Assembly (NCBI GenBank): GCA_040384565.1
Contig: JAZKJC010000005.1
Coordinates: 12,796 to 76,795, forward strand
Source of the DNA: Patescibacteria group bacterium
Lineage (GTDB): Bacteria > Patescibacteriota > Saccharimonadia > Saccharimonadales > JAZKJC01
DNA length: 64,000 bases
Reading direction: 5' to 3'
Part shown: positions 1 to 64,000 of the stretch, in pieces
Position numbering within the stretch: position 1 is the stretch's first letter
Layout of the letters: each line of letters opens with the position of its first letter
The notes under the pieces: model-generated
Database searches by the model: none
Told to the model about the DNA's origin: nothing
The model's input: the letters and a program-made list of their open reading frames with translations, nothing else
Program-made: the position numbers and the translations under genes

Positions 1-408
1 AGTAAACCCAAAATTGTTATTGATACCAATGTTTTTATCTCAGCACTGGCGTTCGGAGGTAAGCCTCGCGAAATAACTAAGCTTATTGCAGACAAGTCCA
101 TTATATTGGTCATCTCCGAAGATTGTCTGAGTGAACTACGGCGTAAAATTATTTCCAAATTTCCTGAATTTATTAACGAACTGGTACGACTTGAACGGTT
201 AATGGGTCGCCGGGCTATATTTGTAAAACTTGGGCTTCCTAGCGTCACGGCTAGTCGTGATGAGGACGACAACAAATTTATCGAAACAGCCGTGCTTGGC
301 CAATGCGATTATATTGTTAGTGGCGACAAGGACTTGCTGGATGTTGGTAAGTATCGAGACATTCACATCGTAAATCCATCGGAATTTTTAAAACTTATCA
401 ATGTCTAA
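1..408 (+). CDS. PIN-domain protein (putative toxin component), 5' end cut by window edge
   Basis: Frame 1 is open from base 1 and continuous with listed ORF 106..408. KIVIDTNVFISAL near the N-terminus and DEDDNKFIETA...YIVSGDKDLL near the C-terminus fit the PIN nuclease acidic pattern. Confidence 0.6.
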   Translation, partial: SKPKIVIDTNVFISALAFGGKPREITKLIADKSIILVISEDCLSELRRKIISKFPEFINELVRLERLMGRRAIFVKLGLPSVTASRDEDDNKFIETAVLGQCDYIVSGDKDLLDVGKYRDIHIVNPSEFLKLINV

Positions 409-430
409 ATATCTACTGCCTACCTCGAGG

Positions 431-595
431 TATACCCATGTGAAATTGCTTTTCGGTTTTTAGGGTCGATGCTTTGCGAGTAAGAAAGTTTTGAGATTTT
501 ATCAGCATACCCTTGCGGTACGGTTATCAAATTTCGGAGACTTCTGGCCGGAAAGGGCGAGCCTAAAGGCCGGAAAGTAATTTCTCGTGGGTATA
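431..595 (+). repeat. Family-A long imperfect palindrome, copy A1 (MITE-like or structured-RNA element)
   Basis: Termini are TATACCCATG...CGTGGGTATA. The 26-nt outer arms pair with 22 Watson-Crick pairs, 3 G:U and 1 mismatch (hand count). It shares internal blocks with A2-A4: cttttcggtttttagggt, attttatcagc, tacggttat, aaatttcgg. Confidence 0.8.
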
Positions 596-804
596 AATGG
601 CCTTGCCATCAACATACACCGTTCCCAGTTCTTCTAACTTTTCGTACAGTAAACTTGCATAGAGTGAGTGCCAACTATCGCACACAGAACCCACTACTTT
701 ACACGTTTTATTCCTTGTGATGGGCCATGCAGGCTACTTGCTTAAGTGTGGTAATTTTTTGGCACTTTTCTCAGATAACATAAACGTTTACACTATAGGG
801 GACT

Positions 805-2241
805 ATGGAATCGACTAATAAAGCACCAAACGTGCCAATTGCTAGCTTTAAGCGAACAAAGATAATCGCTACTGTTGGGCCGTCAACTGATAGCTATGAA
901 GCTATTCTGGACATGATAAAGGCCGGCGCCAATGGAATTAGGCTTAACTTTAGCCACGGTAACCAAGAAGAACGTATTAAGCAGATTCAGTGGATACGCA
1001 AAGCCTCTAAAGAATATGGTAAGCCAGTAGCAATAATTCAGGACTTACAGGGACCAAAAATTCGGCTGGGAGACTTTGACGGCATCATAACGGTGCAAGC
1101 TGGCCAAGACCTCAGGTTTCAGTACAAAGCAGATTACGCGCTAACAGGGTATTTGCCAACTCAATATGATCTGAGTAAAAAAGTTAAACGCGGCGAGCGC
1201 ATGTATCTGTACGACGGCACAATAAAGACCACTATCACCAGCGTAAAAGATGGCGTTGTGCACGCGCGTGTAGAGAACGACGGCTTGCTGATCAAACGTA
1301 AGGGCATAAACCTACCTGACACTAATCTGGGCGGTGATATTATCACCAAAAAGGATAAGTCTGATCTGGCTTTTGGCTCGGAGCACGATATTGACTATGT
1401 CGCTCAAAGCTTTGTCCAAACTCCCCAAGATGTCAGGAATATGCGAAAACTCATAAAAAATCTAGGGATGGATGCCAAACTTATAGTGAAATTTGAAACA
1501 AGACTGGCCGTGGAACACATGGAAGCGATTGTTGAGGAGGCCGATGTTTTGATGATTGCCCGAGGAGATTTGGCGGTTGAAACCCCAGCAGAATCAGTGC
1601 CAATAGTGCAGCGCCAGCTGATTGGGCTGGGCATGAAACACGCCACGCCAACAATAGTAGCAACGCAAATGCTTTTTAGCATGACCGAGACACCTGAACC
1701 TACCCGGGCTGAAGTCTCAGATGTGGCCACAGCGGTAATAGTTGGTGCGGACTGTGTGATGTTGAGCGATGAAACCGCTAACGGTAAGTATCCTATCGAG
1801 TCAGTCGCATTTATGAAGAAAGTTATTTTGTATACTCAGGCTAACAATCCTTTACATGCCGTTTTCTCTTACGGGCATGCTCACCAAGGTAAGCAAGCGG
1901 CTATTTGTGAGGCAGTAATAAATTTAGCCGAAATGGTAAAATCTAAAGCAATTGTCACAGAAACTAAATCCGGCGCTACTGCACTTGAAATAATTTCACG
2001 CCGCCCATGGCAACCAGTTATTGCCGTGACTTCAGATGCACGGGTCGCACAGCAGCTATCTATAGTTTATGGCACTAAAGGGTTTGTGAGGCCGGTTAAC
2101 GCATTAGCAGCTGTGCGAATGACCGACTGGCTTAAACAAAAGAAAATACTAAAAAAGGGTGATATGGTGGTGACAACCTCAGGCCAATACCCAGGTGTGG
2201 TTGGCACAACGGATACTATAAAAGTACGGGTGCTGGAATAA
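805..2241 (+). CDS. pyk: pyruvate kinase
   Basis: 478-aa ORF. KIIATVGPS, GANGIRLNFSHG and MIARGDLAVE motifs are typical of pyruvate kinase. Confidence 0.9.
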   Translation: MESTNKAPNVPIASFKRTKIIATVGPSTDSYEAILDMIKAGANGIRLNFSHGNQEERIKQIQWIRKASKEYGKPVAIIQDLQGPKIRLGDFDGIITVQAGQDLRFQYKADYALTGYLPTQYDLSKKVKRGERMYLYDGTIKTTITSVKDGVVHARVENDGLLIKRKGINLPDTNLGGDIITKKDKSDLAFGSEHDIDYVAQSFVQTPQDVRNMRKLIKNLGMDAKLIVKFETRLAVEHMEAIVEEADVLMIARGDLAVETPAESVPIVQRQLIGLGMKHATPTIVATQMLFSMTETPEPTRAEVSDVATAVIVGADCVMLSDETANGKYPIESVAFMKKVILYTQANNPLHAVFSYGHAHQGKQAAICEAVINLAEMVKSKAIVTETKSGATALEIISRRPWQPVIAVTSDARVAQQLSIVYGTKGFVRPVNALAAVRMTDWLKQKKILKKGDMVVTTSGQYPGVVGTTDTIKVRVLE

Positions 2242-2306
2242 GAAATATGGAATACGAAATGTGGGAAAGCAAGTATCAACTTAGGTGCTTGTTTGATTCT
2301 CTTTTC
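2242..2306 (+). repeat. imperfect heptamer array (gaaatat ggaatac gaaatgt gggaaag) plus pyrimidine partner arm
   Basis: Four 7-nt units start directly after the pyk stop codon. The purine arm 2256-2273 can pair with cttgtttgattctcttttc (2288-2306), mostly through G:U pairs on the plus strand. Confidence 0.35.
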
Positions 2307-2323
2307 TGGGAGCGAAGCGACTA

Positions 2324-3625
2324 ATGGGCTTCTGGAAAAAAACCGTTAATGACATAGATATCGATAACAAGCGGGTATTATTACGAGTTGACTACAATGT
2401 GCCAATGGATGAATCCGGCGATATTACTGATGATTACCGGCTTCAGAAATCTTTGCCAACTATAGAATATTTGCTGGAACACGGCTGTAGCCTGGTATTG
2501 GCATCCCATTTGGGCCGTCCGGATGGCAAGGTTGACCTGGCTTTTAGTTTAGAGCCAGTCGCCAAGCGTCTTAGTAAACTTTTAGGCAAAGAGGTTATTT
2601 TTCTAAAATCATGCGTCGGCGAAGCCGTATCCAAAGCTACAGCTGATGCCAAACCAGGACAAATTTTTATGCTGGAAAACGTCCGCTTTTATAAGGAAGA
2701 AGAAATCAATGACGAAGAGTTTGGCAAGCGGTTGGCTGAGGATAGCCATGCAGAGGTCTTTGTACAGGACTGCTTTGGGGTAGTGCATCGGGCGCACGCG
2801 TCAATTGTTGCGGTTACCCACTATTTGCCCAGTGTAGCGGGGCTGCTTGTGGAAAATGAGGTAACTACTATTCTAGGGGTTATGGACAATCCCCAGCGCC
2901 CCCTTATGGCCATAATTGGCGGGGCAAAAATAAGTGACAAAATTGACGCCTTGAACCGCTTTATAGATATTGCCGATTTTGTGGCGGTGGGCGGGGCAAT
3001 GGCAAATACGTTTTTGTTGGCTCAAGGCTTCAAAATTGGCAAGAGTGTGGCTGAACCCAAAGAAATCGCGACAGCTAAAAAAATCCTTAAACGGGCAGAG
3101 GCCAAAATCAAAGAACAAAACTTTATATTCTATTTGCCACAAGACGGTGTAGTGGCAACCAGTCTGGATAGAACCGCACAGACCAGGATTGTTGATTGGG
3201 ATGCTCATGTGATAGCCGCTATAGAAAACTATCCTAGACAAGCCCCCAGGCGTACAGAGCATGTGCTGGCGGACGAACTCATCCTGGATATTGGACCATT
3301 TTCCGGGGCTTTTATTGCTGGGGGTATGCAGCTTGCCAAGACCGTCATCTGGAATGGGGCAATGGGTGTAACCGAAACTAAGGCTCTGCATGGGCCAGTA
3401 GGGCCATTCGCTCACGGCACGGAGCTGGTAGTGGACGCAATGCTTGGTGAATACGGCCATAAGCCTTTTACGGTGTTGGGTGGTGGCGATACGGTGAGCT
3501 ATATTGAAGACCGCAAACTAACTGATTGCTTTGACCATGTCTCAACTGGCGGTGGGGCTAGCATGGAGCTGATGAGTGGCAAAAGTTTACCTGGCGTAGA
3601 CGCACTTATGGACAAGGATGGTTAA
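2324..3625 (+). CDS. pgk: phosphoglycerate kinase
   Basis: 433-aa ORF. RVDYNVP, SHLGRPDG and C-terminal GGGDTVS...STGGGAS motifs. Confidence 0.9.
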   Translation: MGFWKKTVNDIDIDNKRVLLRVDYNVPMDESGDITDDYRLQKSLPTIEYLLEHGCSLVLASHLGRPDGKVDLAFSLEPVAKRLSKLLGKEVIFLKSCVGEAVSKATADAKPGQIFMLENVRFYKEEEINDEEFGKRLAEDSHAEVFVQDCFGVVHRAHASIVAVTHYLPSVAGLLVENEVTTILGVMDNPQRPLMAIIGGAKISDKIDALNRFIDIADFVAVGGAMANTFLLAQGFKIGKSVAEPKEIATAKKILKRAEAKIKEQNFIFYLPQDGVVATSLDRTAQTRIVDWDAHVIAAIENYPRQAPRRTEHVLADELILDIGPFSGAFIAGGMQLAKTVIWNGAMGVTETKALHGPVGPFAHGTELVVDAMLGEYGHKPFTVLGGGDTVSYIEDRKLTDCFDHVSTGGGASMELMSGKSLPGVDALMDKDG

Positions 3626-3695
3626 AACCACTCCGGGCTGCTCATTCCCTGTATAATCGTGTACAATAAACCTAAGCATAAGTAGTATGAATTAA

Positions 3696-4496
3696 ATGAA
3701 CAAAACGCTGATAGTTGGAAACTGGAAAATGAACAATGATGTGCACCAAGCTAGCTTGCTGGTGCATCGTTTATCCAGTGAAGTAAGAATTCATCGTGAT
3801 ATTGAGATTGTTTTAGCACCGAGCTTTGTATGCCTGCAGCCAGTTGCCTTGCAGCTGGATCATCGCAAATTTCGTCTGGCTGCCCAGAACGCATATCACA
3901 AAGACGAAGGTGCTTTTACCGGAGAAATTAGCTTTAATATGCTGAGAGGAATTGTGGATTACGCTATAGTTGGGCATTCTGACAGGCGTTATAAGTTTGG
4001 TGAAAGTCTGGAAACAATTCGGGATAAGGTTGCAGCAAGCGTGCGCAACAATATAACCCCCATTCTCTGCGTAGGAGAGACTAAGCAAGAACGGCTGGAC
4101 AAAGAAACCCGACAGGTATTGCACGATCAAGTCACAACTGCCCTGAGTGACCTGACAGCCGAAGAAGTAGAGGGCATGGTAATAGCCTACGAGCCAGTCT
4201 GGGCGCTTAGTAATGGCAAAGATTTTGCTCACCACGAAATTCCTACTCCTGATCTAATCAAAAATGCTATAGCGGTAATCCGTAATAATATCCGTCATCT
4301 GTATGGCAAGGAAGTCGCCGAAAACGTCCGAATTTTGTATGGCGGCAGTTCCAGCTCTTCCACAGCCTACGGGCTTTTAGCTGTCCCGGGCGTAAACGGG
4401 CTATTGGTCGGCGGCGCTAGCCTAAATTACAAAGAATTCGCAGGTATTGCCGAGGCAGCTTATGGCGTTAAGCACAAGGCAGATAATCATGGCTAG
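3696..4496 (+). CDS. tpiA: triose-phosphate isomerase
   Basis: 266-aa ORF. GNWKMN, VGHSDRR, AYEPVWA and YGGS motifs. Confidence 0.9.
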   Translation: MNKTLIVGNWKMNNDVHQASLLVHRLSSEVRIHRDIEIVLAPSFVCLQPVALQLDHRKFRLAAQNAYHKDEGAFTGEISFNMLRGIVDYAIVGHSDRRYKFGESLETIRDKVAASVRNNITPILCVGETKQERLDKETRQVLHDQVTTALSDLTAEEVEGMVIAYEPVWALSNGKDFAHHEIPTPDLIKNAIAVIRNNIRHLYGKEVAENVRILYGGSSSSSTAYGLLAVPGVNGLLVGGASLNYKEFAGIAEAAYGVKHKADNHG

Positions 4497-5094
4497 TGAA
4501 AAAGATACTAAGAAGTCCATGGACATCTCACGTCCAGGAAAAACCCCACCAGATGAATCATCGCGGCCTGTTGTTGTATCTCACCGCCCAATGATGCAAG
4601 ATCCCATGATGATCAAGACTGACACAAAAGCACCAGAAGAAGAAACCCCAGCAACTAAATCCATAGAACCACCAAGCCATAGCAGTAAAGTTATTCAACC
4701 ACTGAACGAACAAGCTTCGGAAGATGATAATAAAACGCCAGCTAATACTGTGGAAGAAATAGAATCCACCACCAAAGATGAAGAAACCAAAGCGCCAGAA
4801 TCAAGCGAATCCGCAGTAGTAGATGCCGTTGTTGACCAAGTGGGCGCTGGCAAGAAAAAGGGCGGTGGTCTTAGCGAGGCCGATAAAGCCAAGCAAGATG
4901 CCTTGCAAAAACTTATCACCGAAAAAAAGTACTTTTTGCCAATTGGCCATGGACATCATAGCGGTAAGAAATCCAGCCCAATAGCTTTGATATTACTTGT
5001 CTTATTAGTTGCAGCCGCAGGTTTCTATCTGGCAGTCGATGCCGGCCTAATAGGCTCAAACATTAAATTACCAATCGATATTATTAAATCTTAA
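4489..5094 (+). CDS. hypothetical tail-anchored low-complexity protein
   Basis: The in-frame ATG at 4489 overlaps the tpiA stop (ATGGCTAG). The body is acidic and Lys/Pro-rich, with a single C-terminal TM helix (IALILLVLLVAAAGFYLAV). Confidence 0.5.
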   Translation: MASEKDTKKSMDISRPGKTPPDESSRPVVVSHRPMMQDPMMIKTDTKAPEEETPATKSIEPPSHSSKVIQPLNEQASEDDNKTPANTVEEIESTTKDEETKAPESSESAVVDAVVDQVGAGKKKGGGLSEADKAKQDALQKLITEKKYFLPIGHGHHSGKKSSPIALILLVLLVAAAGFYLAVDAGLIGSNIKLPIDIIKS

Positions 5095-5148
5095 GAATTT
5101 CAAATTAGCGGCTTGATAAATAAGTATTGCTGTGTATTTTCGAGCCAC

Positions 5149-5157
5149 TGTTAAAAT
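5149..5157 (+). promoter_or_regulatory. extended -10 box TGtTAAAAT, 6 nt before the GTG start of the helicase gene
   Basis: tgttaaaat is followed by gattaa and then GTG at 5164. The spacing fits a leaderless transcript. Confidence 0.35.
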
Positions 5158-5163
5158 GATTAA

Positions 5164-7323
5164 GTGTTAGAAAATCTATTGATAGGACTAAATCCAGAAC
5201 AGCAACGGGCGGTGGAGACTACTGAGGGTCCACTGCTAATATTGGCCGGAGCAGGCACTGGCAAGACCAAGACACTGACGCACCGGATTGCCAATTTGAT
5301 TGCTAGCCGCCGCGCCACGCCGTTTAATATTTTGGCAGTTACGTTTACTAATAAAGCCGCCAAAGAAATGCGCGAGCGGGTGGCAGCACTTATAGGTGAT
5401 AATGCCCAAAACCGATCTTTTATGCCTTACATGGGTACATTTCACGGTATTTGCGTGAGGATTCTTAGGCAAGATGGTGAATATGCCTCTGTCCCTAAAA
5501 ACTTTGTGATTTTTGATGAGGGTGATCGCCAGAGTGCCATTAAGCAAGCCAGCAAGCAGCTAATGCTGGATGAAAAGTCTTTTCCTGCACGTACGCTCTC
5601 CAGCCTGATCAGCAGTGCCAAAAATGAACTAATAAGCCCTGTAGACTTTGTGGGTAAGGGCAGCGGACCTGTGCATGCAGCCGCTGCCAAGGTTTATCCG
5701 CTTTACCAAAAAATCCTCAAAGATAACGGTGCGCTGGATTTTGACGATCTTATCGGCAGAGTTGTCCATATGCTGCAAACTAATCAAGAAATTCGAACCA
5801 AATGGCAGACACAGTTTGCCTACATCATGATTGACGAGTATCAGGATACTAACGCAGCCCAATATAAACTCATTAAACTGCTTACCAACGACAAGCATAA
5901 TATAGCTGTGGTTGGGGATGACTGGCAATCAATATATTCGTGGAGAGGTGCGGATTTCCGTAATATCCTAAACTTCGAGAAAGATTATCCAAAGGCAACA
6001 ATTATCAAGCTGGAGCAAAACTACCGCAGCACCAAAGCAATTCTGGATGCCGCTCACGCTGTCATCACCAAAAACGCTCAGCGGTCTGACAAAAAACTAT
6101 GGACTGACGCGGGCATGGGCAAGCCGCTGCAGATTATGCAAGTCCAAAGCGAACGTGCCGAGGGCGAATCCATTATCCGTCGCATTAAAACAGCCACGGA
6201 CTTACGCGCCCAGAACTTTAATGATTTCGCGGTGTTGTACCGTACCAATGCTCAAAGCCGCGCGGTGGAAGAGTCTTTTATACGCTACGGTATACCTTAT
6301 AAAATTGTCGGCGGCCAGCGCTTTTATGACCGCAAGGAAATAAAAGACATCATGGCGTATTTACGTCTAATCTATCAACCAAATGACCGTGTCAGTTTTG
6401 AGCGCGTCGTAAATGTGCCAACCCGGGGCATCGGCACTAAATCCGTAGAAAATTTCTATTCCTGGATGGCTGTACAAGGACAGTCCTTGTACAGTAGCCT
6501 TGGGCGGGTAGCCGAATGTAATGAGCTGACTACTAAGGCTCGTAATGGCTTATCAGAACTTGGAAATATATTGGAAAGTTTCCGCGAGCTTATGGACACG
6601 ACACCCTTGCCAGTGTTGTTAGACAGCTTGATCAGGCGGATTGACTATATGGCTTATCTGGATGATAAAACGCCGCAAGGAGAGGCCAGGCAAGAGAACG
6701 TTCGTGAGCTATTAAGCGTGGCTAAAAGCTACCAGGAATTCGGGTTGGAGGGCTTTTTGGAAGAAACCTCTCTAATTAGCGATATTGACAGTGCGGATTT
6801 TGGTTCCAACGCAGTAACCTTGATGACTCTACATGCCGCAAAGGGTCTGGAGTTCCCGGTAGTGTTCATGGTTGGAATGGAAGAAACCATCTTTCCTCAC
6901 TCCCGGGCAATGTATAACCAGTCCGAGATGGAAGAAGAGCGCAGGTTGTGCTACGTAGGCATGACCAGGGCAAAAGAAGAGTTATATCTCCTACATGCTA
7001 CAAGCCGCTTGCTATACGGCGGCATGCAGCATAATCCACCCAGCAGGTTTTTGAGTGAGATAGACGGCGAAGTACATTTGGCCTCCGGCCTAGACAACGA
7101 CTTCTCTAAGCTTTCCCATTTCCAAGATTTCCAAGGCCCGGCCTTGGAAATAGCGGGCGAACCACGTTATATTCCTGAGCTATTGGAGGGGGATGGTGTT
7201 AAACACCAACTGTTTGGAATGGGCACTGTGCTGGAGATAGAGGGCGACAACGCTACCATCTATTTCAAAGGCAAAGGTACAAAGAAATTGAATGTAGCTT
7301 TCGCGCCGTTGGAAAAGTTGTGA
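5164..7323 (+). CDS. pcrA: ATP-dependent DNA helicase, UvrD/PcrA family
   Basis: 719-aa ORF. Walker A AGAGTGKT, DEYQDTN, QNYRST and TLMTLHAAKGLEF superfamily-1 helicase motifs. Confidence 0.85.
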   Translation: MLENLLIGLNPEQQRAVETTEGPLLILAGAGTGKTKTLTHRIANLIASRRATPFNILAVTFTNKAAKEMRERVAALIGDNAQNRSFMPYMGTFHGICVRILRQDGEYASVPKNFVIFDEGDRQSAIKQASKQLMLDEKSFPARTLSSLISSAKNELISPVDFVGKGSGPVHAAAAKVYPLYQKILKDNGALDFDDLIGRVVHMLQTNQEIRTKWQTQFAYIMIDEYQDTNAAQYKLIKLLTNDKHNIAVVGDDWQSIYSWRGADFRNILNFEKDYPKATIIKLEQNYRSTKAILDAAHAVITKNAQRSDKKLWTDAGMGKPLQIMQVQSERAEGESIIRRIKTATDLRAQNFNDFAVLYRTNAQSRAVEESFIRYGIPYKIVGGQRFYDRKEIKDIMAYLRLIYQPNDRVSFERVVNVPTRGIGTKSVENFYSWMAVQGQSLYSSLGRVAECNELTTKARNGLSELGNILESFRELMDTTPLPVLLDSLIRRIDYMAYLDDKTPQGEARQENVRELLSVAKSYQEFGLEGFLEETSLISDIDSADFGSNAVTLMTLHAAKGLEFPVVFMVGMEETIFPHSRAMYNQSEMEEERRLCYVGMTRAKEELYLLHATSRLLYGGMQHNPPSRFLSEIDGEVHLASGLDNDFSKLSHFQDFQGPALEIAGEPRYIPELLEGDGVKHQLFGMGTVLEIEGDNATIYFKGKGTKKLNVAFAPLEKL

Positions 7324-7829
7324 AATCTTTGTGGCAAAAACTCGGCACGGCTGCTTTCTGGGCTAGCTGGCCTTTGCTTTGGATTTATTTGCGGGTTACT
7401 AAAAGGACTCGCCTACTGCTGGTTTGCGGAGATGAATTTCTGGCAGTACGGGGATGGCTCAGTAGTGGTAAATGGGGATTGCCAGGAGGTGGCTTGCGCT
7501 GGAAAGAAGATCCTCACGTGGGAACACTGCGGGAACTACATGAAGAAACAAATGTAGTATTAACCGCCAAACAGTTGCGTTTCATGTTTGAAAAAAGATA
7601 TAAAGAATATGGGTTGCCTATTGATTGCTACTGTTTTTTCGCAGAAATTAAAAAAAAGCCCTCTATAAAACCAAGATTATTTGAAATTACGGATGTCCAC
7701 TGGTTGCCGCTTAAAAACAAAGAAAGTTTTACAAAAGATGCTGCATCGGCACTGTCATGGTGGCAAAATCCCAGGAATGCGTCTAAAAAATTAGCTTCTA
7801 AATCTGATTCATCCTTACCCCATAACTAA
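7320..7829 (+). CDS. Nudix hydrolase
   Basis: Nudix box GGGLRWKEDPHVGTLRELHEETN. The GTG start overlaps the helicase stop (GTGA). Confidence 0.75.
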   Translation: MKSLWQKLGTAAFWASWPLLWIYLRVTKRTRLLLVCGDEFLAVRGWLSSGKWGLPGGGLRWKEDPHVGTLRELHEETNVVLTAKQLRFMFEKRYKEYGLPIDCYCFFAEIKKKPSIKPRLFEITDVHWLPLKNKESFTKDAASALSWWQNPRNASKKLASKSDSSLPHN

Positions 7830-7917
7830 CAGTTTAGACAGCTCCCGGGCGATTTGTTACACTAAAGGATGGCTCAGGTGAGTACTGTTTGTTAATTCTG
7901 TCACCAACCAACTGGCT

Positions 7918-9102
7918 ATGAATAAGAAAAAACTATCTATAAGACAGGGCTTAAAAGCTCGTGGTGTCCACAAGCATCCTTTTGTGGTGCCGGTGATAAC
8001 GCTTGTTGTTTTGAGTTTTTTATCGATGATTGCATCTGTGGTTCTAAATAGCCAAACTATCGGAGCAGCTGATACCCACATTGTCCAATTATCGCTGGAC
8101 GGTGAGAAACAAAATGTATCGACACGCGCAAAAAACGTAGAGGAATTTCTGACACGTGTACAAGTTAATCTACAAGACGGTGATGTAGTTGAGCCAGCCC
8201 AAGATACACCCATTGAAGATGATAATTTTAGGATCAATATCTACCGGGCTCGACCAGTAACAATTTTTGACGGCGAAAAAAGGATTCTGGCTTTAAGCGC
8301 GGCCACCACTCCGCGCAGCGTAGCGGCGCAGGTGGGCATAGAGGTTTTCCCGGAAGATAAGCTCAAACAAAACGTTTCAGATGACTTGCTGCGTGACCAG
8401 GTTATCGGTGAAAAAATTGTGATTGAACGGGCAACTCTAACCAACCTTAACCTTTACGGTACGCCGGTGGCGGTTCGTACGCACGCGAAGACAGTTGGCG
8501 AACTTTTGAAAGAAAAAAACATCATTCTGGCAAACGGGGATACGGTGCAGCCTGAAGCTACAACACCAGTGAAGTTAAACCTACAAGTTTTTGTGACGAG
8601 GTTTGGCACCCAAATTATCACTAGTGAAGAATCGATTCCCATGAAAACGGAAATTATTGAAGATACTTCCCTTAGCTTTGGCACAGTCGCCATCAGGCAA
8701 AAAGGCAGCCCCGGCAAAAAAATGGTGACCTATCAACTGGAGCTGCAAAACGGCAAAGAAGTAACTCGTCACATTATACAAGAGGTACGGATACTTGAAC
8801 CCGTAACGCAAATTACTGCCCGCGGAGCGCAAGGATCATTTGGCCAAGCACTAGCACTCTTAAGAAAATGTGAATCAGGCGGAAATTACGCTATAAATAC
8901 TGGCAATGGTTTCTACGGAGCTTACCAATTTGATCAAAGTACATGGCAAAGCAATGCGCCCCCTCCTTATAACACACAACGACCAGATCAAACACCACCC
9001 GATATTCAGGATATAGCCGCAACCACATTGTATAAACGACGTGGCTGGCAGCCATGGCCTGGTTGCACGTCAAAATTTGGCCTTCAGGATATTTACCGCT
9101 GA
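7918..9102 (+). CDS. rpfB: RpfB-like resuscitation-promoting-factor / transglycosylase-like wall hydrolase
   Basis: N-terminal signal anchor and repeated DUF348-like segments, then a G5-like segment. The C-terminus carries CESGGNYAINTGNGFYGAYQFDQSTW (Rpf/transglycosylase-like motif). Confidence 0.7.
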   Translation: MNKKKLSIRQGLKARGVHKHPFVVPVITLVVLSFLSMIASVVLNSQTIGAADTHIVQLSLDGEKQNVSTRAKNVEEFLTRVQVNLQDGDVVEPAQDTPIEDDNFRINIYRARPVTIFDGEKRILALSAATTPRSVAAQVGIEVFPEDKLKQNVSDDLLRDQVIGEKIVIERATLTNLNLYGTPVAVRTHAKTVGELLKEKNIILANGDTVQPEATTPVKLNLQVFVTRFGTQIITSEESIPMKTEIIEDTSLSFGTVAIRQKGSPGKKMVTYQLELQNGKEVTRHIIQEVRILEPVTQITARGAQGSFGQALALLRKCESGGNYAINTGNGFYGAYQFDQSTWQSNAPPPYNTQRPDQTPPDIQDIAATTLYKRRGWQPWPGCTSKFGLQDIYR

Positions 9103-9338
9103 ATCTATGGTTGCTTATGCGCGGAAACATGGCGGTTGATAAGGCTCCTACAATTACTGGGTTGCCCACCATCATTGGTAGTAATAATGAGAGAACCGGG
9201 ATAGGTTCTCTCACCCTACCCCACGAAACAGGCAGTTTCATGGGGACCCCGTATCGCTCAGGGAAATGTGCTCCATTTCTCTGGCTGCTCTTTCCTGAAG
9301 CGGAAAACAAAAAGCCCGGGGAAACCCGGGCTTTTTGT
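9103..9338 (+). ncRNA. structured non-coding region (candidate sRNA or structured 3' UTR) ending in an intrinsic terminator
   Basis: No credible ORF is present. Consecutive hairpins are gagagaacc/ggttctctc (9189-9212), ccccacgaaac/gtttcatgggg (9218-9245) and gggaaatg/catttctc. The region ends with a GNRA-capped terminator. Confidence 0.3.
9309..9338 (+). terminator. rho-independent terminator
   Basis: gcccggg-GAAA-cccgggc is a perfect 7-bp GC stem with a GAAA loop, followed by tttttgtt. Confidence 0.7.
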
Positions 9339-9390
9339 TGCTTAAAATTTGGTGCTGTAGTTAGCAGGTTTCCAAGATGCAATTCCTCTC

Positions 9391-9399
9391 TGTTATAAT
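9391..9399 (+). promoter_or_regulatory. extended -10 box TGtTATAAT, 7 nt before the rsmA ATG
   Basis: tgttataat is followed by cagccag and then ATG 9407. This implies a leaderless rsmA mRNA. Confidence 0.45.
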
Positions 9400-9406
9400 C
9401 AGCCAG

Positions 9407-10204
9407 ATGAGTGAAGAGATTGTGGCGAAGAAAAGTTTAGGGCAGCACTGGCTAAATGATCCGGTTACGCTTGAAGCTATTTGTGATGCGGGTGATGTCG
9501 CAGATGGCGATGAGGTGCTTGAGGTAGGGCCGGGTACGGGGACTTTGACAGAAAGCTTGCTGAACCGTGGTGCTCATGTGACTGCGGTAGAACTCGATCC
9601 GGTTCTGGCCGTAACGCTGCCATCTAAATTCAGCGGCCGAAAGTTTGATCTAATAGAGGGAAATATATTGGAGTTTGATTTTGAGAAGATGGCTACTAGC
9701 TACAAGGTCGTAGCCAACATCCCGTATTACCTTACCAGTAACCTGATCCGGGTACTTTCTGAAACACCTAACCAAGCCAGCAAAGTCGTGATTCTGGTGC
9801 AAAAAGAGGTGGCACAGCGGGTAGCGGCAGCACCTGGAGATATGTCGTTACTATCCGTTAGTGCTCAGTTTTATTGGCAAATAAGTCTGGGGCAAATTGT
9901 ACCTGCCAAGCTGTTTACTCCACCACCCAAGGTTGATTCGCAGGTGCTAATTATGGAGCGTAGAAAGGAACTTATCTATCCTAAGGTTGATCATAAAAAA
10001 TTCTTTCGTCTTGTAAAAGCTGGCTTTGCGGCAAGGCGTAAAACACTACTCAACTCCTTAGCAGGGGGGCTCCGAACAGACAAACAACAGATAGAAAAGA
10101 TTCTCGCTGAGGCGAATATTTCATCTGGCTTACGTCCTCAGAATTTATCCCTAGATGATTGGCACCGAATTTATGAAGTTGCCTCAACGCCCAAAACTAG
10201 GTAA
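9407..10204 (+). CDS. rsmA: 16S rRNA (adenine1518/1519-N6)-dimethyltransferase
   Basis: SAM-binding VLEVGPGTGTLT and NIPYY motifs. ATG 9407 is preferred over 9377 because the -10 box lies inside the longer ORF. Confidence 0.85.
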   Translation: MSEEIVAKKSLGQHWLNDPVTLEAICDAGDVADGDEVLEVGPGTGTLTESLLNRGAHVTAVELDPVLAVTLPSKFSGRKFDLIEGNILEFDFEKMATSYKVVANIPYYLTSNLIRVLSETPNQASKVVILVQKEVAQRVAAAPGDMSLLSVSAQFYWQISLGQIVPAKLFTPPPKVDSQVLIMERRKELIYPKVDHKKFFRLVKAGFAARRKTLLNSLAGGLRTDKQQIEKILAEANISSGLRPQNLSLDDWHRIYEVASTPKTR

Positions 10205-10222
10205 TCCCCTGCCCTGTGCATA

Positions 10223-10257
10223 AATACTTGACGTGTTAAGTATTATCTTCGTATACT
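10223..10257 (+). promoter_or_regulatory. sigma70-like promoter (TTGACG-18-TATACT) with overlapping palindrome AATACTT-N8-AAGTATT (candidate MarR operator)
   Basis: The -35 is at 10228-10233 and the -10 at 10252-10257. The inverted repeat 10223-10229 / 10238-10244 overlaps the -35. An AAGGAGG RBS follows. Confidence 0.45.
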
Positions 10258-10281
10258 TTTGATAAAGGAGGAAAGCTGGAT

Positions 10282-10764
10282 ATGGGGCCAACAAGAAACA
10301 CCGGATATATGCTTCAGCACCTCTCTTCTGTGCTTGCTAAGCAATCTGATCAAGCCTTGCGGGAACGTTTGGGGATAGGCTTGTCTCAGCTAAAAATTCT
10401 TTGGGCACTTGAGGGCTCGCCAAACCCTTATGCTGCTCGCTTGCAACAAAAAGAAATTGCCGAATGTTTAGGCCAAACAGAAGCTAGTATCAGCCGGCAA
10501 ATTAAGCTAATGCATGAAAAGGGGCTCTTACAAACAACGATTAACCCTACCAATAAGCGCGATCACCTGACAGCCCCAACCGCCAAAGGTCTGCGCATCA
10601 GCGAGGAAGCCATGGATATTTTGAACAATTACCATGCGCCAATGTTTGAAGATCTGGGCGAAAAAAAGCAACAACAATTACTGGAAATATTCACGCAAAT
10701 GCACAAATTATCCTGCCAACCCGGCAAAACTGGTGCCTGCCATCGCCCGTTTAGTGTTGAATAA
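10282..10764 (+). CDS. MarR-family transcriptional regulator
   Basis: 160 aa. The winged-helix segment QKEIAECLGQTEASISRQIKLMHEKGLL is typical of the MarR family. Confidence 0.75.
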   Translation: MGPTRNTGYMLQHLSSVLAKQSDQALRERLGIGLSQLKILWALEGSPNPYAARLQQKEIAECLGQTEASISRQIKLMHEKGLLQTTINPTNKRDHLTAPTAKGLRISEEAMDILNNYHAPMFEDLGEKKQQQLLEIFTQMHKLSCQPGKTGACHRPFSVE

Positions 10765-10781
10765 AGTAAAGGGAGAAAGCT

Positions 10782-12113
10782 ATGAAAGATAAGCTCAAAG
10801 AAAAACTGGAAAGCAAAGTCCTCCCGATAGTACTATTTACAATTTTTATTGATTTAGTGGGCGTGGGACTGCTGATTCCAGTGATTCCGCAGCTACTGGG
10901 TAATCCTGCCTCTGGTTTTTATCTTCTGCCGGCTGGCTGGAACTACAAAGATGGTCTGGTGTTACTAGGTTTTTTGTTTGCTATTTACCCTTTCATGCAA
11001 TTTCTTTCTACCCCAATCCTCGGTCAACTATCTGACCGTTTTGGCCGTAAAAAAATTCTGGCTTTTTGCCTGGCCGGTACGTCACTTGGTTATGTTTTGT
11101 TCGCCATTGGCATTATTACCCGCAATATTCCGCTATTGTTCTTTGCCCGGGCTTTTGATGGCTTTACGGGTGGAAACCTTAGTGTGGCCCAAGCAGCCGT
11201 GGCAGATGTAACCCCCCCGGAACGCCGCACCCGTAACTTTGGATTAGTCGGCGCCATGTTCGGTTTGGGCTTTGTGTTAGGGCCATATATTGGTGGTAAG
11301 CTAGCTACATCAGGGGTAACGTTGTTGAATATCGGACCCATCGAAGCTTTCACAACACCATCCTGGTTTAACGCGGCCACCCCGTTTTGGTTTGCCGCCA
11401 TACTTAGTGCCCTTAATTTCCTGATCGTAGTATTTAGGTTTCCCGAAACTCTCATGAAAGTACAAAAAGGCTTGCGCATACAGTGGAACAAGTCTGTCCA
11501 TAACATCATTAGCGCAGCTACAGCCCCGGGTTTGCGGACGGTATTTCCAACTATATTTCTGTTTTGGGGTGGTTTCACATTCTTCACCACTTTCTTTGGT
11601 GTCTACGTAACCGATAGATTAGGGTTCAATGCCAACAACTTGGGCGATTTCTTTGCTTATATTGGTCTCTGGATTGCCTTTACTCAAGCCGCGATTACAC
11701 CGATTCTTGCCAAACGTTTTGCCAACTGGCAGATTGTGCAATTTAGCACGATTGGCTTGAGCTTGGCGCTACTACTTAACTTCATACCAACTAACACTAC
11801 ACAGCTACTTCTCTTAACTCCCCCAATCATGATTTTCGTGGGCCTAATGATAGCCAATTCAACAGCGCTTGTCAGCCGCACAGCTAGTGCCAAAATCCAA
11901 GGAGAGGTCCTGGGCATTATGGCGAGTGTCCAGGCTTTAGCTCAGGCAATTCCTGCCGCCCTAACGGGTTACCTCGGAGGCATCAACCGCAACGCTCCAA
12001 TAATCGTGGCATCAATTACCATCGCTATCGGTGGCATTCTGTTCTGGCTAATATATAAACCTTCCCGCAATGTTGATACTCCAGATCCCGCAGAACCAGC
12101 AGTTGCGCACTAG
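10782..12113 (+). CDS. MFS transporter (drug:H+ antiporter-like)
   Basis: 443 aa with about 12 hydrophobic helices. An MFS motif-A-like GQLSDRFGRKK is present. Confidence 0.8.
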   Translation: MKDKLKEKLESKVLPIVLFTIFIDLVGVGLLIPVIPQLLGNPASGFYLLPAGWNYKDGLVLLGFLFAIYPFMQFLSTPILGQLSDRFGRKKILAFCLAGTSLGYVLFAIGIITRNIPLLFFARAFDGFTGGNLSVAQAAVADVTPPERRTRNFGLVGAMFGLGFVLGPYIGGKLATSGVTLLNIGPIEAFTTPSWFNAATPFWFAAILSALNFLIVVFRFPETLMKVQKGLRIQWNKSVHNIISAATAPGLRTVFPTIFLFWGGFTFFTTFFGVYVTDRLGFNANNLGDFFAYIGLWIAFTQAAITPILAKRFANWQIVQFSTIGLSLALLLNFIPTNTTQLLLLTPPIMIFVGLMIANSTALVSRTASAKIQGEVLGIMASVQALAQAIPAALTGYLGGINRNAPIIVASITIAIGGILFWLIYKPSRNVDTPDPAEPAVAH

Positions 12114-12130
12114 ACATAAGCGTTGTAATT

Positions 12131-12139
12131 TGCTATAAT
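12131..12139 (+). promoter_or_regulatory. extended -10 box TGcTATAAT upstream of tmRNA
   Basis: tgctataat lies about 30 nt before the mature tmRNA 5' end, consistent with a processed precursor. Confidence 0.4.
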
Positions 12140-12168
12140 ACGTATTCCGTCGATTAGACGGATCATAC

Positions 12169-12552
12169 GGGGCTGAATTTAAGCTCGACGTTGGACTTTA
12201 ACGGTTAGATCAGCAGGTCGCTTGTCAGCGTATAGACGAACCCAAATAGTTGTAAAACTTTTTGATCGCGCAAAGACTTTTGTAGCGAGTGCTTTTGCAC
12301 CCGCCAAGTCTTTCGCAATAGCTTAAGTTACGACTTAAGCCGTGCCTGACATGACATCAGATAGTGCCAAGGTACGTCAAATCATCTGATTGCTCTAAGT
12401 GACTGATCCATAAACTTAGCTAAGATAATGGATTAACCTGTAAAACTTTTTGGTCATTTCTATGTTTTACAGAATTCAAATGACATATACCTGTAGGATA
12501 GACTAACCAGTTAAACTAGCGGACCCGGAGGCGGTATCCGGCAGCTCCTCCA
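12169..12552 (+). ncRNA. ssrA: tmRNA (SsrA)
   Basis: The 5' GGGGCTGAATTTAAGCTCGACG pairs with the 3' CAGCTCC, giving a G3:U wobble in a 7-bp acceptor stem. A T-arm-like CCGGAGGCGGTATCCGG is present and the 3' end is TCCA. An internal tag frame reads ...AKTFVASAFAPAKSFAIA-TAA. Confidence 0.85.
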
Positions 12553-12557
12553 AAAAC

Positions 12558-12590
12558 GCATCAGAAGATAATTCTGGTGCTTTTTTGTTT
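12558..12590 (+). terminator. rho-independent terminator after tmRNA
   Basis: gcatcagaa / ttctggtgc forms a 9-bp stem (one G:U) followed by tttttt. Confidence 0.65.
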
Positions 12591-12625
12591 GTAGGCGGGG
12601 GCAATGTCTATTACAATCTAAGCAC

Positions 12626-13318
12626 ATGTCAAAAAATAAATATGTGATTGTTGGAATAGTGTTTGGTCTAATAGGGCTAGCTGGAGTGGCATGGGCAGTT
12701 GTACCGAGCCAGAACACACAGTTGGTGGAGCAAAAGGTTTCAAACGTGCAAGGAACATCAACGGGAGGACTTTTAGAGACGAGTGACCCAAATAGCATTC
12801 CCCTTAATCGTCCTCGTCAAAGTAATTTATCATCAGGCGGACTTAGCGTAACCAATGGCTCGAGCGCCAATAACCTTGGGCAATTGACGCCTGACAGCAG
12901 TAATTCAAATAAATCATCTTCAAAACCTCAATCTAACCCGTTTGATCCAACAACTTTCGGGCAATACGATAAGTATAAAGAAGAGACAAGCGCGTTGTTT
13001 GGCGAAGTGCAGGTGGGTACGGGTGATGAATTAACTGCCGGTAAAAAAGCAGCTGTTTACTATAAGGGCTGGCTCACTGATGGCCAACTATTTGATACGA
13101 CACGTCCAGACAAAGATGGAAAACTACAACCTTTTGTATTTGAAATGGGCGCTAACCAAGTTATTCCTGGCTGGGAGCAAGGCTTAGCTGGCATGAAAGT
13201 GGGCGGTACGCGGCTTGTGATTGTTCCGCCAGCGGTTGGCTATGGCCCATCAGGCCAGGGTCCTATACCCGGCAATGCAGTCCTAATTTTCCAAGTCCAA
13301 CTCGCTGCTGTGGAGTAA
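12626..13318 (+). CDS. membrane-anchored FKBP-type peptidyl-prolyl isomerase
   Basis: N-terminal TM helix and a Ser/Asn-rich linker, then a C-terminal FKBP domain (VYYKGWLTDGQLFD, FEMGANQVIPGWEQGL, GYG). Confidence 0.8.
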   Translation: MSKNKYVIVGIVFGLIGLAGVAWAVVPSQNTQLVEQKVSNVQGTSTGGLLETSDPNSIPLNRPRQSNLSSGGLSVTNGSSANNLGQLTPDSSNSNKSSSKPQSNPFDPTTFGQYDKYKEETSALFGEVQVGTGDELTAGKKAAVYYKGWLTDGQLFDTTRPDKDGKLQPFVFEMGANQVIPGWEQGLAGMKVGGTRLVIVPPAVGYGPSGQGPIPGNAVLIFQVQLAAVE

Positions 13319-13319
13319 T

Positions 13320-13656
13320 TTACGAGGATTTACTCTTTTCAAACCATTCTTTTGGGCGATTAAATTGCCAGGGGTCGCGCACATTGCATTTATGGACTTC
13401 AACGCTTTCCCAGACTTTTGCTGTCACGTAAGGCTCTCGGTCTAACCAATCCTGCAGTTCACTCTTGGATGGAAAATCCATGATCAGCATTGATCCAACC
13501 ATCTGGTCATTGTCATCCCAAAGTACCGCGCCATACCACATGTTTCCAGCTTGTCTAAGCTGTTCGCCTAAGTCAATATGAGCTTGCCGGGGCCGCTAAT
13601 CGTCTTTGTTGCGCTTTATCGTCTCGGCGGTCTTGTCCAATTATTAGAAATTGCAT
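13320..13656 (-). pseudogene. YciI-like protein gene interrupted by a +1 frameshift in a C4/G4 run
   Basis: ATG at 13656 gives MQFLIIGQDRRDDKAQQRRLAA and then a stop. Deleting one base of GGGG 13589-13592 restores ...RQAHIDLGEQLRQAGNMWYGAVL, joining listed ORF 13320..13541 into a ~111-aa YciI-like protein. Confidence 0.55.
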
Positions 13657-13677
13657 TTAACTCTCGGTTCTAAAATC

Positions 13678-13956
13678 TTAGTGAGCGAATTTAACGTCAA
13701 TACGTTCGGCAGCCTGTTCAACCCAAGCATGCAAACGGGTTAGTTGATGAGCCATAACCAATCGTTCATCATCAGATATTTCCAGGCGTTTTTCTATGCT
13801 GTCAAGATGGTTAAGAATGTTATGAGTTTGTTTTTGTGCCGTTTCCAAACTCGTCTCAATTTTGTTAAATCTCTCATCAATTCTGGCCATCATCGTATCA
13901 AGTACCTGTAGCACATCATCTATATCTTTTGTTGTTGCGCCAGCCTTTGTCGTCAT
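13678..13956 (-). CDS. hypothetical coiled-coil protein
   Basis: 92-aa ORF with a heptad-like helical sequence and no recognisable motif. Confidence 0.45.
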   Translation of the reverse strand: MTTKAGATTKDIDDVLQVLDTMMARIDERFNKIETSLETAQKQTHNILNHLDSIEKRLEISDDERLVMAHQLTRLHAWVEQAAERIDVKFAH

Positions 13957-13985
13957 TTAATTATTATAGCACTGGGCTAAGACGT

Positions 13986-14240
13986 CTAATAAACAACCTG
14001 AACTTCTTTTAGCCAGATTTTTTCTGGGCGGGTTAGCATGAAGACTATTACGTCGGCCAAATCTTCCGGACTTGTAAACTTTTCAATTTCAAAATCATCA
14101 CCGGCTTTAGCAAACATTTTTGTATTTGTTCCGGCTTAGTAGACGGCAGCAATACGTATTGGATCGTTTTTGGTATCCTGGTGCAACACATCAGTAAAAC
14201 CTTTCATGCCGTATTTAGTGGCGGTGTATACTGACTGGTA
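13986..14240 (-). pseudogene. short-chain dehydrogenase (SDR) C-terminal fragment with in-frame stop
   Basis: The minus-strand frame reads ...YQSVYTATKYGMKGFTDVLHQDTKNDPIRIAAVY-TAA-AGTNTKMF...SPEDLADVIVFMLTRPEKIWLKEVQVVY. It contains the YxxxK catalytic motif and an SDR C-terminus. The N-terminal ~140 aa are missing. Confidence 0.5.
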
Positions 14241-15302
14241 ATGGCCACGGTTATTAAAAGATTTTGGGCTTCGGGGTTGTTGATTGTGTTAGCGGTTTCT
14301 GCTATTGGGGCGCGGGTTGTTGTTCAGCAGCTGCCTGTTAAGACTAGTGTTCCAGCGTCGATTGTTAGCTGTGCACACCAGGCTAATGATTTTGATTGTT
14401 GGAAAGAACGATACAAAGCTATGGTTGAGCAGGATTCACCCAAAGCAGCGTTTGCTGATCTGCGGCAGTCCTACGAAAGCAGTGATTACGTGCGTAGCCA
14501 GTGCCATCAAATTGTCCATGTGATTGGACGTACGGCCGCGGCAAAATACAGCGACACAGTATCTGCATACGATCAGGGCGATAACTTTTGCTGGTCTGGT
14601 TACTACCATGGTGTAATGGAGGGCGTTGCGGACAAGTTGGGCGCGGATGAAGTAATGGCCACCATGACTACTATCTGCGAGAGCGCTAAACAAAAGAGCC
14701 CATATGGTTTTTATCATTTTAACTGTGTGCATGGGTTGGGCCATGGGCTGATGGCAATTAATGGTGATGAATTATTCGATGTGCTGGAGCTGTGTCGTAA
14801 ATTCAGCGACCAGTGGGAGAGGGAGTCTTGCTACGGAGGTACATTCATGGAAAACATCATGAGCTCCCAGAACGCCAGGCACTCTACTAAATATATAAAA
14901 CCTGACGACGCGTTATATCCTTGCACGGCAGTGGATGTGGAGTTTAAGCAGCAGTGCTACCTAATGCAGACTTCGCACGCTCTACAAGTCGAAAACGGCG
15001 ATTTTGAAAAAGTCTTTGTGCTTTGTGCTGGTGTAGAAGCACCCCTAGACGTAATTTGTTATCAAAGCTTAGGCCGCGATGCATCTGGCCGATCTATTAG
15101 CAACGTGGCTTCCACCAAAACGACATGTCTGTTGGGGCAATCTGACACTGCCCAAAGCAATTGTGTAATTGGAGCCGTCAAAGACTTCATAAGCTATTTT
15201 CACAGCGATAAACAGGGCATGGAATTATGCAAATCGTTTGATAGCCCAAGCCTCAGCGCAACATGTACTAGTACGGCCCAACAATATTATTCGACGTTTT
15301 AA
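14241..15302 (+). CDS. secreted Cys-rich repeat protein, function unknown
   Basis: Signal anchor followed by about 7 spaced units, each with a conserved Cys: CHQIVHVIGR, CWSGYYHGVMEG, CVHGLGHGLM, CYGGTFMEN, CYLMQTS, CYQSLGRD, CVIGAVKDF. Confidence 0.6.
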   Translation: MATVIKRFWASGLLIVLAVSAIGARVVVQQLPVKTSVPASIVSCAHQANDFDCWKERYKAMVEQDSPKAAFADLRQSYESSDYVRSQCHQIVHVIGRTAAAKYSDTVSAYDQGDNFCWSGYYHGVMEGVADKLGADEVMATMTTICESAKQKSPYGFYHFNCVHGLGHGLMAINGDELFDVLELCRKFSDQWERESCYGGTFMENIMSSQNARHSTKYIKPDDALYPCTAVDVEFKQQCYLMQTSHALQVENGDFEKVFVLCAGVEAPLDVICYQSLGRDASGRSISNVASTKTTCLLGQSDTAQSNCVIGAVKDFISYFHSDKQGMELCKSFDSPSLSATCTSTAQQYYSTF

Positions 15303-15324
15303 GCTGTAGAATAGTTGATAAGAC

Positions 15325-16164
15325 ATGAACATAGAGCCATTAATCTCGGTAATATTGCCTACTTACAACCGCGCCCATACAATCAGTAAGGCTGTTCAGA
15401 GTGTTCTGGAGCAAACCTATCAGAAATGGGAGCTAATCATTGTTGATGATGGCTCAACCGACAACACCAAAGAAATAGTTGGATCCATAAATGATTCAAG
15501 AATCCACTATTACTACAAAGCCAATGGTGGCCCGAGTAAGGCCAGAAACTATGGCATCTCGAAGTCTAAAGGCAAATGGATCATATATTTAGACAGTGAC
15601 GATCTGTTGCTACCTAAATGTGCCGAAACAATGATCGAGCATCTCACGCGAAATCCTCAAGCAGTATTCGCCTTTCCGCGCTCTATCAGGACTTTGGAGC
15701 TTTATGAAAACGGAAAGCTTACGAAATCCATCGATGATTCAGGCGATACTCCAATGGAATTCACGCTTCAGGACATTTTTAATCGTAAAGCTGGCCATTC
15801 GCCGAATGGGTTTACGCATCTTAAAAGGCTCTATAGCGAAGGACTACGGTGGGATGAAGACCTTACCCTCATGGAAGATTGGGAGATCATGTTATCAATA
15901 GGTGAAAAATATCCAGATGGGTTTTTATATGTACCGGTCGTGTTGCAAAGTTATTCGCAGCGTTTCGGCAGTGATAACCTAGTTTCTAATACACAATATG
16001 ATTCTTGGGCTGCAGCGTTTGAATACATTTACCAAAAACACAAAAATGACAAAATGATGATGGGACAAACTTGGTACCCATCAAAAGTGGAAAAGTGGAG
16101 CCACCGCCAGCAGGAATTTGAAGCTGGTACGCGCCCACCATACCAGTATCACTATTTCCAATAA
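15325..16164 (+). CDS. family-2 glycosyltransferase
   Basis: ISVILPTYNRA, IVDDGSTD and YLDSDD motifs of GT-A fold GT2 enzymes. Confidence 0.8.
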   Translation: MNIEPLISVILPTYNRAHTISKAVQSVLEQTYQKWELIIVDDGSTDNTKEIVGSINDSRIHYYYKANGGPSKARNYGISKSKGKWIIYLDSDDLLLPKCAETMIEHLTRNPQAVFAFPRSIRTLELYENGKLTKSIDDSGDTPMEFTLQDIFNRKAGHSPNGFTHLKRLYSEGLRWDEDLTLMEDWEIMLSIGEKYPDGFLYVPVVLQSYSQRFGSDNLVSNTQYDSWAAAFEYIYQKHKNDKMMMGQTWYPSKVEKWSHRQQEFEAGTRPPYQYHYFQ

Positions 16165-16321
16165 CAACACCTCTCAGACTTAACATTTTGTACCCGATCG
16201 AGTATGTTTTGTTAAGTCATTTTGACTGCTTTTAAAGCAAATCAACTTCTACGTCTCGCCAATCATATATTCAAGCAAGCTTTATGCTAATGTTGTTTAT
16301 TGATGCCCAATAAAAGCTTTA

Positions 16322-16330
16322 TGGTACATT
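16322..16330 (+). promoter_or_regulatory. extended -10 box TGgTACATT, 6 nt before ATG 16337
   Basis: tggtacatt is followed by gtttaa and then ATG. The spacing fits a leaderless mRNA. Confidence 0.4.
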
Positions 16331-16336
16331 GTTTAA

Positions 16337-16813
16337 ATGATAACTTGTGTTTTTGAAGATGGTGGCAAAGGTAAACTGCGTCATGTTGTTGCAGACACCA
16401 TCGTGCTAAAAGATGACAAGATTCTAATGGTTAAACGATCCCCAAATCTGTTGGAAGGGGGTAAATGGGGGCTAATTGGTGGTTATGCGGAGCGCGACGA
16501 GACCATTGTAGGCACTGTAGGCAGGGAAGTCATGGAAGAAACGGGCTGGGCGGTTGAAAATATAACCCTGTTAGCCATAGTTGATAATCCAGATCGAGCA
16601 AACGAAGATAGGCAGAACGTCGTATTTGTATACTTTTGTGATGCCACCAAAAAAGTTGGTGAAGCCGATGACGAATCTGAAGAAGTTAAATGGTTTGTAT
16701 TAGATAAATTGCCATCCAAAGAACAAATTGCCTTCGACCACGCCGAGCACATCGAACTTTATAAACAGTACCTAGAAGGAGATGTTAAGCTACCAATTAT
16801 GAGCAAAGGATGA
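16337..16813 (+). CDS. Nudix hydrolase
   Basis: Nudix box GGYAERDETIVGTVGREVMEETG. Confidence 0.75.
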   Translation: MITCVFEDGGKGKLRHVVADTIVLKDDKILMVKRSPNLLEGGKWGLIGGYAERDETIVGTVGREVMEETGWAVENITLLAIVDNPDRANEDRQNVVFVYFCDATKKVGEADDESEEVKWFVLDKLPSKEQIAFDHAEHIELYKQYLEGDVKLPIMSKG

Positions 16814-17319
16814 GCGACAATGAAATATCGGTGGTGGTTGACGAGAATGATAACGTAATTGAATACAAATTGCGTCTGCAGCTATTGCCAACTGAGCGGA
16901 TTAGAATAATCGCAGTATGGATAGAAAATAGTCAAGGACACGTTCTTATTGCTCAACGAGCTTTGAGTATGAAAATGGATCCAGGCTGTTGGGGGCCAGC
17001 TGCAGCTGGGACAGTTGAAAAAGGTCAAAGCTATGAAAATTGTGCTCTGAAAGAACTTGAAGAAGAGCTGGGCATTAAATTTGTCACGCTGAATGCCTTT
17101 CAAAAGCAAATCTATGTGTCGACTCGAGGACACAAACGGGTATGTCAATGGTTCAAGTTGATTTGGGATCATCCAGTCACCGAGCTTAAACTGCATCCGG
17201 ATGAAGTTGAAGCAGCAAAATGGATAGAGAAGAGTGATTTAGCCAGAGAGACACAAGTTAACCCAGACAGTTTTGTTGGCAGTGCGAGTATGTGGCCAGA
17301 ACTATTCAAATTGATTTAG
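16810..17319 (+). CDS. Nudix-family hydrolase (IPP-isomerase-like subtype)
   Basis: GTVEKGQSYENCALKELEEELG box. The start has a 4-nt overlap with the upstream Nudix gene. Confidence 0.65.
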   Translation: MSDNEISVVVDENDNVIEYKLRLQLLPTERIRIIAVWIENSQGHVLIAQRALSMKMDPGCWGPAAAGTVEKGQSYENCALKELEEELGIKFVTLNAFQKQIYVSTRGHKRVCQWFKLIWDHPVTELKLHPDEVEAAKWIEKSDLARETQVNPDSFVGSASMWPELFKLI

Positions 17320-17848
17320 CTTGGCCAAAATCAAGACCGGCGCCGTTGAGTAAGTCGAAGCCTTTTAAGATTGATCGAAACTCTGGATCATCACCTGGAT
17401 TTGCTTGGGTGACATGCTCGGTTGGTATCAACCTGTCGCTGTTGGCCACAACTTCAGCGCGGGTGAACCAGCCTATGGAGGCATGGTCTTCTGGGTTGAA
17501 TTTGATCTGATCCAGCGGGTCGGTAAAACTCGCGAAATATATAACTTCCACGGAGTGAGAGCCCTTGATCAAGTTTTGATATGTAAATGCCGCGAAGGCA
17601 TCACCGACATTGACGTTCATCTCAAACTCTTCGCTGACCTCACGTTTTAGTGCCACGACCAAATCCTCTCCAAAGTCCACATGCCCACCAGGCAGTTCAT
17701 AAATTCCGGGCAAAAACTTTTTGGTCAGAGCTCGCATAGGCAGAAAAACCTTTAAAACCCCATCAAACTTATAATGGATAAACGCGCAGACGCTAATAAC
17801 CTGCTGCCCATGTGCTGGAGTCGCGCTATCATGAATAATCTTCACCAT
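17306..17848 (-). CDS. Nudix hydrolase
   Basis: Nudix box LPGGHVDFGEDLVVALKREVSEEFE. It is convergent with, and overlaps, the 3' end of the previous gene. Confidence 0.75.
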   Translation of the reverse strand: MVKIIHDSATPAHGQQVISVCAFIHYKFDGVLKVFLPMRALTKKFLPGIYELPGGHVDFGEDLVVALKREVSEEFEMNVNVGDAFAAFTYQNLIKGSHSVEVIYFASFTDPLDQIKFNPEDHASIGWFTRAEVVANSDRLIPTEHVTQANPGDDPEFRSILKGFDLLNGAGLDFGQAKSI

Positions 17849-17864
17849 TATTGGTTATTATAAG

Positions 17865-17895
17865 TCAGACAACTCAGACAACTCAGACAACAGAC
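17865..17895. repeat. tandem 9-mer array (TCAGACAAC x3.5)
   Basis: tcagacaac tcagacaac tcagacaac agac lies directly upstream of the minus-strand Nudix start. Confidence 0.8.
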
Positions 17896-17986
17896 TTTGT
17901 TAGATAATTTATAGCTCTTATTCGGAGTCACCTTATACTAGAATTTGCCTATGGAGGGGTAGGCGCAAGCAAAGGAGCGATTGCCA

Positions 17987-18088
17987 ATGGGTAATTATAC
18001 GGATGATGAGATTGATATGGATCTGGACGAGTTCCTGAAAGCACAATTACAGGATATGGATGGCCCATTTTATGAGCAAGGGGATTAA
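17987..18088 (+). CDS. small acidic ORF (33 aa)
   Basis: MGNYTDDEIDMDLDEFLKAQLQDMDGPFYEQGD. An AAGGAG box lies 8 nt upstream and a terminator hairpin lies directly downstream. It is below the ORF-track size cutoff. Confidence 0.3.
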   Translation: MGNYTDDEIDMDLDEFLKAQLQDMDGPFYEQGD

Positions 18089-18106
18089 AATCTCCCCTGT
18101 TTTTTG
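18080..18106 (+). terminator. rho-independent terminator
   Basis: gggga/tcccc stem followed by tgtttttt. A second hairpin, cctaa/ttagg plus T7, lies at 18128-18150. Confidence 0.5.
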
Positions 18107-18128
18107 GGCTAACTAATCTTAAGAAGAC

Positions 18129-18188
18129 CTAAGTAGCTTTAGGTTTTTTTGGTTTTCTGACCTCTTTACGGCCTTTATCCTTAGACAT
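18129..18188 (-). CDS. tiny Lys-rich ORF (19 aa), doubtful
   Basis: MSKDKGRKEVRKPKKPKAT, preceded by AAGGGGGG 5 nt upstream of the ATG. Its 3' part overlaps a plus-strand terminator hairpin. Confidence 0.2.
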   Translation of the reverse strand: MSKDKGRKEVRKPKKPKAT

Positions 18189-18385
18189 AATTTCCCCCCT
18201 TACGTAACATGGAGTATGCACGCTGGCGATGATATTTTCAATAACTTTCCGTAAATGGTTGAAAATCTGCAGGCAATGTGCTATTATAAGGGTAATTGTT
18301 TTAGATGAATCCGGGTCTGTTAGTTATTTACTCGATTTCATTTCAGGCAAAACGAGTAAATATAACAAGACAGGATTCTTTTTTT

Positions 18386-19591
18386 ATGCAAAGTTCTACA
18401 TATTCATTTCGCGGCAGCCGCCGCCCAGGTGTAGCTAATAATAATCGCCGCCGTAACAGTGCTCCAAGATCAGGAAATAGGCATGGCCAATATATTGACC
18501 CGGCGCGTTTTGTGCAGGTTGCCAAAGCTACTGAAATTGAGGCCTACATAGCCATCCATCAGTTTGACGACTTTTTGATTGAGCCAATACTGAAAGCTAA
18601 TTTATCTGCTAAAGGCTACGTGACGCCATCACCCATTCAGGATCAGACAATTCCGGCCGGCTTGGAAGGCAGGGATATCATTGGTGTTGCTAATACCGGT
18701 ACCGGCAAGACAGCGGCATTTGGTGTCCCAATCCTCAACAAATTGATTCTTGATAAATCCTCCAGAGTGCTTGTAATTGCCCCTACCCGCGAGCTGGCAG
18801 AACAAATCCAAGACGAATTCCGTTCACTGGGTAAGGGTAGCGGACTGTTCGGCGCGTTACTAATAGGTGGTTCAAGCATGGGTTTGCAACTGCGCGATCT
18901 GCGCGACAGACCGCGTATTGTTATAGGTACACCGGGACGCATTAAGGATCACCTTGAACGCGGTAGCTTACAACTGAACAGTTTTAATACGATAGTTTTG
19001 GACGAGGTTGACCGTATGCTGGACATGGGTTTCATCAATGATGTGCGCCATATTCTGAACCAACTTAATCCTCAGCGTCAATCCTTTTTCTTTTCCGCGA
19101 CGCTTGATAGCAAGGTTAACAGCCTGATTCAATCATTTTCTAACGATCCTGTTACGATATCCTTGAAAGCAGGGGCTAGTAGTGATAACGTTCATCAGGA
19201 TGTAATTAAATACAACTCGCCACATGACAAAATGGATAAACTACACGATATTTTACTACGTGGTGATGTTGCAAAAATTATTGTTTTTGACGAAACTCAG
19301 CGTAAAGTAGAAAAACTTAGCCAAGAACTTTCAAGCCGAGGATTCTCCGCAGACGCCATACATGGTGGCAAATCACAGGGTCAACGCCAAAGAGCCCTAA
19401 AACGCTTTAAGGTAAACGAGGTCAATATTTTAGTTGCGACTGATGTAGCAGCCCGCGGCATAGACGTCGTAGACATTACGCATGTTATAAACTTCTCATT
19501 GCCTAATTCCTACGACGATTATGTTCACCGTATAGGTCGAACAGGTCGAGCCGGAAAAATAGGCCACGCCCTGACCTTTGTAAATGGTTAA
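18386..19591 (+). CDS. DEAD-box RNA helicase
   Basis: Motifs are ANTGTGKTAAF, PTRELA, DEVD, SAT and HRIGRTGRAG. There is an Arg-rich N-terminal tail, and ATG 18386 is preferred within listed ORF 18305..19591. Confidence 0.85.
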   Translation: MQSSTYSFRGSRRPGVANNNRRRNSAPRSGNRHGQYIDPARFVQVAKATEIEAYIAIHQFDDFLIEPILKANLSAKGYVTPSPIQDQTIPAGLEGRDIIGVANTGTGKTAAFGVPILNKLILDKSSRVLVIAPTRELAEQIQDEFRSLGKGSGLFGALLIGGSSMGLQLRDLRDRPRIVIGTPGRIKDHLERGSLQLNSFNTIVLDEVDRMLDMGFINDVRHILNQLNPQRQSFFFSATLDSKVNSLIQSFSNDPVTISLKAGASSDNVHQDVIKYNSPHDKMDKLHDILLRGDVAKIIVFDETQRKVEKLSQELSSRGFSADAIHGGKSQGQRQRALKRFKVNEVNILVATDVAARGIDVVDITHVINFSLPNSYDDYVHRIGRTGRAGKIGHALTFVNG

Positions 19592-19670
19592 AAACTTCAC
19601 CACCGGCATATTTTGCCAGCCCTAATTTGTGGCTTGACTTGCCTGGCGTGACTACTCTAGGCTGTGGGTA

Positions 19671-20930
19671 ATGATGTTAGACATACCCAAGGAATTTGCT
19701 CGCAAATTTTGGCCAGGCAATGTAAAGCTTTCCGGCGCAGATGTGGCGCCGGCGCGTGATTACATTAATGCCTATTGGCACAAGTTGCAGCGCTCACATC
19801 CCAAAGACGACGAAAGTCTGGTGGGCCTGCCCCATCCTTATTTGGTGCCGGCTCATGAGGAAGGGCATGATTTTGATTTTAACGAGCTCTATTACTGGGA
19901 CAGCTATTTTATGGTCCAAGGCATGCTGGATGATCAGCACAAAGAACTAGTGATTGGGATTTTAAATAATTTGACATCACTGTTTAAGCGCTTTAAGGTA
20001 ATCCCAAATGCTTCACGAACCTATTTAACGGGGCGGTCGCAGCCGCCATTTTTAACCACATTTATTTGGGACATTTATAAAAGCTACGATCTGGATGAAA
20101 AATGGTTGACAACACACATGAAGATTGCCGAACAGGAATACGAAAGCGTCTGGATGGGCAAGACAAAGCCTAATGCAAGACAGGTTTTTCGGGGCTTGTC
20201 CCGTTACTACGATATTAACTTGCTTAATGATTTGGCAGAGGCAGAAAGCGGCTGGGATATGACACCACGATTTGGCCGCAAGGCTTTAAGTTTTGTGCCG
20301 GTTGATTTAAATGCATTGCTTTACAAGTACGAGGAAGACTTAGCAAAATATTACCGTTTGATTGACGATGTTCGCAGTGCTGCAAAGTGGGAAGTAGCTG
20401 CGGCGCACCGTAAAAAAACCATGAATGAACTGATGTGGAGCAACATACGTGGACTTTACTATGATTACAATTACGATAAGCAGCGCAGAGGTACAGTTAG
20501 TTCCTTGGCTGGCTTTTATCCGCTTTGGGCAGGCATGGCTACCAAAAAGCAAGCCGAGCAAATGGTCAAAGCCTTGCGGCGGTTTGAAAACCGTGGCGGT
20601 TTGGCTACAACCGATGTCCAACAACTTAGCCAATTTGTACCAGGCGCCATTCCAACTCAATGGGCATATCCCAACGGTTGGGCGCCTTTGCATCTTCTAA
20701 TTGTCCAAGGTCTGGAGCGCTATGGCTATCATGATGACGCCCGTCGAATCGCCATGAAATGGCTCAAAACCAACCTAAGTTGGTTTAACGAACATGGTGT
20801 ATTCCTAGAAAAGTATAATGTTGTTTCGCCAGACAAACCACCAGCCAAAGGCTTGTATCCTTCTCAAACCGGTTTTGGCTGGACAAACGCTGTTTTTGAA
20901 AGATTTTGTAAAGAGTATATAGACAAATGA
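19671..20930 (+). CDS. alpha,alpha-trehalase (GH37-like)
   Basis: LYYWDSYF and QWAYPNGWAPLH resemble the two trehalase signature regions. Confidence 0.8.
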   Translation: MMLDIPKEFARKFWPGNVKLSGADVAPARDYINAYWHKLQRSHPKDDESLVGLPHPYLVPAHEEGHDFDFNELYYWDSYFMVQGMLDDQHKELVIGILNNLTSLFKRFKVIPNASRTYLTGRSQPPFLTTFIWDIYKSYDLDEKWLTTHMKIAEQEYESVWMGKTKPNARQVFRGLSRYYDINLLNDLAEAESGWDMTPRFGRKALSFVPVDLNALLYKYEEDLAKYYRLIDDVRSAAKWEVAAAHRKKTMNELMWSNIRGLYYDYNYDKQRRGTVSSLAGFYPLWAGMATKKQAEQMVKALRRFENRGGLATTDVQQLSQFVPGAIPTQWAYPNGWAPLHLLIVQGLERYGYHDDARRIAMKWLKTNLSWFNEHGVFLEKYNVVSPDKPPAKGLYPSQTGFGWTNAVFERFCKEYIDK

Positions 20931-20994
20931 GACACCTAGAAAGTTACTTGTCTTACCCAATGAAACTGGCTTTAAGGTATTAAGGTTAGTCTAG

Positions 20995-21156
20995 ATGGAA
21001 GATTCAGAAACTATTCTGCCTTGCGCAGATAAGCTGAGCTTTGATACCAAAACTGAAGCCGAAAGGTCAGCTATTGTTGCGGAGTGGCAGCATGGCAGTA
21101 AGCTCAAAGTCTATAAATGTCGCCACTGTCAGCTTTGGCATCTAGCCACAAACTAA
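20995..21156 (+). CDS. small putative zinc-ribbon protein (53 aa)
   Basis: MEDSETILPCADKLSFDTKTEAERSAIVAEWQHGSKLKVYKCRHCQLWHLATN. An N-terminal Cys plus a C-terminal CxxC are present. It is below the ORF-track cutoff. Confidence 0.35.
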   Translation: MEDSETILPCADKLSFDTKTEAERSAIVAEWQHGSKLKVYKCRHCQLWHLATN

Positions 21157-21167
21157 CCCATCTAATC

Positions 21168-21176
21168 TGTTACAAT
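21168..21176 (+). promoter_or_regulatory. extended -10 box TGtTACAAT, 11 nt before the metG ATG
   Basis: tgttacaat is followed by agataagagtt and then ATG 21188. Confidence 0.4.
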
Positions 21177-21187
21177 AGATAAGAGTT

Positions 21188-22636
21188 ATGAATTATTTTG
21201 TTACCACCTCTATTCCCTATGTCAATGGCGAACCGCATATTGGTCACGCGCTGGAATTTATCATGGCTGACGTTTTGGCTAGAGCGGCTAGAGCAAAAAA
21301 GGGAACTGTACTTTTTGCTACGGGGACAGATGAGCATGGTGGCAAAATGGCCGAGAAAGCCAAAGAATTAGGGATTATGCCTAAAGAGTTTACCGACCAA
21401 ATGAGTCAGAAATTCCGGGATTTAGCAAAAGCACTTAACATTAGTAACGACCGCTTTATCCGAACTACTGATCCCGGACATGAGCAACGCGCTCAATTAA
21501 TTTGGAAAGCGCTTGAAAAAGACATTTATAAAGGCAAATATACCGGCTGGTACTGCACGGGTGACGAGGCTTTCTTCACGGAAGCAATTGTAAAAGCCAA
21601 TAACGGCATTTGTCCCAACCATAATCGCAAATACGAAAAAATAGAAGAAGATAACTATTTTTTCAAACTTAGCGCGTATGCGCCCAAAATTCAGCAAGCT
21701 ATAGAAAACGGTGCTTTCAGAATTATTCCGGCCACTCGCAAACACGAAATTTTGAATCTTTTTAAGCAAGGGCTAGAGGACATTAGTATTTCGCGTCCCA
21801 AGGACAGTATTTCCTGGGGTATTCCAGTACCGGGAGATGACGCTCAGGTGATGTATGTCTGGTTTGAGGCGCTAATGAACTATATTACAGTGCTGGGATA
21901 TCCTGAACATGAGGATTTTAAGAAGTTCTGGCCAGCCAGCGTCCAGGTTATCGGCAAGGACATATTGCGTTTTCATGCGGCTATTTGGCCGGGAATTCTA
22001 CTGGGCCTGGGCCTGCCTTTGGCCAAAACGCTCTACGTTCACGGATTTATCAATGCTGAGGGCGGTGTAAAAATGAGCAAAAGCCTGGGCAATTCTGTGG
22101 CACCCTCAGAGATTATTGATAAGTATGGCACCGACGCTTTCCGTTATTTTTTACTGAGACATATTCCATCGTATGATGACGGTGATTTTAGCTGGGACAG
22201 GCTATTGACGGTCTATAACACTGAGCTTGCCAATGAACTAGGAAACGCAGTTCAAAGAACCGTTGCCATGATAGTGCAATATCAAAACGGAATTATCGGT
22301 TTAACCCCGCAGGCCGAGCATGATCAGGCCCAGTACTGGGAAGCGCTAGAAAACTGCCGGTTTGATCGCGCGCTGGAAGAAGTCTGGGATCAGGTTCATG
22401 GGCTGAATCAATATATTGATGAGCAAAAACCATGGGCCATCAATAAAACAGGTGACAAAGAACATTTACGAGAAGTTTTAGCCTACCAGGTCAGCTGTTT
22501 ACTTGAAATTGCCGAAATGCTGGCGCCATTTATGCCAGAAACCTCCCAAAAAATCCGGCATGCCTTTGAGGAAGGGATAATCAGGAAGTCCGAAACGACT
22601 CTTTTCCCAAGAAAAGAAACTACCGCAAAGGCATAG
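21188..22636 (+). CDS. metG: methionyl-tRNA synthetase (short form)
   Basis: HIGH-type PHIGHALE and KMSKS motifs. 482 aa. Confidence 0.9.
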   Translation: MNYFVTTSIPYVNGEPHIGHALEFIMADVLARAARAKKGTVLFATGTDEHGGKMAEKAKELGIMPKEFTDQMSQKFRDLAKALNISNDRFIRTTDPGHEQRAQLIWKALEKDIYKGKYTGWYCTGDEAFFTEAIVKANNGICPNHNRKYEKIEEDNYFFKLSAYAPKIQQAIENGAFRIIPATRKHEILNLFKQGLEDISISRPKDSISWGIPVPGDDAQVMYVWFEALMNYITVLGYPEHEDFKKFWPASVQVIGKDILRFHAAIWPGILLGLGLPLAKTLYVHGFINAEGGVKMSKSLGNSVAPSEIIDKYGTDAFRYFLLRHIPSYDDGDFSWDRLLTVYNTELANELGNAVQRTVAMIVQYQNGIIGLTPQAEHDQAQYWEALENCRFDRALEEVWDQVHGLNQYIDEQKPWAINKTGDKEHLREVLAYQVSCLLEIAEMLAPFMPETSQKIRHAFEEGIIRKSETTLFPRKETTAKA

Positions 22637-22637
22637 A

Positions 22638-23453
22638 GTGGAATTAGTAGACACGCATTGTCATATTCATGAGGCCAGTCCGTTAAGTGGGGATAATTTT
22701 GTTCATAATAAGTGGACCGAAGCCGGTATCAGTGATCCTCAGTCCTTAGTTGACGAGGCAATTAATGAGGGTGTTAGTAGATTAATATGTGTGGGTACGA
22801 CATTTGAAGATAGTAATTTGGCGGTAAATTTTGTCCAACAACGGTCAAATTGCTGGGCGAGTGTAGGCATACACCCTCATGAAGCTAAAGATTACACTCA
22901 TGAACCTGCTAAATTAAAAGTATTTGCCAAGCTTGCCACAAAAAATAAAGTAATCGCAGTAGGTGAGTGCGGACTGGATTATTTCTATACTCATTCATCA
23001 AAAGCTGACCAGAGGAAGATCTTGGAGTTTCAGCTTGATTTAGCTCAAAAGCACAACTTGCCCCTTATTTTTCACGTGCGGGAGGCATTTGAGGACTTTT
23101 GGCCGATTCTGGACAATTTTAAGGCTGTTAGAGGGGTTATACATAGCTTTTCTGCCAAAACATTGGAGTTGAACCAAATCCTGTCCAGGGAGCTATATGT
23201 CGGCCTGAACGGCATAATGACATTTACTAAAAAAGAGGAACAGCTAATTGCCGCAAAGGCAATCCCATTAGACAGTTTACTTCTTGAAACTGATGCTCCT
23301 TTCTTGACACCAGCTCCACAGCGTGGTACAATCTGTAGACCAAAGCATGTTTTGCATGTTGCGGAGTTTTTAGCAGGCCTTCGGGGCGAAACAATGGCAG
23401 AAATAGCCAATCAGACAACCCAGAATGCCTGCAATTTATTTGGGCTAAAATAG
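22638..23453 (+). CDS. tatD: TatD-family metal-dependent DNase/hydrolase
   Basis: GTG start. DTHCHI and GECGLDY motifs, with an overall TatD pattern. Confidence 0.85.
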   Translation: MELVDTHCHIHEASPLSGDNFVHNKWTEAGISDPQSLVDEAINEGVSRLICVGTTFEDSNLAVNFVQQRSNCWASVGIHPHEAKDYTHEPAKLKVFAKLATKNKVIAVGECGLDYFYTHSSKADQRKILEFQLDLAQKHNLPLIFHVREAFEDFWPILDNFKAVRGVIHSFSAKTLELNQILSRELYVGLNGIMTFTKKEEQLIAAKAIPLDSLLLETDAPFLTPAPQRGTICRPKHVLHVAEFLAGLRGETMAEIANQTTQNACNLFGLK

Positions 23454-23462
23454 AGTAAGATT

Positions 23463-23816
23463 ATGAATTTATATAATAGATCACAATTATCCCCCTCACC
23501 CAGTCAAGAACGGGCTCGTGTTCCAGCACCAGTAAGCTCCAGAATTGTCGTACTTAACCTCGCCAAAGAATTTATAGAAAATGCTGTTGCTACTTATCCT
23601 GCGACAAGCACGGCCACGACCAGCCAGGAAACATCCCTAAGCCCTAATACGCACAATGTAGACTTCCACCATTCACCAGCCGCAATTATCCAGCCAGACA
23701 AGGATACTACAAGCAATACCGGTATTGATGTTGTGGCAGCAGCTACTATAGCTTTAGCCGAAGCCACATCATCTAACCAAACGCTTGCGGCCATGGGAGA
23801 AACTTTAAATGCTTAG
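23463..23816 (+). CDS. hypothetical protein
   Basis: 117-aa Ser/Thr/Ala-rich ORF in operon context with no recognisable motif. Confidence 0.4.
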   Translation: MNLYNRSQLSPSPSQERARVPAPVSSRIVVLNLAKEFIENAVATYPATSTATTSQETSLSPNTHNVDFHHSPAAIIQPDKDTTSNTGIDVVAAATIALAEATSSNQTLAAMGETLNA

Positions 23817-24177
23817 TAAATTACTAGGGAGTGTTGCTAAACAAAAGGCCATAAACCGTGATGCCGAGCTATATCGTAACTTAATCCGTCATGAAGCAAA
23901 AATTGGTGGCCAAGTCTTTGGTCCGGTTCCTGCAGGCGTTAGGCGTGAGTTCTTTTGCTTAGATGAACACACCTGGGTATGGCACGAGGAATGGCGGGAC
24001 GCTAAGGGTCAGCAATGTGTCCGGACAACCCGTTATGATGTCCGTCCTGACGGCATTTTGAAAGCTCAAGGCGGACAGTATCAGCGGCTTAACGCTAGAG
24101 AAGCAGGTAGACTGGGTCAGGCGGTTGAGATATACATGAGCCGTGTTAAAAACGAAATGTACGCTAACCTCGCCTAG
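23809..24177 (+). CDS. hypothetical protein
   Basis: 122-aa ORF whose start overlaps the upstream gene by 8 nt. No motif recognised. Confidence 0.5.
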   Translation: MLSKLLGSVAKQKAINRDAELYRNLIRHEAKIGGQVFGPVPAGVRREFFCLDEHTWVWHEEWRDAKGQQCVRTTRYDVRPDGILKAQGGQYQRLNAREAGRLGQAVEIYMSRVKNEMYANLA

Positions 24178-24187
24178 GGCCCAATTA

Positions 24188-24275
24188 ACTGTTTCTCGTT
24201 CACCATGATCTGTTTACCATTGAAAACAGAAAATAGATAACGTACGGTAAACGCAAAATAGTAAACTGTAAACGG
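24188..24275 (+). promoter_or_regulatory. GTAAAC-box module U1 upstream of cysteine desulfurase (shared with the mnmA upstream region)
   Basis: The blocks ttcaccatg, tttacc, gtaaacgca and agtaaa-n2-gtaaacgg occur in the same order as at 42513-42626. The GTTTAC/GTAAAC boxes are arranged as inverted heptamer arrays. Confidence 0.45.
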
Positions 24276-24280
24276 AATCT

Positions 24281-25435
24281 ATGAATAATATTTATCTTGA
24301 TTATGCGGCTGCTACACCTCTGGATGACCGTGTATTCGAGGTTATGAGCCCGTATCTTTCTGATAAGTTTTATAACCCATCGGCCACATATACTGCCGCT
24401 AAACAAGTAAAAAAAGCGTTGGAATCGGCCAGGGCATCTGTGGCCGCGATACTTGGGGTTAAATCGCCTGAAATTATTTTTACAGCCGGTGGGACTGAAG
24501 CAAATAATATAGCACTGGTAGGTGTTTTGCGAGCATATCCCGGCACCCACATAGTAACCAGTGCCTTAGAGCATGACTCTGTTCGAGCTCCGGCATTGGC
24601 ACTTGCAAGTAATGGATGGTCGCATAGTGAAATATTGCCACAAGTGGATGGCAGGCTAGATGCTAAAAAAATTGCTGAAGCCGTAACGGATAAAACTGTA
24701 CTGGTAAGCATTATGTACGCTAATAATGAGATCGGTTCTGTCCAGCCACTAAAGCAAATTGCTGCTGAACTTGAGTTAATCCGAAAGGCACGTCGTCAGG
24801 ATAAGAATAGCTTGCCACTTTACTTTCATACTGACGCGGCGCAAGCCCCAAATTACCTTGATTTGCATGTTAATCGCTTGGGTGTAGATTTGATGACCTT
24901 AAATGGCGGCAAAATCTATGGGCCTAAACAGAGTGGCATACTTTATGTGGATAGTAGCGTAAGGCTGTTGCCTATTTTATACGGCGGCGGTCAAGAGCGA
25001 GGTTTGCGCAGTGGTACTGAAAACTTGGCATCGTGTATAGGTTTCGCTAAAGCTCTGGAAATGGCTCAAGAGTTGCGATTTGGCGAATCCGCACGCCTTC
25101 AAAAACTACAATTACTTTTTATTTCTCTAATTAACAGCAAACTGCGCAATGTTACAGTAAACGGCTCACTTAAGTTCCGTTTGCCAAATAACTTGCATAT
25201 TACTTTGCCAGGCCAAGATAACGAGCGTCTATTGTTTGCCATGGATGAGCGGGGTATCCAATGTGCGGCGGGATCAGCTTGCAACGCTAGTCATGAAGAA
25301 TCATCTCATGTCCTGAAAGCGCTTGGATTAACAGATAAGCAAGCAAGGGCATCGCTGCGTTTTAGCTGCGGACGTCAGACAACCGCGAAAAATATTCAGG
25401 ATACAGTGCAAGTACTCTCTGAAATAGTTGCTTGA
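24281..25435 (+). CDS. cysteine desulfurase (class V aminotransferase, NifS/IscS-like)
   Basis: HTDAAQA, PLP-lysine context NGGKIYGPK, SGTEN, and catalytic-loop CAAGSACNAS. Confidence 0.85.
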   Translation: MNNIYLDYAAATPLDDRVFEVMSPYLSDKFYNPSATYTAAKQVKKALESARASVAAILGVKSPEIIFTAGGTEANNIALVGVLRAYPGTHIVTSALEHDSVRAPALALASNGWSHSEILPQVDGRLDAKKIAEAVTDKTVLVSIMYANNEIGSVQPLKQIAAELELIRKARRQDKNSLPLYFHTDAAQAPNYLDLHVNRLGVDLMTLNGGKIYGPKQSGILYVDSSVRLLPILYGGGQERGLRSGTENLASCIGFAKALEMAQELRFGESARLQKLQLLFISLINSKLRNVTVNGSLKFRLPNNLHITLPGQDNERLLFAMDERGIQCAAGSACNASHEESSHVLKALGLTDKQARASLRFSCGRQTTAKNIQDTVQVLSEIVA

Positions 25436-25582
25436 CATCGCTTGTCAGTTTATAATGGTAATGGTTACTGACTGCCTATGTTAAAGATAAAAATCAAGAA
25501 GCAATCTACTGGTTTGGCGCATTTCGCCCGAAAATCTGCGTTCCAATTCTCACGTGCTGGTCATGTACGCTCCGATTCGGTA

Positions 25583-25616
25583 CCCCGCCTGTCTTTCCGA
25601 CAGGACGGACAGGTCG
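25583..25616 (+). repeat. 34-nt conserved hairpin motif, copy 1
   Basis: ccccgcctgtctttccgacaggacggacaggtcg matches 26529-26562 at 33 of 34 positions. The core ccgcctgtc/gacagg-a-cgg folds as a 9-bp stem with one bulge. Confidence 0.7.
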
Positions 25617-25648
25617 ATTTTCGGACAAACTACATCCAAACCAGTAAA

Positions 25649-26482
25649 TTGCGAGAGTATATTTCATGGCAACGGCTATTTGCCTCTGCCACGCTATGCC
25701 TGCTAATTATTCTAAGTGCGGCACAGTCATTAAGCGCCCAGAATGTTACGTCTGGTTACGATTCAGATCAGCCTATTCAGCGAGGCATGATTGTACGTCT
25801 CAAAAAGGATGATGCAACCAAAGTTGAACCGGTTAACAAGGAGAACGCGGAACATATTCATGGCGTAGTAGTAAGTGCCAACGATGCCCCTTTGTCAATT
25901 GCAGTTGATGGTCAAAAAGTGTTTGTATCCAAAACCGGACGCTATGATGTGCTTGTTAGCTCTCAAAACGGTGCTATCAGCCAAGGTGATTACATCGCCG
26001 TATCAGCCTTTGCGGGAATAGGCATGAGAGCTGGCGACACTGAGCCCTACATCATAGGTCGGGCACTGGCGAACTTTAATGACAGTACGGATGTAGTCAG
26101 CACCAGCCAAGTCAAAGATAGTACTGGCGCAAACCGAGATATTAAGATTGGCCGAATATCCCTAGACATTGGAGTTGCCAAAAACCCCTTACTCAAAGGC
26201 TCCAAGGCAGACTTGCCGGAATTTTTACAAAAAGCTGCGACTACAGTTGCCGGCAAACCAGTAAATGCTGTTCGCGTTTATATAGGGATTTTGATTTTGG
26301 CAATAACCACGGTAGTAGCGGGTAGCCTTCTTTATGGAGGGGTGCGTAGCGCCCTAATTTCGATTGGGCGTAACCCGCTTAGTAGGAAATCAATTATACG
26401 AAGCATGTTCCAGGTTATTATTACTGGTTTAATTGTTTTCATTACCGGTGTTTTTGGAGTATATTTAATATTGAGATTATGA
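25649..26482 (+). CDS. secreted-domain protein with C-terminal ATP-synthase c-subunit-like TM hairpin (no carboxylate)
   Basis: Listed ORF 25478..26482. TTG 25649 gives a proper signal peptide (REYISWQRLFASATLCLLIILSAAQSLSA). The C-terminus GSLLYGGVRSALISIGRNPLSRKSIIRSMFQVIITGLIVFITGVFGVYLILRL resembles the c-subunit helix-RQP loop-helix. The gene sits directly upstream of atpF. Confidence 0.55.
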   Translation: MREYISWQRLFASATLCLLIILSAAQSLSAQNVTSGYDSDQPIQRGMIVRLKKDDATKVEPVNKENAEHIHGVVVSANDAPLSIAVDGQKVFVSKTGRYDVLVSSQNGAISQGDYIAVSAFAGIGMRAGDTEPYIIGRALANFNDSTDVVSTSQVKDSTGANRDIKIGRISLDIGVAKNPLLKGSKADLPEFLQKAATTVAGKPVNAVRVYIGILILAITTVVAGSLLYGGVRSALISIGRNPLSRKSIIRSMFQVIITGLIVFITGVFGVYLILRL

Positions 26483-26488
26483 GGACTT

Positions 26489-26626
26489 ATGTACTTGGCA
26501 CATTTTGATTCAAAAGCTGCGCTTCGCACCCCGCCTGTCTTTCTGACAGGACGGACAGGTCGCCGTACCTTAGAGTACGGCTCCCTTGTGATGCTCTCTT
26601 TTGAGCCAAACTGCGCTCAAGTACAT
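26489..26626 (+). promoter_or_regulatory. 138-nt structured leader upstream of atpF
   Basis: The closing helix atgtacttg/caagtacat is 9 bp and perfect. It encloses ttttga-n-tcaaaa, conserved hairpin copy 2, and the ccgtac/gtacgg hairpin. It ends 32 nt before the atpF ATG. Confidence 0.45.
26529..26562 (+). repeat. 34-nt conserved hairpin motif, copy 2
   Basis: ccccgcctgtctttctgacaggacggacaggtcg differs by one nucleotide from copy 1. Confidence 0.7.
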
Positions 26627-26658
26627 AGGTCCTAAAGTTAACTGGGGTGGGCGCATAA

Positions 26659-27279
26659 ATGGACATACTGGGCTTAATACTTATTCTAGGCACTATACTG
26701 GCGGCGACGCTGGCTTTTGTGTATTTGGCTTTTCAGCTGCAAAAGGGTGGTGGCAAAGGTAAGGGTAAAGGCGATCCATTTACAGATCTTGCCGAAAAAG
26801 ACGTTGAGCATATCTTTAATGATGAATTCCGCGAGGAGCTGCGTAACCGTGGGCGTCTGCATTTTGAGAAAATTATTGGCGAAAATTCAATGTTCTTGCA
26901 GCAAGATTTGCGGCTGACGACATCACAGCTTAACGAATACATGAAGAGCGAAATTACCAAGAAACTACAAGAGGAATTTGCCAAATACGAACAATCCATC
27001 ACCGACGCCAAAGAGTTAGCGATTGAATCAATCACAAAGACGCAGGAAGCTATTGAGCAACAGAGGCAGATGATGTCCCAACAGCTTACCCAAGAAATTG
27101 CCGCAGAAAAAACCCGCTTACTAAAGCGCTTTGAAGACAATATGGCAGATATTGTGAATCACTACGTACTGGCTGCGATTGGAAATCAAATTGATTTGAA
27201 TGACCAGCTGGAATATATCCTGAGTGAACTTAATGAAAATAAAAAAGAAATCCTAGAGGATATTACTCATGGCGGATGA
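26659..27279 (+). CDS. atpF: ATP synthase b-like stator subunit
   Basis: A single N-terminal TM helix is followed by a long charged coiled coil. The position before atpH-atpA is as in F-type operons. Confidence 0.6.
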   Translation: MDILGLILILGTILAATLAFVYLAFQLQKGGGKGKGKGDPFTDLAEKDVEHIFNDEFREELRNRGRLHFEKIIGENSMFLQQDLRLTTSQLNEYMKSEITKKLQEEFAKYEQSITDAKELAIESITKTQEAIEQQRQMMSQQLTQEIAAEKTRLLKRFEDNMADIVNHYVLAAIGNQIDLNDQLEYILSELNENKKEILEDITHGG

Positions 27280-27826
27280 ACAAACCCGTTCCGTGCAGCT
27301 TCAATTGCCAATTGGCTTAGTGACACGCATGGATGCTGGCCGGCTAGCAGGTGAGGCCGAAGCAGTTGATAATTTCCTGCGTCAAGCTGCTATCAGGGCT
27401 CCTGGCACCAGCGTGCAGTTACCCAAAACTAGCCGCTTATTTGATGAAATGGTCTCAATAAATAATTTGAATATGCTCCAAGAGCTTGACCGGCAAAGGC
27501 TAACTCAGTTCTTGCAGGCTGTCAGGACTACAGCTCCGATTCTACATATCAGCTTTAACGTGGACCCTTCACCGATTTTTCAGCAGCGTCTAACTACTTG
27601 GATTCGCCAACAAATGCATCCGTTTATACTGTTGCAAATAGGTCTTCATCCAAATATTGGGGCGGGTTGCGTAGTTAGGGCTACCAATAAATATTATGAT
27701 TTTAGCTTACGGCAACGATTTAAGGACCAAAAGATGCTGCTGATTTCAAAATTGACAGGCGCGGATGAGCTGGCTAAAACTCCTGTAGCGGCATCCTTAC
27801 CGGCGACGGAGACTCCAGCCAAATGA
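27269..27826 (+). CDS. atpH: ATP synthase delta (OSCP)-like subunit, divergent
   Basis: The C-terminal pattern NVDPSPIF...[22 protein letters not shown] matches the delta C-terminus. The operon position fits and the N-terminus is atypical. Confidence 0.6.
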
Positions 27827-29346
27827 ATTCGGGCAACCAACACTTTGACAAACTAGTAGCTGCGGGCAACCCTGTTGGCGAAGTTGTAGCCGTAGATAAA
27901 TTCTTGCTGCGTGTAAGTGGGCTACAGCCCTGTAATGTTCATGCGCTAGTAATGTTTGAAGACGGTAGCAAGGGCTTTGTTCATCAAGTCAACGCCGATC
28001 ATGTAGTTGTGCTCCACCTGGGCAGCATAACTCTCCGCACCGGCATAGTCGCGGTCATCCAGCACCAAGAGCTTGTTTGTAAAGTTGGCAAAGATTTTAT
28101 TGGACGGGTTGTATCTGTCATGGGTGAGCCGCTTGACGGCAAAGGCCCTATCGCCGCGGACGCGATTTGGCCGGTATTTAATACGGCTCCACCACTCTAT
28201 ACCCGTAAACTGTTAGATACGCAGCTAGAGAGTGGCGTTACGGCTATAGACGCTTTATTCCCGGTCTTGCGCGGCCAACGTATGGCCCTGCTGGGTGATG
28301 GCAAGTCCGGCAAAAGCACGCTCGTAACCCAGCTGACCATTAACCAAAAAAACACTGATCAAATTGTTGTTTACGTACTAATTGCTAAACGTCGAAGCGA
28401 TATTGACACCTTGCTCACCAGTCTTCAGAAAAACGGAGGCATTGAAAAAGCTATCGTGGTGGTAAGTACCATGTTTGAATCGCTTATTATGAGCTATATT
28501 GCCCCTTACGTAGGTGTAGCCTTGGCGGAGTACTTATGGCAGCAGTTAGCCCAGGACACCATAATTATCTATGATGACCTCACTAGCCATGCCCATGCCT
28601 ACCGCGAAGTCGCCCTGATGTCAGGCGTTAGCCCTGGAAGAGACTCTTATCCGGGCGACATGTTCTACGCACATTCATCGCTTCTGGAAAGAGCAGGACG
28701 ACTGGACAGTAATGGCGCACACCTCACTAGTTTGCCACTGGTAAACGCGGCGGGTGGTGACATTACTGCTTATTTGCCAACTAATATCATGTCTATTACT
28801 GACGGCCAATGGATTTTGGATATGGATATTTTCCGCAATGGTATTCGCCCTGCCATTAATATTGGGCTTAGTGTTACGCGTGTTGGTGGAGTTGGCCACA
28901 ACAAGCGTCAAAAAGCATTGGCGGCTCAAACACTCAAAATGCTTGCTGATTACCGTCAGGCTGAAGAATTCTCCCACTTTGGCTCAGAACTTGCGTTGGA
29001 AGCTAAAAAAGCTTTGCAAACGGGTAAATATATTTTCGAGATGCTTACCCAAAGCCCATCAGATACATATTCACTAATAGCCCAACAGCTAATGCTTGAT
29101 ATTATTTTAAATATGGGTGACGGCGAAACTCTCGATATATCAGCCATGAAGCTCAATATCGTAGAATATGCCGCCAAGGTAACTGGTGATGATAATTACG
29201 AAAATATCAGAACCGAACTAAAATCTAAATCAGTAGTAGAGCTTAAAGGTGCCCCAAGCAAACCAACAACAGAGCTTGCAAAACCTGAAGAGCCACTAAC
29301 TAAATCCGAAGAAAAAGCCAAGAAGAAAGAAGAGGCTAAGAAATGA
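27823..29346 (+). CDS. atpA: ATP synthase F1 alpha subunit, divergent with Lys/Glu-rich C-terminal tail
   Basis: Walker [31 protein letters not shown] and ITDGQ motifs. Confidence 0.85.
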
Positions 29347-29353
29347 GCAAATT

Positions 29354-29418
29354 AGCTTACAGCTTACAGCTTACAGCTTACAGAGAAGAACTGTCTACCG
29401 TCTACTGTTTACTGTATG
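29354..29418. repeat. tandem heptamer arrays (AGCTTAC x4 perfect, then CYGTNTA x4)
   Basis: agcttac x4 at 29354-29381, followed by ctgtcta ccgtcta ctgttta ctgtatg at 29391-29418. Both lie in the atpA-atpG spacer. Confidence 0.85.
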
Positions 29419-29440
29419 CTTGCAGATCGGAGATCTGCCT

Positions 29441-30304
29441 ATGAAGCGGCCATCAGAAATAGAACGCGAAGAAATGGCTATGGGCACATTAGCCGAGTTA
29501 ACTAATGTGTTTGAGGGTATAGCCAGTATGCGCATAGCTCAGATTAAAAACCAAGTTTTGCAGGCGACACTCTTTTTCAACGAGCTCTGGGGTATTTACT
29601 CCCAATTAAAGGTAAGCGCTATTTTTGGCTTTGGACGTAATAATGCGGAGGTCGAGGTAAGTGATAAAGAACTTTATATTATTATCACAGCTGAGGGTGG
29701 CTTTAGTGGGGACATTGACCAAAAACTCATAACGCTTATGCTTAAAACATATGATCCCGCCAAAAACGAGATTATAGTAATTGGCCATCATGGAGCAATC
29801 CAGCTGGCACAGCGAAGCATCGCATATAAAAAGTACTTTAAATTGCCTACCAAGGATCAAAATATTAATGTATTGCCAATCATACGCGAAGTCCAACAGT
29901 ATAAGAACACTAGCGTGTTCTATCAGGAATATATCTCACTGATGGTTCAAGACGTAAAACGTATCGAACTTTCTAAGGCCGTTCAGCAAAAAGGCCAGCA
30001 GACAGAGGAGACCGATGATATCATAAGCGAAGCAAACTATATTTTTGAGCCAAGCACATATGACGTCGTTGACCACCTTGAGAGGTCTATGATGAATATT
30101 GCTATGAGCCAGTTGATTCTGGATTCAAAGCTGGCTCAATATGCTTCAAGATTTCGGGCCATGAGTGCCTCTAACCAAAGAGCCAACGAAGCCAAAACTG
30201 ACCTTCACCTAGACTATAATCGTGCCAGGAGGGCAATTAAAGACGAACGTTTGAAAGAAATCATCAACAGTATCAAAAAAAGCAGAGCGAGCGCATCAGT
30301 ATGA
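29441..30304 (+). CDS. atpG: ATP synthase F1 gamma subunit
   Basis: N-terminal ...GIASMRIAQ and C-terminal ASNQRANEAKTDLHLDYNRARRAIKDERLKEII fit the gamma pattern. ATG 29441 is preferred within listed ORF 29420..30304. Confidence 0.8.
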   Translation: MKRPSEIEREEMAMGTLAELTNVFEGIASMRIAQIKNQVLQATLFFNELWGIYSQLKVSAIFGFGRNNAEVEVSDKELYIIITAEGGFSGDIDQKLITLMLKTYDPAKNEIIVIGHHGAIQLAQRSIAYKKYFKLPTKDQNINVLPIIREVQQYKNTSVFYQEYISLMVQDVKRIELSKAVQQKGQQTEETDDIISEANYIFEPSTYDVVDHLERSMMNIAMSQLILDSKLAQYASRFRAMSASNQRANEAKTDLHLDYNRARRAIKDERLKEIINSIKKSRASASV

Positions 30305-30361
30305 AAAATAAATACAATTTCACATTTTCCAAACAAGTTTCAGGCCATCGTCTTATCTGGC

Positions 30362-31739
<1,378 letters not shown>

Positions 31740-31745
31740 CGAGAT

Positions 31746-31777
31746 ACGTAGAACGTATAACGTATAACGTAGTACGG
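31746..31777 (+). repeat. heptamer array ACGTAKA x4.5, 5' arm of an outer hairpin enclosing A2
   Basis: acgtaga acgtata acgtata acgtagt acgg. The segment cgtataacgtagtacgg pairs with cctactacgttatacg at 31958-31973. Confidence 0.75.
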
Positions 31778-31794
31778 TTGAAACCAAGCCGTTA

Positions 31795-31957
31795 TATACC
31801 CATGATAAGCCACTTTTCGGTTTTTAGGGTTAAAGTTTTATGAGTCAGAAGTTTTTGAAATTTTATCAGCGTACCGGTAGTACGGTTATTAAATTTCGGG
31901 AAGTTCTGGCTATAAAAGGCGAGTCTAAGAGCCGGAAAGTGGTTTATCATGGGTATA
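31795..31957 (+). repeat. Family-A long imperfect palindrome, copy A2
   Basis: TATACCCATGATAAGCCACTTTTCGG...CCGGAAAGTGGTTTATCATGGGTATA. The outer arms pair with 24 Watson-Crick pairs and 2 G:U (hand count). It lies between atpD and atpC. Confidence 0.85.
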
Positions 31958-31983
31958 CCTACTACGTTATACGTACTACGACC
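31958..31983 (+). repeat. 3' arm of the outer heptamer hairpin flanking A2
   Basis: cctactacgttatacgtactacgacc is complementary to the 31761-31777 array units. Confidence 0.7.
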
Positions 31984-31999
31984 ATTCGGGGCTCATGTT

Positions 32000-32305
32000 A
32001 TGGCTGATCCGGTAAAAGAACCATCATCAGATTCCAGACCATCTACGCCTACTGGTGATGGCAAGCACATGCATGTTAAGGTCTATGCGCCATTTAAGGT
32101 CTATTTTGATGGCCAGGCAGAAAGCATTTCAGCCGAAAACGATACCGGACCATTCGATATATTAGCCGGTCACCATAACTTCATGACGCTGCTGAGCGCC
32201 GGTGAAATAACGGTGCGTAATGAAGGCAAAGAAGAAAAGATAAAGATAAACCATGGCATAATGCACGTAAAAAAAGACGAAGTCGTGGTCTTTCTGGATG
32301 TCTAA
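32000..32305 (+). CDS. atpC: ATP synthase F1 epsilon subunit (beta-sandwich domain only)
   Basis: VKVYAPFKVYFDGQAESISAENDTGPFDILAGHHNFMTLLSAGEITV fits the epsilon N-domain. ATG 32000 is chosen because the longer ORF start lies inside repeat A2. Confidence 0.75.
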   Translation: MADPVKEPSSDSRPSTPTGDGKHMHVKVYAPFKVYFDGQAESISAENDTGPFDILAGHHNFMTLLSAGEITVRNEGKEEKIKINHGIMHVKKDEVVVFLDV

Positions 32306-32311
32306 CCAACG

Positions 32312-33289
32312 CTAGTCAATAACAATGTAGTCGAAGCTAAAGCTTCCTGAAGATAAAGCAGGACCGCTGAAGCATAGCTGAAAGTTGCCGGTTGTACGGT
32401 TAACGTAATAATTTATGTTGGCAGCACCGGCGCCAACCGGAGTGACAACCACATGGGGTACAGAATTAAACGCCTGAGTAAAGTTGGCGGTCACAAAGCA
32501 GCCACTACTCGGGCTACCACCACCAATATTAACCGTAATTGTACCTGCAGTGTCTGTGCCGCTTATACTGACAGTACCGCCTGAGCCGAGACCGTTTCCG
32601 TCAACTTTGCCTGGCGTGGTACCCCCGGCATCGATATGCCGGTTCAACTGCAAATCCCCGGTTAGCTGAAAGCTTTGCACTGTGATTTGTGGTGCGGAAA
32701 TGGGACCGCCAAAGCTACCACCACCGGTAACAGTTAGGCCTTTTTGCGCGGTTAGCTGCCCCTGTATATTAGTGTCTCCCGCAACTGTCAGCTTATTGGC
32801 CTGAACTATATCAAAACCACTTGTGCCGGAAACGGTAATACCCGGCAGGCTCAAAGGTCCTCCGACCTTAATACCGCCAGCTACATCTAGCGAGTCACGG
32901 ATTAGCACTTTGCCGCTAAAAATTGCGTTAGATTCAACTGAAAGTGTCTGCTTAGGATCCCCAACTGACACATCACTATTGTTTAGCTTTTTTAAATCCT
33001 CTGGTGATAAATCTTGGGTTGTAATGGTTGTTGGCGCGGCTTCTTTACGGTTACTCTGAATACTTATCAACGTAAAACCAATCGCCACGACAACGATTAA
33101 TATAAAAAGCAGAAGATAAATATTAAGACGGCCGATTAGTGAACGAACACGTCCGCCTGCGCTTTTAGATTTTTTCTTGGGTTCAGGGATGTTATTATTA
33201 GATGGATTGCTATCGCCACCAACAACAACACTAGTCTCCGGACTTTCCAGAGAGCTCAGCTCACTATTTTCGGCTGTTTGGTTTTCCAT
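32312..33289 (-). CDS. membrane-anchored Gly-rich beta-helix-like repeat protein
   Basis: Cytoplasmic N-tail, one TM helix (IYLLLFILIVVVAIGFTLISI), then repeated G-x-(V/I/L)-x-V/G strands (bactofilin/beta-helix-like periodicity). Confidence 0.6.
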   Translation of the reverse strand: MENQTAENSELSSLESPETSVVVGGDSNPSNNNIPEPKKKSKSAGGRVRSLIGRLNIYLLLFILIVVVAIGFTLISIQSNRKEAAPTTITTQDLSPEDLKKLNNSDVSVGDPKQTLSVESNAIFSGKVLIRDSLDVAGGIKVGGPLSLPGITVSGTSGFDIVQANKLTVAGDTNIQGQLTAQKGLTVTGGGSFGGPISAPQITVQSFQLTGDLQLNRHIDAGGTTPGKVDGNGLGSGGTVSISGTDTAGTITVNIGGGSPSSGCFVTANFTQAFNSVPHVVVTPVGAGAANINYYVNRTTGNFQLCFSGPALSSGSFSFDYIVID

Positions 33290-33470
33290 ATATCAATCTT
33301 ATGCTTATGCCTACTAATTAATCTTATAATACTATGATAGGCATTAAAAACATAAACACATTGTAAATATTTGCTTGTTCTGCCATAATTGGCAATGATA
33401 AAGCACATTTAATTTTGCAACCAGCTGCTAAAAAATCATCATGATAGATGAAAACAAAATGATTTCTAAA

Positions 33471-33639
33471 TTAATAGACTCCTTCCGGAATAAAAACCCC
33501 GATGAAAAAACGAGGATTTTTGTTCCAAAGTTTTCAATAATTCGTAAAGCGTATCTGGATACGGTTTACGAATTTTGGGAAGTTTGGGGTAAAAAGGACG
33601 TTTTTTGGCGGGGGAGTTATTCCGGAAGGAGTCTAATAT
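33471..33639 (+). repeat. Family-B long imperfect palindrome, copy B1
   Basis: The perfect 19-bp termini are tagactccttccggaataa / ttattccggaaggagtcta. The interior pairs with several U:G wobbles on the plus strand. Mirror-image ORFs on both strands are an artefact of the palindrome. Confidence 0.8.
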
Positions 33640-33695
33640 CTTGTAGTGATTATCCCCATCTGGGTAAGGCCACACGGGATTTTTAAAGAGTATAT

Positions 33696-34376
33696 ATGCC
33701 CCGCTATTACCGTGAAAGCACATATCACCGGCAAATCCGGTTTATACGAATAATCCGGCGTCTTGTTTTGGTAATAGTGACTATACTATTCGGAATAGGC
33801 GCTTTTATTTCTTACGATACATGGCGTGCATCTAAGCAGGCTAGTCGGCCCAGTGCAACTACCGCTCCATCTAAATCTACTTTTGTTTCGAGCTTGGAAA
33901 TATATCGAACGCAATATTTTCAGTTTCAAGCTAGCAAAACCTGGCGAGCAATTGCTAACGAATCGACGGCGACAAAGTTTATGTACCGTAAGTTCAACTC
34001 TAATCTGGTAGAAGCGCAGCTTGCTATATACGTCAATGAACCAGCAGATAAGAACATTGATGCCAATAGAGTCTTGCCAGTTACTTTCAGTCCTGCCAAT
34101 GATAAGCTCAATGCCTTATTTGTATCCGATCATTGTGGCAAGGATGCTAAAGAAAAAGGCTATAAAATGGTCAAACTTCAAGATGTGACTTTCCGTTGCC
34201 TAACAGACTCGGCTGATTACAGTCTGCTCATTGGTAAAGAGGGCGGCACTACTAAGCTGGAAATGGTTCGTGCTGACGGCACTCTAATAACTTATGTTAT
34301 TCATTTTCGTGATCTCAGAGCAATTGCGGATGCGCAGGATATTGAGGATATAGTTAACAGCTTCCAAGTACGCTGA
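33696..34376 (+). CDS. hypothetical membrane-anchored extracytoplasmic protein
   Basis: 226 aa with a basic N-terminus and one TM helix (LVLVIVTILFGIGAFISY). Confidence 0.55.
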   Translation: MPRYYRESTYHRQIRFIRIIRRLVLVIVTILFGIGAFISYDTWRASKQASRPSATTAPSKSTFVSSLEIYRTQYFQFQASKTWRAIANESTATKFMYRKFNSNLVEAQLAIYVNEPADKNIDANRVLPVTFSPANDKLNALFVSDHCGKDAKEKGYKMVKLQDVTFRCLTDSADYSLLIGKEGGTTKLEMVRADGTLITYVIHFRDLRAIADAQDIEDIVNSFQVR

Positions 34377-34390
34377 GCATTAAATGCTTA

Positions 34391-34399
34391 TGATATAAT
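34391..34399 (+). promoter_or_regulatory. extended -10 box TGaTATAAT, 11 nt before ATG 34411
   Basis: tgatataat is a perfect consensus. Confidence 0.45.
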
Positions 34400-34410
34400 A
34401 TCCTCATAGT

Positions 34411-35181
34411 ATGTTAGTAAGACAAATAAGAAAAATAATAATAGGTTTTGTGCTTGCGGTGTCCATGACTCAGCCCGTTTTTGCTCAATCTTCATCTCCA
34501 AGTTATAAAGTTGAAGAGACTTATTTTGGCAGCGGTGGCGCAGTAGACCTATCCTCTCCTGGCTACCAAGGACAAGCTGGTCTAGGCAGTTTAGGCGTTG
34601 GATCATCCTCAAGCGCTAACTATGATGCTGAAGCTGGATTCTACACTCCGAACCAGGTTTTTCTAGAATTTGTCGTGACTGGAGCTACAGTAGAACTCGG
34701 CGTACTATCCCCGTCCGCGCCATCATCAGGCGCTGCGCAGGCGGGTACCTGCAACTGCTCATTTTATGTCAGAAGCTATCTGTCATCTGCTTATATTGTT
34801 ACCACAATTAGCAATCCGCCAACCAGTGAAAGTGGCCATTCTTTTGCTGCCAAGGCAACGACTGGAGCGCCATCAACTGACTCGACAGTGGAGGAGTTTG
34901 GTATTAACGTAGTTGCTAACACCTCGCCAGTTCTAGGAGCAAATCCGTTCAACGATCCAAGTGGTATGTTTGCAGATGGCACAGCAGCCGCTGGGTACAA
35001 TGTAGCTAACCAATTCAAATATGGCATAGGAGATAATATCGCACGCTCCCCTGCAACCGTTGGTAATCAAGGAACCGGTAAGACTAACTTTACAATTTCC
35101 TACATTATAAAACCCAAAAATACAACCCCAGCAGGTACCTACCGTATGGATCATGTCCTGGTTGCGATACCGACATATTAA
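34411..35181 (+). CDS. secreted fimbrial-subunit-like protein (paralogue 1 of 3)
   Basis: Signal peptide ending VFA-QS. It shares with 37965 and 39290 the internal ...N-Q-(L/V)...(F/V)(C/V)VG...(L/F)G block and a C-terminal G-x-Y...aromatic end (AGTYRMDHVLVAIPTY). Confidence 0.6.
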   Translation: MLVRQIRKIIIGFVLAVSMTQPVFAQSSSPSYKVEETYFGSGGAVDLSSPGYQGQAGLGSLGVGSSSSANYDAEAGFYTPNQVFLEFVVTGATVELGVLSPSAPSSGAAQAGTCNCSFYVRSYLSSAYIVTTISNPPTSESGHSFAAKATTGAPSTDSTVEEFGINVVANTSPVLGANPFNDPSGMFADGTAAAGYNVANQFKYGIGDNIARSPATVGNQGTGKTNFTISYIIKPKNTTPAGTYRMDHVLVAIPTY

Positions 35182-35236
35182 AAAAATTCACGTAAAGATA
35201 TATTTTTGCTATGCTTAAAGCAAAATAAGGTATTTA

Positions 35237-37861
35237 ATGAAAAAGTTAGCAGTGATGATTCGTAGATACCATGCATTTTTATTGATTCTTACCTTGGGTT
35301 TTACAATTCTCCCTTTGACCAAATCAGAAGCTCTTGTTGGCTCAGGCCCCCTTTGGTTAGTAAGTGTAAACAATTCAGGTGTTCAGGGGACTAACCCCAA
35401 TTACGCACCTACAAGTAATATGCCGACAATTAGTGCCGATGGCCGTAATGTTGCATTTTATTCAACCGCACGACTCGTGCCAGAAGACACCAACACATTT
35501 GCTGATGTATATGTTCGTGATGTACAAGCAGGAATAACCAAAAGAGTTAGCATAGCCAGTAATGGAGACCAGGCCGATGGACCAAGTGAAACAGCCGCCA
35601 TTAGCGCAAACGGTCGCTTTGTTGTCCTTAGATCTGATGCGACCAATCTTGTAACAGGTGATACCAACAATCACACAGATTTTTTTGTACATGATTTACA
35701 GACAGCGATTACGACTATTGAGAGTATAAGCACAAGCAGTACCCAAGCAAATAACTCAAGTACTCTAGCTTCTATTAGCGCTGATGGCCGTTACATAGTT
35801 TTTGATTCTTTGGCAAGCAATTTGGTGCCCAATGATACAAATGGACGATCTGATATATTCTTACGCGATCGTCAAAATGGAGTTACTAGTAGAGAAAGTA
35901 TCAATCTATCAGGTAATCAAGCTAATGAAACGAGCTTTGAACCAGAAATTAGCGCTGATGGCCGTTACATAGTTTTTAGTTCGTTTGCTTCTAATTTATT
36001 GGTTGGAAACCAAAATCCTAATGATTCGAATGATGCATACGATATTTTCGTACGCGACCGGCAGACAGGTACGAACAGAAGAGTCAGCGTTGGCAGCAAT
36101 GGTCTACAAGCGAATGGGGGTAGTCAACGTCCACAAATCAACGATTCTGGTACACGGATAGTTTTTGATTCAGACGCAAGAAATCTAGTTCCAGAGAACA
36201 TTCCTCTTCCTTTTGGTTCACAGTATGCCCAGAATGTTTATATGCATGATTTAACAACAAACACCACAAGCCTTTTAAGTAAAAGTATTAATGGTAGTAC
36301 AGGGGGTAACTTTCATAGCAACCAGCCTGCTATTAGTGGGGATGGCGAATTTGTGGTTTTCACATCATCTGCAAATGACTTAGTCTCTGGAGATTCTGGA
36401 ATTATTGGGGAAGGGAGTGGCGATGTTTTTGTTAGAGAGATCGTTACAGACACTACCAAAAGGATAAGTCTTTCAAATAATGGCGAGGAAGGAAACGATA
36501 ACAGCTATTATCCAAGTATAAGTTTTGATGGAAATTATACTGTTTTTGCTTCACAAGCATCAAATTTTGTAACCCCAGATATTAATGGTTACGATATATT
36601 TTTGTACCAGAATTCTATACCTGATACACAACCCCCTATTGTAATGGGTTCCCCAGATCGAGAAGCTAATTCACACAACTGGTATAACGCGGATGTGACG
36701 ATAGATTGGACGGCTATTGACCCTGCGCCAAGCTCCGCCACTCCGACAGACCCACCCAATACAACTGCAAGCACTGAAGGAGCCAATGTTACTTATACTA
36801 GCGGGCAAAGCTGTGATCCTGATAATAACTGTGCTGCGGGCTCGCTAGCTCTATCAATAGACAAAACCGCGCCAACCATTACGGCCACCATAACGTCAGC
36901 GCCAAATAGCAGTGGCTGGAATAAAGACGAAGTGACCGTCACGTTTGCTTGTACCGATTTATTATCTGGGATAGATTTTTGTCCAGCTCCCTTTACGGTT
37001 TCTAACGACACAGCAAGTCAAACAGTCTCCGGTTCTGCAATAGACAAAGCAGGCAATACCGCAAACGCGTCCGTGGTTGTGAAGATAGATAAAACAGTGC
37101 CAACTATAACTGCCTTTGTCGTACCAGCCTCTAATTTAAATGGTTGGAATAACAATGATGTTACGGTGACATTTACGTGTAATGACGTGTTATCTGGGAT
37201 AGATTCGTGTTCCAGCCCCATTACAGTGAGCGGTGAAGCCAACAACCAGGCAATTACAGGAACGGCAGTTGATAACGCCGGAAATATAACAACGATAACA
37301 GTAACACTCAATATTGATAAGACCTTACCGACCATAACAACTGCTGTGACGCCTGCTCCAAATGCTAAAGGCTGGAATAACTCTAATGTTACGATAACAT
37401 TAACATGTTCAGACACTCTATCGGGCGTTGATACATGTAGTGCTCCTATTACTCTAACAAACGAAAGAGATGGACAAGTTGTGTCAGGAACTGCAGTTGA
37501 TAACGCCGGAAACAGCATAAATGTTACCCAAACTATCCGCATTGATAAAACTATCCCAACTGTTGGTGCTATAAGCTTTAATACACCAGGTAATCAGGGA
37601 GTAAAAACCTTGAATCAGACAATTACGGTGTCAGCACTTGCAAATGATGTTCTATCAGGTATAGATGGCGGAGAATACTTTGTAGATGTTGACCCAGGCG
37701 CAGGTAACGGTACGCCTATGACTATATCTGGACTGAATATTACAGGTACAATAGGTACAAACCTTACACCAGGTTCGCATCAGATATATGTTCGTTCTAA
37801 AGATGCAGCTGGCAACTGGAGTATTCTGTCTTCTCGGCGGTTAGTTGTCCTTCCATTCTAA
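35237..37861 (+). CDS. secreted PD40/TolB-like beta-propeller protein with tandem Ig-like domains (putative adhesin)
   Basis: Signal peptide followed by at least 7 repeats of the I-S-(A/G)-D-G-R-(Y/F)-(I/V)-(V/A)-F type, then four ~76-aa IDKT.PTIT...GWN...VT(V/I)TF.C.D.LSG(I/V)D.C units. Confidence 0.7.
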   Translation: MKKLAVMIRRYHAFLLILTLGFTILPLTKSEALVGSGPLWLVSVNNSGVQGTNPNYAPTSNMPTISADGRNVAFYSTARLVPEDTNTFADVYVRDVQAGITKRVSIASNGDQADGPSETAAISANGRFVVLRSDATNLVTGDTNNHTDFFVHDLQTAITTIESISTSSTQANNSSTLASISADGRYIVFDSLASNLVPNDTNGRSDIFLRDRQNGVTSRESINLSGNQANETSFEPEISADGRYIVFSSFASNLLVGNQNPNDSNDAYDIFVRDRQTGTNRRVSVGSNGLQANGGSQRPQINDSGTRIVFDSDARNLVPENIPLPFGSQYAQNVYMHDLTTNTTSLLSKSINGSTGGNFHSNQPAISGDGEFVVFTSSANDLVSGDSGIIGEGSGDVFVREIVTDTTKRISLSNNGEEGNDNSYYPSISFDGNYTVFASQASNFVTPDINGYDIFLYQNSIPDTQPPIVMGSPDREANSHNWYNADVTIDWTAIDPAPSSATPTDPPNTTASTEGANVTYTSGQSCDPDNNCAAGSLALSIDKTAPTITATITSAPNSSGWNKDEVTVTFACTDLLSGIDFCPAPFTVSNDTASQTVSGSAIDKAGNTANASVVVKIDKTVPTITAFVVPASNLNGWNNNDVTVTFTCNDVLSGIDSCSSPITVSGEANNQAITGTAVDNAGNITTITVTLNIDKTLPTITTAVTPAPNAKGWNNSNVTITLTCSDTLSGVDTCSAPITLTNERDGQVVSGTAVDNAGNSINVTQTIRIDKTIPTVGAISFNTPGNQGVKTLNQTITVSALANDVLSGIDGGEYFVDVDPGAGNGTPMTISGLNITGTIGTNLTPGSHQIYVRSKDAAGNWSILSSRRLVVLPF
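36857..37540 (+). repeat. three tandem 228-bp coding repeats (Ig-like domain units), with a fourth degenerate unit following
   Basis: Units begin at 36857, 37085, 37313 and 37541, each with the IDKT codons, giving an exact 228-nt period. Confidence 0.85.
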
Positions 37862-37964
37862 ACCTGTGGATAACCGCTTGCTTAGGTAAAATGCTTGTGT
37901 TACATTAGCTCCGTAACTTTCAACATTACAAATAAAAAGTATCAAAACAAAAGGAGATCATAAG

Positions 37965-39236
37965 ATGCAAAGTTTCATAAATATAAAAGATAGAACGGCT
38001 TCGTTGCTTATTGCGACAGTATTAGTTCTATTTAGTGTGCTATTGGCTGTTTTGCCATTTGCAAAAGTATCAGCATACTCAACCCTCAATGAGCGAAAGA
38101 TCCAACTCGGCAGCTCAAAAATAAGTCAAACAGACGTTACATATGACGTAAGTTTCAAACCAACCACAACTGGTAACATCCGCACAATCATTATTGATTT
38201 TTGTGATAGCCCATTGATTGGTACTGTTTGTAACGCGCCAGCTGGCTTTAGCTCAGTCGAGTCAACTTTGATTGTCTCAGACCTCACGGGTCTAGCTGGA
38301 ACTTGGTTAGTTGATCAAACCGAAACAACTACCAATACCATTTTCATTAAAAACGCTACAGGAGGCAGTATAGCTGCAGGTTCAGAAGCTAGCTTCGACC
38401 TTGGTTCAACAGGTGGTACCGATGGTGTTACAAACCCATCTGCAACTGGAACCTTCTATGCTCGCATTCTAACCTATACTACAGATACTGCGGGTGACGC
38501 CTATGATTCTTCGAGTACAGGTGCCAACAACCCTCCTGCCGCTACAGTTGATGCCGGAGGTGTAGCCCTTAGTACTGCTAACCAATTGACCATCAATGCT
38601 ATCGTGCAAGAACAACTACAGTTTTGTGTCGGTACTATAAATGGTGCAGCCCCTGCTGACTGCACAGGCTTAACTGGCAGTACTGTTAACCTTGGTGTTG
38701 TGGACTCAACGGTCAGTAGTATTTCCCCAGTTGCTGCTGCTAGCGGTGGCAACAACTTAAACGGTGCCGCTATGGTGCGAACCAATGCAGCTAATGGCGT
38801 AGTTATTGAATACTTCGCTGAAGTAGCATCAGGCACTAACCATACACGAGCACTACGTGTACCTGGCGCTACTTGTAACGCTGGTGTCGTAGACACTGAC
38901 CAATGTTTTAACTCACCAGATACTCAAATTTCGTTTGCAACCGCAGGCTTCGAAGGCTTCGGGGTTACGTCTACCCTAGATACTAGTAGTGGTAGTACTA
39001 CAAACGTCGTGAGAGACGCGAACTATGACGGTGATGGTACCGCAGCAGTTGGCTTTGCCTGGAGAGAATCAGGTGCATTCGCTACCCTGGCTTCTTCTAC
39101 GGGTGGTGCACAACCTGAAAACCGAGTGGTCGAAGACGAGATGCTTGTCCTAAGATTTGCAGCTCGTGCTGACGCGACAACTCCAACTGGTTCCTACAGT
39201 GTAGTAAGCACATACGTAGCAACCTCATCGTTCTAG
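37965..39236 (+). CDS. secreted fimbrial-subunit-like protein (paralogue 2, probable major subunit)
   Basis: Strong AAGGAG RBS and a signal peptide. The N-terminal block L.ER.I.LGSS...FCDSPL...C.AP.GF is paralogous to 39290. The C-terminus is PTGSYSVVSTYVATSSF. Confidence 0.65.
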   Translation: MQSFINIKDRTASLLIATVLVLFSVLLAVLPFAKVSAYSTLNERKIQLGSSKISQTDVTYDVSFKPTTTGNIRTIIIDFCDSPLIGTVCNAPAGFSSVESTLIVSDLTGLAGTWLVDQTETTTNTIFIKNATGGSIAAGSEASFDLGSTGGTDGVTNPSATGTFYARILTYTTDTAGDAYDSSSTGANNPPAATVDAGGVALSTANQLTINAIVQEQLQFCVGTINGAAPADCTGLTGSTVNLGVVDSTVSSISPVAAASGGNNLNGAAMVRTNAANGVVIEYFAEVASGTNHTRALRVPGATCNAGVVDTDQCFNSPDTQISFATAGFEGFGVTSTLDTSSGSTTNVVRDANYDGDGTAAVGFAWRESGAFATLASSTGGAQPENRVVEDEMLVLRFAARADATTPTGSYSVVSTYVATSSF

Positions 39237-39289
39237 AACTATCAGTTCCAGTTACAATTTAGTCAATAATACCTTAAACTAGAAGACAA

Positions 39290-40330
39290 ATGATAAGGTA
39301 CAAGACATCTCAGTTTAGCTGGTTCATAGCGGTACTAATCCTCGGATTAGTACCGCTAGTTCGCGTATTAGAGGCAGATGCAGCAACTTTACAAAATCGG
39401 TCAATTAGGGCTGAAAGTTCCCAGGTCAATGCCAACACTATACATGTGTTTAATTATAATATTCCAAGCATATCGGTGGTTGGTTCAACGGTCTTTGAGT
39501 ACTGCGCGAATGATCCATTGTTACAAACTCCATGTACGCCTCCGTTAGGCCTAGATGTTTCAGTATCAAACCTTGACTCAGAAGCAGGCGATGTAGGTTA
39601 TAGCATCCACGCCTCAACTACATCTAACCGGCTAATACTAACAAGACTGCCCGTTTTAAGTATTCCAGGGGCGGCTCAGTATGTTTTCAGCAATATTATT
39701 AATCCATCTTCTATTGGAACAGTCTATGTACGTATATCTCTGCACGCAAGTGTTGACGGAACTGGTCCTTATGGCGATGGCGGGGGTGTTGTTTTTAGTA
39801 TTGCCAACCAGTTATCTACACAAGCTTTCGTACCTCCATTTTTAATATTTTGTGTTGGTGTTACTGTGGCCAACGATTGCTCGAGTTCTACTGGCAGCAA
39901 TATAGATTTTGGTGAGTTATCCAGAACTAGCCCGAAGACGGCGACTTCACAATTTGCAGGTGCTACTAATGACGCGACAGGATTCTTTACGAACATAGTC
40001 GCGAATACAATGACCTCAGGCAATCAAGTTATTAATCCACTAATAGTTCCAACTAATAATGCACCAGGTACTAGTCAGTTCGGACTAAATATGCGCGCAA
40101 ATAGCAATCCAAGCGTTGGACAAGATCCAGTAGGTATAGGTAGCTCGACAATTCAGCCAGATTATGCTATTCCAAATCAATTTATTCTGAAAGATGGCGT
40201 AGTAACCAGCTCGCCGTTACCAACAGACTTTAACGCGTTTACAGTTAGTTATTTGGTCAACGTAGCAGCTAATCAAGCCCCAGGTGTCTACAACACAACC
40301 TTAACTTATGTGGCTACCGCTGCTTTCTAA
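39290..40330 (+). CDS. secreted fimbrial-subunit-like protein (paralogue 3)
   Basis: Signal peptide. Blocks LQNRSIRAESS...YCANDPL...C.PPLGL and FSIANQLSTQAFVPPFLIFCVGV...IDFGEL. The C-terminus is PGVYNTTLTYVATAAF. Confidence 0.65.
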   Translation: MIRYKTSQFSWFIAVLILGLVPLVRVLEADAATLQNRSIRAESSQVNANTIHVFNYNIPSISVVGSTVFEYCANDPLLQTPCTPPLGLDVSVSNLDSEAGDVGYSIHASTTSNRLILTRLPVLSIPGAAQYVFSNIINPSSIGTVYVRISLHASVDGTGPYGDGGGVVFSIANQLSTQAFVPPFLIFCVGVTVANDCSSSTGSNIDFGELSRTSPKTATSQFAGATNDATGFFTNIVANTMTSGNQVINPLIVPTNNAPGTSQFGLNMRANSNPSVGQDPVGIGSSTIQPDYAIPNQFILKDGVVTSSPLPTDFNAFTVSYLVNVAANQAPGVYNTTLTYVATAAF

Positions 40331-40416
40331 ACTTCCTATAACATACACGCATTTACAAAAGACACGCCAATGCTTATACTTAGGCCAGAATGTATAAAAA
40401 TTAGCGGAGGTTTCTA

Positions 40417-41397
40417 ATGATACGTCGTAAATTATCAATTTTGTTATGTCTAGCAATTCTTGGCGTTGGTTTGTTGTGGGTGCCAGTAAGGGCCCAACAG
40501 GAAACAGGTGGCAGTGGTTTGCAAATATCACCTACAAAAACTGATATAAGCATTGTTGCTGGCGATCAGCGTGATTTCACTATCGCCGTTAAAAACGTTA
40601 CTCAAGGTGACTTGACGGTAAAGACTTTTATAAATGATTTTGAATCAGATAACATTACCGGCAATCCAAGATTGCTGGCTGACACAACAAAAAGAACGGC
40701 TTATTCACTGGCTGAAATAATAAAAGGGCTCAACGACTTTGAATTAAAAGCCCAAGAGAGCAAAGAAATAAAACTTACTGCTATCGTCCCGGCTAATGCT
40801 TCACCTGGAGCATATTTTAGTGCTGTGCGTTTTACGGCTATTCCTAAAAATCAGGCTTCTGAAGCAACGCAAGATGGCGGACAAGTTGCTCTGACGGCAA
40901 GTCTCGCTCATCTGGTTCTTATTGAAATTCCCGGTGAAATAAATGAACAGATTCAGCTAGAAAGCCTTAAATTCCAAAGTAGTGGCAAGGGTGGATCATT
41001 TTTCTTAAGTAGTCCCGATAAAGCAAACCTAGCTATTAAGAACCTTGGAAACGGTTTCTCGCGTCCATTCGGTAAGGTAACTATCAGTAGATTTGGCAAA
41101 GAGGTGTTTGCGTATGATGTTAACAACACCGATCCAAAAGCTATTGTTCTGCCCAAATCCAGCCGTACGCTCATTAATGACGTAAAGAATATAAAATCTC
41201 CCGGTAAATATACGGCGGTTGCATCAGTTGCTTACGGTAATGGAGCAGAAGTTATTAACCAGGAAGTTTCATTCTGGTATGTACCAGCCTGGTTGATAGC
41301 TTTGATACTGGCAATAATTCTAGCAGTGGTAATTGGTTCGTATCTGATGTATCGCAAGCGTTTTGGCAAGCGTCAGGCTAAAAAGAATCGTCGGTAA
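40417..41397 (+). CDS. two-domain surface protein with C-terminal TM anchor (CscA/DUF916-DUF3324-like, chaperone-like strand pattern)
   Basis: GGAGG RBS and a signal peptide. Blocks LQISPTKTDISIVAGDQRDFTIAVKNVT...TFINDF, PGAYFSAVRF and SPGKYTAVASV. The C-terminal TM helix is followed by YRKRFGKRQAKKNRR. Confidence 0.6.
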   Translation: MIRRKLSILLCLAILGVGLLWVPVRAQQETGGSGLQISPTKTDISIVAGDQRDFTIAVKNVTQGDLTVKTFINDFESDNITGNPRLLADTTKRTAYSLAEIIKGLNDFELKAQESKEIKLTAIVPANASPGAYFSAVRFTAIPKNQASEATQDGGQVALTASLAHLVLIEIPGEINEQIQLESLKFQSSGKGGSFFLSSPDKANLAIKNLGNGFSRPFGKVTISRFGKEVFAYDVNNTDPKAIVLPKSSRTLINDVKNIKSPGKYTAVASVAYGNGAEVINQEVSFWYVPAWLIALILAIILAVVIGSYLMYRKRFGKRQAKKNRR

Positions 41398-41404
41398 GCG
41401 TAGT

Positions 41405-41567
41405 CATACCCATGATAAACCACTTTCCGGCTCTTAGACTCGCCTTTTATAGCCAGAACTTCCCGAAATTTAATAACCGTACTACCGGTACGCTGATAAA
41501 ATTTCAAAAACTTCTGACTCATACAACATCAACCCTAAAAACCGAAAAGCAATTTATCATGGGTATA
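41405..41567 (-). repeat. Family-A long imperfect palindrome, copy A3 (inverted relative to A2)
   Basis: The reverse complement of 41406-41523 is identical to 31839-31956 (118 nt, hand alignment). The remaining arm differs but still pairs through five G:U wobbles on the minus strand. Confidence 0.85.
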
Positions 41568-41598
41568 GCAATCCGAATTAGTTTACGTTTATGCTAAT

Positions 41599-42510
41599 AT
41601 GGGGATAGTAGGAACACCCATGAAACTAAAAAATCTAACTTTGGTAGTAATTACCCCATTAATTACAGTTTTGCTTGCCATCATTTTTGTAAGTATTAGT
41701 TCGAGTGTCTACGCGGCCCAAGATTCGGGATCAATTGGTATAGAAGGCCGTATTTCGGCGCCTCCACCTACTCAAGGCGCTACAATTAGTTTGCCAAGAG
41801 ACGGACAGGCTTTTACCACTGTGCCAATTGACGTTAGCGGTATATGCCCGGTAGGGCTGCTCGTGAAGCTGTTCAAAAATAACATTTTTTCAGGTTCACA
41901 GATGTGTACAAATGGTAGCTTTTCTATAAAGGTTGATCTATTTACTGGTACCAACGAGCTTGTGGCACGCGTCTATGATGCCCTAGATCAACCAGGGCCG
42001 GACTCTAACAAAGTTACAGTGAGTTTTAATGATAATAAACAGGGCGCCGGTTCCCGCGTTTCGCTAACCAGTAACTTTGCCAAAAGAGGTGCTAATCCCG
42101 GGCAGACTCTAACTTGGCCAATAATTTTATCCGGTGGCCAAGGCCCATACGCAATTAGTGTTGATTGGGGGGATGGCAAAGCGCCCGATCTTAAGAGTGT
42201 TGAAAATCCCGGTACGTTTAGTATTGAGCACATATACGATAGCCCGGGCGTATACAACATTATCATCAAGGCAACCGACAAGAACGGGGTAAGCGCTTTC
42301 TTGCAGCTTGTAGGTGTAGCCAACGGAGCCTTAAGCCAGGAAAATGGCACTAAAACTGACGGTGATAATGCCGGAGGGACAAGAACCCGTATAATTTGGC
42401 AGCCCGCGGCAATTTCTATCCCGTTCATCATATCGACGTTTTGGCTGGGCAAGCGCTACGAGCTTAAGATGCTGAAGAGGAAAATAGAACGCGGCGACAG
42501 ACCGTTCTAA
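41599..42510 (+). CDS. PKD-domain surface protein with C-terminal TM anchor
   Basis: Signal anchor and a PKD-like ISVDWGDGKAPD...HIYDSPGVYNIIIKATDKNG. The C-terminal TM helix is followed by a basic tail. An alternative start is ATG 41620. Confidence 0.6.
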   Translation: MGIVGTPMKLKNLTLVVITPLITVLLAIIFVSISSSVYAAQDSGSIGIEGRISAPPPTQGATISLPRDGQAFTTVPIDVSGICPVGLLVKLFKNNIFSGSQMCTNGSFSIKVDLFTGTNELVARVYDALDQPGPDSNKVTVSFNDNKQGAGSRVSLTSNFAKRGANPGQTLTWPIILSGGQGPYAISVDWGDGKAPDLKSVENPGTFSIEHIYDSPGVYNIIIKATDKNGVSAFLQLVGVANGALSQENGTKTDGDNAGGTRTRIIWQPAAISIPFIISTFWLGKRYELKMLKRKIERGDRPF

Positions 42511-42512
42511 GG

Positions 42513-42626
42513 CTGTTTACGGTTTACTATTTCCCCTTCACCATGCATTTACCGTTTTCTGTTTTCCATGGCAAACGGCTCAAGTGTAAACGCATAGAAA
42601 ACAGTAAATGGTAAACGGCAAAACAG
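42513..42626 (+). promoter_or_regulatory. GTAAAC-box module U2 upstream of mnmA
   Basis: Three GTTTAC-type boxes are followed by four GTAAAC-type boxes. The blocks ttcaccatg, tttacc, gtaaacgca and agtaaatggtaaacgg occur in the same order as U1. The outer arms ctgtttacggtttact / agtaaatggtaaacgg..aaaacag are complementary. Confidence 0.45.
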
Positions 42627-42631
42627 GTATC

Positions 42632-42640
42632 TGGTAGAAT
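42632..42640 (+). promoter_or_regulatory. extended -10 box TGgTAGAAT, 9 nt before the mnmA ATG
   Basis: tggtagaat is followed by agagcgact and then ATG 42650. Confidence 0.45.
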
Positions 42641-42649
42641 AGAGCGACT

Positions 42650-43831
42650 ATGAAAACAGTGTATGTTGGGATGAGTGGTGGGGTGGATAGCTCTGTGACG
42701 GCGGCTTTGCTTAAAGAGCAGGGGTATACAGTTGTGGGCGTGTATATGAAAAACTGGAGCCAGGACTTGCCGGGCATGCCATGTACATGGAAAGAGGATT
42801 ATCAGGATGCTAAGCGGGTGGCCGTGCAGCTTGGTATTGACTTTAAGGTGTATGATTTTGAAAAGCAGTACCGGCATAAGGTTGTGAACTATATGCTTAA
42901 CGAGTACAAAGCTGGTCGTACCCCAAACCCTGACATAATGTGCAACCAGGAGATCAAATTCAAACTTTTTTTAGAAACCGCTCTCGAGGATGGCGCGGAC
43001 TTGATTGCCACCGGGCACTACGCCCGGATAGGACGAGCAATGAGCCATGAGCAACGAGCAAAGAACGAAAAGGGGGCTGATTCGTTGCTCACTGCTCACT
43101 GCTCACTGCTCACGGCAGCCAACAAAGAGAAAGACCAGACTTATTTTTTGTATAGGGTAACTAAAGAAGCGCTGTCAAAAAGTCTAATGCCTATAGGAGA
43201 ATTTGAGACTAAAAATGAAGTCAGACTGTTGGCTAAAAAAATGGGCCTGGCTACGGCGGATAAAAAAGACAGTCAGGGGATTTGCTTTGTCGGAAAGGTC
43301 GGTATCAAAGATTTCTTGCTGCATGAGCTGGGGCCTCAACCAGCTGGTGCCATTCTGAATCAGAACGGCCAAGAAATTGGCGAACACGACGGAGCGATAT
43401 TTTATACTATTGGTCAGCGACACGGTTTGGATGTTGGGGGCGGTTTGCCGTATTACGTGGTTGGAAAAGATATGTCAAAGAATCAAGTATTCGTCACGAC
43501 TGACTTGCAGGATGAAAAGCTCTGGCAGGACACCTTGAATCTTACGGATGTACACTGGATCAGTGGTGAGCCTTTAGCTCTGAGCAATGAGCAAAGAGCA
43601 ATCCATTCGACAAGCTCAGGACACGTGAGCAATGAGGGACTACAGGTTCGGACTCGTTATAGGGCTCCATTGGTGAGAGCTACGCTACAGGTGGTGACTT
43701 CTAGCGCCAAAAATAGCGAAACCACGCTACAGGTAGTGTTGTCTGATCAAGTCCGTGCCGTAACCCCGGGTCAGTCAGCAGTTATATATGCTGGCGAGCA
43801 GGTACTTGGCGGCGGCATAGTCTTATATTAA
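42650..43831 (+). CDS. mnmA: tRNA-specific 2-thiouridylase
   Basis: PP-loop GMSGGVDSS, plus TGHYAR, KDQTYFL, DSQGICF and TPGQSAV motifs. It contains two heptamer-repeat insertions (see repeats). Confidence 0.9.
   Translation: MKTVYVGMSGGVDSSVTAALLKEQGYTVVGVYMKNWSQDLPGMPCTWKEDYQDAKRVAVQLGIDFKVYDFEKQYRHKVVNYMLNEYKAGRTPNPDIMCNQEIKFKLFLETALEDGADLIATGHYARIGRAMSHEQRAKNEKGADSLLTAHCSLLTAANKEKDQTYFLYRVTKEALSKSLMPIGEFETKNEVRLLAKKMGLATADKKDSQGICFVGKVGIKDFLLHELGPQPAGAILNQNGQEIGEHDGAIFYTIGQRHGLDVGGGLPYYVVGKDMSKNQVFVTTDLQDEKLWQDTLNLTDVHWISGEPLALSNEQRAIHSTSSGHVSNEGLQVRTRYRAPLVRATLQVVTSSAKNSETTLQVVLSDQVRAVTPGQSAVIYAGEQVLGGGIVLY
43035..43113 (+). repeat. Family-C heptamer palindrome, copy C1, in-frame inside mnmA
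   Basis: Arm gagcaat gagccat gagcaac gagcaaa gaacgaa, loop aagggggctga, arm ttcgtt gctcact gctcact gctcact gctcac. It is translated as RAMSHEQRAKNEKGADSLLTAHCSLLTA. Confidence 0.75.
43582..43636 (+). repeat. Family-C heptamer array, copy C2 (direct units only), in-frame inside mnmA
   Basis: gagcaat gagcaaa gagcaat at 43582-43602, and gagcaatgag again at 43627-43636. It is translated as SNEQRAI...VSNEG. Confidence 0.6.
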
Positions 43832-43840
43832 GATTACGGT

Positions 43841-45016
43841 ATGGGAAAACGAGATTGGATTGTCACTGCATTTATAGTTCTGGTAGGGCTAGGACTGGCT
43901 GGTTTTCTTCAGAATAGCTTAAAAAGTGGTCTTAAGCCGGCAAATATAAGCACTTCTACCCTTTCCACTGGTGCTCAAGCAGTTGAACCAAAACTTACCT
44001 CCGAAACATTACTTAGCGGATTGTCTAACGTTTGGGACATAGGCTTTTTGTCGGATGGCACGGCCTTGTTTACAGAACGATCCGGCACTATCAGTAAAAT
44101 CGACAATAATAAAAAAGTCGTTGTTTATACAGTAAACGATGTAGTAGCCAAAGGCGAGGGCGGGCTGATGGGTTTGGTGGTAGATCCGGATTTTACAACC
44201 AACCGTTTTGTCTACGCCTGCTACAACACCGCTAACGATATTCGGGTATCACGCTGGAAAGTTGATGCAACCGCCACGGCGCTAACTGATCAGATCAATA
44301 TTATTACTGGCATGCCGGTCAATAAAACAACCTTTCCGGGGCGACACTCTGGTTGCAGGCCACGCTTTGGCGCGGACAATAAGCTTTGGGTTGGTACTGG
44401 CGACGTTGCTATTGGCACCAATCCGCAGGATCCTAAAAGCTTAGCCGGAAAGATTTTGCGAGTTGACCGCGACGGCAAGGCTGCAGAGGGAAATCTGAGC
44501 GCTCCGTTTGACGCGCGTATTTATAGCTACGGTCACCGTAATGTACAGGGTTTGGCATTACTGAATGAGCCCAAAAATGGTGTATTTGGTTACAGCGTCG
44601 AACATGGATCTGCCAGAGATGACGAAATAAATCCCATGAAATCCGGCAATTTTGGCCGTGACCCAATACCAGGCTACAACGATAACGCCCCTATGACAGA
44701 CAAGACAAAGTTTCCGCAGGCAATTGAGGCAGTCTGGTCATCAGGCGAACCAACCATCGCTCCGTCCGGCGCCACAATTATCACGGGCAACAAGTGGGGA
44801 ACATACGAGGGCAGTCTAGTCGTAGCAGTACTCAAAGCCAAGCATCTAAGGCTTTTTACCTTTGACCAATCAGGCAAAATAACGGCAGAAAAGGAACTAT
44901 TCAAAGAAGAATTTGGTCGCATCCGTAGCGCCGTCATGGGTCCAAATAACGACCTATACCTTACAACCGACAACGGTAACAGCTCAGACAAAATAACCAG
45001 AGTTACAGTTAAATAG
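43841..45016 (+). CDS. PQQ-dependent (soluble aldose) sugar dehydrogenase-like beta-propeller protein
   Basis: N-terminal TM/signal. GLMGLVVDPDF, HSGCRPRFGADNKLWVGTGD and YGHRNVQG motifs. Confidence 0.75.
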   Translation: MGKRDWIVTAFIVLVGLGLAGFLQNSLKSGLKPANISTSTLSTGAQAVEPKLTSETLLSGLSNVWDIGFLSDGTALFTERSGTISKIDNNKKVVVYTVNDVVAKGEGGLMGLVVDPDFTTNRFVYACYNTANDIRVSRWKVDATATALTDQINIITGMPVNKTTFPGRHSGCRPRFGADNKLWVGTGDVAIGTNPQDPKSLAGKILRVDRDGKAAEGNLSAPFDARIYSYGHRNVQGLALLNEPKNGVFGYSVEHGSARDDEINPMKSGNFGRDPIPGYNDNAPMTDKTKFPQAIEAVWSSGEPTIAPSGATIITGNKWGTYEGSLVVAVLKAKHLRLFTFDQSGKITAEKELFKEEFGRIRSAVMGPNNDLYLTTDNGNSSDKITRVTVK

Positions 45017-45034
45017 ATTGACATCGGCAGGGCT

Positions 45035-45880
45035 TTATTTCATAAGTAACAAACCGGCAAGTGCTACCACGCTCCCAAAAATTTTGCGGGGCAGATCATC
45101 CCGCTCATTAAGGAGTAGCGCTGCAGCTACAAAAATTACCACCACCTTAAAGGTAGTTACCGCAGATACAACGCTCAGGTTTCCAATCACCAATAACAAA
45201 AGCACCCAGGACAATGCCTGTAGAAATTTTAGTGCGCCGGTAATCACTGATTCGCGTACGGTGTACGTGGTGTGGCTTTTAAAGATTAGTGCAGCAACTC
45301 CCAGGCTTATGGCCTGAGCCCACCAGCTAATAAGCGTACCTGCCGCAAATCCGGTTGTTTTCATCAGTGCTCGTTCGGCGCTCAAAGCAACGCCAAGCAA
45401 AACGCCACTAAAAAGCATCATCCAAAAGTACTTGTCGAACCTAAAGCGCCCTAAACGATGCTTCTTAGATATCAAAAGTATGGAAATAAATAACAGCAAT
45501 GCTCCAATAATCTGTAAGGGGCGTAATCCCTCGTGAAGAAAGATGGTAGCAATAATTATGGTTACAGGAGTATAAACGTTCATAAGCAGCGTGGTTAAAC
45601 CCGCGTCTACATGCTTTTGAGCACTGTAGCTAAAAACAAAAAAGCCTGCTCCACAAAAGCCGGCAACAAAGGCTAAGGCAATCAACCGGGCAACACTGCC
45701 AGTAATAGCGAAAGGAAAAAAGAATAATAACCCCAAGCCAAAAATGGCCACGATTGCCATTGTTTGGAAAGCAAAAGCAATCTGCCCGCCACCGTCTCGT
45801 TTCGTAGCGAGCCAGCGCCGTTGCAGCGGCGAAGCACTTGCTGCCACAAAATAAAACAGATAAGCCAATAAAATAATCAC
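45035..45880 (-). CDS. EamA/DMT-family transporter
   Basis: 281 aa with about 10 hydrophobic helices in two similar halves. Confidence 0.75.
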   Translation of the reverse strand: MIILLAYLFYFVAASASPLQRRWLATKRDGGGQIAFAFQTMAIVAIFGLGLLFFFPFAITGSVARLIALAFVAGFCGAGFFVFSYSAQKHVDAGLTTLLMNVYTPVTIIIATIFLHEGLRPLQIIGALLLFISILLISKKHRLGRFRFDKYFWMMLFSGVLLGVALSAERALMKTTGFAAGTLISWWAQAISLGVAALIFKSHTTYTVRESVITGALKFLQALSWVLLLLVIGNLSVVSAVTTFKVVVIFVAAALLLNERDDLPRKIFGSVVALAGLLLMK

Positions 45881-45936
45881 CGTGCAAGTATATCAGTCTG
45901 TGGCTTGAAGTAGATTTGTTGTAGACTATAACAGAT

Positions 45937-47820
45937 ATGAATGCGCAGGAAATTCGGAAAGCTTATTTAGAATTTTTTAAGAAGCGGGGACATGAAGTCA
46001 TCCCGCGGGCTTTGTTGGTGCCGCAGAATGATCCGACTACGCTGTTTACGGGCTCTGGTATGCAGCCGCTTATACCTTATTTACTGGGCGAAGCACATCC
46101 TATGGGTACACGACTAGTGAACAGTCAAACCTGTTTGCGGGCACAGGATATTGAGGAAGTCGGCGATAACCGGCACACCACCTTTTTTGAAATGCTTGGT
46201 AACTGGTCTTTAGGTGATTACTTTAAAACGGAGGAAATTCCGTGGCTATTTGAGTTTCTAACAGATGTTGTTGGGCTTGATCCAGCTAAACTCTATATAA
46301 CATGTTACATAGGTAACAAAGAATTTGATATTCATAAAGATACGGAAGCGGCTCAGCTTTGGACAGAGCTTTTTAAGCAAAAGGGCATAGAAACCAACCA
46401 GGTAGATATAGGTTCTGAAGTTGATGGTTACAAAAACGGCATGCAGGGTGGCCGGATATTCTTTTATGATGGCAAGAAAAACTGGTGGAGTAGGGCCGGT
46501 GATGAAGTTTCTACGCCCATAGATGATCCGGGGGGTCCGTCCACGGAAGTATTCTATGATTTTGGCATACCCCACGACCCTAGGTGGGGCGAACATTGCC
46601 ACCCTAACTGTGACTGCGGTCGGTTTACGGAGATTGGCAACAGTGTATTCATGACCTATAAACGAACTGAAGGCGGTGTAGAGCCGCTGGCTAAACCAAA
46701 CGTGGATTTTGGCGGTGGTCTGGAGCGTCTGGCTTCAGCCGCAATTAATGACCCTGATATGTTCAAAATCAGCGTTATGTGGCCAATTATCGAAAAGCTG
46801 GAGATAATAAGTGGCAAAAATTACGATAGCCACACCGAAAGCATGCGGGTAATTGCAGATCATTTACGTGCGGCTACGTTCCTGGCAGTTGATGGAATTG
46901 TTCCAAGCAACAAAGAGCAAGGCTACGTCATGCGGCGATTAGTTCGGCGGGCTATCCGGTACGCCTTTGAACTTGGCGTCGAACAAAACTTCCTGGAACA
47001 GATCGTACCGGTTATTGCTGACCTGTATAAAGATGATTTCCCGGAAGTGGCTGCTAAACGCCAAGAAGTGATTGCTATACTGGCAAAAGAAGAAAAAGTT
47101 TTCCGCCAGACACTGCGGGCAGGGGTACGTGAACTAAGTAGATTGAGTAAAGACGGATTGACAGGCCAAGAAGTATTTAAGCTTTATGATACCTACGGAT
47201 TCCCCGTGGAGCTGAGCGTAGAAGAGGCTTTCAAACAAGATATCAAAATTTCACAAAACTGGCGTCAGGAATTTGAGAAACTCATGGCCCAGCAGCGTGA
47301 ACGAAGTCAAACAGCCAGCAAAGGTACATTCAAAGGCGGCCTTGGCGGCCAAACCTTGCAACATAAGAAGTATCACACCGCTACACATCTGATGTACCAG
47401 GCATTAAGAGATGTCCTAGGAGACCATGTTATTCAAAGGGGAAGTAACATTACCGAAGAACGGCTCAGATTTGACTTTAGTCACTCTGAAAAGATGACGC
47501 CAGAGCAGATAGAGCAAGTTGAAAATATTGTCAATGTACAGATCAAAAAGGACCTGAAAGTATCGTTTATGGAATACCCCACCAAGGTTGCGGTTGAAGA
47601 AAAAGGCGCATTAGGCCAGTTTGGCGACCGTTACGGTGACACGGTAAAAGTCTACAAAATGATTGCCGACGGCGCAGACAAGCCATTCAGCTTTGAAATC
47701 TGCGGTGGCCCCCACGTTGACCACACGGCCCAACTGGCAGAAGACGGTAAAAAATTTAAAATTATCAAAGAAGAATCCTCATCCGCCGGCATCCGCCGCA
47801 TCAAAGCTATCTTGTTATGA
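45937..47820 (+). CDS. alaS: alanyl-tRNA synthetase, short form ending after the editing domain
   Basis: Class II core motifs, then the editing-site HTATHLM (HxxxH) and CGGPHV. It ends ...SAGIRRIKAILL with no C-Ala domain. Confidence 0.9.
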   Translation: MNAQEIRKAYLEFFKKRGHEVIPRALLVPQNDPTTLFTGSGMQPLIPYLLGEAHPMGTRLVNSQTCLRAQDIEEVGDNRHTTFFEMLGNWSLGDYFKTEEIPWLFEFLTDVVGLDPAKLYITCYIGNKEFDIHKDTEAAQLWTELFKQKGIETNQVDIGSEVDGYKNGMQGGRIFFYDGKKNWWSRAGDEVSTPIDDPGGPSTEVFYDFGIPHDPRWGEHCHPNCDCGRFTEIGNSVFMTYKRTEGGVEPLAKPNVDFGGGLERLASAAINDPDMFKISVMWPIIEKLEIISGKNYDSHTESMRVIADHLRAATFLAVDGIVPSNKEQGYVMRRLVRRAIRYAFELGVEQNFLEQIVPVIADLYKDDFPEVAAKRQEVIAILAKEEKVFRQTLRAGVRELSRLSKDGLTGQEVFKLYDTYGFPVELSVEEAFKQDIKISQNWRQEFEKLMAQQRERSQTASKGTFKGGLGGQTLQHKKYHTATHLMYQALRDVLGDHVIQRGSNITEERLRFDFSHSEKMTPEQIEQVENIVNVQIKKDLKVSFMEYPTKVAVEEKGALGQFGDRYGDTVKVYKMIADGADKPFSFEICGGPHVDHTAQLAEDGKKFKIIKEESSSAGIRRIKAILL

Positions 47821-48203
47821 GGCGTCGAGTGCTTGTAGTCTTTATTGTGCTAACAGGTTTGATTTTTTTAATATGGCCCCGTCCCTTGCACCATGTTATC
47901 AATCATCTAACCTGTCCATCATACACATGTGATAACCGAAAAACTGTAACATTTTGGAAAATAGGAGGGGGTTTTGATGTAATTTGTACGCTTGTACGAT
48001 CCGATAATCCATTCGCAAAAAGGTATAGATTTGATTTAAGTTACTTCGAGCCTTGCGTAGAACTGAGACCCTACAGTGTGAGCGTTAATGACTACTATTT
48101 TGATGCTGAGTTTAATGTACTGATTCCTACAATAGGCTCATTGATTTTAGCTGGAGGTTTGACATTTGGGTATCTAAGGTTATCCAAACGAAAAACATCC
48201 TGA
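47817..48203 (+). CDS. hypothetical membrane protein
   Basis: 128 aa with N- and C-terminal hydrophobic helices. Its start has a 4-nt overlap with alaS. Confidence 0.4.
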   Translation: MRRRVLVVFIVLTGLIFLIWPRPLHHVINHLTCPSYTCDNRKTVTFWKIGGGFDVICTLVRSDNPFAKRYRFDLSYFEPCVELRPYSVSVNDYYFDAEFNVLIPTIGSLILAGGLTFGYLRLSKRKTS

Positions 48204-48220
48204 TTCTCCACCTCTGTTTA

Positions 48221-48229
48221 TGCTATACT
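48221..48229 (+). promoter_or_regulatory. extended -10 box TGcTATACT, 10 nt before the ftsA ATG
   Basis: tgctatact is followed by taataagatt and then ATG 48240. Confidence 0.45.
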
Positions 48230-48239
48230 TAATAAGATT

Positions 48240-49550
48240 ATGCTTGATAAGATAAAGAGAATTCCTGGCTCTGCCGCAGCTTTTGCTAAAAGCAAGAAAA
48301 AGAATAAAAAAGCTGGCTCAACGCAATATATGGTTGCGCTGGATATTGGGACGGAGTTTGTAAAAGCTTTAGTAGCCAAAGTAGAGGGCGACAAGTTATC
48401 AATCATTGGTGTTGGCCGTAAGCGCCAAGGATTAACAGACATGCAAGCAGGTGCTATTTCTGACATTGCTGGTGTGGTAAAAAACTGTGACGCAGCCTTA
48501 AACGAGGCTGAACAGCAGGCTGGTGTAAGTGTCCGGACGGCTATTATAGGCATAGCCGGAGAACTAGTAAAAGGCACAACTACAACGGTGAGAGTACGGC
48601 GCAAAAACCCAAGCAAACAGCTGGATATGGAAGAAACCGAACAGATTATCGGCTTGGTGCAAGAACGGGCTCAGATTAAAGCCAAACAACAACTTGCCTG
48701 GGAGCTGGGCGGTAAGGATGTTGAGATACGGCTTGTTAACAGTGCGCTAGTGCGGATTGACATTGATGGATATCCGGTAACAAACCCGATTGGGTTCCAG
48801 GGTAAAGAAGTCATGGTGCAGCTCTACACCGCCTTTGCTCCGCTAATTCACATCGGCGCTCTGGAACGCACGGCTCAAGAACTGGATATGGATCTCATCG
48901 CCGTAGCGGCTGAGCCTTTCGCAGTGGCCCGCTCGGTCATTGGTAACGAACAAGACGCTAGTATGAACGCAGTGCTGATGGACGTGGGCGGTGGAACTAC
49001 CGATATAGCCGTATTACAGGACGGTGGTGTCCAAGGAACTAAGATGTTTGGTATTGGCGGGCGGGCATTTACACGTGCAATCGAGCGTGAAATGAGTGTT
49101 CCATTTAAACAAGCCGAAGATTACAAGCTGGCATACGGTGCGCACCATGTAACCGCTGCCCAAGGCACTGCAATCAAGCACGCGCTAGATAAAACTCTTG
49201 ATGTATGGATAAGCGGTATTGAACTAGCTCTAGGTGAATTTACCATGAATGATCACTTGCCTAATCAGCTTTTACTTTGCGGCGGTGGTTCTTCGCTTGA
49301 TATGCTGATGGAGAAGCTCGAACAAGGCAGTTGGTACCGGGAGCTGCCATTTACCAAACGCCCAATAGTACAGCATATCCAACCAGAAGATGTCGTAGGT
49401 ATTACAGATAAAACCGGGGCGGTAGATGACCACACATTTATTACGGCAATGGGGCTACTAAGAGTAGGATTAGACACTCTGCAAATGCAGACTGGCTCTG
49501 AAACCACGGGCAGCATAAAGCAGCGACTAAACAGGATGTTACAGATATGA
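48240..49550 (+). CDS. ftsA: cell-division protein FtsA (actin-like ATPase)
   Basis: ALDIGTEFVKALV and DVGGGTTDIAV phosphate-binding motifs, with an overall FtsA layout. Confidence 0.8.
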   Translation: MLDKIKRIPGSAAAFAKSKKKNKKAGSTQYMVALDIGTEFVKALVAKVEGDKLSIIGVGRKRQGLTDMQAGAISDIAGVVKNCDAALNEAEQQAGVSVRTAIIGIAGELVKGTTTTVRVRRKNPSKQLDMEETEQIIGLVQERAQIKAKQQLAWELGGKDVEIRLVNSALVRIDIDGYPVTNPIGFQGKEVMVQLYTAFAPLIHIGALERTAQELDMDLIAVAAEPFAVARSVIGNEQDASMNAVLMDVGGGTTDIAVLQDGGVQGTKMFGIGGRAFTRAIEREMSVPFKQAEDYKLAYGAHHVTAAQGTAIKHALDKTLDVWISGIELALGEFTMNDHLPNQLLLCGGGSSLDMLMEKLEQGSWYRELPFTKRPIVQHIQPEDVVGITDKTGAVDDHTFITAMGLLRVGLDTLQMQTGSETTGSIKQRLNRMLQI

Positions 49551-49669
49551 TAACAGCTAAGAGTAATGAGCTAAGAGCAATGAGCAATGAGTTTTTGGTT
49601 GCAGTTGAAGCCAAATCACTGCTCACTGCTCACTGCCCACTGCTCACTTTGTCGGGAGAGAAGCTATGA
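49547..49669 (+). CDS. 40-codon mini-ORF formed by Family-C element C3, ATGA-coupled at both ends
   Basis: MITAKSNELRAMSNEFLVAVEAKSLLTAHCPLLTLSGEKL. Its ATG overlaps the ftsA TGA and its TGA overlaps the next gene's ATG. It uses the same heptamer reading phase as C1 in mnmA. Confidence 0.35.
   Translation: MITAKSNELRAMSNEFLVAVEAKSLLTAHCPLLTLSGEKL
49559..49648 (+). repeat. Family-C heptamer palindrome, copy C3
   Basis: Arm gagtaat gagctaa gagcaat gagcaat gag, loop of about 24 nt, arm tcactgc tcactgc tcactgc ccactgc tcact. Each unit pairs 6 of 7 with one A:C, which would be G:U on the minus strand. Confidence 0.8.
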
Positions 49670-51354
49670 GCGGTACGGCGAAAGATACCATCTATATTGA
49701 TCCAGAAGATGAGATAACAGGCATCATTGAAAAGGTCAGAAGCTCCGAGTCCAAGATTGTGGCTCTGGTACTGCCCAAGCGGGCTACTTCTTTGCAGTCA
49801 ATCGTTAATCTCAAGCTTTTAAAGCGGACAACAAGCGAAGCAAAAAAGAACTTAGTGCTAATTACTTCTGATGCGGCACTCATGCCAATAGCGGGTGCAG
49901 TCGGTTTGCATGTTGCTAAGACGCTTCAAAGCAAGCCAGTAGTACCGGTGGCTCCTAAGCTTAACACCAGCCCGGAAACTATAGATGATGAAACTCCATT
50001 GCTGGATGAAGATGTCCCACTGGATCCTCACGCTTCAATTGGACAATTAGCGGGGCATGTTGCCGCGGAAGAGACTATTGAGTTGGATAATGACACCAAA
50101 GCGGAGGTTGCGGCTGGGGCTGAGGGCTCAAAAGCTGTATCGGGTAAAAAATCATTAAGCAAGAAGTTAAAAGTCCCTAATTTTGATCGTTTTAGGCTGC
50201 TAATATTCGCGGGCGCAGGGCTACTGGTGTTACTTATTGTCGGTAGTATATTTGCGTTCATTATTCTTCCCAAAGCCAAAATAACTATCAAAACCGATAC
50301 ATCAAACGTAAGTACCGACATTGTCATTACCGGTAAGACTGACGCCAAAGAGGTGGATGCCAAGCAGCTAATTCTGCCTGCGACCAACAAAGAGCTAAAA
50401 AAAGTTGAGGTGGAAAAAGTTCCGGCAACAGGGCAACGAGACGAGGGTACAAAAGCCACAGGAACGGTCACGCTCACCAACTGTTATAAAGAAGAAGAAA
50501 GTGTAACCATACCAGCAGGAAGCGTGCTGAGTACTAGCGCCAATGGGACTGCCTACGCGTTTTTAACTAACGAATCCGTAACTATTCCGCAAAGTAACTT
50601 TACTGGCACCGGAGTTTGCAAGAATGATTCATTTAAAAATGTTAATGTAACGGCCCAAGCGGCCGGAGGCCAGTATAATTTGAGCGCTAAACGTACTTTT
50701 AGTATCTCCGTATCTGGTGTAAGCGGTACTGACAGTAGTGCTATGGCCGGCGGCACCAGTAAAATTGTGCAAATAGTCAGTCAGGGCGATGTAGACAATG
50801 CCAAACAAAAAGCCATAGACAGGATGAATAGCGCGGCAACCAACGAATTAAAAACGCAATTTGAGTCTGAAAAATTCCAACCTCTAGCTGAAACCTTTGC
50901 AGCGGGTACCCCGGCGGTTACAAGTATGCCCAACGTTAATGATCCCGCAAGCGAGGTAGCTGTAACCGTAACTATCGTTTATAAAGAATTTGGAGTCAAA
51001 CAAGATGATCTGAAGCAGATAGTTGAGGAAGACATAAAAAAGCAAATTGATACCAGCAAACAAACTATCCAGGATAATGGTTTGCAAAAAGCAGAATTAA
51101 GAGTTACTGACAAAAAGCCCGTAGAAGTAAAGTTTAACTATAAATCCATAGCTGTGGCCGGGCCCCAGCTTGACGGTGAGGGTATCAAAAAACAGATTGC
51201 AGGCAAGAAAAAAGGAGAAACAGTCAGGCTAATACAAGAACGACCAGGTATCAGGGATGTAGAAATAAATTATAGTCCTTTCTGGGTATTCTCTACTCCC
51301 AAAAGCACCAAAAAGATAACCATAACTTTTGACCAAAACAATGTCAAAAACTAA
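49666..51354 (+). CDS. hypothetical bitopic membrane protein
   Basis: 562 aa with a cytoplasmic N-domain, a TM helix (LLIFAGAGLLVLLIVGSIFAFIIL) and a large Thr/Val-rich external domain. Confidence 0.55.
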   Translation: MSGTAKDTIYIDPEDEITGIIEKVRSSESKIVALVLPKRATSLQSIVNLKLLKRTTSEAKKNLVLITSDAALMPIAGAVGLHVAKTLQSKPVVPVAPKLNTSPETIDDETPLLDEDVPLDPHASIGQLAGHVAAEETIELDNDTKAEVAAGAEGSKAVSGKKSLSKKLKVPNFDRFRLLIFAGAGLLVLLIVGSIFAFIILPKAKITIKTDTSNVSTDIVITGKTDAKEVDAKQLILPATNKELKKVEVEKVPATGQRDEGTKATGTVTLTNCYKEEESVTIPAGSVLSTSANGTAYAFLTNESVTIPQSNFTGTGVCKNDSFKNVNVTAQAAGGQYNLSAKRTFSISVSGVSGTDSSAMAGGTSKIVQIVSQGDVDNAKQKAIDRMNSAATNELKTQFESEKFQPLAETFAAGTPAVTSMPNVNDPASEVAVTVTIVYKEFGVKQDDLKQIVEEDIKKQIDTSKQTIQDNGLQKAELRVTDKKPVEVKFNYKSIAVAGPQLDGEGIKKQIAGKKKGETVRLIQERPGIRDVEINYSPFWVFSTPKSTKKITITFDQNNVKN

Positions 51355-51760
51355 CATTTTGGCGCTTGATGTTGGTACCAAAAGGGTTGGAGTAGCTCTA
51401 GCCCGTGCTGCTGTTCGAGTGCCCGTCGCGCTGGAGACCTTGGATCGACAAAGTCCTGACTTCTGGGACCAATTAAAAAAACTTACGACTGAGCACGGTA
51501 TAAGCCAGCTTATAGTTGGTCTGCCCCGTGGACTTAATGGGCAGGAAACAGCCCAAACCAGAGACGTAATTACGTTTGCTGAAAGGCTTAAAAAACAAAT
51601 AGCTCTGCCAATAGTCTGGCAAGACGAAGCACTTACCTCCGTCAAAGCCGAATCTGTATTGAATAACGGGAAACCCTACCAAAAAAGTCAGGTTGACGCT
51701 TTAGCTGCCTGCTTTATACTGGCAGATTACCTGGAGGGAGAGGAAGTCGCATTATTATGA
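51341..51760 (+). CDS. ruvX: Holliday-junction resolvase-like RuvX/YqgF
   Basis: ILALDVGTKRVGVAL and LPRGLNGQET motifs. ATG 51341 is preferred within listed ORF 51329..51760. Confidence 0.8.
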   Translation: MSKTNILALDVGTKRVGVALARAAVRVPVALETLDRQSPDFWDQLKKLTTEHGISQLIVGLPRGLNGQETAQTRDVITFAERLKKQIALPIVWQDEALTSVKAESVLNNGKPYQKSQVDALAACFILADYLEGEEVALL

Positions 51761-52821
51761 AAAGATATGCAGTCGGTGCTTCAAGACGACGTTGGTCAAG
51801 AATTTGGCTAGGTCTTCTTATGATAACTTTGGTAGTAGCTGGGGCGACTGTTTTTATGGTTAGACGATCATATAACCAGAACTTACGTCCTATCAGCGCG
51901 TCGGAGCGAGCAGTAGTGGTTACAGTTAAACCTGGCTCTACGGTACAGGACATAGCCAAACAACTGCAGGAGCAAGGGATTATTCGTTCCTCATGGGCTT
52001 TTGAATGGTACGTGCGCATTAATGATCTGCGCGATCGCCTGCAAGCTGGCACATATTCGTTGCGTCCAAGCCAAAGCATACAAGATATAGCTAGTATTCT
52101 GACTCACGGTAAAGTAAATGTCAGCCAGGTAACAATATTCCCCGGCAAGAGAATTGATCAGGTAAGAGAATCTCTAATTAATGATGGTTTTTCGCCGGAG
52201 TCAGTTGACGCAGCCTTGGAGCCGGGCCAATACGCTGATAGTCCGGCACTATCCGATAAGCCCAAAAACGCAAACTTGGAAGGTTATTTATATCCGGAAA
52301 CATTCCAAAAAACGGCTGATACTAAACCAGAAACAATTATTAGGGCCTCATTAGACGAAATGCACACATACCTGTCACCAGAAATTCGAGCGGGCATAGC
52401 CAGGCAAGGTTTGACAGTGCATCAGGGGGTGATCTTGGCCTCTATAATTGAACGAGAGGTTGGCAATCCTGTGGACAGGCCAAAGGTGGCACAAATTTTT
52501 CTAAAAAGAATTAAATCTGACATAGCCTTAGAATCAGATGCGACGGCTGGCTATGGTGCCATACTGGCAGGGGCAGAGCCCAGTATTTTCTATGAATCTG
52601 CTTACAATACCTATAAAAACAAAAATCTTCCACCCGGCCCTATTAGCAATGTTACCAAAACAAGTCTAGAGGCAGTCGCAAACCCAGCTATGACCGATTT
52701 TCTGTACTTTGTATCTGGGGATGATAATGAAAACGGTGTATCAATAACGTATTTTTCTAAAACGTTGCCAGAACATGAAGCGAATGTCTCGGCACATTGC
52801 CGTAAAAAATGCGGACGATAG
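51757..52821 (+). CDS. mltG: endolytic murein transglycosylase MltG (YceG-like)
   Basis: N-terminal TM helix. EGYLYPETF, ASIIEREV and YNTYKNKNLPPGPISN motifs. Confidence 0.85.
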   Translation: MKRYAVGASRRRWSRIWLGLLMITLVVAGATVFMVRRSYNQNLRPISASERAVVVTVKPGSTVQDIAKQLQEQGIIRSSWAFEWYVRINDLRDRLQAGTYSLRPSQSIQDIASILTHGKVNVSQVTIFPGKRIDQVRESLINDGFSPESVDAALEPGQYADSPALSDKPKNANLEGYLYPETFQKTADTKPETIIRASLDEMHTYLSPEIRAGIARQGLTVHQGVILASIIEREVGNPVDRPKVAQIFLKRIKSDIALESDATAGYGAILAGAEPSIFYESAYNTYKNKNLPPGPISNVTKTSLEAVANPAMTDFLYFVSGDDNENGVSITYFSKTLPEHEANVSAHCRKKCGR

Positions 52822-52824
52822 TAA

Positions 52825-52985
52825 TAGACTTCTTCTAAAACCCCACCTTACCAATACCAATTTTCAGGGCAATCCGTTAGTTTTCTGTCTCAAATAGTAG
52901 CCACGGCTACAATTTGAGCCATAAAACCACCAGCTTACTCCTGAAAATAGCTATTGCCAACAGATGGGGTTTTAGAAGAAGTCTA
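52825..52985. repeat. Family-B long imperfect palindrome, copy B2
   Basis: The termini tagacttcttctaaaacccca / tggggttttagaagaagtcta form a 21-bp perfect pairing. The apex is ctcaaatagtagcc-acg-ggctacaatttgag. It starts 4 nt after the mltG stop. Confidence 0.8.
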
Positions 52986-52998
52986 ATATTTTTTACAG

Positions 52999-53093
52999 TA
53001 ACAGAGGTCAAAACGCTTATAAAAACTTGTTGTAATCGCACTTTTTTGGTATACTAGTTGCCGTAACTCGCTCATCTGTTAACAGAGGTCAAA
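52999..53093 (+). promoter_or_regulatory. promoter (TTGTTG-17-TGgTATACT) bracketed by two TAACAGAGGTCAAA direct repeats
   Basis: The 14-mers lie at 52999-53012 and 53080-53093. The -10 is at 53050-53055 with TG at 53047-53048. A third ACAGAGG lies at about 53105. Confidence 0.4.
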
Positions 53094-53212
53094 CTCTTGA
53101 GCAGACAGAGGAGTTATATCTATTATTGCTATAAATCTCAAGATATCAGCGTAAGGTGGTCGAACTCCTTACATAAAATAACTAAGATCCAGTAATAGAG
53201 CGTCCTTAGTAA

Positions 53213-54340
53213 TTGGGACAGGAGAAGTTTATTCGTACTTCCTCACGCACGCTAAGCCGACGATTAATTGGCAATCGCAGCAAGAAACGGCCATTAAGTC
53301 GTCGTTTACAAAGAATATTTACTAGATCCCGCAAGCGTTTTATACGTTTTGCATTGTTAAGTGCTAACTTAGCGCTGCTTATTGGTGTTGTCGCTTTTGT
53401 GGCAGAGACTCCTAGTAGTGGCCAAGCCGCTCAATCAGTGGCCACAATTTCTTCAAGTTCCGAAACCGAAACAGGTCCTTTAGATCAAGTTTCTTCGGCG
53501 GATATTGCTGTACACCTTGCGCGTGTAACTGGATTACCAGAAGCCGTATCCGTAGTCAATCATGCGGACTCAATTAGTGCTATTGAAGCAACTGCTCCAG
53601 CCGATACAAGTGTTGTCGCTAAACCACAAGTCGTGTCGAGTGCCTTACCAACACGTAACGATATTCAAAAATACGTAACCCAACCTGGTGATACTCTAAG
53701 CTCGCTCGCAACAAAGTTCGGGGTAACATCCGATAGCATTAGGTGGAGTAATAGTATTACCGGTAGTACAGTTGCCATAGGTATAGAGATTGTAATGCCC
53801 CCTAACGGGATGAATGGTATTGTATACACTGTTAAAGCTGGCGATACGCCCGATAGCCTTGCCAAAAAATACAACGCCAATAAAGATTTGATTACATCAT
53901 TTAATGATGCCGAGGTTGTGGGGCTTAAGCCTGGCGAACATATAATGATTCCTGATGGTTCTATTGTGGCTGTCGCAGCAGCCAGCACTTACAATTATTA
54001 TGCTTACGTCTTTCCAGGAGGAGGTGGTTATGACAGAGGCTGGTGTACTGACTATGCTTCTAGAAAAGGTGGTGCTCCTGGTGGTTGGGGTAATGCAAAT
54101 ACATGGGCTATTTTTGCGGCGCGAACTCCTGGCTGGGTAGTAAGTTCTATCCCTAAGCCTGGGGCAATTGCACAAACTAGCTATGGTTGGGCGGGGCATG
54201 TTGGGATTGTAGAATCGGTCTCCGAAGATGGAGCTATGATTAAATATTCTGATATGAACGGGGTGGCAGGTTTTAACAGAGTTGGTTATAGTGATTGGGT
54301 TCCTGTACATTCAGCTTTCCAAAAATTCATCTATCGTTAA
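53213..54340 (+). CDS. LysM-domain CHAP/NlpC-P60-like peptidoglycan hydrolase
   Basis: Arg-rich N-terminus and a TM helix. There are two LysM repeats (YVTQPGDTLSSLATKFGV, YTVKAGDTPDSLAKKYNA). The C-terminus carries GWCTDYA...GHVGIVES. The start codon is uncertain (TTG 53213). Confidence 0.75.
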   Translation: MGQEKFIRTSSRTLSRRLIGNRSKKRPLSRRLQRIFTRSRKRFIRFALLSANLALLIGVVAFVAETPSSGQAAQSVATISSSSETETGPLDQVSSADIAVHLARVTGLPEAVSVVNHADSISAIEATAPADTSVVAKPQVVSSALPTRNDIQKYVTQPGDTLSSLATKFGVTSDSIRWSNSITGSTVAIGIEIVMPPNGMNGIVYTVKAGDTPDSLAKKYNANKDLITSFNDAEVVGLKPGEHIMIPDGSIVAVAAASTYNYYAYVFPGGGGYDRGWCTDYASRKGGAPGGWGNANTWAIFAARTPGWVVSSIPKPGAIAQTSYGWAGHVGIVESVSEDGAMIKYSDMNGVAGFNRVGYSDWVPVHSAFQKFIYR

Positions 54341-54343
54341 TAG

Positions 54344-54464
54344 GACTTCTGTAAAACAGCACATTTCGGCCGAAAGCTTTCGCTTTGCTGTTCGACGTAC
54401 CTTTCGGTTGGGTGCGCCTGCGCTGCTCAGCTTTTAACTAAAACAGCACTATTTTACAAATGTC
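54344..54464 (+). promoter_or_regulatory. multi-hairpin region upstream of obg with mutually exclusive pairings
   Basis: The outer pairing is gacttctgtaaaa / ttttacaaatgtc. In the inner tttcgg-ccgaaag-ctttcg, ccgaaag can pair with either neighbour. taaaacagcac occurs twice (54352 and 54438). Confidence 0.3.
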
Positions 54465-54516
54465 TTAAGACACCTCAGCCCTAGACTCTGCCCTAAATTC
54501 TCTGTACTCTAAGGGG

Positions 54517-55788
54517 ATGTTTGTTGATGTTGCGGTAGTTAAAGTTAAGGCAGGTGATGGCGGCAATGGGGTTGTCAGTTTTCGGCATGAGAAATTTATT
54601 GACCGTGGTGGGCCGGATGGTGGGGACGGTGGTAAAGGTGGCGACGTCATACTTATGGCCAGCCGCAATCAAAACACCCTTGCCAACTTTAGATTCCAGA
54701 GGGAGCTAAAGGCAACCGAAGGCCAAGCAGGTTCCAAAAGGCGCAAGCATGGCCGTAATGGTATTGATTTAGTTGTACCAGTTCCACTCGGAACGAGTGT
54801 CTTGGGCGTGGACGGCAATGTACTGGCAGATTTAACAATAGAAGACCAGCCGTTGATACTTGCCAAAGGCGGTAAGGGCGGTTTTGGCAATGCTCACTTT
54901 GTTAGCAGCACCCGTCAAGCTCCACGGGTAGCAGAAAAAGGCGAACAAGGTGATGAATTAACTGTAACACTAGAACTTAAGATGATCGCGGATGTTGGCC
55001 TGATTGGTCTGCCAAACGCCGGCAAGTCCACCTTGCTCAGCGTTGTCAGCAATGCCCACCCGGAAATAGCTGATTACCCATTTACCACTCTGACTCCAAA
55101 TCTGGGAGTTGTGGATATTGACAAAAAATCTTCGCTGCTGATAGCCGATATTCCGGGTCTTATAGAGGGTGCCAGTAGTGGCAAAGGTCTAGGGGATGAA
55201 TTTTTGCGTCATGTTGAACGTACTCGGGTACTTTTGCATTTGATTGATATATACCAAGATAATATCGCCACTGCCTACAAGACCATACAGGGCGAACTAG
55301 CTGCCTATAAAACAGATTTAGCAGGCAGGCCTCAAATAGTTGTTCTAACCAAAGCTGACGGTCTAGACGAGGAAATTATCGCAGATCGATTAGCGGAACT
55401 AAAAAAGCTAGTACCAAAAAACACACCACTTTTTGCGATATCCGCTCATAGTAAAGCTGGCTTAAAAGAACTTTTGTTCGCCCTTCAAAAAATTGTTGCA
55501 ACAGATCAGAAACAAGTTGCCAAGAAAACTAAAGAAAAAATCCCAGTCTTGACCCTCGGAACCGATGACGCCTGGAAAGTTAAAAAGATAGGCCCTGGGT
55601 TTACGATTACAGGTAAAAAAATTGAACGCTTCGCGGCTAGAACTGACTTTAGCAGCTTTCATGGTCAGCAGCGCCTGCGAGATATTATGCGCAAAATGGG
55701 CATCATGCACGAACTACGCCGTCAGCAAATTGAGCCAGGTTCTAAAATCACAATAGGTAGTCCCTCTCTGGGCTCTATTGAATATTAG
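54517..55788 (+). CDS. obg: GTPase Obg
   Basis: Gly-rich Obg fold (GGDGGKGG). G1 GLPNAGKST, G3 DIPG and G4 TKAD motifs. Confidence 0.9.
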   Translation: MFVDVAVVKVKAGDGGNGVVSFRHEKFIDRGGPDGGDGGKGGDVILMASRNQNTLANFRFQRELKATEGQAGSKRRKHGRNGIDLVVPVPLGTSVLGVDGNVLADLTIEDQPLILAKGGKGGFGNAHFVSSTRQAPRVAEKGEQGDELTVTLELKMIADVGLIGLPNAGKSTLLSVVSNAHPEIADYPFTTLTPNLGVVDIDKKSSLLIADIPGLIEGASSGKGLGDEFLRHVERTRVLLHLIDIYQDNIATAYKTIQGELAAYKTDLAGRPQIVVLTKADGLDEEIIADRLAELKKLVPKNTPLFAISAHSKAGLKELLFALQKIVATDQKQVAKKTKEKIPVLTLGTDDAWKVKKIGPGFTITGKKIERFAARTDFSSFHGQQRLRDIMRKMGIMHELRRQQIEPGSKITIGSPSLGSIEY

Positions 55789-55946
55789 TATACCTTAGCA
55801 GAAATTGGTTTTCGGGGTTGATGATTTCCTGGTCAGAAGTTTCTGAAATTTTATCAGCATATCCTTTGGTATGGTTATCAAATTTCGGGAAGTTCTGGCT
55901 GGAAAGGACAAGTCAAAAAGTCGGAAAGTAGTTTCTGTTGGGTATA
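55789..55946 (+). repeat. Family-A long imperfect palindrome, copy A4
   Basis: It starts at the base after the obg TAG. The termini are tataccttagcagaaattgg... / ...tagtttctgttgggtata. It shares the internal blocks attttatcagcata and ggttatcaaatttcgggaagttctgg. Confidence 0.8.
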
Positions 55947-55955
55947 TGCTAGACT
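55947..55955 (+). promoter_or_regulatory. extended -10 box TGcTAGACT, 6 nt before the sbcB ATG
   Basis: tgctagact is followed by ggctgc and then ATG 55962. It lies immediately after the right end of A4. Confidence 0.45.
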
Positions 55956-55961
55956 GGCTGC

Positions 55962-57410
55962 ATGACCCAAAGCCTGTTTTTCTACGACCTGGAAACTTCC
56001 GGATTTAACCCACGAGAGCAACGGATTATGCAGTTTGCGGGGCAGAGAGTTGATATGCGGTTCAAGCCCTTGGGTGAACCTCATAACTACTTAATCAAGA
56101 TGACTGATGACATACTCCCAGACCCTGATGCTGTATTGATTACAGGGATTACACCACAGGTGACAATTGCGGAGGGCATTACTGAAGTGGCTTTTCTGAA
56201 AATATTTACGGAAGAAATCTCAATACCAGGAACTATTTTTGTGGGCTTCAATAGTATCAGATTTGACGATGAGTTCATGCGTTTTTTGCATTACCGTAAC
56301 TTCTATGACGCCTATGAATGGCATTGGGTGGATGGCCGTGGCCGCTGGGATATGCTGGATGTGGTGCGTATGACCAGAGCGCTTAGGCCTGATGGGATTA
56401 AGTGGCCGGTAGATAGTAAGGGCATTCCAGCAAACCAATTGACCATGCTCACGTCTATAAATGGTCTGGATCACAAAAATGCCCATGATGCGCTTAGTGA
56501 TGTTCAAGCAACCATAGCGTTGGCACAATTGCTTCGTGAGACTCAGCCCAAACTTTTTGACTATCTTCTGGAAATGCGTGATAAGAAAAAGGTAGCAGAA
56601 CTGGCACTTGCCAGAGAACCATTCGTGTATACGAGTGGTAAATATTCAAGTGAACATGAAAAAACAACTGTTGTTGTAACAGTCACTGAGCACCCTAAAA
56701 AAGCTGGCGCTGTTGTCTATGATTTACGCCATGACCCGACACCCTATCTAAATATGAAACCTGAACAGTTGGCTAAAATCTGGCACCATTACTGCAAAGA
56801 TCATCCCTGCAAGCATGACAGGCTGCCAGTAAAAACGCTTCAATTCAATCGTTGCCCGGCTGTGGCTCCACTCGGTGTTTTTAATAATGATAGCCAAAAA
56901 CGTTTGCAGCTGAGTCTTAAGACAGTCCAAAAACACCTTAAGTTACTCAAGCAATCCACTACATTTGCCCAAAATCTGATTAAGACTATCGACTTACTGG
57001 ACAAAGAACAACAGGCCAGGCTTATATACGACGAACTAGACGCGGACGCTAAGCTCTATGATAGTTTTATAGATAACAGTGATAAAGCCGGACTTAAAAA
57101 AGTTAGAGAAGTTGCCCAAGACGATCTGCATAAGCTGAAGCCTGATTTTAAAGATGAGAGGTTAAACGCATTGTTGCCGCTATACAAAGCCCGCAATTTC
57201 CCCAAAGTTTTGCGTGACGACGAGCGTGAAGCCTGGGAGCGTTTCCGTGAAAGGCGTCTATTGGGTGGCAAAAAAGACAGCCGAGCCGCCCGCTTTTTCA
57301 ACCGTCTGGCAGAGCTAGCCGCCAACCCAAAACTTATAGGCCAGCAGCAATATTTGCTAGAAGAGCTGCAACTTTACGGCCAAAGCATCCTCCCCACAGA
57401 ACCCGAATAG
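55962..57410 (+). CDS. sbcB: exodeoxyribonuclease I
   Basis: DEDDh motifs FFYDLETSG, NSIRFDDEF and HDALSDV. The size (482 aa) fits exonuclease I. Confidence 0.85.
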   Translation: MTQSLFFYDLETSGFNPREQRIMQFAGQRVDMRFKPLGEPHNYLIKMTDDILPDPDAVLITGITPQVTIAEGITEVAFLKIFTEEISIPGTIFVGFNSIRFDDEFMRFLHYRNFYDAYEWHWVDGRGRWDMLDVVRMTRALRPDGIKWPVDSKGIPANQLTMLTSINGLDHKNAHDALSDVQATIALAQLLRETQPKLFDYLLEMRDKKKVAELALAREPFVYTSGKYSSEHEKTTVVVTVTEHPKKAGAVVYDLRHDPTPYLNMKPEQLAKIWHHYCKDHPCKHDRLPVKTLQFNRCPAVAPLGVFNNDSQKRLQLSLKTVQKHLKLLKQSTTFAQNLIKTIDLLDKEQQARLIYDELDADAKLYDSFIDNSDKAGLKKVREVAQDDLHKLKPDFKDERLNALLPLYKARNFPKVLRDDEREAWERFRERRLLGGKKDSRAARFFNRLAELAANPKLIGQQQYLLEELQLYGQSILPTEPE

Positions 57411-57414
57411 CAAC

Positions 57415-57461
57415 CTGACTCTACAAGGGCTACATTGCAAGGACGGTTCTTGCAAAGTCAG
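57415..57461. terminator. hairpin between convergent genes (possible bidirectional terminator)
   Basis: Outer stem ctgact/agtcag and inner stem ttgcaag/cttgcaa. There is no strong U tract. Confidence 0.35.
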
Positions 57462-57475
57462 TAAAGGGAAATAGG

Positions 57476-59971
57476 TTAGAGGTCTTTTAGGAGTTTCTGG
57501 AGGTCGTTTACTTGCTGAGGGATAGATTTTCTATCGTCTAGCAGGACTGGTTTGCCGAATTTTATAGTGACTTTGCCGGATCTTGGGAACTGGATGGCAT
57601 CACCTGCCATGATGTTTTCAAAGCCGCTGTGTTTGATAGGGATTATCGGGACTTTCATTTCATTTACAATCCAGCCTATGCCGCTACGAAATGGCTGTAA
57701 CTCCCCGCTTGGGGAATGTTCACCTTCAGGGAAAAATAGAATATGCCATTTTTTATCCAGCAGTTCGCCAGTATAGGCCAAGCTATTCTTAAAACCAGTA
57801 TTTTTTGGGAAAGGGTATGCATTTACCATCACACTGGCGTAGGCATAATAAAAATTCAGCTGCAAGCGGCGCAAAAATTTGTTCTGGGAAAAACTCTGGC
57901 CTTCATTTTCAAAATATTCTTTCCAGGCGGCCGGGGCAATTCTTTGCCTTATACTCCACGGCAGCGACATAATGATGGCCGGGGCGTCAAAGTAACCTAC
58001 GTGGTTAGCAATAAATATAACCGGACCATTCAGATTCTTCAGGTTTTCACGGCCTATTACGCGGCGGCGTACAAACACCCGCAATAAATTATCGGCTAGT
58101 ATGAGGTTAAAGCCACCTCTTATGATGCGTAGAGGCGATGATAGCAACCAACGCCTAAAAATATTGGATTCATGCACCTTAGCCCGTTTTTTGACTATAT
58201 CTTCCAACTCTTTGACGGTGGTTGTGGCGTTGATATCATCTTCTTTGATATCAATGTTGAACTCTTGCTCAATAAACGCCACCAACTCAATGCGGTTCAC
58301 GGATGTAAGATGCAAATCTAAGGCCAATGTAGATGTTGGCTTAACTTCGCTTACGTCAACATCGCAGACTCTGGCAATCAAGCTGTGGAGTTTAGACGCG
58401 CTATCAGCCGGTGGTGGCGTGGATAATTTGGCTTGATTGCCGGTAACTTCTGCCAGTACCAGCGGTTTTTTAATTTTCATGGTTGTTGTGCGTGGAAAAT
58501 CTTCTTTAGCCCATTTTCCATAAGAAGTTATGCGCTGGCTTTCGTTCAGATCCAGGTTGGCAGCAGTTACTACCTTTTTAATATCTAGCTTTGGATCTAG
58601 TGGCAATATTTCGGCGTGGACTTGTTCTCCCTGACTGCTCGGCAAGCCAACTACGCAAACATCGCGTACGCCTTTCTGGCGCATTAGGGCAGTTTCAACA
58701 TCTTCCGGATAAACGTTCATGCCGGCAGCCGTTACTATTACGTCTTTTTTCCGGCCCTTTAAGAATAAGTAGCCATTATTATCTAGGTTACCTATATCAC
58801 CAGTGTTCATCCAGCCTTGTTCGAACAGTTCTTTGGTCTGTTGAGGCTTCTGGAAATAACCCTGGGTGATATTTGTGCCTTTTGCCAGCACTTCACCCAC
58901 TTTATTCAGGCTAAGCTTGACACCAGGAATTGGTTTGCCAACCGACCCAACAACCGATGTTTCGAGGGGGTTTACGGTTAGAACGGGGGAGCATTCAGTC
59001 AGCCCATAGCCTTGTACGATCCTAAACCCCAAACCAAACCAAAACTTTTGTAAATCATCACTTAAGGGCGCGCCACCGCAGATGAAATAACCAAAATGTT
59101 TACCAAATTTTTTATGAACTGGCTTAAATAAAACTTTTTTGAGGCTTCTTGGCGCATTGAGATTAAGGATTTTTTCAAAGGTATGAGTTTTGCCTTTAGC
59201 CTCAACTTCGCGGCGAATGCTGGTTTCAAAAAGTTTTAATAGTCTAGGAACCAACACAATATTGGTAATGCGTTCCTCGGCCAGAACCTTAAATATAAGG
59301 TTAGGCCGTAGCCCCCTCATATACACGACTGTGCAGCCAGCACTCAGCGGTGCTAAAAAGCCTGGGTTTTGTTCAAACAAGTGGCTCATGGGCAGTACTG
59401 ACAAAAATGTCTGGGATGGGCTGACATCAACCACTTTTTTAATGGCTACAACATTACTTATCAGGTTGCCGTGTGTAATGATAACGCCCTTTGGATCACC
59501 GGTGGTGCCGGACGTATAGACGATTTCTAATATATCAGCGGGATTAACAAGAGCGCGTTTTTTGTAAACATCAAGATCCTGAATGTAATGGTTAAGGTGC
59601 TCAATGACAAGATCCTTAACGCCAAGCTTCGGTAAAAGCTTGAATTCGGAATGGAAAATCAGCTTTGCTTTGATCTGCTGCTGAATTTTGCCCACAAAAT
59701 CTCCTGTTGCCAAAAAATCTATGGGAACTACAATAACTCCCTTTAGTGCTGCTGCTAAAAATACCGTTCCCCACTGAGGGCTGTTGTAGCCCCAAATGAT
59801 CAGTTTGTCGCCTTTGCTTAGCCCAGCATTTTCTAAAAGTGTCGCAGTTCGCAGAATATCTTGATGAAACTCCCGGTAGCTATGTTTAAATGTGCGGTAG
59901 CCTGTCTTTTGGACAACTGCTGTTTTGTCCCACTCCTCAAAACTTTTTATGAGGTCAACAACTGTTTTCAT
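57476..59971 (-). CDS. tri-domain acyl-AMP/CoA ligase - carrier protein - lysophospholipid (PlsC-type) acyltransferase fusion
   Basis: The adenylation domain has YTSGTTGDPKGV, GYGLTECSP, TGDIG and KIKK motifs. The carrier-like segment is LALDLHLTSVNRIELVAFIEQEF. The acyltransferase motifs are NHVGYFD (HxxxxD) and FFPEGEHS. Confidence 0.8.
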   Translation of the reverse strand: MKTVVDLIKSFEEWDKTAVVQKTGYRTFKHSYREFHQDILRTATLLENAGLSKGDKLIIWGYNSPQWGTVFLAAALKGVIVVPIDFLATGDFVGKIQQQIKAKLIFHSEFKLLPKLGVKDLVIEHLNHYIQDLDVYKKRALVNPADILEIVYTSGTTGDPKGVIITHGNLISNVVAIKKVVDVSPSQTFLSVLPMSHLFEQNPGFLAPLSAGCTVVYMRGLRPNLIFKVLAEERITNIVLVPRLLKLFETSIRREVEAKGKTHTFEKILNLNAPRSLKKVLFKPVHKKFGKHFGYFICGGAPLSDDLQKFWFGLGFRIVQGYGLTECSPVLTVNPLETSVVGSVGKPIPGVKLSLNKVGEVLAKGTNITQGYFQKPQQTKELFEQGWMNTGDIGNLDNNGYLFLKGRKKDVIVTAAGMNVYPEDVETALMRQKGVRDVCVVGLPSSQGEQVHAEILPLDPKLDIKKVVTAANLDLNESQRITSYGKWAKEDFPRTTTMKIKKPLVLAEVTGNQAKLSTPPPADSASKLHSLIARVCDVDVSEVKPTSTLALDLHLTSVNRIELVAFIEQEFNIDIKEDDINATTTVKELEDIVKKRAKVHESNIFRRWLLSSPLRIIRGGFNLILADNLLRVFVRRRVIGRENLKNLNGPVIFIANHVGYFDAPAIIMSLPWSIRQRIAPAAWKEYFENEGQSFSQNKFLRRLQLNFYYAYASVMVNAYPFPKNTGFKNSLAYTGELLDKKWHILFFPEGEHSPSGELQPFRSGIGWIVNEMKVPIIPIKHSGFENIMAGDAIQFPRSGKVTIKFGKPVLLDDRKSIPQQVNDLQKLLKDL

Positions 59972-60321
59972 ACCTCTAATATTACCATAGCAACCGCGTA
60001 ATTGTGATCGTGGCTAATGCTAACGTCGCATGATTTATACTTTTGCCACTGCGGCGTAACGACAATTTTGGGACGGCCAGATGGCTCATAAGCAATTTGA
60101 ATGTCATGTAGTTTAGGTACCATGCCGAGCGCCTTAAAAAACGCTTCCTTGGCTGCGAGCACTCCGGCTAGGTGCTCCATGCTTACACTAGTTCTTTGGG
60201 AAGTAATCTCCGGATTGGATAGCTCATCGGCATGGAATAACTTTTTTAGCATCAGCTCGTCTTTAAAAAGCTTAATCATATCAGGAATAAATACAATGTC
60301 TGTGCCACAGCGGATTGCCAT
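59968..60321 (-). CDS. acpS: holo-[acyl-carrier-protein] synthase (4'-phosphopantetheinyl transferase)
   Basis: 117 aa. N-terminal GTDIVFI and central EAFFKAL match the AcpS pattern. It has a 4-nt overlap with the downstream fusion gene. Confidence 0.8.
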   Translation of the reverse strand: MAIRCGTDIVFIPDMIKLFKDELMLKKLFHADELSNPEITSQRTSVSMEHLAGVLAAKEAFFKALGMVPKLHDIQIAYEPSGRPKIVVTPQWQKYKSCDVSISHDHNYAVAMVILEV

Positions 60322-60322
60322 A

Positions 60323-61006
60323 TTATTTCCGACCCTTTGATAATTTGCTTAGAATTTCCAAGACCTTTTTTTCAACTGTCTTATCAAAAACAATTTTATG
60401 ATGGCCATTTACCGGGATGATAATATTTTCAGCACCTTTCAGATAGCTTCCGGTTTCATGCCAAATGTGATTATCATACGCGGGAATAATTGAGTAAACA
60501 TGCTTATTAACATGCCCCTGATCATGAAGGTTCGTAATACTCGTGCTTCCGGATGTCATTTCCTTAAATGCTTTGTGAGGCACAATTCCGGCAAGTCTAG
60601 TACCACTAAAAGGCGTGGCGATAGCTATCACGGACTTAATACGTCCATCTTTATTGTAATGTGCAAGTAACTGTTTGCCGATCAAACCACCTTTGCTATG
60701 ACCAACTATAATAACGTTTCTTAAATCCTGTTCTACTATCAACCTGTGTACTAATTCAGCAGAAGTATCTACACTAAGTAAATTCCTACCCAGCCTTTTT
60801 GCTACATAAACCGGATGGCCGACCAACGAGATTTTATTGCCAAGTTGCTTTAAAAAGTGCCATTTTAGGCTGATGCCTGGCAGTAAGATCACGGGTATTT
60901 TATTTTCCTTTGTAAAGCCAAGGTAGTGTTTAGGTACGCTGCGTTTAAACGTCAGTCCTGCTTTTGCGCGGTAAGCATAGTCAACTACCCAATCTTTTAC
61001 AGCCAC
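60323..61006 (-). CDS. alpha/beta-fold hydrolase (lipase/esterase-like)
   Basis: Nucleophile elbow GHSKGG, 227 aa, and a C-terminal H in NGHHKIVF as a possible triad histidine. Confidence 0.7.
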   Translation of the reverse strand: MAVKDWVVDYAYRAKAGLTFKRSVPKHYLGFTKENKIPVILLPGISLKWHFLKQLGNKISLVGHPVYVAKRLGRNLLSVDTSAELVHRLIVEQDLRNVIIVGHSKGGLIGKQLLAHYNKDGRIKSVIAIATPFSGTRLAGIVPHKAFKEMTSGSTSITNLHDQGHVNKHVYSIIPAYDNHIWHETGSYLKGAENIIIPVNGHHKIVFDKTVEKKVLEILSKLSKGRK

Positions 61007-61009
61007 AAC

Positions 61010-61423
61010 CTAACTTCCTTTCATTGATTGTTTTATTCGTTTATAACGGTCGCGATTGCCCAGCAGAAATGTGATGCCAGTGAACACTGCGAACAAACCC
61101 AGGGATATCATCCAGAGTGCACTGTGACGTTGTAGCCAGAAAGCGCCCAGGAGAACTAGTGGTGGTGCGAGAATATCGTAAGCTAACTGAATCTTTGGGT
61201 TTTTGACAAAGATGTAATCACCTAGTTTATCCGCGTGCTTTTTCAGTAAGTCTATGTAACGTTTGGCCCAGGCGTGGTGAACAGCCAGTAACGTCAGACT
61301 CAGAATTAATAGCGGTATTCCACCCGGTCCGGGTAAAGGGCTGGTAAGCGCAGCCAGTATCATAAGTACAACAGCCAGCGCATCAAATATTATAACTTTC
61401 CAAAATCGCATAACACGTCGCAT
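61010..61423 (-). CDS. small PGPGW-type membrane protein
   Basis: 137 aa with about 4 TM helices and an SPLPGPGGIPLL motif. Confidence 0.55.
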   Translation of the reverse strand: MRRVMRFWKVIIFDALAVVLMILAALTSPLPGPGGIPLLILSLTLLAVHHAWAKRYIDLLKKHADKLGDYIFVKNPKIQLAYDILAPPLVLLGAFWLQRHSALWMISLGLFAVFTGITFLLGNRDRYKRIKQSMKGS

Positions 61424-61474
61424 GTAGATAAGTATACGGTACCAGGCAAACTACTGGCATTTTACTCTGTTTTT

Positions 61475-61483
61475 TGGTACAAT
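61475..61483 (+). promoter_or_regulatory. extended -10 box TGgTACAAT directing transcription into A5 and uvrA
   Basis: tggtacaat ends 1 nt before the left end of A5. The predicted start site falls in the A5 terminal repeat. Confidence 0.45.
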
Positions 61484-61484
61484 C

Positions 61485-61645
61485 CATTACCATGATAAAT
61501 TGCTTTTCGGGTTTTCAGGCTTGATGATTTTTGTCCCAGATCTTCCAGAATTTGCGGAGCATATCTGGATATGTGTAGCAAATTATGGAAGATCTGGGAC
61601 AAAAAGGGCAAGTCTGGAAAGCGAAAAGTAGTTTATTATGGGGAT
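61485..61645 (+). repeat. Family-A long imperfect palindrome, copy A5 (divergent interior)
   Basis: The termini cattaccatgataaattgcttttcg / cgaaaagtagtttattatggggat are conserved. The interior tttttgtcccagatcttccagaatttgc / gcaaattatggaagatctgggacaaaaa is unrelated to A1-A4 yet fully self-complementary. Confidence 0.75.
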
Positions 61646-61654
61646 CGCGTCAAC

Positions 61655-64000
61655 ATGACTGATGTTATTAGAGTACAGGGGGCGAGGGAACATAACCTCA
61701 AAAATGTGGACGTCGAAATCCCACGCAATAAGCTGGTAGTTATAACTGGTTTGTCTGGCTCTGGCAAATCAAGCCTAGCGTTTGACACCATTTATGCCGA
61801 AGGTCAACGCCGCTACGTGGAGAGTTTAAGCGCCTACGCCCGGCAATTCCTTGGACTGATGGAAAAGCCAGACGTTGATCTAATCGATGGCTTGAGCCCA
61901 GCGATTTCTATTGACCAAAAGTCTACTAGCCGTAATCCACGCAGTACCGTTGCTACCGTCACGGAAATATATGATTATTTACGCCTACTATTCGCTCGTA
62001 TTGGGGTACCGCACTGCCCGCTTTGCGACAAGCCAGTTACGCGCCAAACCTCGAATGCCATAGTCGACCAAGTTGTTGCTTTACCTAATGGTGCCCGGCT
62101 AATGGTATTGTCCCCTGTCGTTGAAGATAAAAAAGGTGCCTTTGAACACATCCCGGAACAATACATGCGCGCTGGTTTTGCCCGCGCCCGAGTCGATAGC
62201 GTGGTCTACTCATTAGACGAATTCCCAGAACTCGACAAAAATTACAAACATAGCATTGAAATAGTGGTAGACCGGGTAGTCAATGATGAAACTAGCCGGG
62301 GCAGGCTAGTCCAAAGCATCGAGCAAGCCTTGGCGCTCGCCGATGGAAAACTCAAAGTATTAGACGTTGATAATAGCAGGGAACACACCTATTCACTTAT
62401 GTATGCCTGCGTGGATCACCCTGACGTAGGTATTCCGGAGCTAGAACCGCGTACCTTTAGTTTTAACAGTCCGCATGGTGCCTGTCCGGTTTGCACGGGG
62501 CTTGGATCACGGCTAGAAGTTGACCCAGAGTTAGTTATTCCCAACGGACGGCTTACAATTGCCGAAGGCGCCATCAGGCCGTTTAACCGCGTTAATTCAG
62601 ACGCTTGGTATACCAAAAAAATGCAAGCTGTTGCTGACAAATATAACTTTTCCTTGCAGCAGCCAACCAGCGAACTAAGTAAAGAAAACATTAACAGAAT
62701 TTTGTATGGTACTGGTAGCGAAACTTATAAGATTTCACTTGGAATTGGCCGGACTTTTCAAACAACCTATGAGGGCGTAATCCCTAATCTTGAGCGTCGT
62801 CACAAAGAGACCGAGAGTGATTTTATGCGCCGTGACATAGAGCGTTTCATGCGCGAACGGCCTTGCCACGAATGCAAAGGCCGACGTCTTAAGCCAGAAG
62901 TATTAGCGATTAGAGTTGCCTATCACTCCATTATGGACATTTGCGAACTGTCCATTGACGAAGCCATAGATTATTTTAAGAACCTGAAACTTAACGATAG
63001 GGATTCACAAATTGGTTACCAGGTTATTAAGGAGATAAATGCCCGTCTTAAGTTTATGCAGGACGTTGGACTTAATTATCTTAATTTGTTGCGGAGCGCG
63101 GTGACTTTATCTGGTGGTGAGGCACAGCGCATCAGACTTGCTACCCAGATCGGTTCGGGCTTGCAAGGCGTTTTGTATGTTTTAGATGAACCAAGTATAG
63201 GCTTGCATCAGCGCGATAACGCTCGGCTGATTAAGACATTAAAACATCTGAGAGATATTGGTAATACGGTAATAGTGGTTGAGCACGACGAAGAGACGAT
63301 CCGTACAGCCGACTATTTGCTTGATATAGGGCCGGGCGCCGGAATCCACGGTGGTGAGGTGGTTGCCGCTGGTACACCAGAAGAAGTTGCTCATAATTCA
63401 AAAAGTATTACTGGCGAATACTTAATTGGTAAAAAGCAGATTGCAGTTCCTAAAAAGCGCCGGGCTGGTAACGGTAAAAGTTTAGTCATAAAAGGCGCAC
63501 GCGAAAACAACCTCAAAAATATTACAGTGGAGATTCCTCTGGGCAAGTTAGTAGTTGTAAGCGGTGTATCGGGCTCCGGCAAATCAAGCCTAATCAACGA
63601 TATTTTGGCCAAAGAACTTTCGGCTAGACTGATGCGTGCCAATGAAGTACCCGGTGCGCATGATGACATTGAGGGCATCAAAGAACTCGATAAGGCAATT
63701 GTGATTGACCAGTCACCGATTGGCCGTACCCCGCGTTCTAACCCAGCGACGTATACCGGCTTGTTTATGCCTATTCGAGAACTATTTTCGAGTGTACCTG
63801 AAGCAAAGTTGCGTGGCTACAACCCGGGACGATTTAGCTTTAATGTACGTGGTGGCCGCTGTGAAAACTGCTCCGGTGATGGCATCATCAAAATTGAGAT
63901 GCATTTTTTGCCAGATGTGTATGTTCCTTGTGAAGTGTGTCACGGTAAGCGTTATAACCGCGAAGCCTTAGAAATACACTACAAAGGCAAAGCCATCAGC
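61655..64000 (+). CDS. uvrA: excinuclease ABC subunit A, 3' end cut by window edge
   Basis: It is not in the ORF track because no stop occurs in the window. ATG 61655 gives [18 protein letters not shown]...[28 protein letters not shown]. CPxC zinc-finger pairs and a second Walker [11 protein letters not shown] are present, and the frame is open for 782 codons. Confidence 0.9.

Follow-up and report, generated by a model that had tools for sequence, protein, structure and literature searches.

A heptamer-repeat hairpin at an ftsA stop/start overlap: a probable insertion whose mini-ORF may relay translational coupling

A hairpin built of 7-nt repeats (C3) separates an ftsA-like gene from the next gene on a 64,000-nt stretch of Patescibacteria contig JAZKJC010000005.1 (hereafter the window), and the 40-codon reading frame that runs through it shares an ATGA with each of its neighbours. 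C3 likely entered an ATGA junction as a lineage-specific insertion, which is tolerated only while it stays translatable and which relays the translational coupling of the flanking genes. The mini-ORF is not a conserved mini-gene but probably a disposable relay ORF carried by an insertion, and by analogy with the MIRU repeats it probably hands ribosomes on to the downstream gene.

The upstream cistron (48240–49550, + strand, 436 aa) matches Pfam FtsA (PF14450, E 2.8e-15), and its homologues are named in the sources as FtsA of Saccharimonadales/Patescibacteria. Its TGA (49548–49550) lies inside an ATGA and is overlapped by the ATG (49547–49549) of the mini-ORF, which spans 49547–49669 on the + strand and encodes the 40-aa peptide MITAKSNELRAMSNEFLVAVEAKSLLTAHCPLLTLSGEKL (predicted tryptic peptides AMSNEFLVAVEAK and SLLTAHCPLLTLSGEK). 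The TGA of the mini-ORF (49667–49669) overlaps in turn the ATG (49666–49668) of a 562-aa gene (49666–51354, + strand), for which Pfam and NCBIfam give no family. The original prediction of a 40-codon frame with an ATGA overlap at both ends is accurate. The downstream gene adjoins ftsA at every orthologous locus with sufficient flank, and both genes are adjacent and co-oriented at every such locus where both are detectable. The left TATGA (49546–49550, + strand), at which the original Shine-Dalgarno-like AGGA is retained within the ftsA 3′ end, and the right TATGA (49665–49669, + strand) represent a putative target-site duplication. Between them lie a left arm (49554–49591, + strand; cAGCTAA GAGTAAT GAGCTAA GAGCAAT GAGCAAT GAG) that is partly a 14-nt duplication, a loop with a small inner stem (49592–49615, + strand; TTGGTTGC...GCCAAA), a right arm (49616–49648, + strand; TCA (CTGCTCA)2 CTGCCCA CTGCTCA CT) that is stop-free in all sense frames, and, in the 3′ tail of the insert, a Shine-Dalgarno-like GGGAGAG (49654–49660, + strand) located 5 nt 5′ of the downstream ATG. 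A GGAG, GAGG or AGGA core is likewise found 9–13 nt 5′ of the downstream start in 9 of the 11 heptamer/repeat-hairpin inserts examined. The frame of the mini-ORF passes through the C3 spacer with 0 stops, as compared with 3 and 5 in the remaining two sense frames. The mini-ORF is also predicted by the gene caller on Logan contig L001, the only other contig that carries the C3 locus of the window, to which it is identical; Logan sample SRR26324625 is the one further sample in which this contig is known to occur.

Repeat analysis with TRF assigns C3 a period of 7 with 4.4 and 4.7 copies, the left-arm units being GAGTAAT (49561), GAGCTAA (49568), GAGCAAT (49575) and GAGCAAT (49582). With up to 2 mismatches allowed, the window contains 11 occurrences of GAGCAATGAGCAAT, where 0.58 would be expected. 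Two further copies are situated in frame within mnmA, i.e. C1 (43035–43113, + strand), a hairpin of the same heptamer family that follows GHYARI and is common to relative L137, and C2 (43575–43640, + strand), a shorter block of GAGCAAT units that follows HWISGEP and is absent from L137. Alignment A2 of MnmA proteins places inserts after GHYARI and after HWINGEP; many Saccharimonadales homologues have variable inserts at these two sites, whereas the basal homologues (343–355 aa) have none. The unit lying in phase 0 is altered in all three arrays (GAG CAA Cga at 43049, GAG CAA Aga at 43589 and GAG CTA Aga at 49568, the last without its TGA), compared with 1 of the 7 units in other phases, and the claim that the altered unit is the one in which an in-frame TGA would arise is exact in each case. 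Selection against in-frame stops would, as we propose, account for the change falling in the phase-0 heptamer, and in C1 and C2 the lack of in-frame stops is forced by their location inside mnmA. The likeness of the C1 and C3 peptides (RAMSxE, SLLTAHC), advanced earlier as an argument from a shared phase, loses its force: 7 and 3 have no common factor, so that a heptamer array yields the identical 7-residue cycle whichever frame is read, and the likeness is automatic for any 7-nt array. What C1, C3 and the copy in relative L046 have in common is the heptamer arms alone, their loops and tails being unrelated (the C1 loop differs from that of C3, and the C3 and L046 loops are about 33% identical as counted by eye).

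The plus strand of C3 folds with −39.3 kcal/mol (z −2.5) and the minus strand with −45.5 kcal/mol (z −4.5), the better fold of the latter being expected if A:C mismatches turn into G:U pairs. Such a hairpin could itself be the functional unit, acting as a sense or antisense structured RNA, a DNA cruciform or a protein-binding site, with the open frame as a by-product. This we judge to be unlikely, although the stronger minus-strand fold, the conservation of the arms between the window and L046 with loop and tail randomised, the stop-removing T-to-C of C1 with its corresponding A-to-G in the partner unit, found in the window and L137 alike, and the presence of same-heptamer hairpins in many phyla and in all kinds of intergenic regions all speak in its favour. 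Structure alone leaves the stop-free relay frame unexplained. Moreover, a promoter/terminator scan of both strands of the C3 spacer (49550–49665) yields no promoter-like or terminator-like site, and C3 lacks the GC-rich stem followed by a U-run of an intrinsic terminator, its tail being CTTTGTCGGGAG. At gathering score no Rfam family is present in the window, and a permissive Rfam scan returns only sub-threshold matches of ∼20 bits to eukaryotic miRNA hairpins, whereas the strand that folds best is not consistent across the insert families. These results lend no specific support to the antisense RNA structure that had been suggested for C3. A functional hairpin and a translational relay are compatible and do not exclude each other.

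A further explanation, which we rate as very unlikely, is that of a slippage switch, in which the array would grow or shrink by a 7-nt unit (7 = 1 mod 3), and the resulting break or repair of the relay would tune expression of the downstream gene. Heptamer arrays are slippage-prone (Mrazek 2007, as summarised in PMC4679880), the left arm of C3 contains the 14-nt duplication, and relay frames hinge on length mod 3; the arrays are, however, short, with 2–4 perfect units, and are degenerate already, both neighbours are core division genes, and no length polymorphism is seen between the window and L001, the sole other contig with the locus.

The reading of C3 as an insertion draws on the comparison of filled and empty sites. 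Scanning metagenomes with FtsA alignment A1 recovers 80 loci, and with a single FtsA protein no relatives. In L134, L135 and L136, whose FtsA is 82–83% identical, the junction reads ...caaatATGAgc... and both genes overlap by 4 nt with no insert, whereas the window reads ...cagatATGA[115 nt]ATGAgc... at the same position. The closest relative, L133, carries a different hairpin at the junction with an unrelated ORF. Conservation of the mini-ORF and its spacer in relatives, which the original prediction had offered as a check and whose lack it had named as speaking against it, is absent: the spacer is missing from three close relatives and replaced by another element in the fourth. Across 73 distinct orthologous loci, the ftsA stop lies inside an ATGA in 29, of which 19 are direct overlaps and the remaining 10 (10/10) carry an insert. 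These inserts, which mark the junction as a hot spot, comprise a variety of heptamer hairpins as well as MITEs bounded by terminal inverted repeats. L046 belongs to the same heptamer family as C3, and the two may stem from one ancestral insertion or from separate ones. Both have the arms, their initial nine bases (ATGAyAACA) and a 29-codon length from the internal ATG in common, whereas relatives that are closer by FtsA identity have an empty site (L134–L136) or a different insert (L133). The frame of L046 meets a TGA at codon 9, i.e. after 8 codons, and continues only by means of a second restart, as this TGA sits in an ATGA that opens a 29-codon ORF ending on the downstream ATGA.

To what extent an open frame may arise by chance was estimated with dinucleotide shuffles. 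For C3 alone, with the ATGA flanks and the length fixed, a relay is obtained in a fraction of 0.14, and thus the single locus does not go beyond chance. Coincidence, i.e. one frame left open by chance between ATGAs that are merely the ends of the flanking genes, finds support in this frequency and in the probability of about 0.06 that all seven stops of the left-arm region fall in the other two frames. It is nonetheless highly improbable, and is refuted as a general account by recurrence: among 13 independent ftsA junctions with an insert in Saccharimonadales, 12 have the ftsA stop and the downstream start bridged by an ORF or by a chain of ATGA-linked ORFs, against about 1.0 expected by shuffling (Poisson-binomial P 2.7e-15), and three further junctions within the window have the same architecture (combined P about 3e-15). 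The relay criterion is a lenient one (an ATG −2 to +9 nt from where the stop codon begins, and a stop at −9..+12 relative to the start) that also counts multi-step chains, and the shuffles were scored by the identical rule. In the AT-rich inserts at the ftsA junction, 0 stops are found in the relay frame versus 4–7 in the other frames. When 47 spacers with a length of 70 nt or more were scanned without bias, relays appeared in 10 of the 13 with an ATG at the upstream stop (1.1 expected) versus 1 of the 34 without. In 10 of 16 cases (P = 0.016) the two ATGs are separated by a distance of 2 mod 3, such that the left one shares the frame of the right TGA. The claim that the array is kept translatable and ATGA-coupled on both sides is therefore upheld by its recurrence elsewhere and not by C3 alone (0.14), since unrelated inserts, both at the junction of relatives and at the three window junctions, are nearly always open in the relay frame.

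Three further relays lie in the window. The second relay ORF (29343–29444, + strand, 33 codons) comprises an ATGA, a hairpin of (AGCTTAC)n/(ACTGTCT)n, a GGAGA and a second ATGA, and the third (30301–30435, + strand, 44 codons) an ATGA, an (AAATGAT)n array, an AGGAG and a GTGA. A two-step relay (31736–32007, + strand; shuffle frequency 0.0005) consists of ORFs at 31736–31843 and 31840–32007 joined by an internal ATGA; it spans (ACGTATA)n arrays around a nested MITE, and its final ATGGCTGA overlies the start codon that follows. Two counter-examples are a MITE at 26482–26633 of the window, which follows an ATGA and has no relay, and L091, where a heptamer hairpin after a TAA stop has stops in all frames.

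That the 40-aa peptide is the product of a genuine small-protein gene with its own function, e.g. in cell division, is barely credible despite its ATGA-coupled position inside a division operon and its prediction by a gene caller, as a HMMER search of 1.84 billion representatives recovers, besides the peptide, no more than two long repetitive proteins, Pfam and NCBIfam give no match, the ORF is missing in the closest relatives (with the unrelated ORF in L133) and split in L046, and the peptide is mostly dictated by the heptamer DNA, the same residues occurring inside MnmA.

The relay on an insertion may be pictured as follows. A small hairpin with GAGCAAT left and CTGCTCA right arms would land in the ancestral ATGA overlap of ftsA and the downstream gene, such that (T)ATGA ends up on either side of it. 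The left ATGA would still terminate ftsA and would still offer the old start codon with the AGGA inside the ftsA 3′ end, at which ribosomes would initiate or re-initiate, cross the hairpin for 40 codons and stop on the TGA of the right copy. Continuous translation of the operon would keep the hairpin of about −39 kcal/mol melted, and termination–reinitiation at the second ATGA would feed the downstream gene, to which the tail of the insert may contribute its own Shine-Dalgarno-like GGGAG. Selection would remove variants of the wrong length or with a stop in the relay frame, and the peptide itself would be functionless. Judged from sequence, the mini-ORF would be translated in the cell, and we infer coupling to be the selected benefit in preference to e.g. 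protection from RNase or from polarity. The downstream gene has a Shine-Dalgarno-like motif of its own, which speaks against a relay in that coupling may be unneeded and the benefit could differ.

As the copies share arms and no core sequence, the element may have been inserted as a mobile element or generated locally as a hairpin. Compared with a MITE, the arms of C3 are inverted repeats and the ATGA is duplicated, with the left arm abutting the ATGA and a 17-nt tail following the right arm. The duplicated ATGA could come from the element itself. Whereas the copies of a MITE have a conserved full-length sequence, C1, C3 and L046 have nothing beyond the heptamer arms in common. No IS whose ends match is seen in the window.

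Several known systems resemble parts of this arrangement. According to the accounts in PMC12548453 and PMC3184786 of Supply et al. (1997), MIRUs insert at start codons and carry an ORF coupled at −4, and the overlap of this ORF with the upstream stop and downstream start is thought to minimise the effect on expression. MIRU and C3 are alike in being short repeats inside an operon, co-oriented with the genes and at a start codon, in having filled and empty sites with short direct repeats (4 nt for MIRU, (T)ATGA for C3), and in an ORF that bridges the upstream stop and downstream start with −4 spacing. In the same accounts, MIRUs are GC-rich units of ∼40–100 bp with conserved sequence, often tandem (VNTR) and from Actinobacteria, whereas C3 is a single hairpin from Patescibacteria with arms of 7-nt arrays and no core sequence common to its copies. 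We thus suggest that C3 would work like a MIRU and do not claim it to be one, sequence homology being implausible and the unit structure visibly different. The review PMC12548453 also covers termination–reinitiation coupling at ATGA and short ‘delivery’ ORFs, which the mini-ORF resembles in its −4 overlap and, by analogy, in a sole role of ribosome delivery that would neutralise RNA structure; C3 differs from the known delivery ORFs in being made by insertion and in being itself the structured segment, and its role is predicted from sequence. RPEs (Ogata et al. 2000, as cited in PMC10969869) are palindromic repeats that persist in frame inside protein genes. C1 and C2 are likewise palindromic, in frame within mnmA, absent from the basal homologues and add a peptide segment, whereas C3 lies between genes. 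RPEs are, as far as that source describes them, families of about 105–150 bp with a conserved encoded peptide, whereas here only the heptamer arms are common. Mazel et al. reportedly described, in 1990, the STRR heptanucleotide repeats of cyanobacteria. The TAACTGA repeats of Beggiatoaceae, Cyanobacteria and Bacteroidetes are direct heptanucleotide repeats with no predicted structure and with stops in the forward orientation (PMC4679880). Both kinds of repeat resemble C3 as intergenic tandem 7-nt units near start codons, and C3-type arrays in general in a patchy cross-phylum distribution, the lack of a known mobilising enzyme and frame effects that limit placement; C3 differs in its unit sequence, in its complementary hairpin arms and in the one frame that is kept open.

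A broader proposal is that heptamer-hairpin arrays constitute an as yet undescribed, widespread class of elements at operon junctions that are intrinsically ‘translation-transparent’ and tunable by slippage, which we regard as improbable. Wherever two units of (GAGCAAT)n or (GAGCAGT)n meet, a stop and a start codon overlap as ATGA or GTGA, and the complementary (CTGCTCA)n arm is stop-free in all frames, so a ribosome arriving in any frame could hop and exit into an open frame. L046 would be a literal example of such a termination–reinitiation hop through heptamers. If the proposal were true, slippage by a unit (7 = 1 mod 3) would reversibly tune downstream coupling. The GAGCAAT-type unit is found in Acidobacteriota, Chloroflexota, Bacteroidota, Patescibacteria and others, and a cross-phylum search with GAGCAATGAG..CTGCTCACTGC gives 51 genome matches against an estimate of about 8 expected by chance, about 5 of the 51 being chance matches inside genes. 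Relative to the flanking genes these 51 matches exhibit no orientation bias (++ 11, −− 11, −+ 12, +− 6), which implies that the relay is specific to its context and not general to the heptamer-hairpin family. A ‘designed relay’ as a general property of the family was rejected on this basis.

For the Saccharimonadales the recurrence of relays far above chance means that a dozen or more small inserts, unrelated to one another, landed independently in the same 4-base stop/start overlap and that nearly all survive only as frames bridging both genes. These inserts represent a natural experiment on selection for continuous translation across operon junctions in the ultra-small Patescibacteria, and they extend the MIRU principle, i.e. 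a repeat hidden as a coupled mini-ORF, to another phylum and another kind of repeat. In practical terms, genome annotation should not list relay mini-ORFs as small proteins, and length variation of MnmA-type proteins in these lineages largely reflects translated repeat inserts.

The ftsA-like gene of the window (48240-49550, + strand; 436 aa, Pfam FtsA domain) encodes a protein with homologues annotated as FtsA-domain proteins of Saccharimonadales or Patescibacteria, and is followed on the same strand by a partner gene (49666-51354) for a 562-aa protein that matched no family in Pfam and NCBIfam. This protein and its orthologues (loci L046 and L053-L136 from other genomes or metagenomes) combine an N-terminal domain with a predicted membrane segment and a sizeable C-terminal part. 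The gene lies 3′ of ftsA in every locus with available downstream flank, often with an ATGA overlap, and its product is a candidate division partner of FtsA, so far uncharacterised, in this lineage. The spacer between the two genes (115 nt) is nearly all hairpin. In this heptamer-array copy, C3, GAGCAAT-type heptamers make up the left arm (49554-49591, +) and CTGCTCA heptamers the right arm (49616-49648, +); a loop of 24 nt separates the two, and a 17-nt tail 3′ of the right arm holds GGGAGAG 5 nt upstream of the next ATG. A 40-codon mini-ORF (49547-49669, +) starts at the ATG of atATGAta, overlapping the ftsA TGA, and ends in the TGA of ctATGAgc, overlapping the downstream ATG; the codon-level description in the original prediction is exact. 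The RNA folding energy is -39.3 kcal/mol (z -2.5) for the plus strand and -45.5 kcal/mol (z -4.5) for the minus strand, which is the more stable because A:C mismatches turn into G:U pairs. Several identities for C3 are ruled out: a peptide family by a HMMER search of 1.84 billion representatives, which returned nothing beyond the 40-aa peptide and two long, repetitive proteins; an Rfam RNA by scans of the window at gathering and permissive thresholds; a terminator or promoter by the promoter/terminator scan; and a classical MITE with a conserved core, as C3, the copy C1 in mnmA and the L046 hairpin have the arms alone in common.

The site was compared across 73 distinct orthologous ftsA/partner junctions from 80 metagenomic loci and L046 (found by DNA scan of a genome collection), with four further loci obtained via exact-protein look-ups. 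The two genes are adjacent wherever both are detectable, and their spacer varies between a 4-nt overlap and 284 nt. The ftsA stop lies within ATGA in 29 loci, 19 of which use this ATGA as the partner start (an empty site), and all of the remaining 10 carry an insert after it. L133 (FtsA 86.6% identical to that of the window) carries at this position another hairpin, made of AGTATTTCGT-type units; the empty site ...caaatATGAgc... is seen in L134, L135 and L136 (82-83%), and L046 (80.6%) has a GAGCAAT/CTGCTCA hairpin resembling that of the window. The differing sites of the relatives, together with the (T)ATGA flanking C3 at both ends, indicate on sequence comparison that C3 was inserted at a hot spot and does not represent conserved spacer sequence; the anticipated conservation in relatives fails in L133-L136.

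The inserts at the ftsA junction are unrelated to one another in sequence, and include heptamer hairpins of TTCAAAC, AGATCAA, CAATTTA and AAACAAT units as well as MITEs with GTCCCGTTAGA terminal inverted repeats. At 12 of the 13 independent insert-bearing junctions, the insert is crossed from end to end by a relay ORF (an ORF, or ATGA-linked ORF chain, bridging the upstream stop to the downstream start), whose ATG overlaps or abuts the ftsA stop and whose own stop falls on the partner start or within a few bases of it, usually in a second ATGA. With identical scoring, shuffles give 1.0 expected relays among the 13 (Poisson-binomial P for ≥12 = 2.7e-15). AT-rich inserts (26-31% GC) contain 0 stops in the relay frame versus 4-7 in the other sense frames, and the ATG-to-ATG distance equals 2 mod 3, the value required for a double ATGA relay, in 10/16 cases (P = 0.016). 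The first ORF of L046 reaches an array TGA after 8 codons; this TGA sits in caATGAgc, and the ATG overlapping it opens a second ORF of 29 codons that ends on the downstream ATGA. An unbiased scan took in every same-strand spacer of 70 nt or more, 47 in total, from the window and the retrieved Saccharimonadales loci, and reveals relays in 10 of the 13 with an ATG at the upstream stop (1.1 expected), as against 1 of 34 elsewhere. Exceptions include L091, with a TAA stop upstream and stops in all frames, and the junction at 20928 in the window, with ATGA upstream and no relay.

C3 by itself is not significant: with its flanks and length fixed and its interior shuffled with dinucleotides preserved, 14% of the shuffled versions yield a relay. 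The phase-0 heptamer does lack the junction TGA in C1, C2 and C3 (CGA, AGA and AGA), with 1/7 units altered in the other phases. However, stop-free C1 and C2 carry no weight as an argument because both lie inside mnmA, an essential gene, and cannot hold in-frame stops. The same applies to the SLLTAHC and RAMSxE strings shared by C1 and C3, which are automatic for 7-nt arrays: 7 and 3 are coprime, so any frame gives an identical 7-residue cycle. The observation is confirmed and its interpretation partly supported, in that the proposal of an array kept translatable gains from the recurrence of relays and loses as a conserved mini-gene, C3 being a recent insertion with a disposable relay ORF. Within mnmA (42650-43831), C1 (43035-43113) is common to the window and L137, and C2 (about 43575-43640) is not in L137. 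Saccharimonadales MnmA ranges from 343 to 403 aa in our alignment, owing to inserts, variable and often encoded by repeats, at two fixed sites; these hot spots, after GHYAR(I/V) and after HWINGEP, receive many different inserts. A T-to-C change in the C1 left arm (43049-43055) removes an in-frame TGA and is matched by A-to-G in the right arm (43084-43090), giving GAGCAAC/GTTGCTC in the window and GAGCAAC/GCTGCTC in L137, a compensatory pair within a coding region. The two arms appear to be preserved jointly, and the compensatory pair is compatible either with structural selection or with correction of quasi-palindromes directed by a template.

Further relays in the window span 29343-29444, 30301-30435 and, in two steps, 31736-31843 and 31840-32007, the last of which reads across a nested MITE as well as heptamer arrays. 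An (AAATGAT)n array (30362-30411) forms no hairpin, has ATGA in each unit and lies inside a 44-codon relay ORF ending in GTGA that overlaps the next gene's start. A MITE family of ~160 bp (ends TATACCCATGATAA(G/A)CCACTTT...), whose terminal inverted repeat itself contains ATGA, has copies at 31795-31957, nested in an (ACGTATA)n heptamer hairpin, and at 41406-41566 in opposite orientation; degenerate copies are recognised by eye near 140-330, 55790-55960 and 61430-61620. The strongly folding MITE/inverted-repeat element at 26482-26633 (arms AGGACTTATGTACTTG...CAAGTACATAGGTCCT) is a counter-example, lying directly after an ATGA stop with the frame closed after 9 codons and no relay ORF. Of a second MITE-like family (33472-33638 and 52822-52988; ends TAATAGACT(C/T)CTTC...GAAG(G/A)AGTCTAATA), the copy at 52822 lies directly 3′ of the stop codon of a YceG/MltG-like gene (51757-52821). 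Two near-perfect 38-nt palindromes with arms 2 nt apart (TTTTTGTCCCAGATCTTCCA...) occur at 61528-61605, intergenic, and at 33518-33595, inside the MITE-like element 33472-33638. A probable tmRNA (12169-12552, +; Rfam RF00023, 43 bits, E 8.7e-16) is missed by ARAGORN and by the gathering-threshold scan, the latter because its score is just below the gathering score of 47.

The relay logic of C3 matches that described for mycobacterial MIRUs, and C1 and C2 resemble in behaviour the palindromic elements of Rickettsia, palindromes that sit in frame within genes (PMC10969869). TAACTGA repeats are heptamer arrays that lie close to start codons and occur across phyla (PMC4679880). They are unstructured direct repeats, unlike the C3 hairpin, and C3 differs from all three systems as a hairpin of complementary heptamer arrays, with no conserved core, in Patescibacteria. 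Full-text literature searches found no description of such a hairpin element. The pattern GAGCAATGAG-N15-45-CTGCTCACTGC matches 51 contigs of species-representative genomes (loci L002-L052; ~8 estimated by chance) in Acidobacteriota (many Pyrinomonadaceae), Chloroflexota, Bacteroidota, Patescibacteria and others. Most matches are intergenic (GAGCAGT)n/(ACTGCTC)n hairpins, especially frequent in Pyrinomonadaceae, and the occurrence of this unit across phyla may reflect horizontal spread or convergence. The matches in the 51 contigs show no preferred orientation with respect to genes, which makes the relay dependent on context and not built into the heptamer family.

The relay mechanism is, with good though not full confidence, the best reading of C3. 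The anatomy, the filled and empty sites and the enrichment of relays are shown directly. Once the element had inserted, the former start codon, together with a Shine-Dalgarno-like AGGA within the ftsA 3′ end, would drive translation of the insert, and the operon would be translated without break only for inserts, or later variants, with an open frame ending at the duplicated start. Continuous translation would melt the hairpin and make possible termination-reinitiation at the second ATGA, and the GGAG-type tail motif, present in 9/11 heptamer or repeat-hairpin inserts, would offer de novo initiation as an additional route. We infer from sequence that the mini-ORF is translated, and likewise how the element moves or arises; the selected benefit would be coupling, or else protection from RNase III or polarity.

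Follow-up and report, generated by a model that had tools for sequence, protein, structure and literature searches.

Lipid synthesis is reported to be missing in Patescibacteria, and lysolipids to be enriched (PMC7242380); the locus described here is a candidate gene cluster for re-using acquired acyl chains. On the minus strand of the window (the whole stretch of DNA analysed, 64,000 nucleotides), four genes lie between 61423 and 57476. The original prediction read them as a self-contained module for release, activation, tethering and transfer of host-derived acyl chains. An ORF check of the window recovered all four exactly where they had been placed:

61010..61423, minus strand: PGPGW-like small membrane protein gene (137 aa), the first gene of the operon
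60323..61006, minus strand: lipase-like alpha/beta serine hydrolase gene (227 aa, GTG start)
59968..60321, minus strand: AcpS gene (117 aa; PF01648 and TIGR00556 matches above cut-off)
57476..59971, minus strand: fusion gene (831 aa; ANL, ACP and PlsC-type domains)

The genes are as tightly packed as predicted; the first two junctions are gaps of 3 nt and 1 nt, and at the third the acpS stop overlaps the fusion start by 4 nt (ATGA). Long reading frames, strong profile matches and conserved orthologues indicate that none of the four is a chance ORF. On the plus strand, uvrA (start at approximately 61571) diverges from the operon on one side and the exonuclease I gene (55962-57410) converges on it from the other, making the four-gene cluster self-contained by geometry. 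The flanking DNA comprises the following features:

61424..61570, no strand: intergenic region separating the operon from the divergent uvrA, presumed site of the operon promoter
61528-61605: 78-nt near-palindrome extending into uvrA (38-nt arms, 87% complementarity)
57411..57475, no strand: 65-nt spacer between the fusion and exonuclease I genes, where the gene arrangement places the end of the transcription unit

A consensus-match promoter scan gave a weak sigma-70-like candidate (ATGCCA-18-TATACT) ending 8 nt before the first ATG. The sole repeat in the 65-nt spacer is AT-rich, inverted and weak. The terminator scan called no site there, and its overall count of terminator-like sites equalled the shuffle expectation.

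HMMER upheld every domain call made previously for the four genes, and the translations agree with the motifs HLTSVNR, NHVGYFD and GHSKG. In the fusion, matches were obtained to AMP-binding (PF00501, E 9e-67, aa 15-373; the C-terminal subdomain matched weakly), PP-binding (PF00550, E 2e-9, aa 527-591) and Acyltransferase (PF01553, E 2e-14, aa 636-780), and three domains can be delimited:

58433..59971, minus strand: ANL fatty-acid-activating domain (aa 1-513)
58181..58399, minus strand: embedded acyl-carrier domain (aa 525-597)
57476..58174 (including the stop codon), minus strand: PlsC/AGPAT-superfamily acyltransferase domain (aa 600-831)

No catalytic motif (P-loop, K499, Ser557, HX4D or FPEG) varies across the fusion family. 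In the ANL domain, aa 152-162 form the P-loop YTSGTTGDPKG and K499 is the A10 lysine; its invariant residues are T153-G162, Y322/G323/E326, T390-D392, R407/K409 and K499. Foldseek placed Mycobacterium tuberculosis fatty acyl-CoA synthetase (3r44) first for this domain, followed by A-PCP didomains. The carrier follows a linker (aa 515-524) that is predicted to be disordered (AF2 pLDDT <50), and its predicted attachment serine is Ser557 in HLTSVNR (nt 58303-58301); L553, L555 and S557 are invariant in the family. The best NCBIfam and PDB matches of the carrier are AcpP-type ACPs of type II fatty acid synthesis, and AcpP is the natural substrate of AcpS. In the AF2 model, aa 612-633 form an Arg-rich amphipathic helix ahead of the acyltransferase, which has HX4D (N656-H657...D662, with His657 of NHVGYFD at nt 58003-58001) and FPEG (P748-E749-G750) motifs; N656, H657, D662 and P748-G750 are invariant. 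Profile searching against the PDB gave Thermotoga maritima PlsC (5kym, 2e-17) as its best match. The best NCBIfam matches of the domain alone were PRK08633 (acyl-[ACP]--phospholipid O-acyltransferase part, 7.5e-13) and PlsC TIGR00530 (2e-9), so by sequence it appears nearer to Aas-type acyl-[ACP]--phospholipid acyltransferases than to PlsC.

Carrier domains are primed by phosphopantetheinyl transferases, and the original prediction took the adjacent acpS to serve the built-in carrier. The AcpS protein is a group I 4'-phosphopantetheinyl transferase (PF01648, 36.4 bits against a cut-off of 25; TIGR00556, 59.5 bits against 45.35), and 13 fusion-linked AcpS proteins share invariant G6, D8, K58-E59-A60-F61, K63 and S101-I102-x-H104. 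AcpS is encoded within the gene cluster of the fusion in 14/14 Patescibacteria/DPANN loci examined but near the fusion gene in none of approximately 70 diderm-type loci, supporting a dedicated priming enzyme; diderm-type genomes with the fusion encode housekeeping AcpS and ACP elsewhere. The acpS gene is immediately upstream of the fusion gene in 12 of the 14 loci: the two overlap by 4 nt in ten loci and by 11 nt in L095, and 4 nt separate them in L073. In L094 and L064, acpS is one or two genes farther upstream, still inside the cluster. This adjacency is kept in Saccharibacteria, Levybacteria, Sungbacteria-like, Woesearchaeota and Pacearchaeota-like loci, where the fusions are just 40-60% identical to the window protein and the surrounding genes are wholly different.

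Escherichia coli Aas (2-acyl-GPE acyltransferase/acyl-ACP synthetase) likewise joins an ANL domain and a PlsC-superfamily acyltransferase in one polypeptide. BLASTP aligned the window fusion with Aas at 29% identity (E 7e-30) in the AMP-binding domain and 24% (E 1e-6) in the acyltransferase, the latter alignment covering the stretch up to and including FPEG. The predicted contrast between the two proteins also held: Aas has the opposite domain order, lacks a carrier domain and uses free ACP, and the fusion scores 155 bits with the NCBIfam Aas model, far under its cut-off of 1221. In Vibrio (AasS) and Chlamydia (AasC), soluble acyl-ACP synthetases pass exogenous fatty acids to a phosphopantetheine carrier and on to phospholipid without CoA, and the Chlamydia AasC gene adjoins a lysophospholipid acyltransferase gene (CT775) (PMC5693948). 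AasS and AasC are separate proteins that use the housekeeping FASII ACP, whereas the window operon combines synthetase, carrier and acyltransferase in one protein and encodes a dedicated phosphopantetheinyl transferase. We consider it probable that the operon is a cassette for lysolipid re-acylation and salvage that resembles Aas but has its carrier built in.

Membrane repair or acyl-chain remodelling (a bacterial Lands cycle) is an alternative to bulk salvage. In such a cycle, the hydrolase or a patatin would deacylate the cell's own phospholipids, or phospholipases of a host or competitor would generate lysolipids, and the fusion would re-acylate them. The fusion family is large (919 clusters at 50% identity) and is abundant in free-living diderm-type bacteria competent for fatty acid synthesis, such as Geobacter and Geotalea. 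There, an MFS transporter gene is 3' of the fusion in 41/60 loci and MlaA, LolB-like and OmpA genes are close by, a context of envelope homeostasis that favors remodelling. The order resembles that of E. coli, where lplT is 3' of aas, and Aas/LplT remodels lysophospholipids and protects against phospholipase attack (PMC11416262); the diderm-type MFS protein is not an LplT orthologue. The window operon has no transporter and, unlike E. coli aas-lplT, includes AcpS and a lipase-like gene. A cyclopropane-fatty-acyl-phospholipid synthase gene is found near the L095 cassette, which also fits remodelling. Remodelling alone is nevertheless unlikely, as it leaves unexplained the dedicated AcpS kept only in Patescibacteria/DPANN; where fatty acid synthesis is lacking, remodelling and salvage share their chemistry and are hard to tell apart. 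Because the fusion is common in bacteria that make their own fatty acids, it is not by itself diagnostic of missing fatty acid synthesis or lipid auxotrophy. The check for fab, acc and acpP was partial, covering the 64-kb window, within which no free ACP ORF was found.

Lipolytic enzymes could supply the cassette with substrates. The window hydrolase matches Abhydrolase_1 and PGAP1 barely over the Pfam cut-offs and Palm_thioest weakly. Its predicted triad is Ser104 (GHSKGG, nt 60697-60695), Asp178 and His202/203, and S104, D178, H202 and H203 are invariant across 27 family members. Profile searching against the PDB gave as best matches the Legionella "putative lipase" RavL (7x2p, 6e-12) and Bacillus subtilis LipA (approximately 1e-10); with the AF2 model (pLDDT 88.9), Foldseek placed a Streptomyces lipase (5h6g), monoacylglycerol lipases and LipA at the top. 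LipA (family I.4 minimal lipases) and RavL are thus its best solved relatives; all three have a minimal alpha/beta fold without a lid, together with a Ser-Asp-His triad and the nucleophile elbow xHSxGG. LipA is secreted, whereas the window hydrolase, which is <20% identical to it and has an additional modelled N-terminal helix (aa 2-17), shows no signal peptide or TM segment when its N-terminus is read. It is therefore best described as a predicted cytoplasmic, lipase-like minimal serine hydrolase. Lacking a signal peptide, it would be unable to attack host lipids outside the cell, which weakens the original reading of the operon. Release itself gained unexpected support from neighboring genes, since lipolytic genes of at least five unrelated families, sometimes with an MFS gene, recur beside the AcpS-fusion pair in 10/14 Patescibacteria/DPANN loci:

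Window, L001, L002, L007 and L008: LipA-like hydrolase
L057: PF06821 hydrolase and patatin
L073: patatin
L064 and L094: TM-anchored alpha/beta hydrolase and MFS
L095: Hydrolase_4

No hydrolase adjoins the pair in L005, L083 or L096, and the L045 locus ends too early to judge. All three other Patescibacteria-like contigs checked carry the hydrolase family without linkage to the AcpS-fusion pair.

A hydrolase beside a carrier protein might instead be an editing or recycling thioesterase of type II kind, leaving the operon with priming, activation and transfer but no release. Small alpha/beta-hydrolase thioesterases often adjoin carrier-protein systems, the window enzyme is cytoplasmic with weak Palm_thioest matches, and the L057 PF06821 hydrolase weakly matches PF00975 Thioesterase (E 0.0026). 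We regard this as quite unlikely for the window enzyme; in both sequence and fold it best matches true lipases and monoacylglycerol lipases rather than TEII, and in other lineages the equivalent position is filled by lipid acyl hydrolases, namely patatin-like phospholipases.

The domain order of the fusion is not new. ElbD of Myxococcus xanthus has the same order of ACS, ACP and AGPAT-like acyltransferase, and FAR-less ElbD-like ACS-ACP-AGPAT proteins were already known in 2014 (PMC9131029, citing Lorenzen 2014) and are recorded there in other phyla. Fatty acid activation and loading of the ACP domain of ElbD were demonstrated in vitro (PMC9131029, citing Lorenzen 2014), whereas demonstration of its acyltransferase activity in vitro failed (PMC9131029). 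As ElbD is needed for alkyl and vinyl ether lipids (PMC9131029), the window fusion could serve a specialized lipid role, with DHAP, G3P or another non-lysolipid as acceptor, for example towards ether lipids. Such a role is very doubtful. At its N-terminus ElbD carries a FAR1-like reductase domain, and it acts in ether-lipid/plasmalogen synthesis from the elb operon (PMC9131029), but the window fusion has neither the FAR domain nor elb neighbors, being linked instead to AcpS and lipolytic genes. AGPS, FAR and elbB/elbE are absent among the conserved neighbor families and Pfam-scanned cluster genes of approximately 95 loci, where lipases, patatin and MFS transporters recur, and the acyltransferase domain is best matched by Aas-type models. 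Finally, unrelated genes are tightly packed in small genomes, and neither the PGPGW link nor the hydrolase link is universal, but it is highly improbable that an acyl-CoA ligase-like gene lies merely by chance beside an unrelated hydrolase gene and a housekeeping acpS, given the AcpS-fusion adjacency, with its stop/start overlap, across divergent lineages with different surroundings.

The PGPGW-like protein has four predicted hydrophobic helices, with a PGPGG turn between helices 1 and 2. It scores 20.9 bits with PF09656, just under the Pfam cut-off of 23.3, and matches TIGR02611 (E 1.4e-5); its orthologue in L001 (6566-6985) is above the PF09656 cut-off at 38.6 bits. The gene lies beside the hydrolase gene only in the window and its closest relative, L001, indicating a lineage-specific addition outside the conserved core of the system rather than a co-conserved member. 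Hence the synteny expected for the module holds for the AcpS-fusion pair, partly for the hydrolase, whose family also occurs unlinked, and not for the PGPGW gene. The module as first proposed is partly supported: the domains hold, the dedicated AcpS and the release step gain support, and PGPGW membership is not upheld.

For the re-acylation and salvage cassette that we favor, we infer the chemical steps, acceptor and hydrolase substrate as follows. AcpS would transfer 4'-phosphopantetheine from CoA to Ser557 of the fusion. The N-terminal ANL domain would then adenylate a long-chain fatty acid and thioesterify it onto this in-cis arm, and the flexible linker would let the carrier swing to the C-terminal PlsC-type domain. 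At the cytoplasmic face of the membrane, His657 of HX4D would activate a lysolipid hydroxyl, and acyl transfer would yield a diacyl lipid. The cytoplasmic LipA-like hydrolase, acting as a lipase, phospholipase A or lysophospholipase, may supply the fatty acid and/or lysolipid from acquired lipids. In a group generally without fatty acid synthesis, the cassette would thereby serve salvage and remodelling of host-derived lipids.

Gene tables of the cultivated Saccharibacterium Southlakia contain no AMP-binding, holo-ACP or phosphopantetheinyl entries; the cassette appears to be missing there and is thus not a general solution for Patescibacteria. No earlier description of the cassette in Patescibacteria/DPANN lineages was found in the literature. 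It provides a concrete, testable candidate for how ultrasmall Patescibacteria and some DPANN archaea may build membranes from scavenged lipids.

ORF translation recovered the four minus-strand genes of the operon where the original prediction had placed them. The first two junctions are gaps of 3 nt and 1 nt and the last is an ATGA overlap, which agrees with the tight packing that had been described; judged by geometry, the four genes are one unit.

Genes of the operon and its immediate neighbors
61423-61010, minus strand, PGPGW-like protein, 137 aa ORF
61006-60323, minus strand, alpha/beta hydrolase, 227 aa, GTG start with AGGAAG before it
60321-59968, minus strand, AcpS, 117 aa ORF
59971-57476, minus strand, fusion of ANL (ACS), carrier, and PlsC-type acyltransferase domains, 831 aa ORF
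from ~61571 past the window edge, plus strand, uvrA, divergent neighbor of the operon
55962-57410, plus strand, exonuclease I gene, convergent neighbor of the operon

A promoter scan of the operon gave weak matches only, including a weak -35/-10 match that ends 8 nt before its first ATG, and a terminator scan gave no more terminator-like sites than shuffled sequence. The uvrA start and the divergent promoter region of the operon are covered by a 78-nt near-palindrome (61528-61605; 38-nt arms, 87% complementary, 2 nt apart), and an arm-like copy with 3 mismatches is located at 10646-10665. Rfam matches in the operon region (plant miRNA; MIR837, 41 bits) were rejected as spurious products of the palindrome rather than real RNAs. 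Databases annotate the window's own proteins as "MAG: AMP-binding protein" and "hypothetical protein V4702_02290." In synteny, the window is closest to locus L001 from an uncultured Saccharibacteria MAG, in which the fusion is 72% identical to that of the window and homologues of ExoI, Obg, and UvrA likewise flank the cassette. Members of the DedA/VTT family are implicated in lipid flipping. A gene for a DedA/VTT-domain membrane protein is present ~4 kb past uvrA in locus L087 (4406-5059, or window coordinate ~64.9-65.6 kb, beyond the window end), with two ABC exporter-type genes near it.

HMMER confirmed the three domains predicted for the fusion: AMP-binding (ACS, aa 15-373, E 9e-67), PP-binding (ACP, aa 527-591, E 2e-9), and PlsC-type, AGPAT-like acyltransferase (aa 636-780, E 2e-14). 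Across 26 aligned family members with 39-72% identity to the window fusion, the adenylation signatures (P-loop T153-G162, Y322/G323/E326, T390-G391-D392, R407/K409, and A10 Lys499), carrier Ser557 within DLxL(T/S)S, and the acyltransferase residues N656-H657...D662 and P748-E749-G750 are all invariant. NCBIfam and PDB profile matches show that the carrier domain most resembles AcpP-type ACPs. The closest solved relative of the acyltransferase domain in a PDB profile search is Thermotoga maritima PlsC (5kym); taken alone, this domain matches the acyltransferase segment of PRK08633, the model for acyl-[ACP]--phospholipid O-acyltransferase, best (7.5e-13, versus 2e-9 for the generic PlsC model TIGR00530). 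The AlphaFold model of the fusion is confident (pLDDT 84.9, pTM 0.83), with a disordered linker (aa 515-524) ahead of the carrier and a long helix (aa 612-633) ahead of the acyltransferase core. When the whole fusion was searched against the PDB with Foldseek, the top matches were Mycobacterium tuberculosis fatty acyl-CoA synthetase, other acyl-/aryl-CoA ligases, and A-PCP didomains; the matches were all ANL enzymes or A-PCP didomains, and no solved structure spanning all three domains was found.

The AcpS protein consists of a single ACPS domain of the ~120 aa class (PF01648, 36.4 bits versus a cut-off of 25; TIGR00556, 59.5 versus 45.35), and the AcpS equivalog models scored under their cut-offs. 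The KEAF-x-K motif and the His of SISH are kept in the AcpS proteins of fusion-linked loci, and D8, K58, E59, K63, and H104 are invariant among 13 fusion-linked AcpS genes. We take Asp8, the Glu and Lys of AAKEAxxKA, and the His of SISH to be the Mg2+/CoA-binding catalytic residues, as in Bacillus subtilis AcpS. The PGPGW-like protein of the window scores 20.9 bits against a Pfam gathering cut-off of 23.3, and its L001 orthologue scores 38.6 bits.

The Escherichia coli Aas-LplT pair is an established lysophospholipid remodeling system (PMC11416262). The fusion and the Aas class share PlsC-type HX4D/FPEG motifs and ANL motifs (N656-H657...D662, P748-G750, T153-G162, K499). In E. coli Aas, however, the aligned acyltransferase part is aa 8-141 and the aligned AMP-binding part is aa 363-623, and the enzyme uses free ACP and has no carrier domain, whereas the window fusion has the reverse order with a PP-binding domain between the ANL and acyltransferase domains. 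The whole fusion also scores far below the cut-offs of the Aas models (155 bits against 1221 for PRK08633, 145 bits against 1349 for PRK06814). This score, the reversed order, and the inserted carrier place the fusion outside the Aas equivalogs. The Myxococcus xanthus ether-lipid protein ElbD has the same ACS-ACP-AGPAT-like order as the fusion in one chain. ElbD differs in its N-terminal FAR1-like reductase and its elb operon; the window fusion has no reductase, and its neighbors encode AcpS, the hydrolase, and the PGPGW protein. According to a report on ElbD, most non-myxobacterial homologues also do not have FAR; ElbD itself activated fatty acids and loaded its ACP domain in vitro, and its acyltransferase activity was not demonstrated (PMC9131029). 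In its domain order, the fusion corresponds to the ElbD-like homologues lacking FAR that were described in 2014.

A carrier-plus-acyltransferase profile (E <= 1e-30, cluster representatives at 50% identity) counted 919 representatives of the fusion family, mostly 800-850 aa long. Named members come from Saccharimonadales, Levybacteria, Sungbacteria, Woesearchaeota, and Pacearchaeota, and fusions from Geobacter and Geotalea are ~40% identical to that of the window. The fusion as such had been taken as a sign of lipid auxotrophy; this implication is weakened, since the family is not confined to reduced genomes.

Gene context was compared in 95 collected loci by our own ORF calling, jackhmmer, and BLAST, and it divides the fusion family into two. 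The first group comprises 14 distinct Patescibacteria/DPANN loci (window, L001, L002, L005/L006, L007, L008, L045, L057, L064, L073, L083, L094, L095, and L096), which are low in GC (0.33-0.48 in the 11 measured). All 14 have an AcpS gene within the same same-strand cluster. It lies directly upstream of the fusion in 12 (4-nt overlap in 10, 11-nt overlap in L095, 4-nt gap in L073), one gene further up in L094, and two genes further up in L064. The neighbors of L005 are archaeal (archaeal-type S15 with an S13_N domain, TrmB, and S_layer_C).

The second group has higher GC (mostly 0.50-0.65) and is considered diderm-type on account of its LolB-like, MlaA, and OmpA neighbor genes. No AcpS gene was found nearby in any of its ~70 loci. 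Where enough downstream sequence was available, the fusion is followed by a same-strand MFS gene in 41 of 60 loci, within 500 nt in 33 of those 41. MlaA, LolB-like, OmpA, and DUF3943 genes recur near these fusions. The arrangement was seen among L011-L086 (for example, L011 3960-5201, L014 9995-10780, and L011 5341-6234), and no published description of it was found. The fusion-MFS order is the same as that of E. coli aas followed by lplT, but the MFS is no LplT orthologue: it fits ACS/2A0114-type models best in NCBIfam, and identification as LplT was rejected because its similarity to E. coli LplT is only that of MFS proteins generally. The window itself has a MarR-family regulator gene followed by a 443-aa MFS gene (10282-12113; MFS gene, 10782-12113). 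This protein was also considered as LplT-like and is no closer, with generic MFS similarity only to LplT and to the diderm-type MFS.

The window hydrolase is one of a family of compact proteins (~225 aa, 482 matches) in which S104, D178, and H202/H203 are invariant, and sequence reading found no signal peptide or N-terminal TM segment in it. A type II thioesterase is one possible identity for such an enzyme and is not favored, because the sequence-profile and fold matches are to true lipases: Legionella RavL, B. subtilis LipA, Proteus and Burkholderia lipases, a Streptomyces lipase, and monoacylglycerol lipases. The AF2 model (pLDDT 88.9) matched LipA (1i6w; TM 0.71, target-normalized) and lipases 5h6g and 6nkc in Foldseek. 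As modeled, the hydrolase shares the lid-less minimal alpha/beta fold and Ser-Asp-His triad of family I.4 LipA-like lipases; those enzymes are secreted and have an A-x-S-x-G elbow, whereas the window hydrolase has no signal and a G-H-S-K-G elbow. Together, profile and model point to a true lipase.

The four genes are not conserved together as a set. The hydrolase is linked to the AcpS-fusion pair in the window, L001, L002, L007, and L008, which all fall in the window's clade, and the linkage is not found beyond it. Upstream, guaA replaces the PGPGW gene in L002 and L008, and on other long contigs of Patescibacteria-like type, three hydrolase homologues with ~50% identity are unlinked to the pair. 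Beside unlinked LipA-like hydrolases in L090 (6001-7539) and L091 (5206-7673), the same-strand flanking genes encode 256-321-aa proteins with no Pfam match, and these may be alternative partners of the hydrolase. In other Patescibacteria/DPANN loci, different hydrolases accompany the pair.

Gene order at loci with other hydrolases
L057: PF06821 serine hydrolase, AcpS, fusion, patatin-like phospholipase (GGGxKG, GTSAG, and DGG motifs intact)
L073: AcpS, fusion, patatin
L064 (Pacearchaeota-like): AcpS, TM-anchored alpha/beta hydrolase, MFS, fusion
L094 (Woesearchaeota): AcpS, MFS, fusion, alpha/beta hydrolase
L095: AcpS, fusion, Hydrolase_4

An ester hydrolase of some kind is present in 10 of the 14 loci. 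No hydrolase lies beside the pair in L005, L083, and L096, and the sequence of L045 ends downstream of the fusion gene. At least five unrelated hydrolase families have been recruited to the same position; this recruitment is the strongest new argument of the analysis, and it indicates that the fusion acts jointly with lipid deacylation. Locus L095, on a Patescibacteria/DPANN-type contig, also has a cyclopropane-fatty-acyl-phospholipid synthase gene (PF02353, 10156-11310) 3.5 kb from the cassette, which points to additional modification of acyl chains although the organism would not be expected to synthesize fatty acids.

In an NJ tree, the window fusion groups with Patescibacteria in a clade that also takes in a single Woesearchaeota sequence, and a larger DPANN clade adjoins this one. 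A second Patescibacteria group (Sungbacteria-like) is placed beside the diderm-type clade; on this tree, AcpS linkage tracks lifestyle and not one branch. The Woesearchaeota homologue P0035, which nests among Patescibacteria, is 53% identical to the window fusion in alignment (55% by BLASTP). Bacterial-type cassettes in DPANN archaea were observed in L005 (Woesearchaeota GCA_016192915, 7681-10478), L094 (Woesearchaeota GCA_043819495, 3462-8304), and L064, which is identical or nearly identical to the Pacearchaeota-labeled homologue P0063. From sequence comparison, this distribution suggests inter-domain transfer of the cassette, and the DPANN carriers possibly have fatty-acyl ester lipids. The distribution is patchy; AMP-binding, holo-ACP, and phosphopantetheinyl entries are all missing from the gene tables of Southlakia, a cultivated Saccharibacterium.

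No ACP-like ORF other than the carrier of the fusion was present in the 64-kb window, and neither the part of the window genes scanned by Pfam nor those read by eye (MetRS, AlaRS, FtsA, TatD, and others) included a FAS gene. Other features of the window include three consecutive small genes that are NUDIX-like by sequence reading (16337-17848; 158, 169, and 180 aa, of which the 180-aa gene is on the opposite strand) and a fourth NUDIX gene (7320-7829). A block of large secreted/surface proteins with no family assigned (33696-42510) includes an 874-aa protein in which beta-propeller-like and Ig-like segments are repeated, and several Ser/Thr/Ala-rich proteins of 300-420 aa that have signal-like helices at the N terminus. 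A 0.9-kb region (13319-14240) has no long plus-strand gene and contains minus-strand ORFs of 73 aa (13541-13320) and 92 aa (13956-13678).

Overall, the operon and domains stand as originally predicted, and the interpretation is supported in part. The fusion system is best read as an Aas-like cycle in which the carrier acts in cis; genes, motifs, and linkage are observed, and all of the chemistry is inferred. AcpS would prime Ser557, and the ANL domain would adenylate a fatty acid and then load the phosphopantetheine arm. The PlsC-type domain would move the acyl chain onto a lysolipid at the membrane. Fatty acid, lysolipid, or both would be supplied by the lipase-like enzyme, or by patatin or other hydrolases in other lineages, and the MFS, where present, may import or flip lysolipid.

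In the CPR genomes examined in a 2020 lipidomics study, no ACP-producing or ACP-requiring enzymes were reported, and lysolipids were enriched in CPR cells (PMC7242380). Lipid acquisition by Patescibacteria is still treated as unresolved (PMC7242380; PMC11665869; PMC12281837), and our literature search turned up no account of this cassette for Patescibacteria or DPANN. What is new in it is that AcpS is dedicated, that the lipolytic partners are interchangeable, and that it is distributed across Patescibacteria and DPANN. How Patescibacteria (CPR) and DPANN without fatty-acid synthesis are supplied with membrane lipids is an acknowledged open question, and the cassette makes it directly testable by providing specific genes and residues (Ser557, His657, hydrolase Ser104, and AcpS) and specific substrates (fatty acid, ATP, and lysolipids). 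A widespread family whose members are labeled no more precisely than "AMP-binding protein" or "long-chain acyl-CoA synthetase" probably consists of Aas analogues that have their carrier built in, which bears also on the use of exogenous fatty acids in ordinary bacteria such as Geobacter. More tentatively, and with the balance somewhat against it, Patescibacteria and DPANN may share a horizontally exchanged, self-priming cassette (dedicated AcpS and fusion, interchangeable LipA-like, patatin, or other alpha/beta lipolytic enzymes, and sometimes an MFS) as a main route from host lysolipid and fatty acid to diacyl membrane lipid in these ultrasmall symbionts deficient in fatty-acid synthesis. If this is true, the archaeal cells of DPANN carriers would contain bacterial-type fatty-acyl ester lipids.
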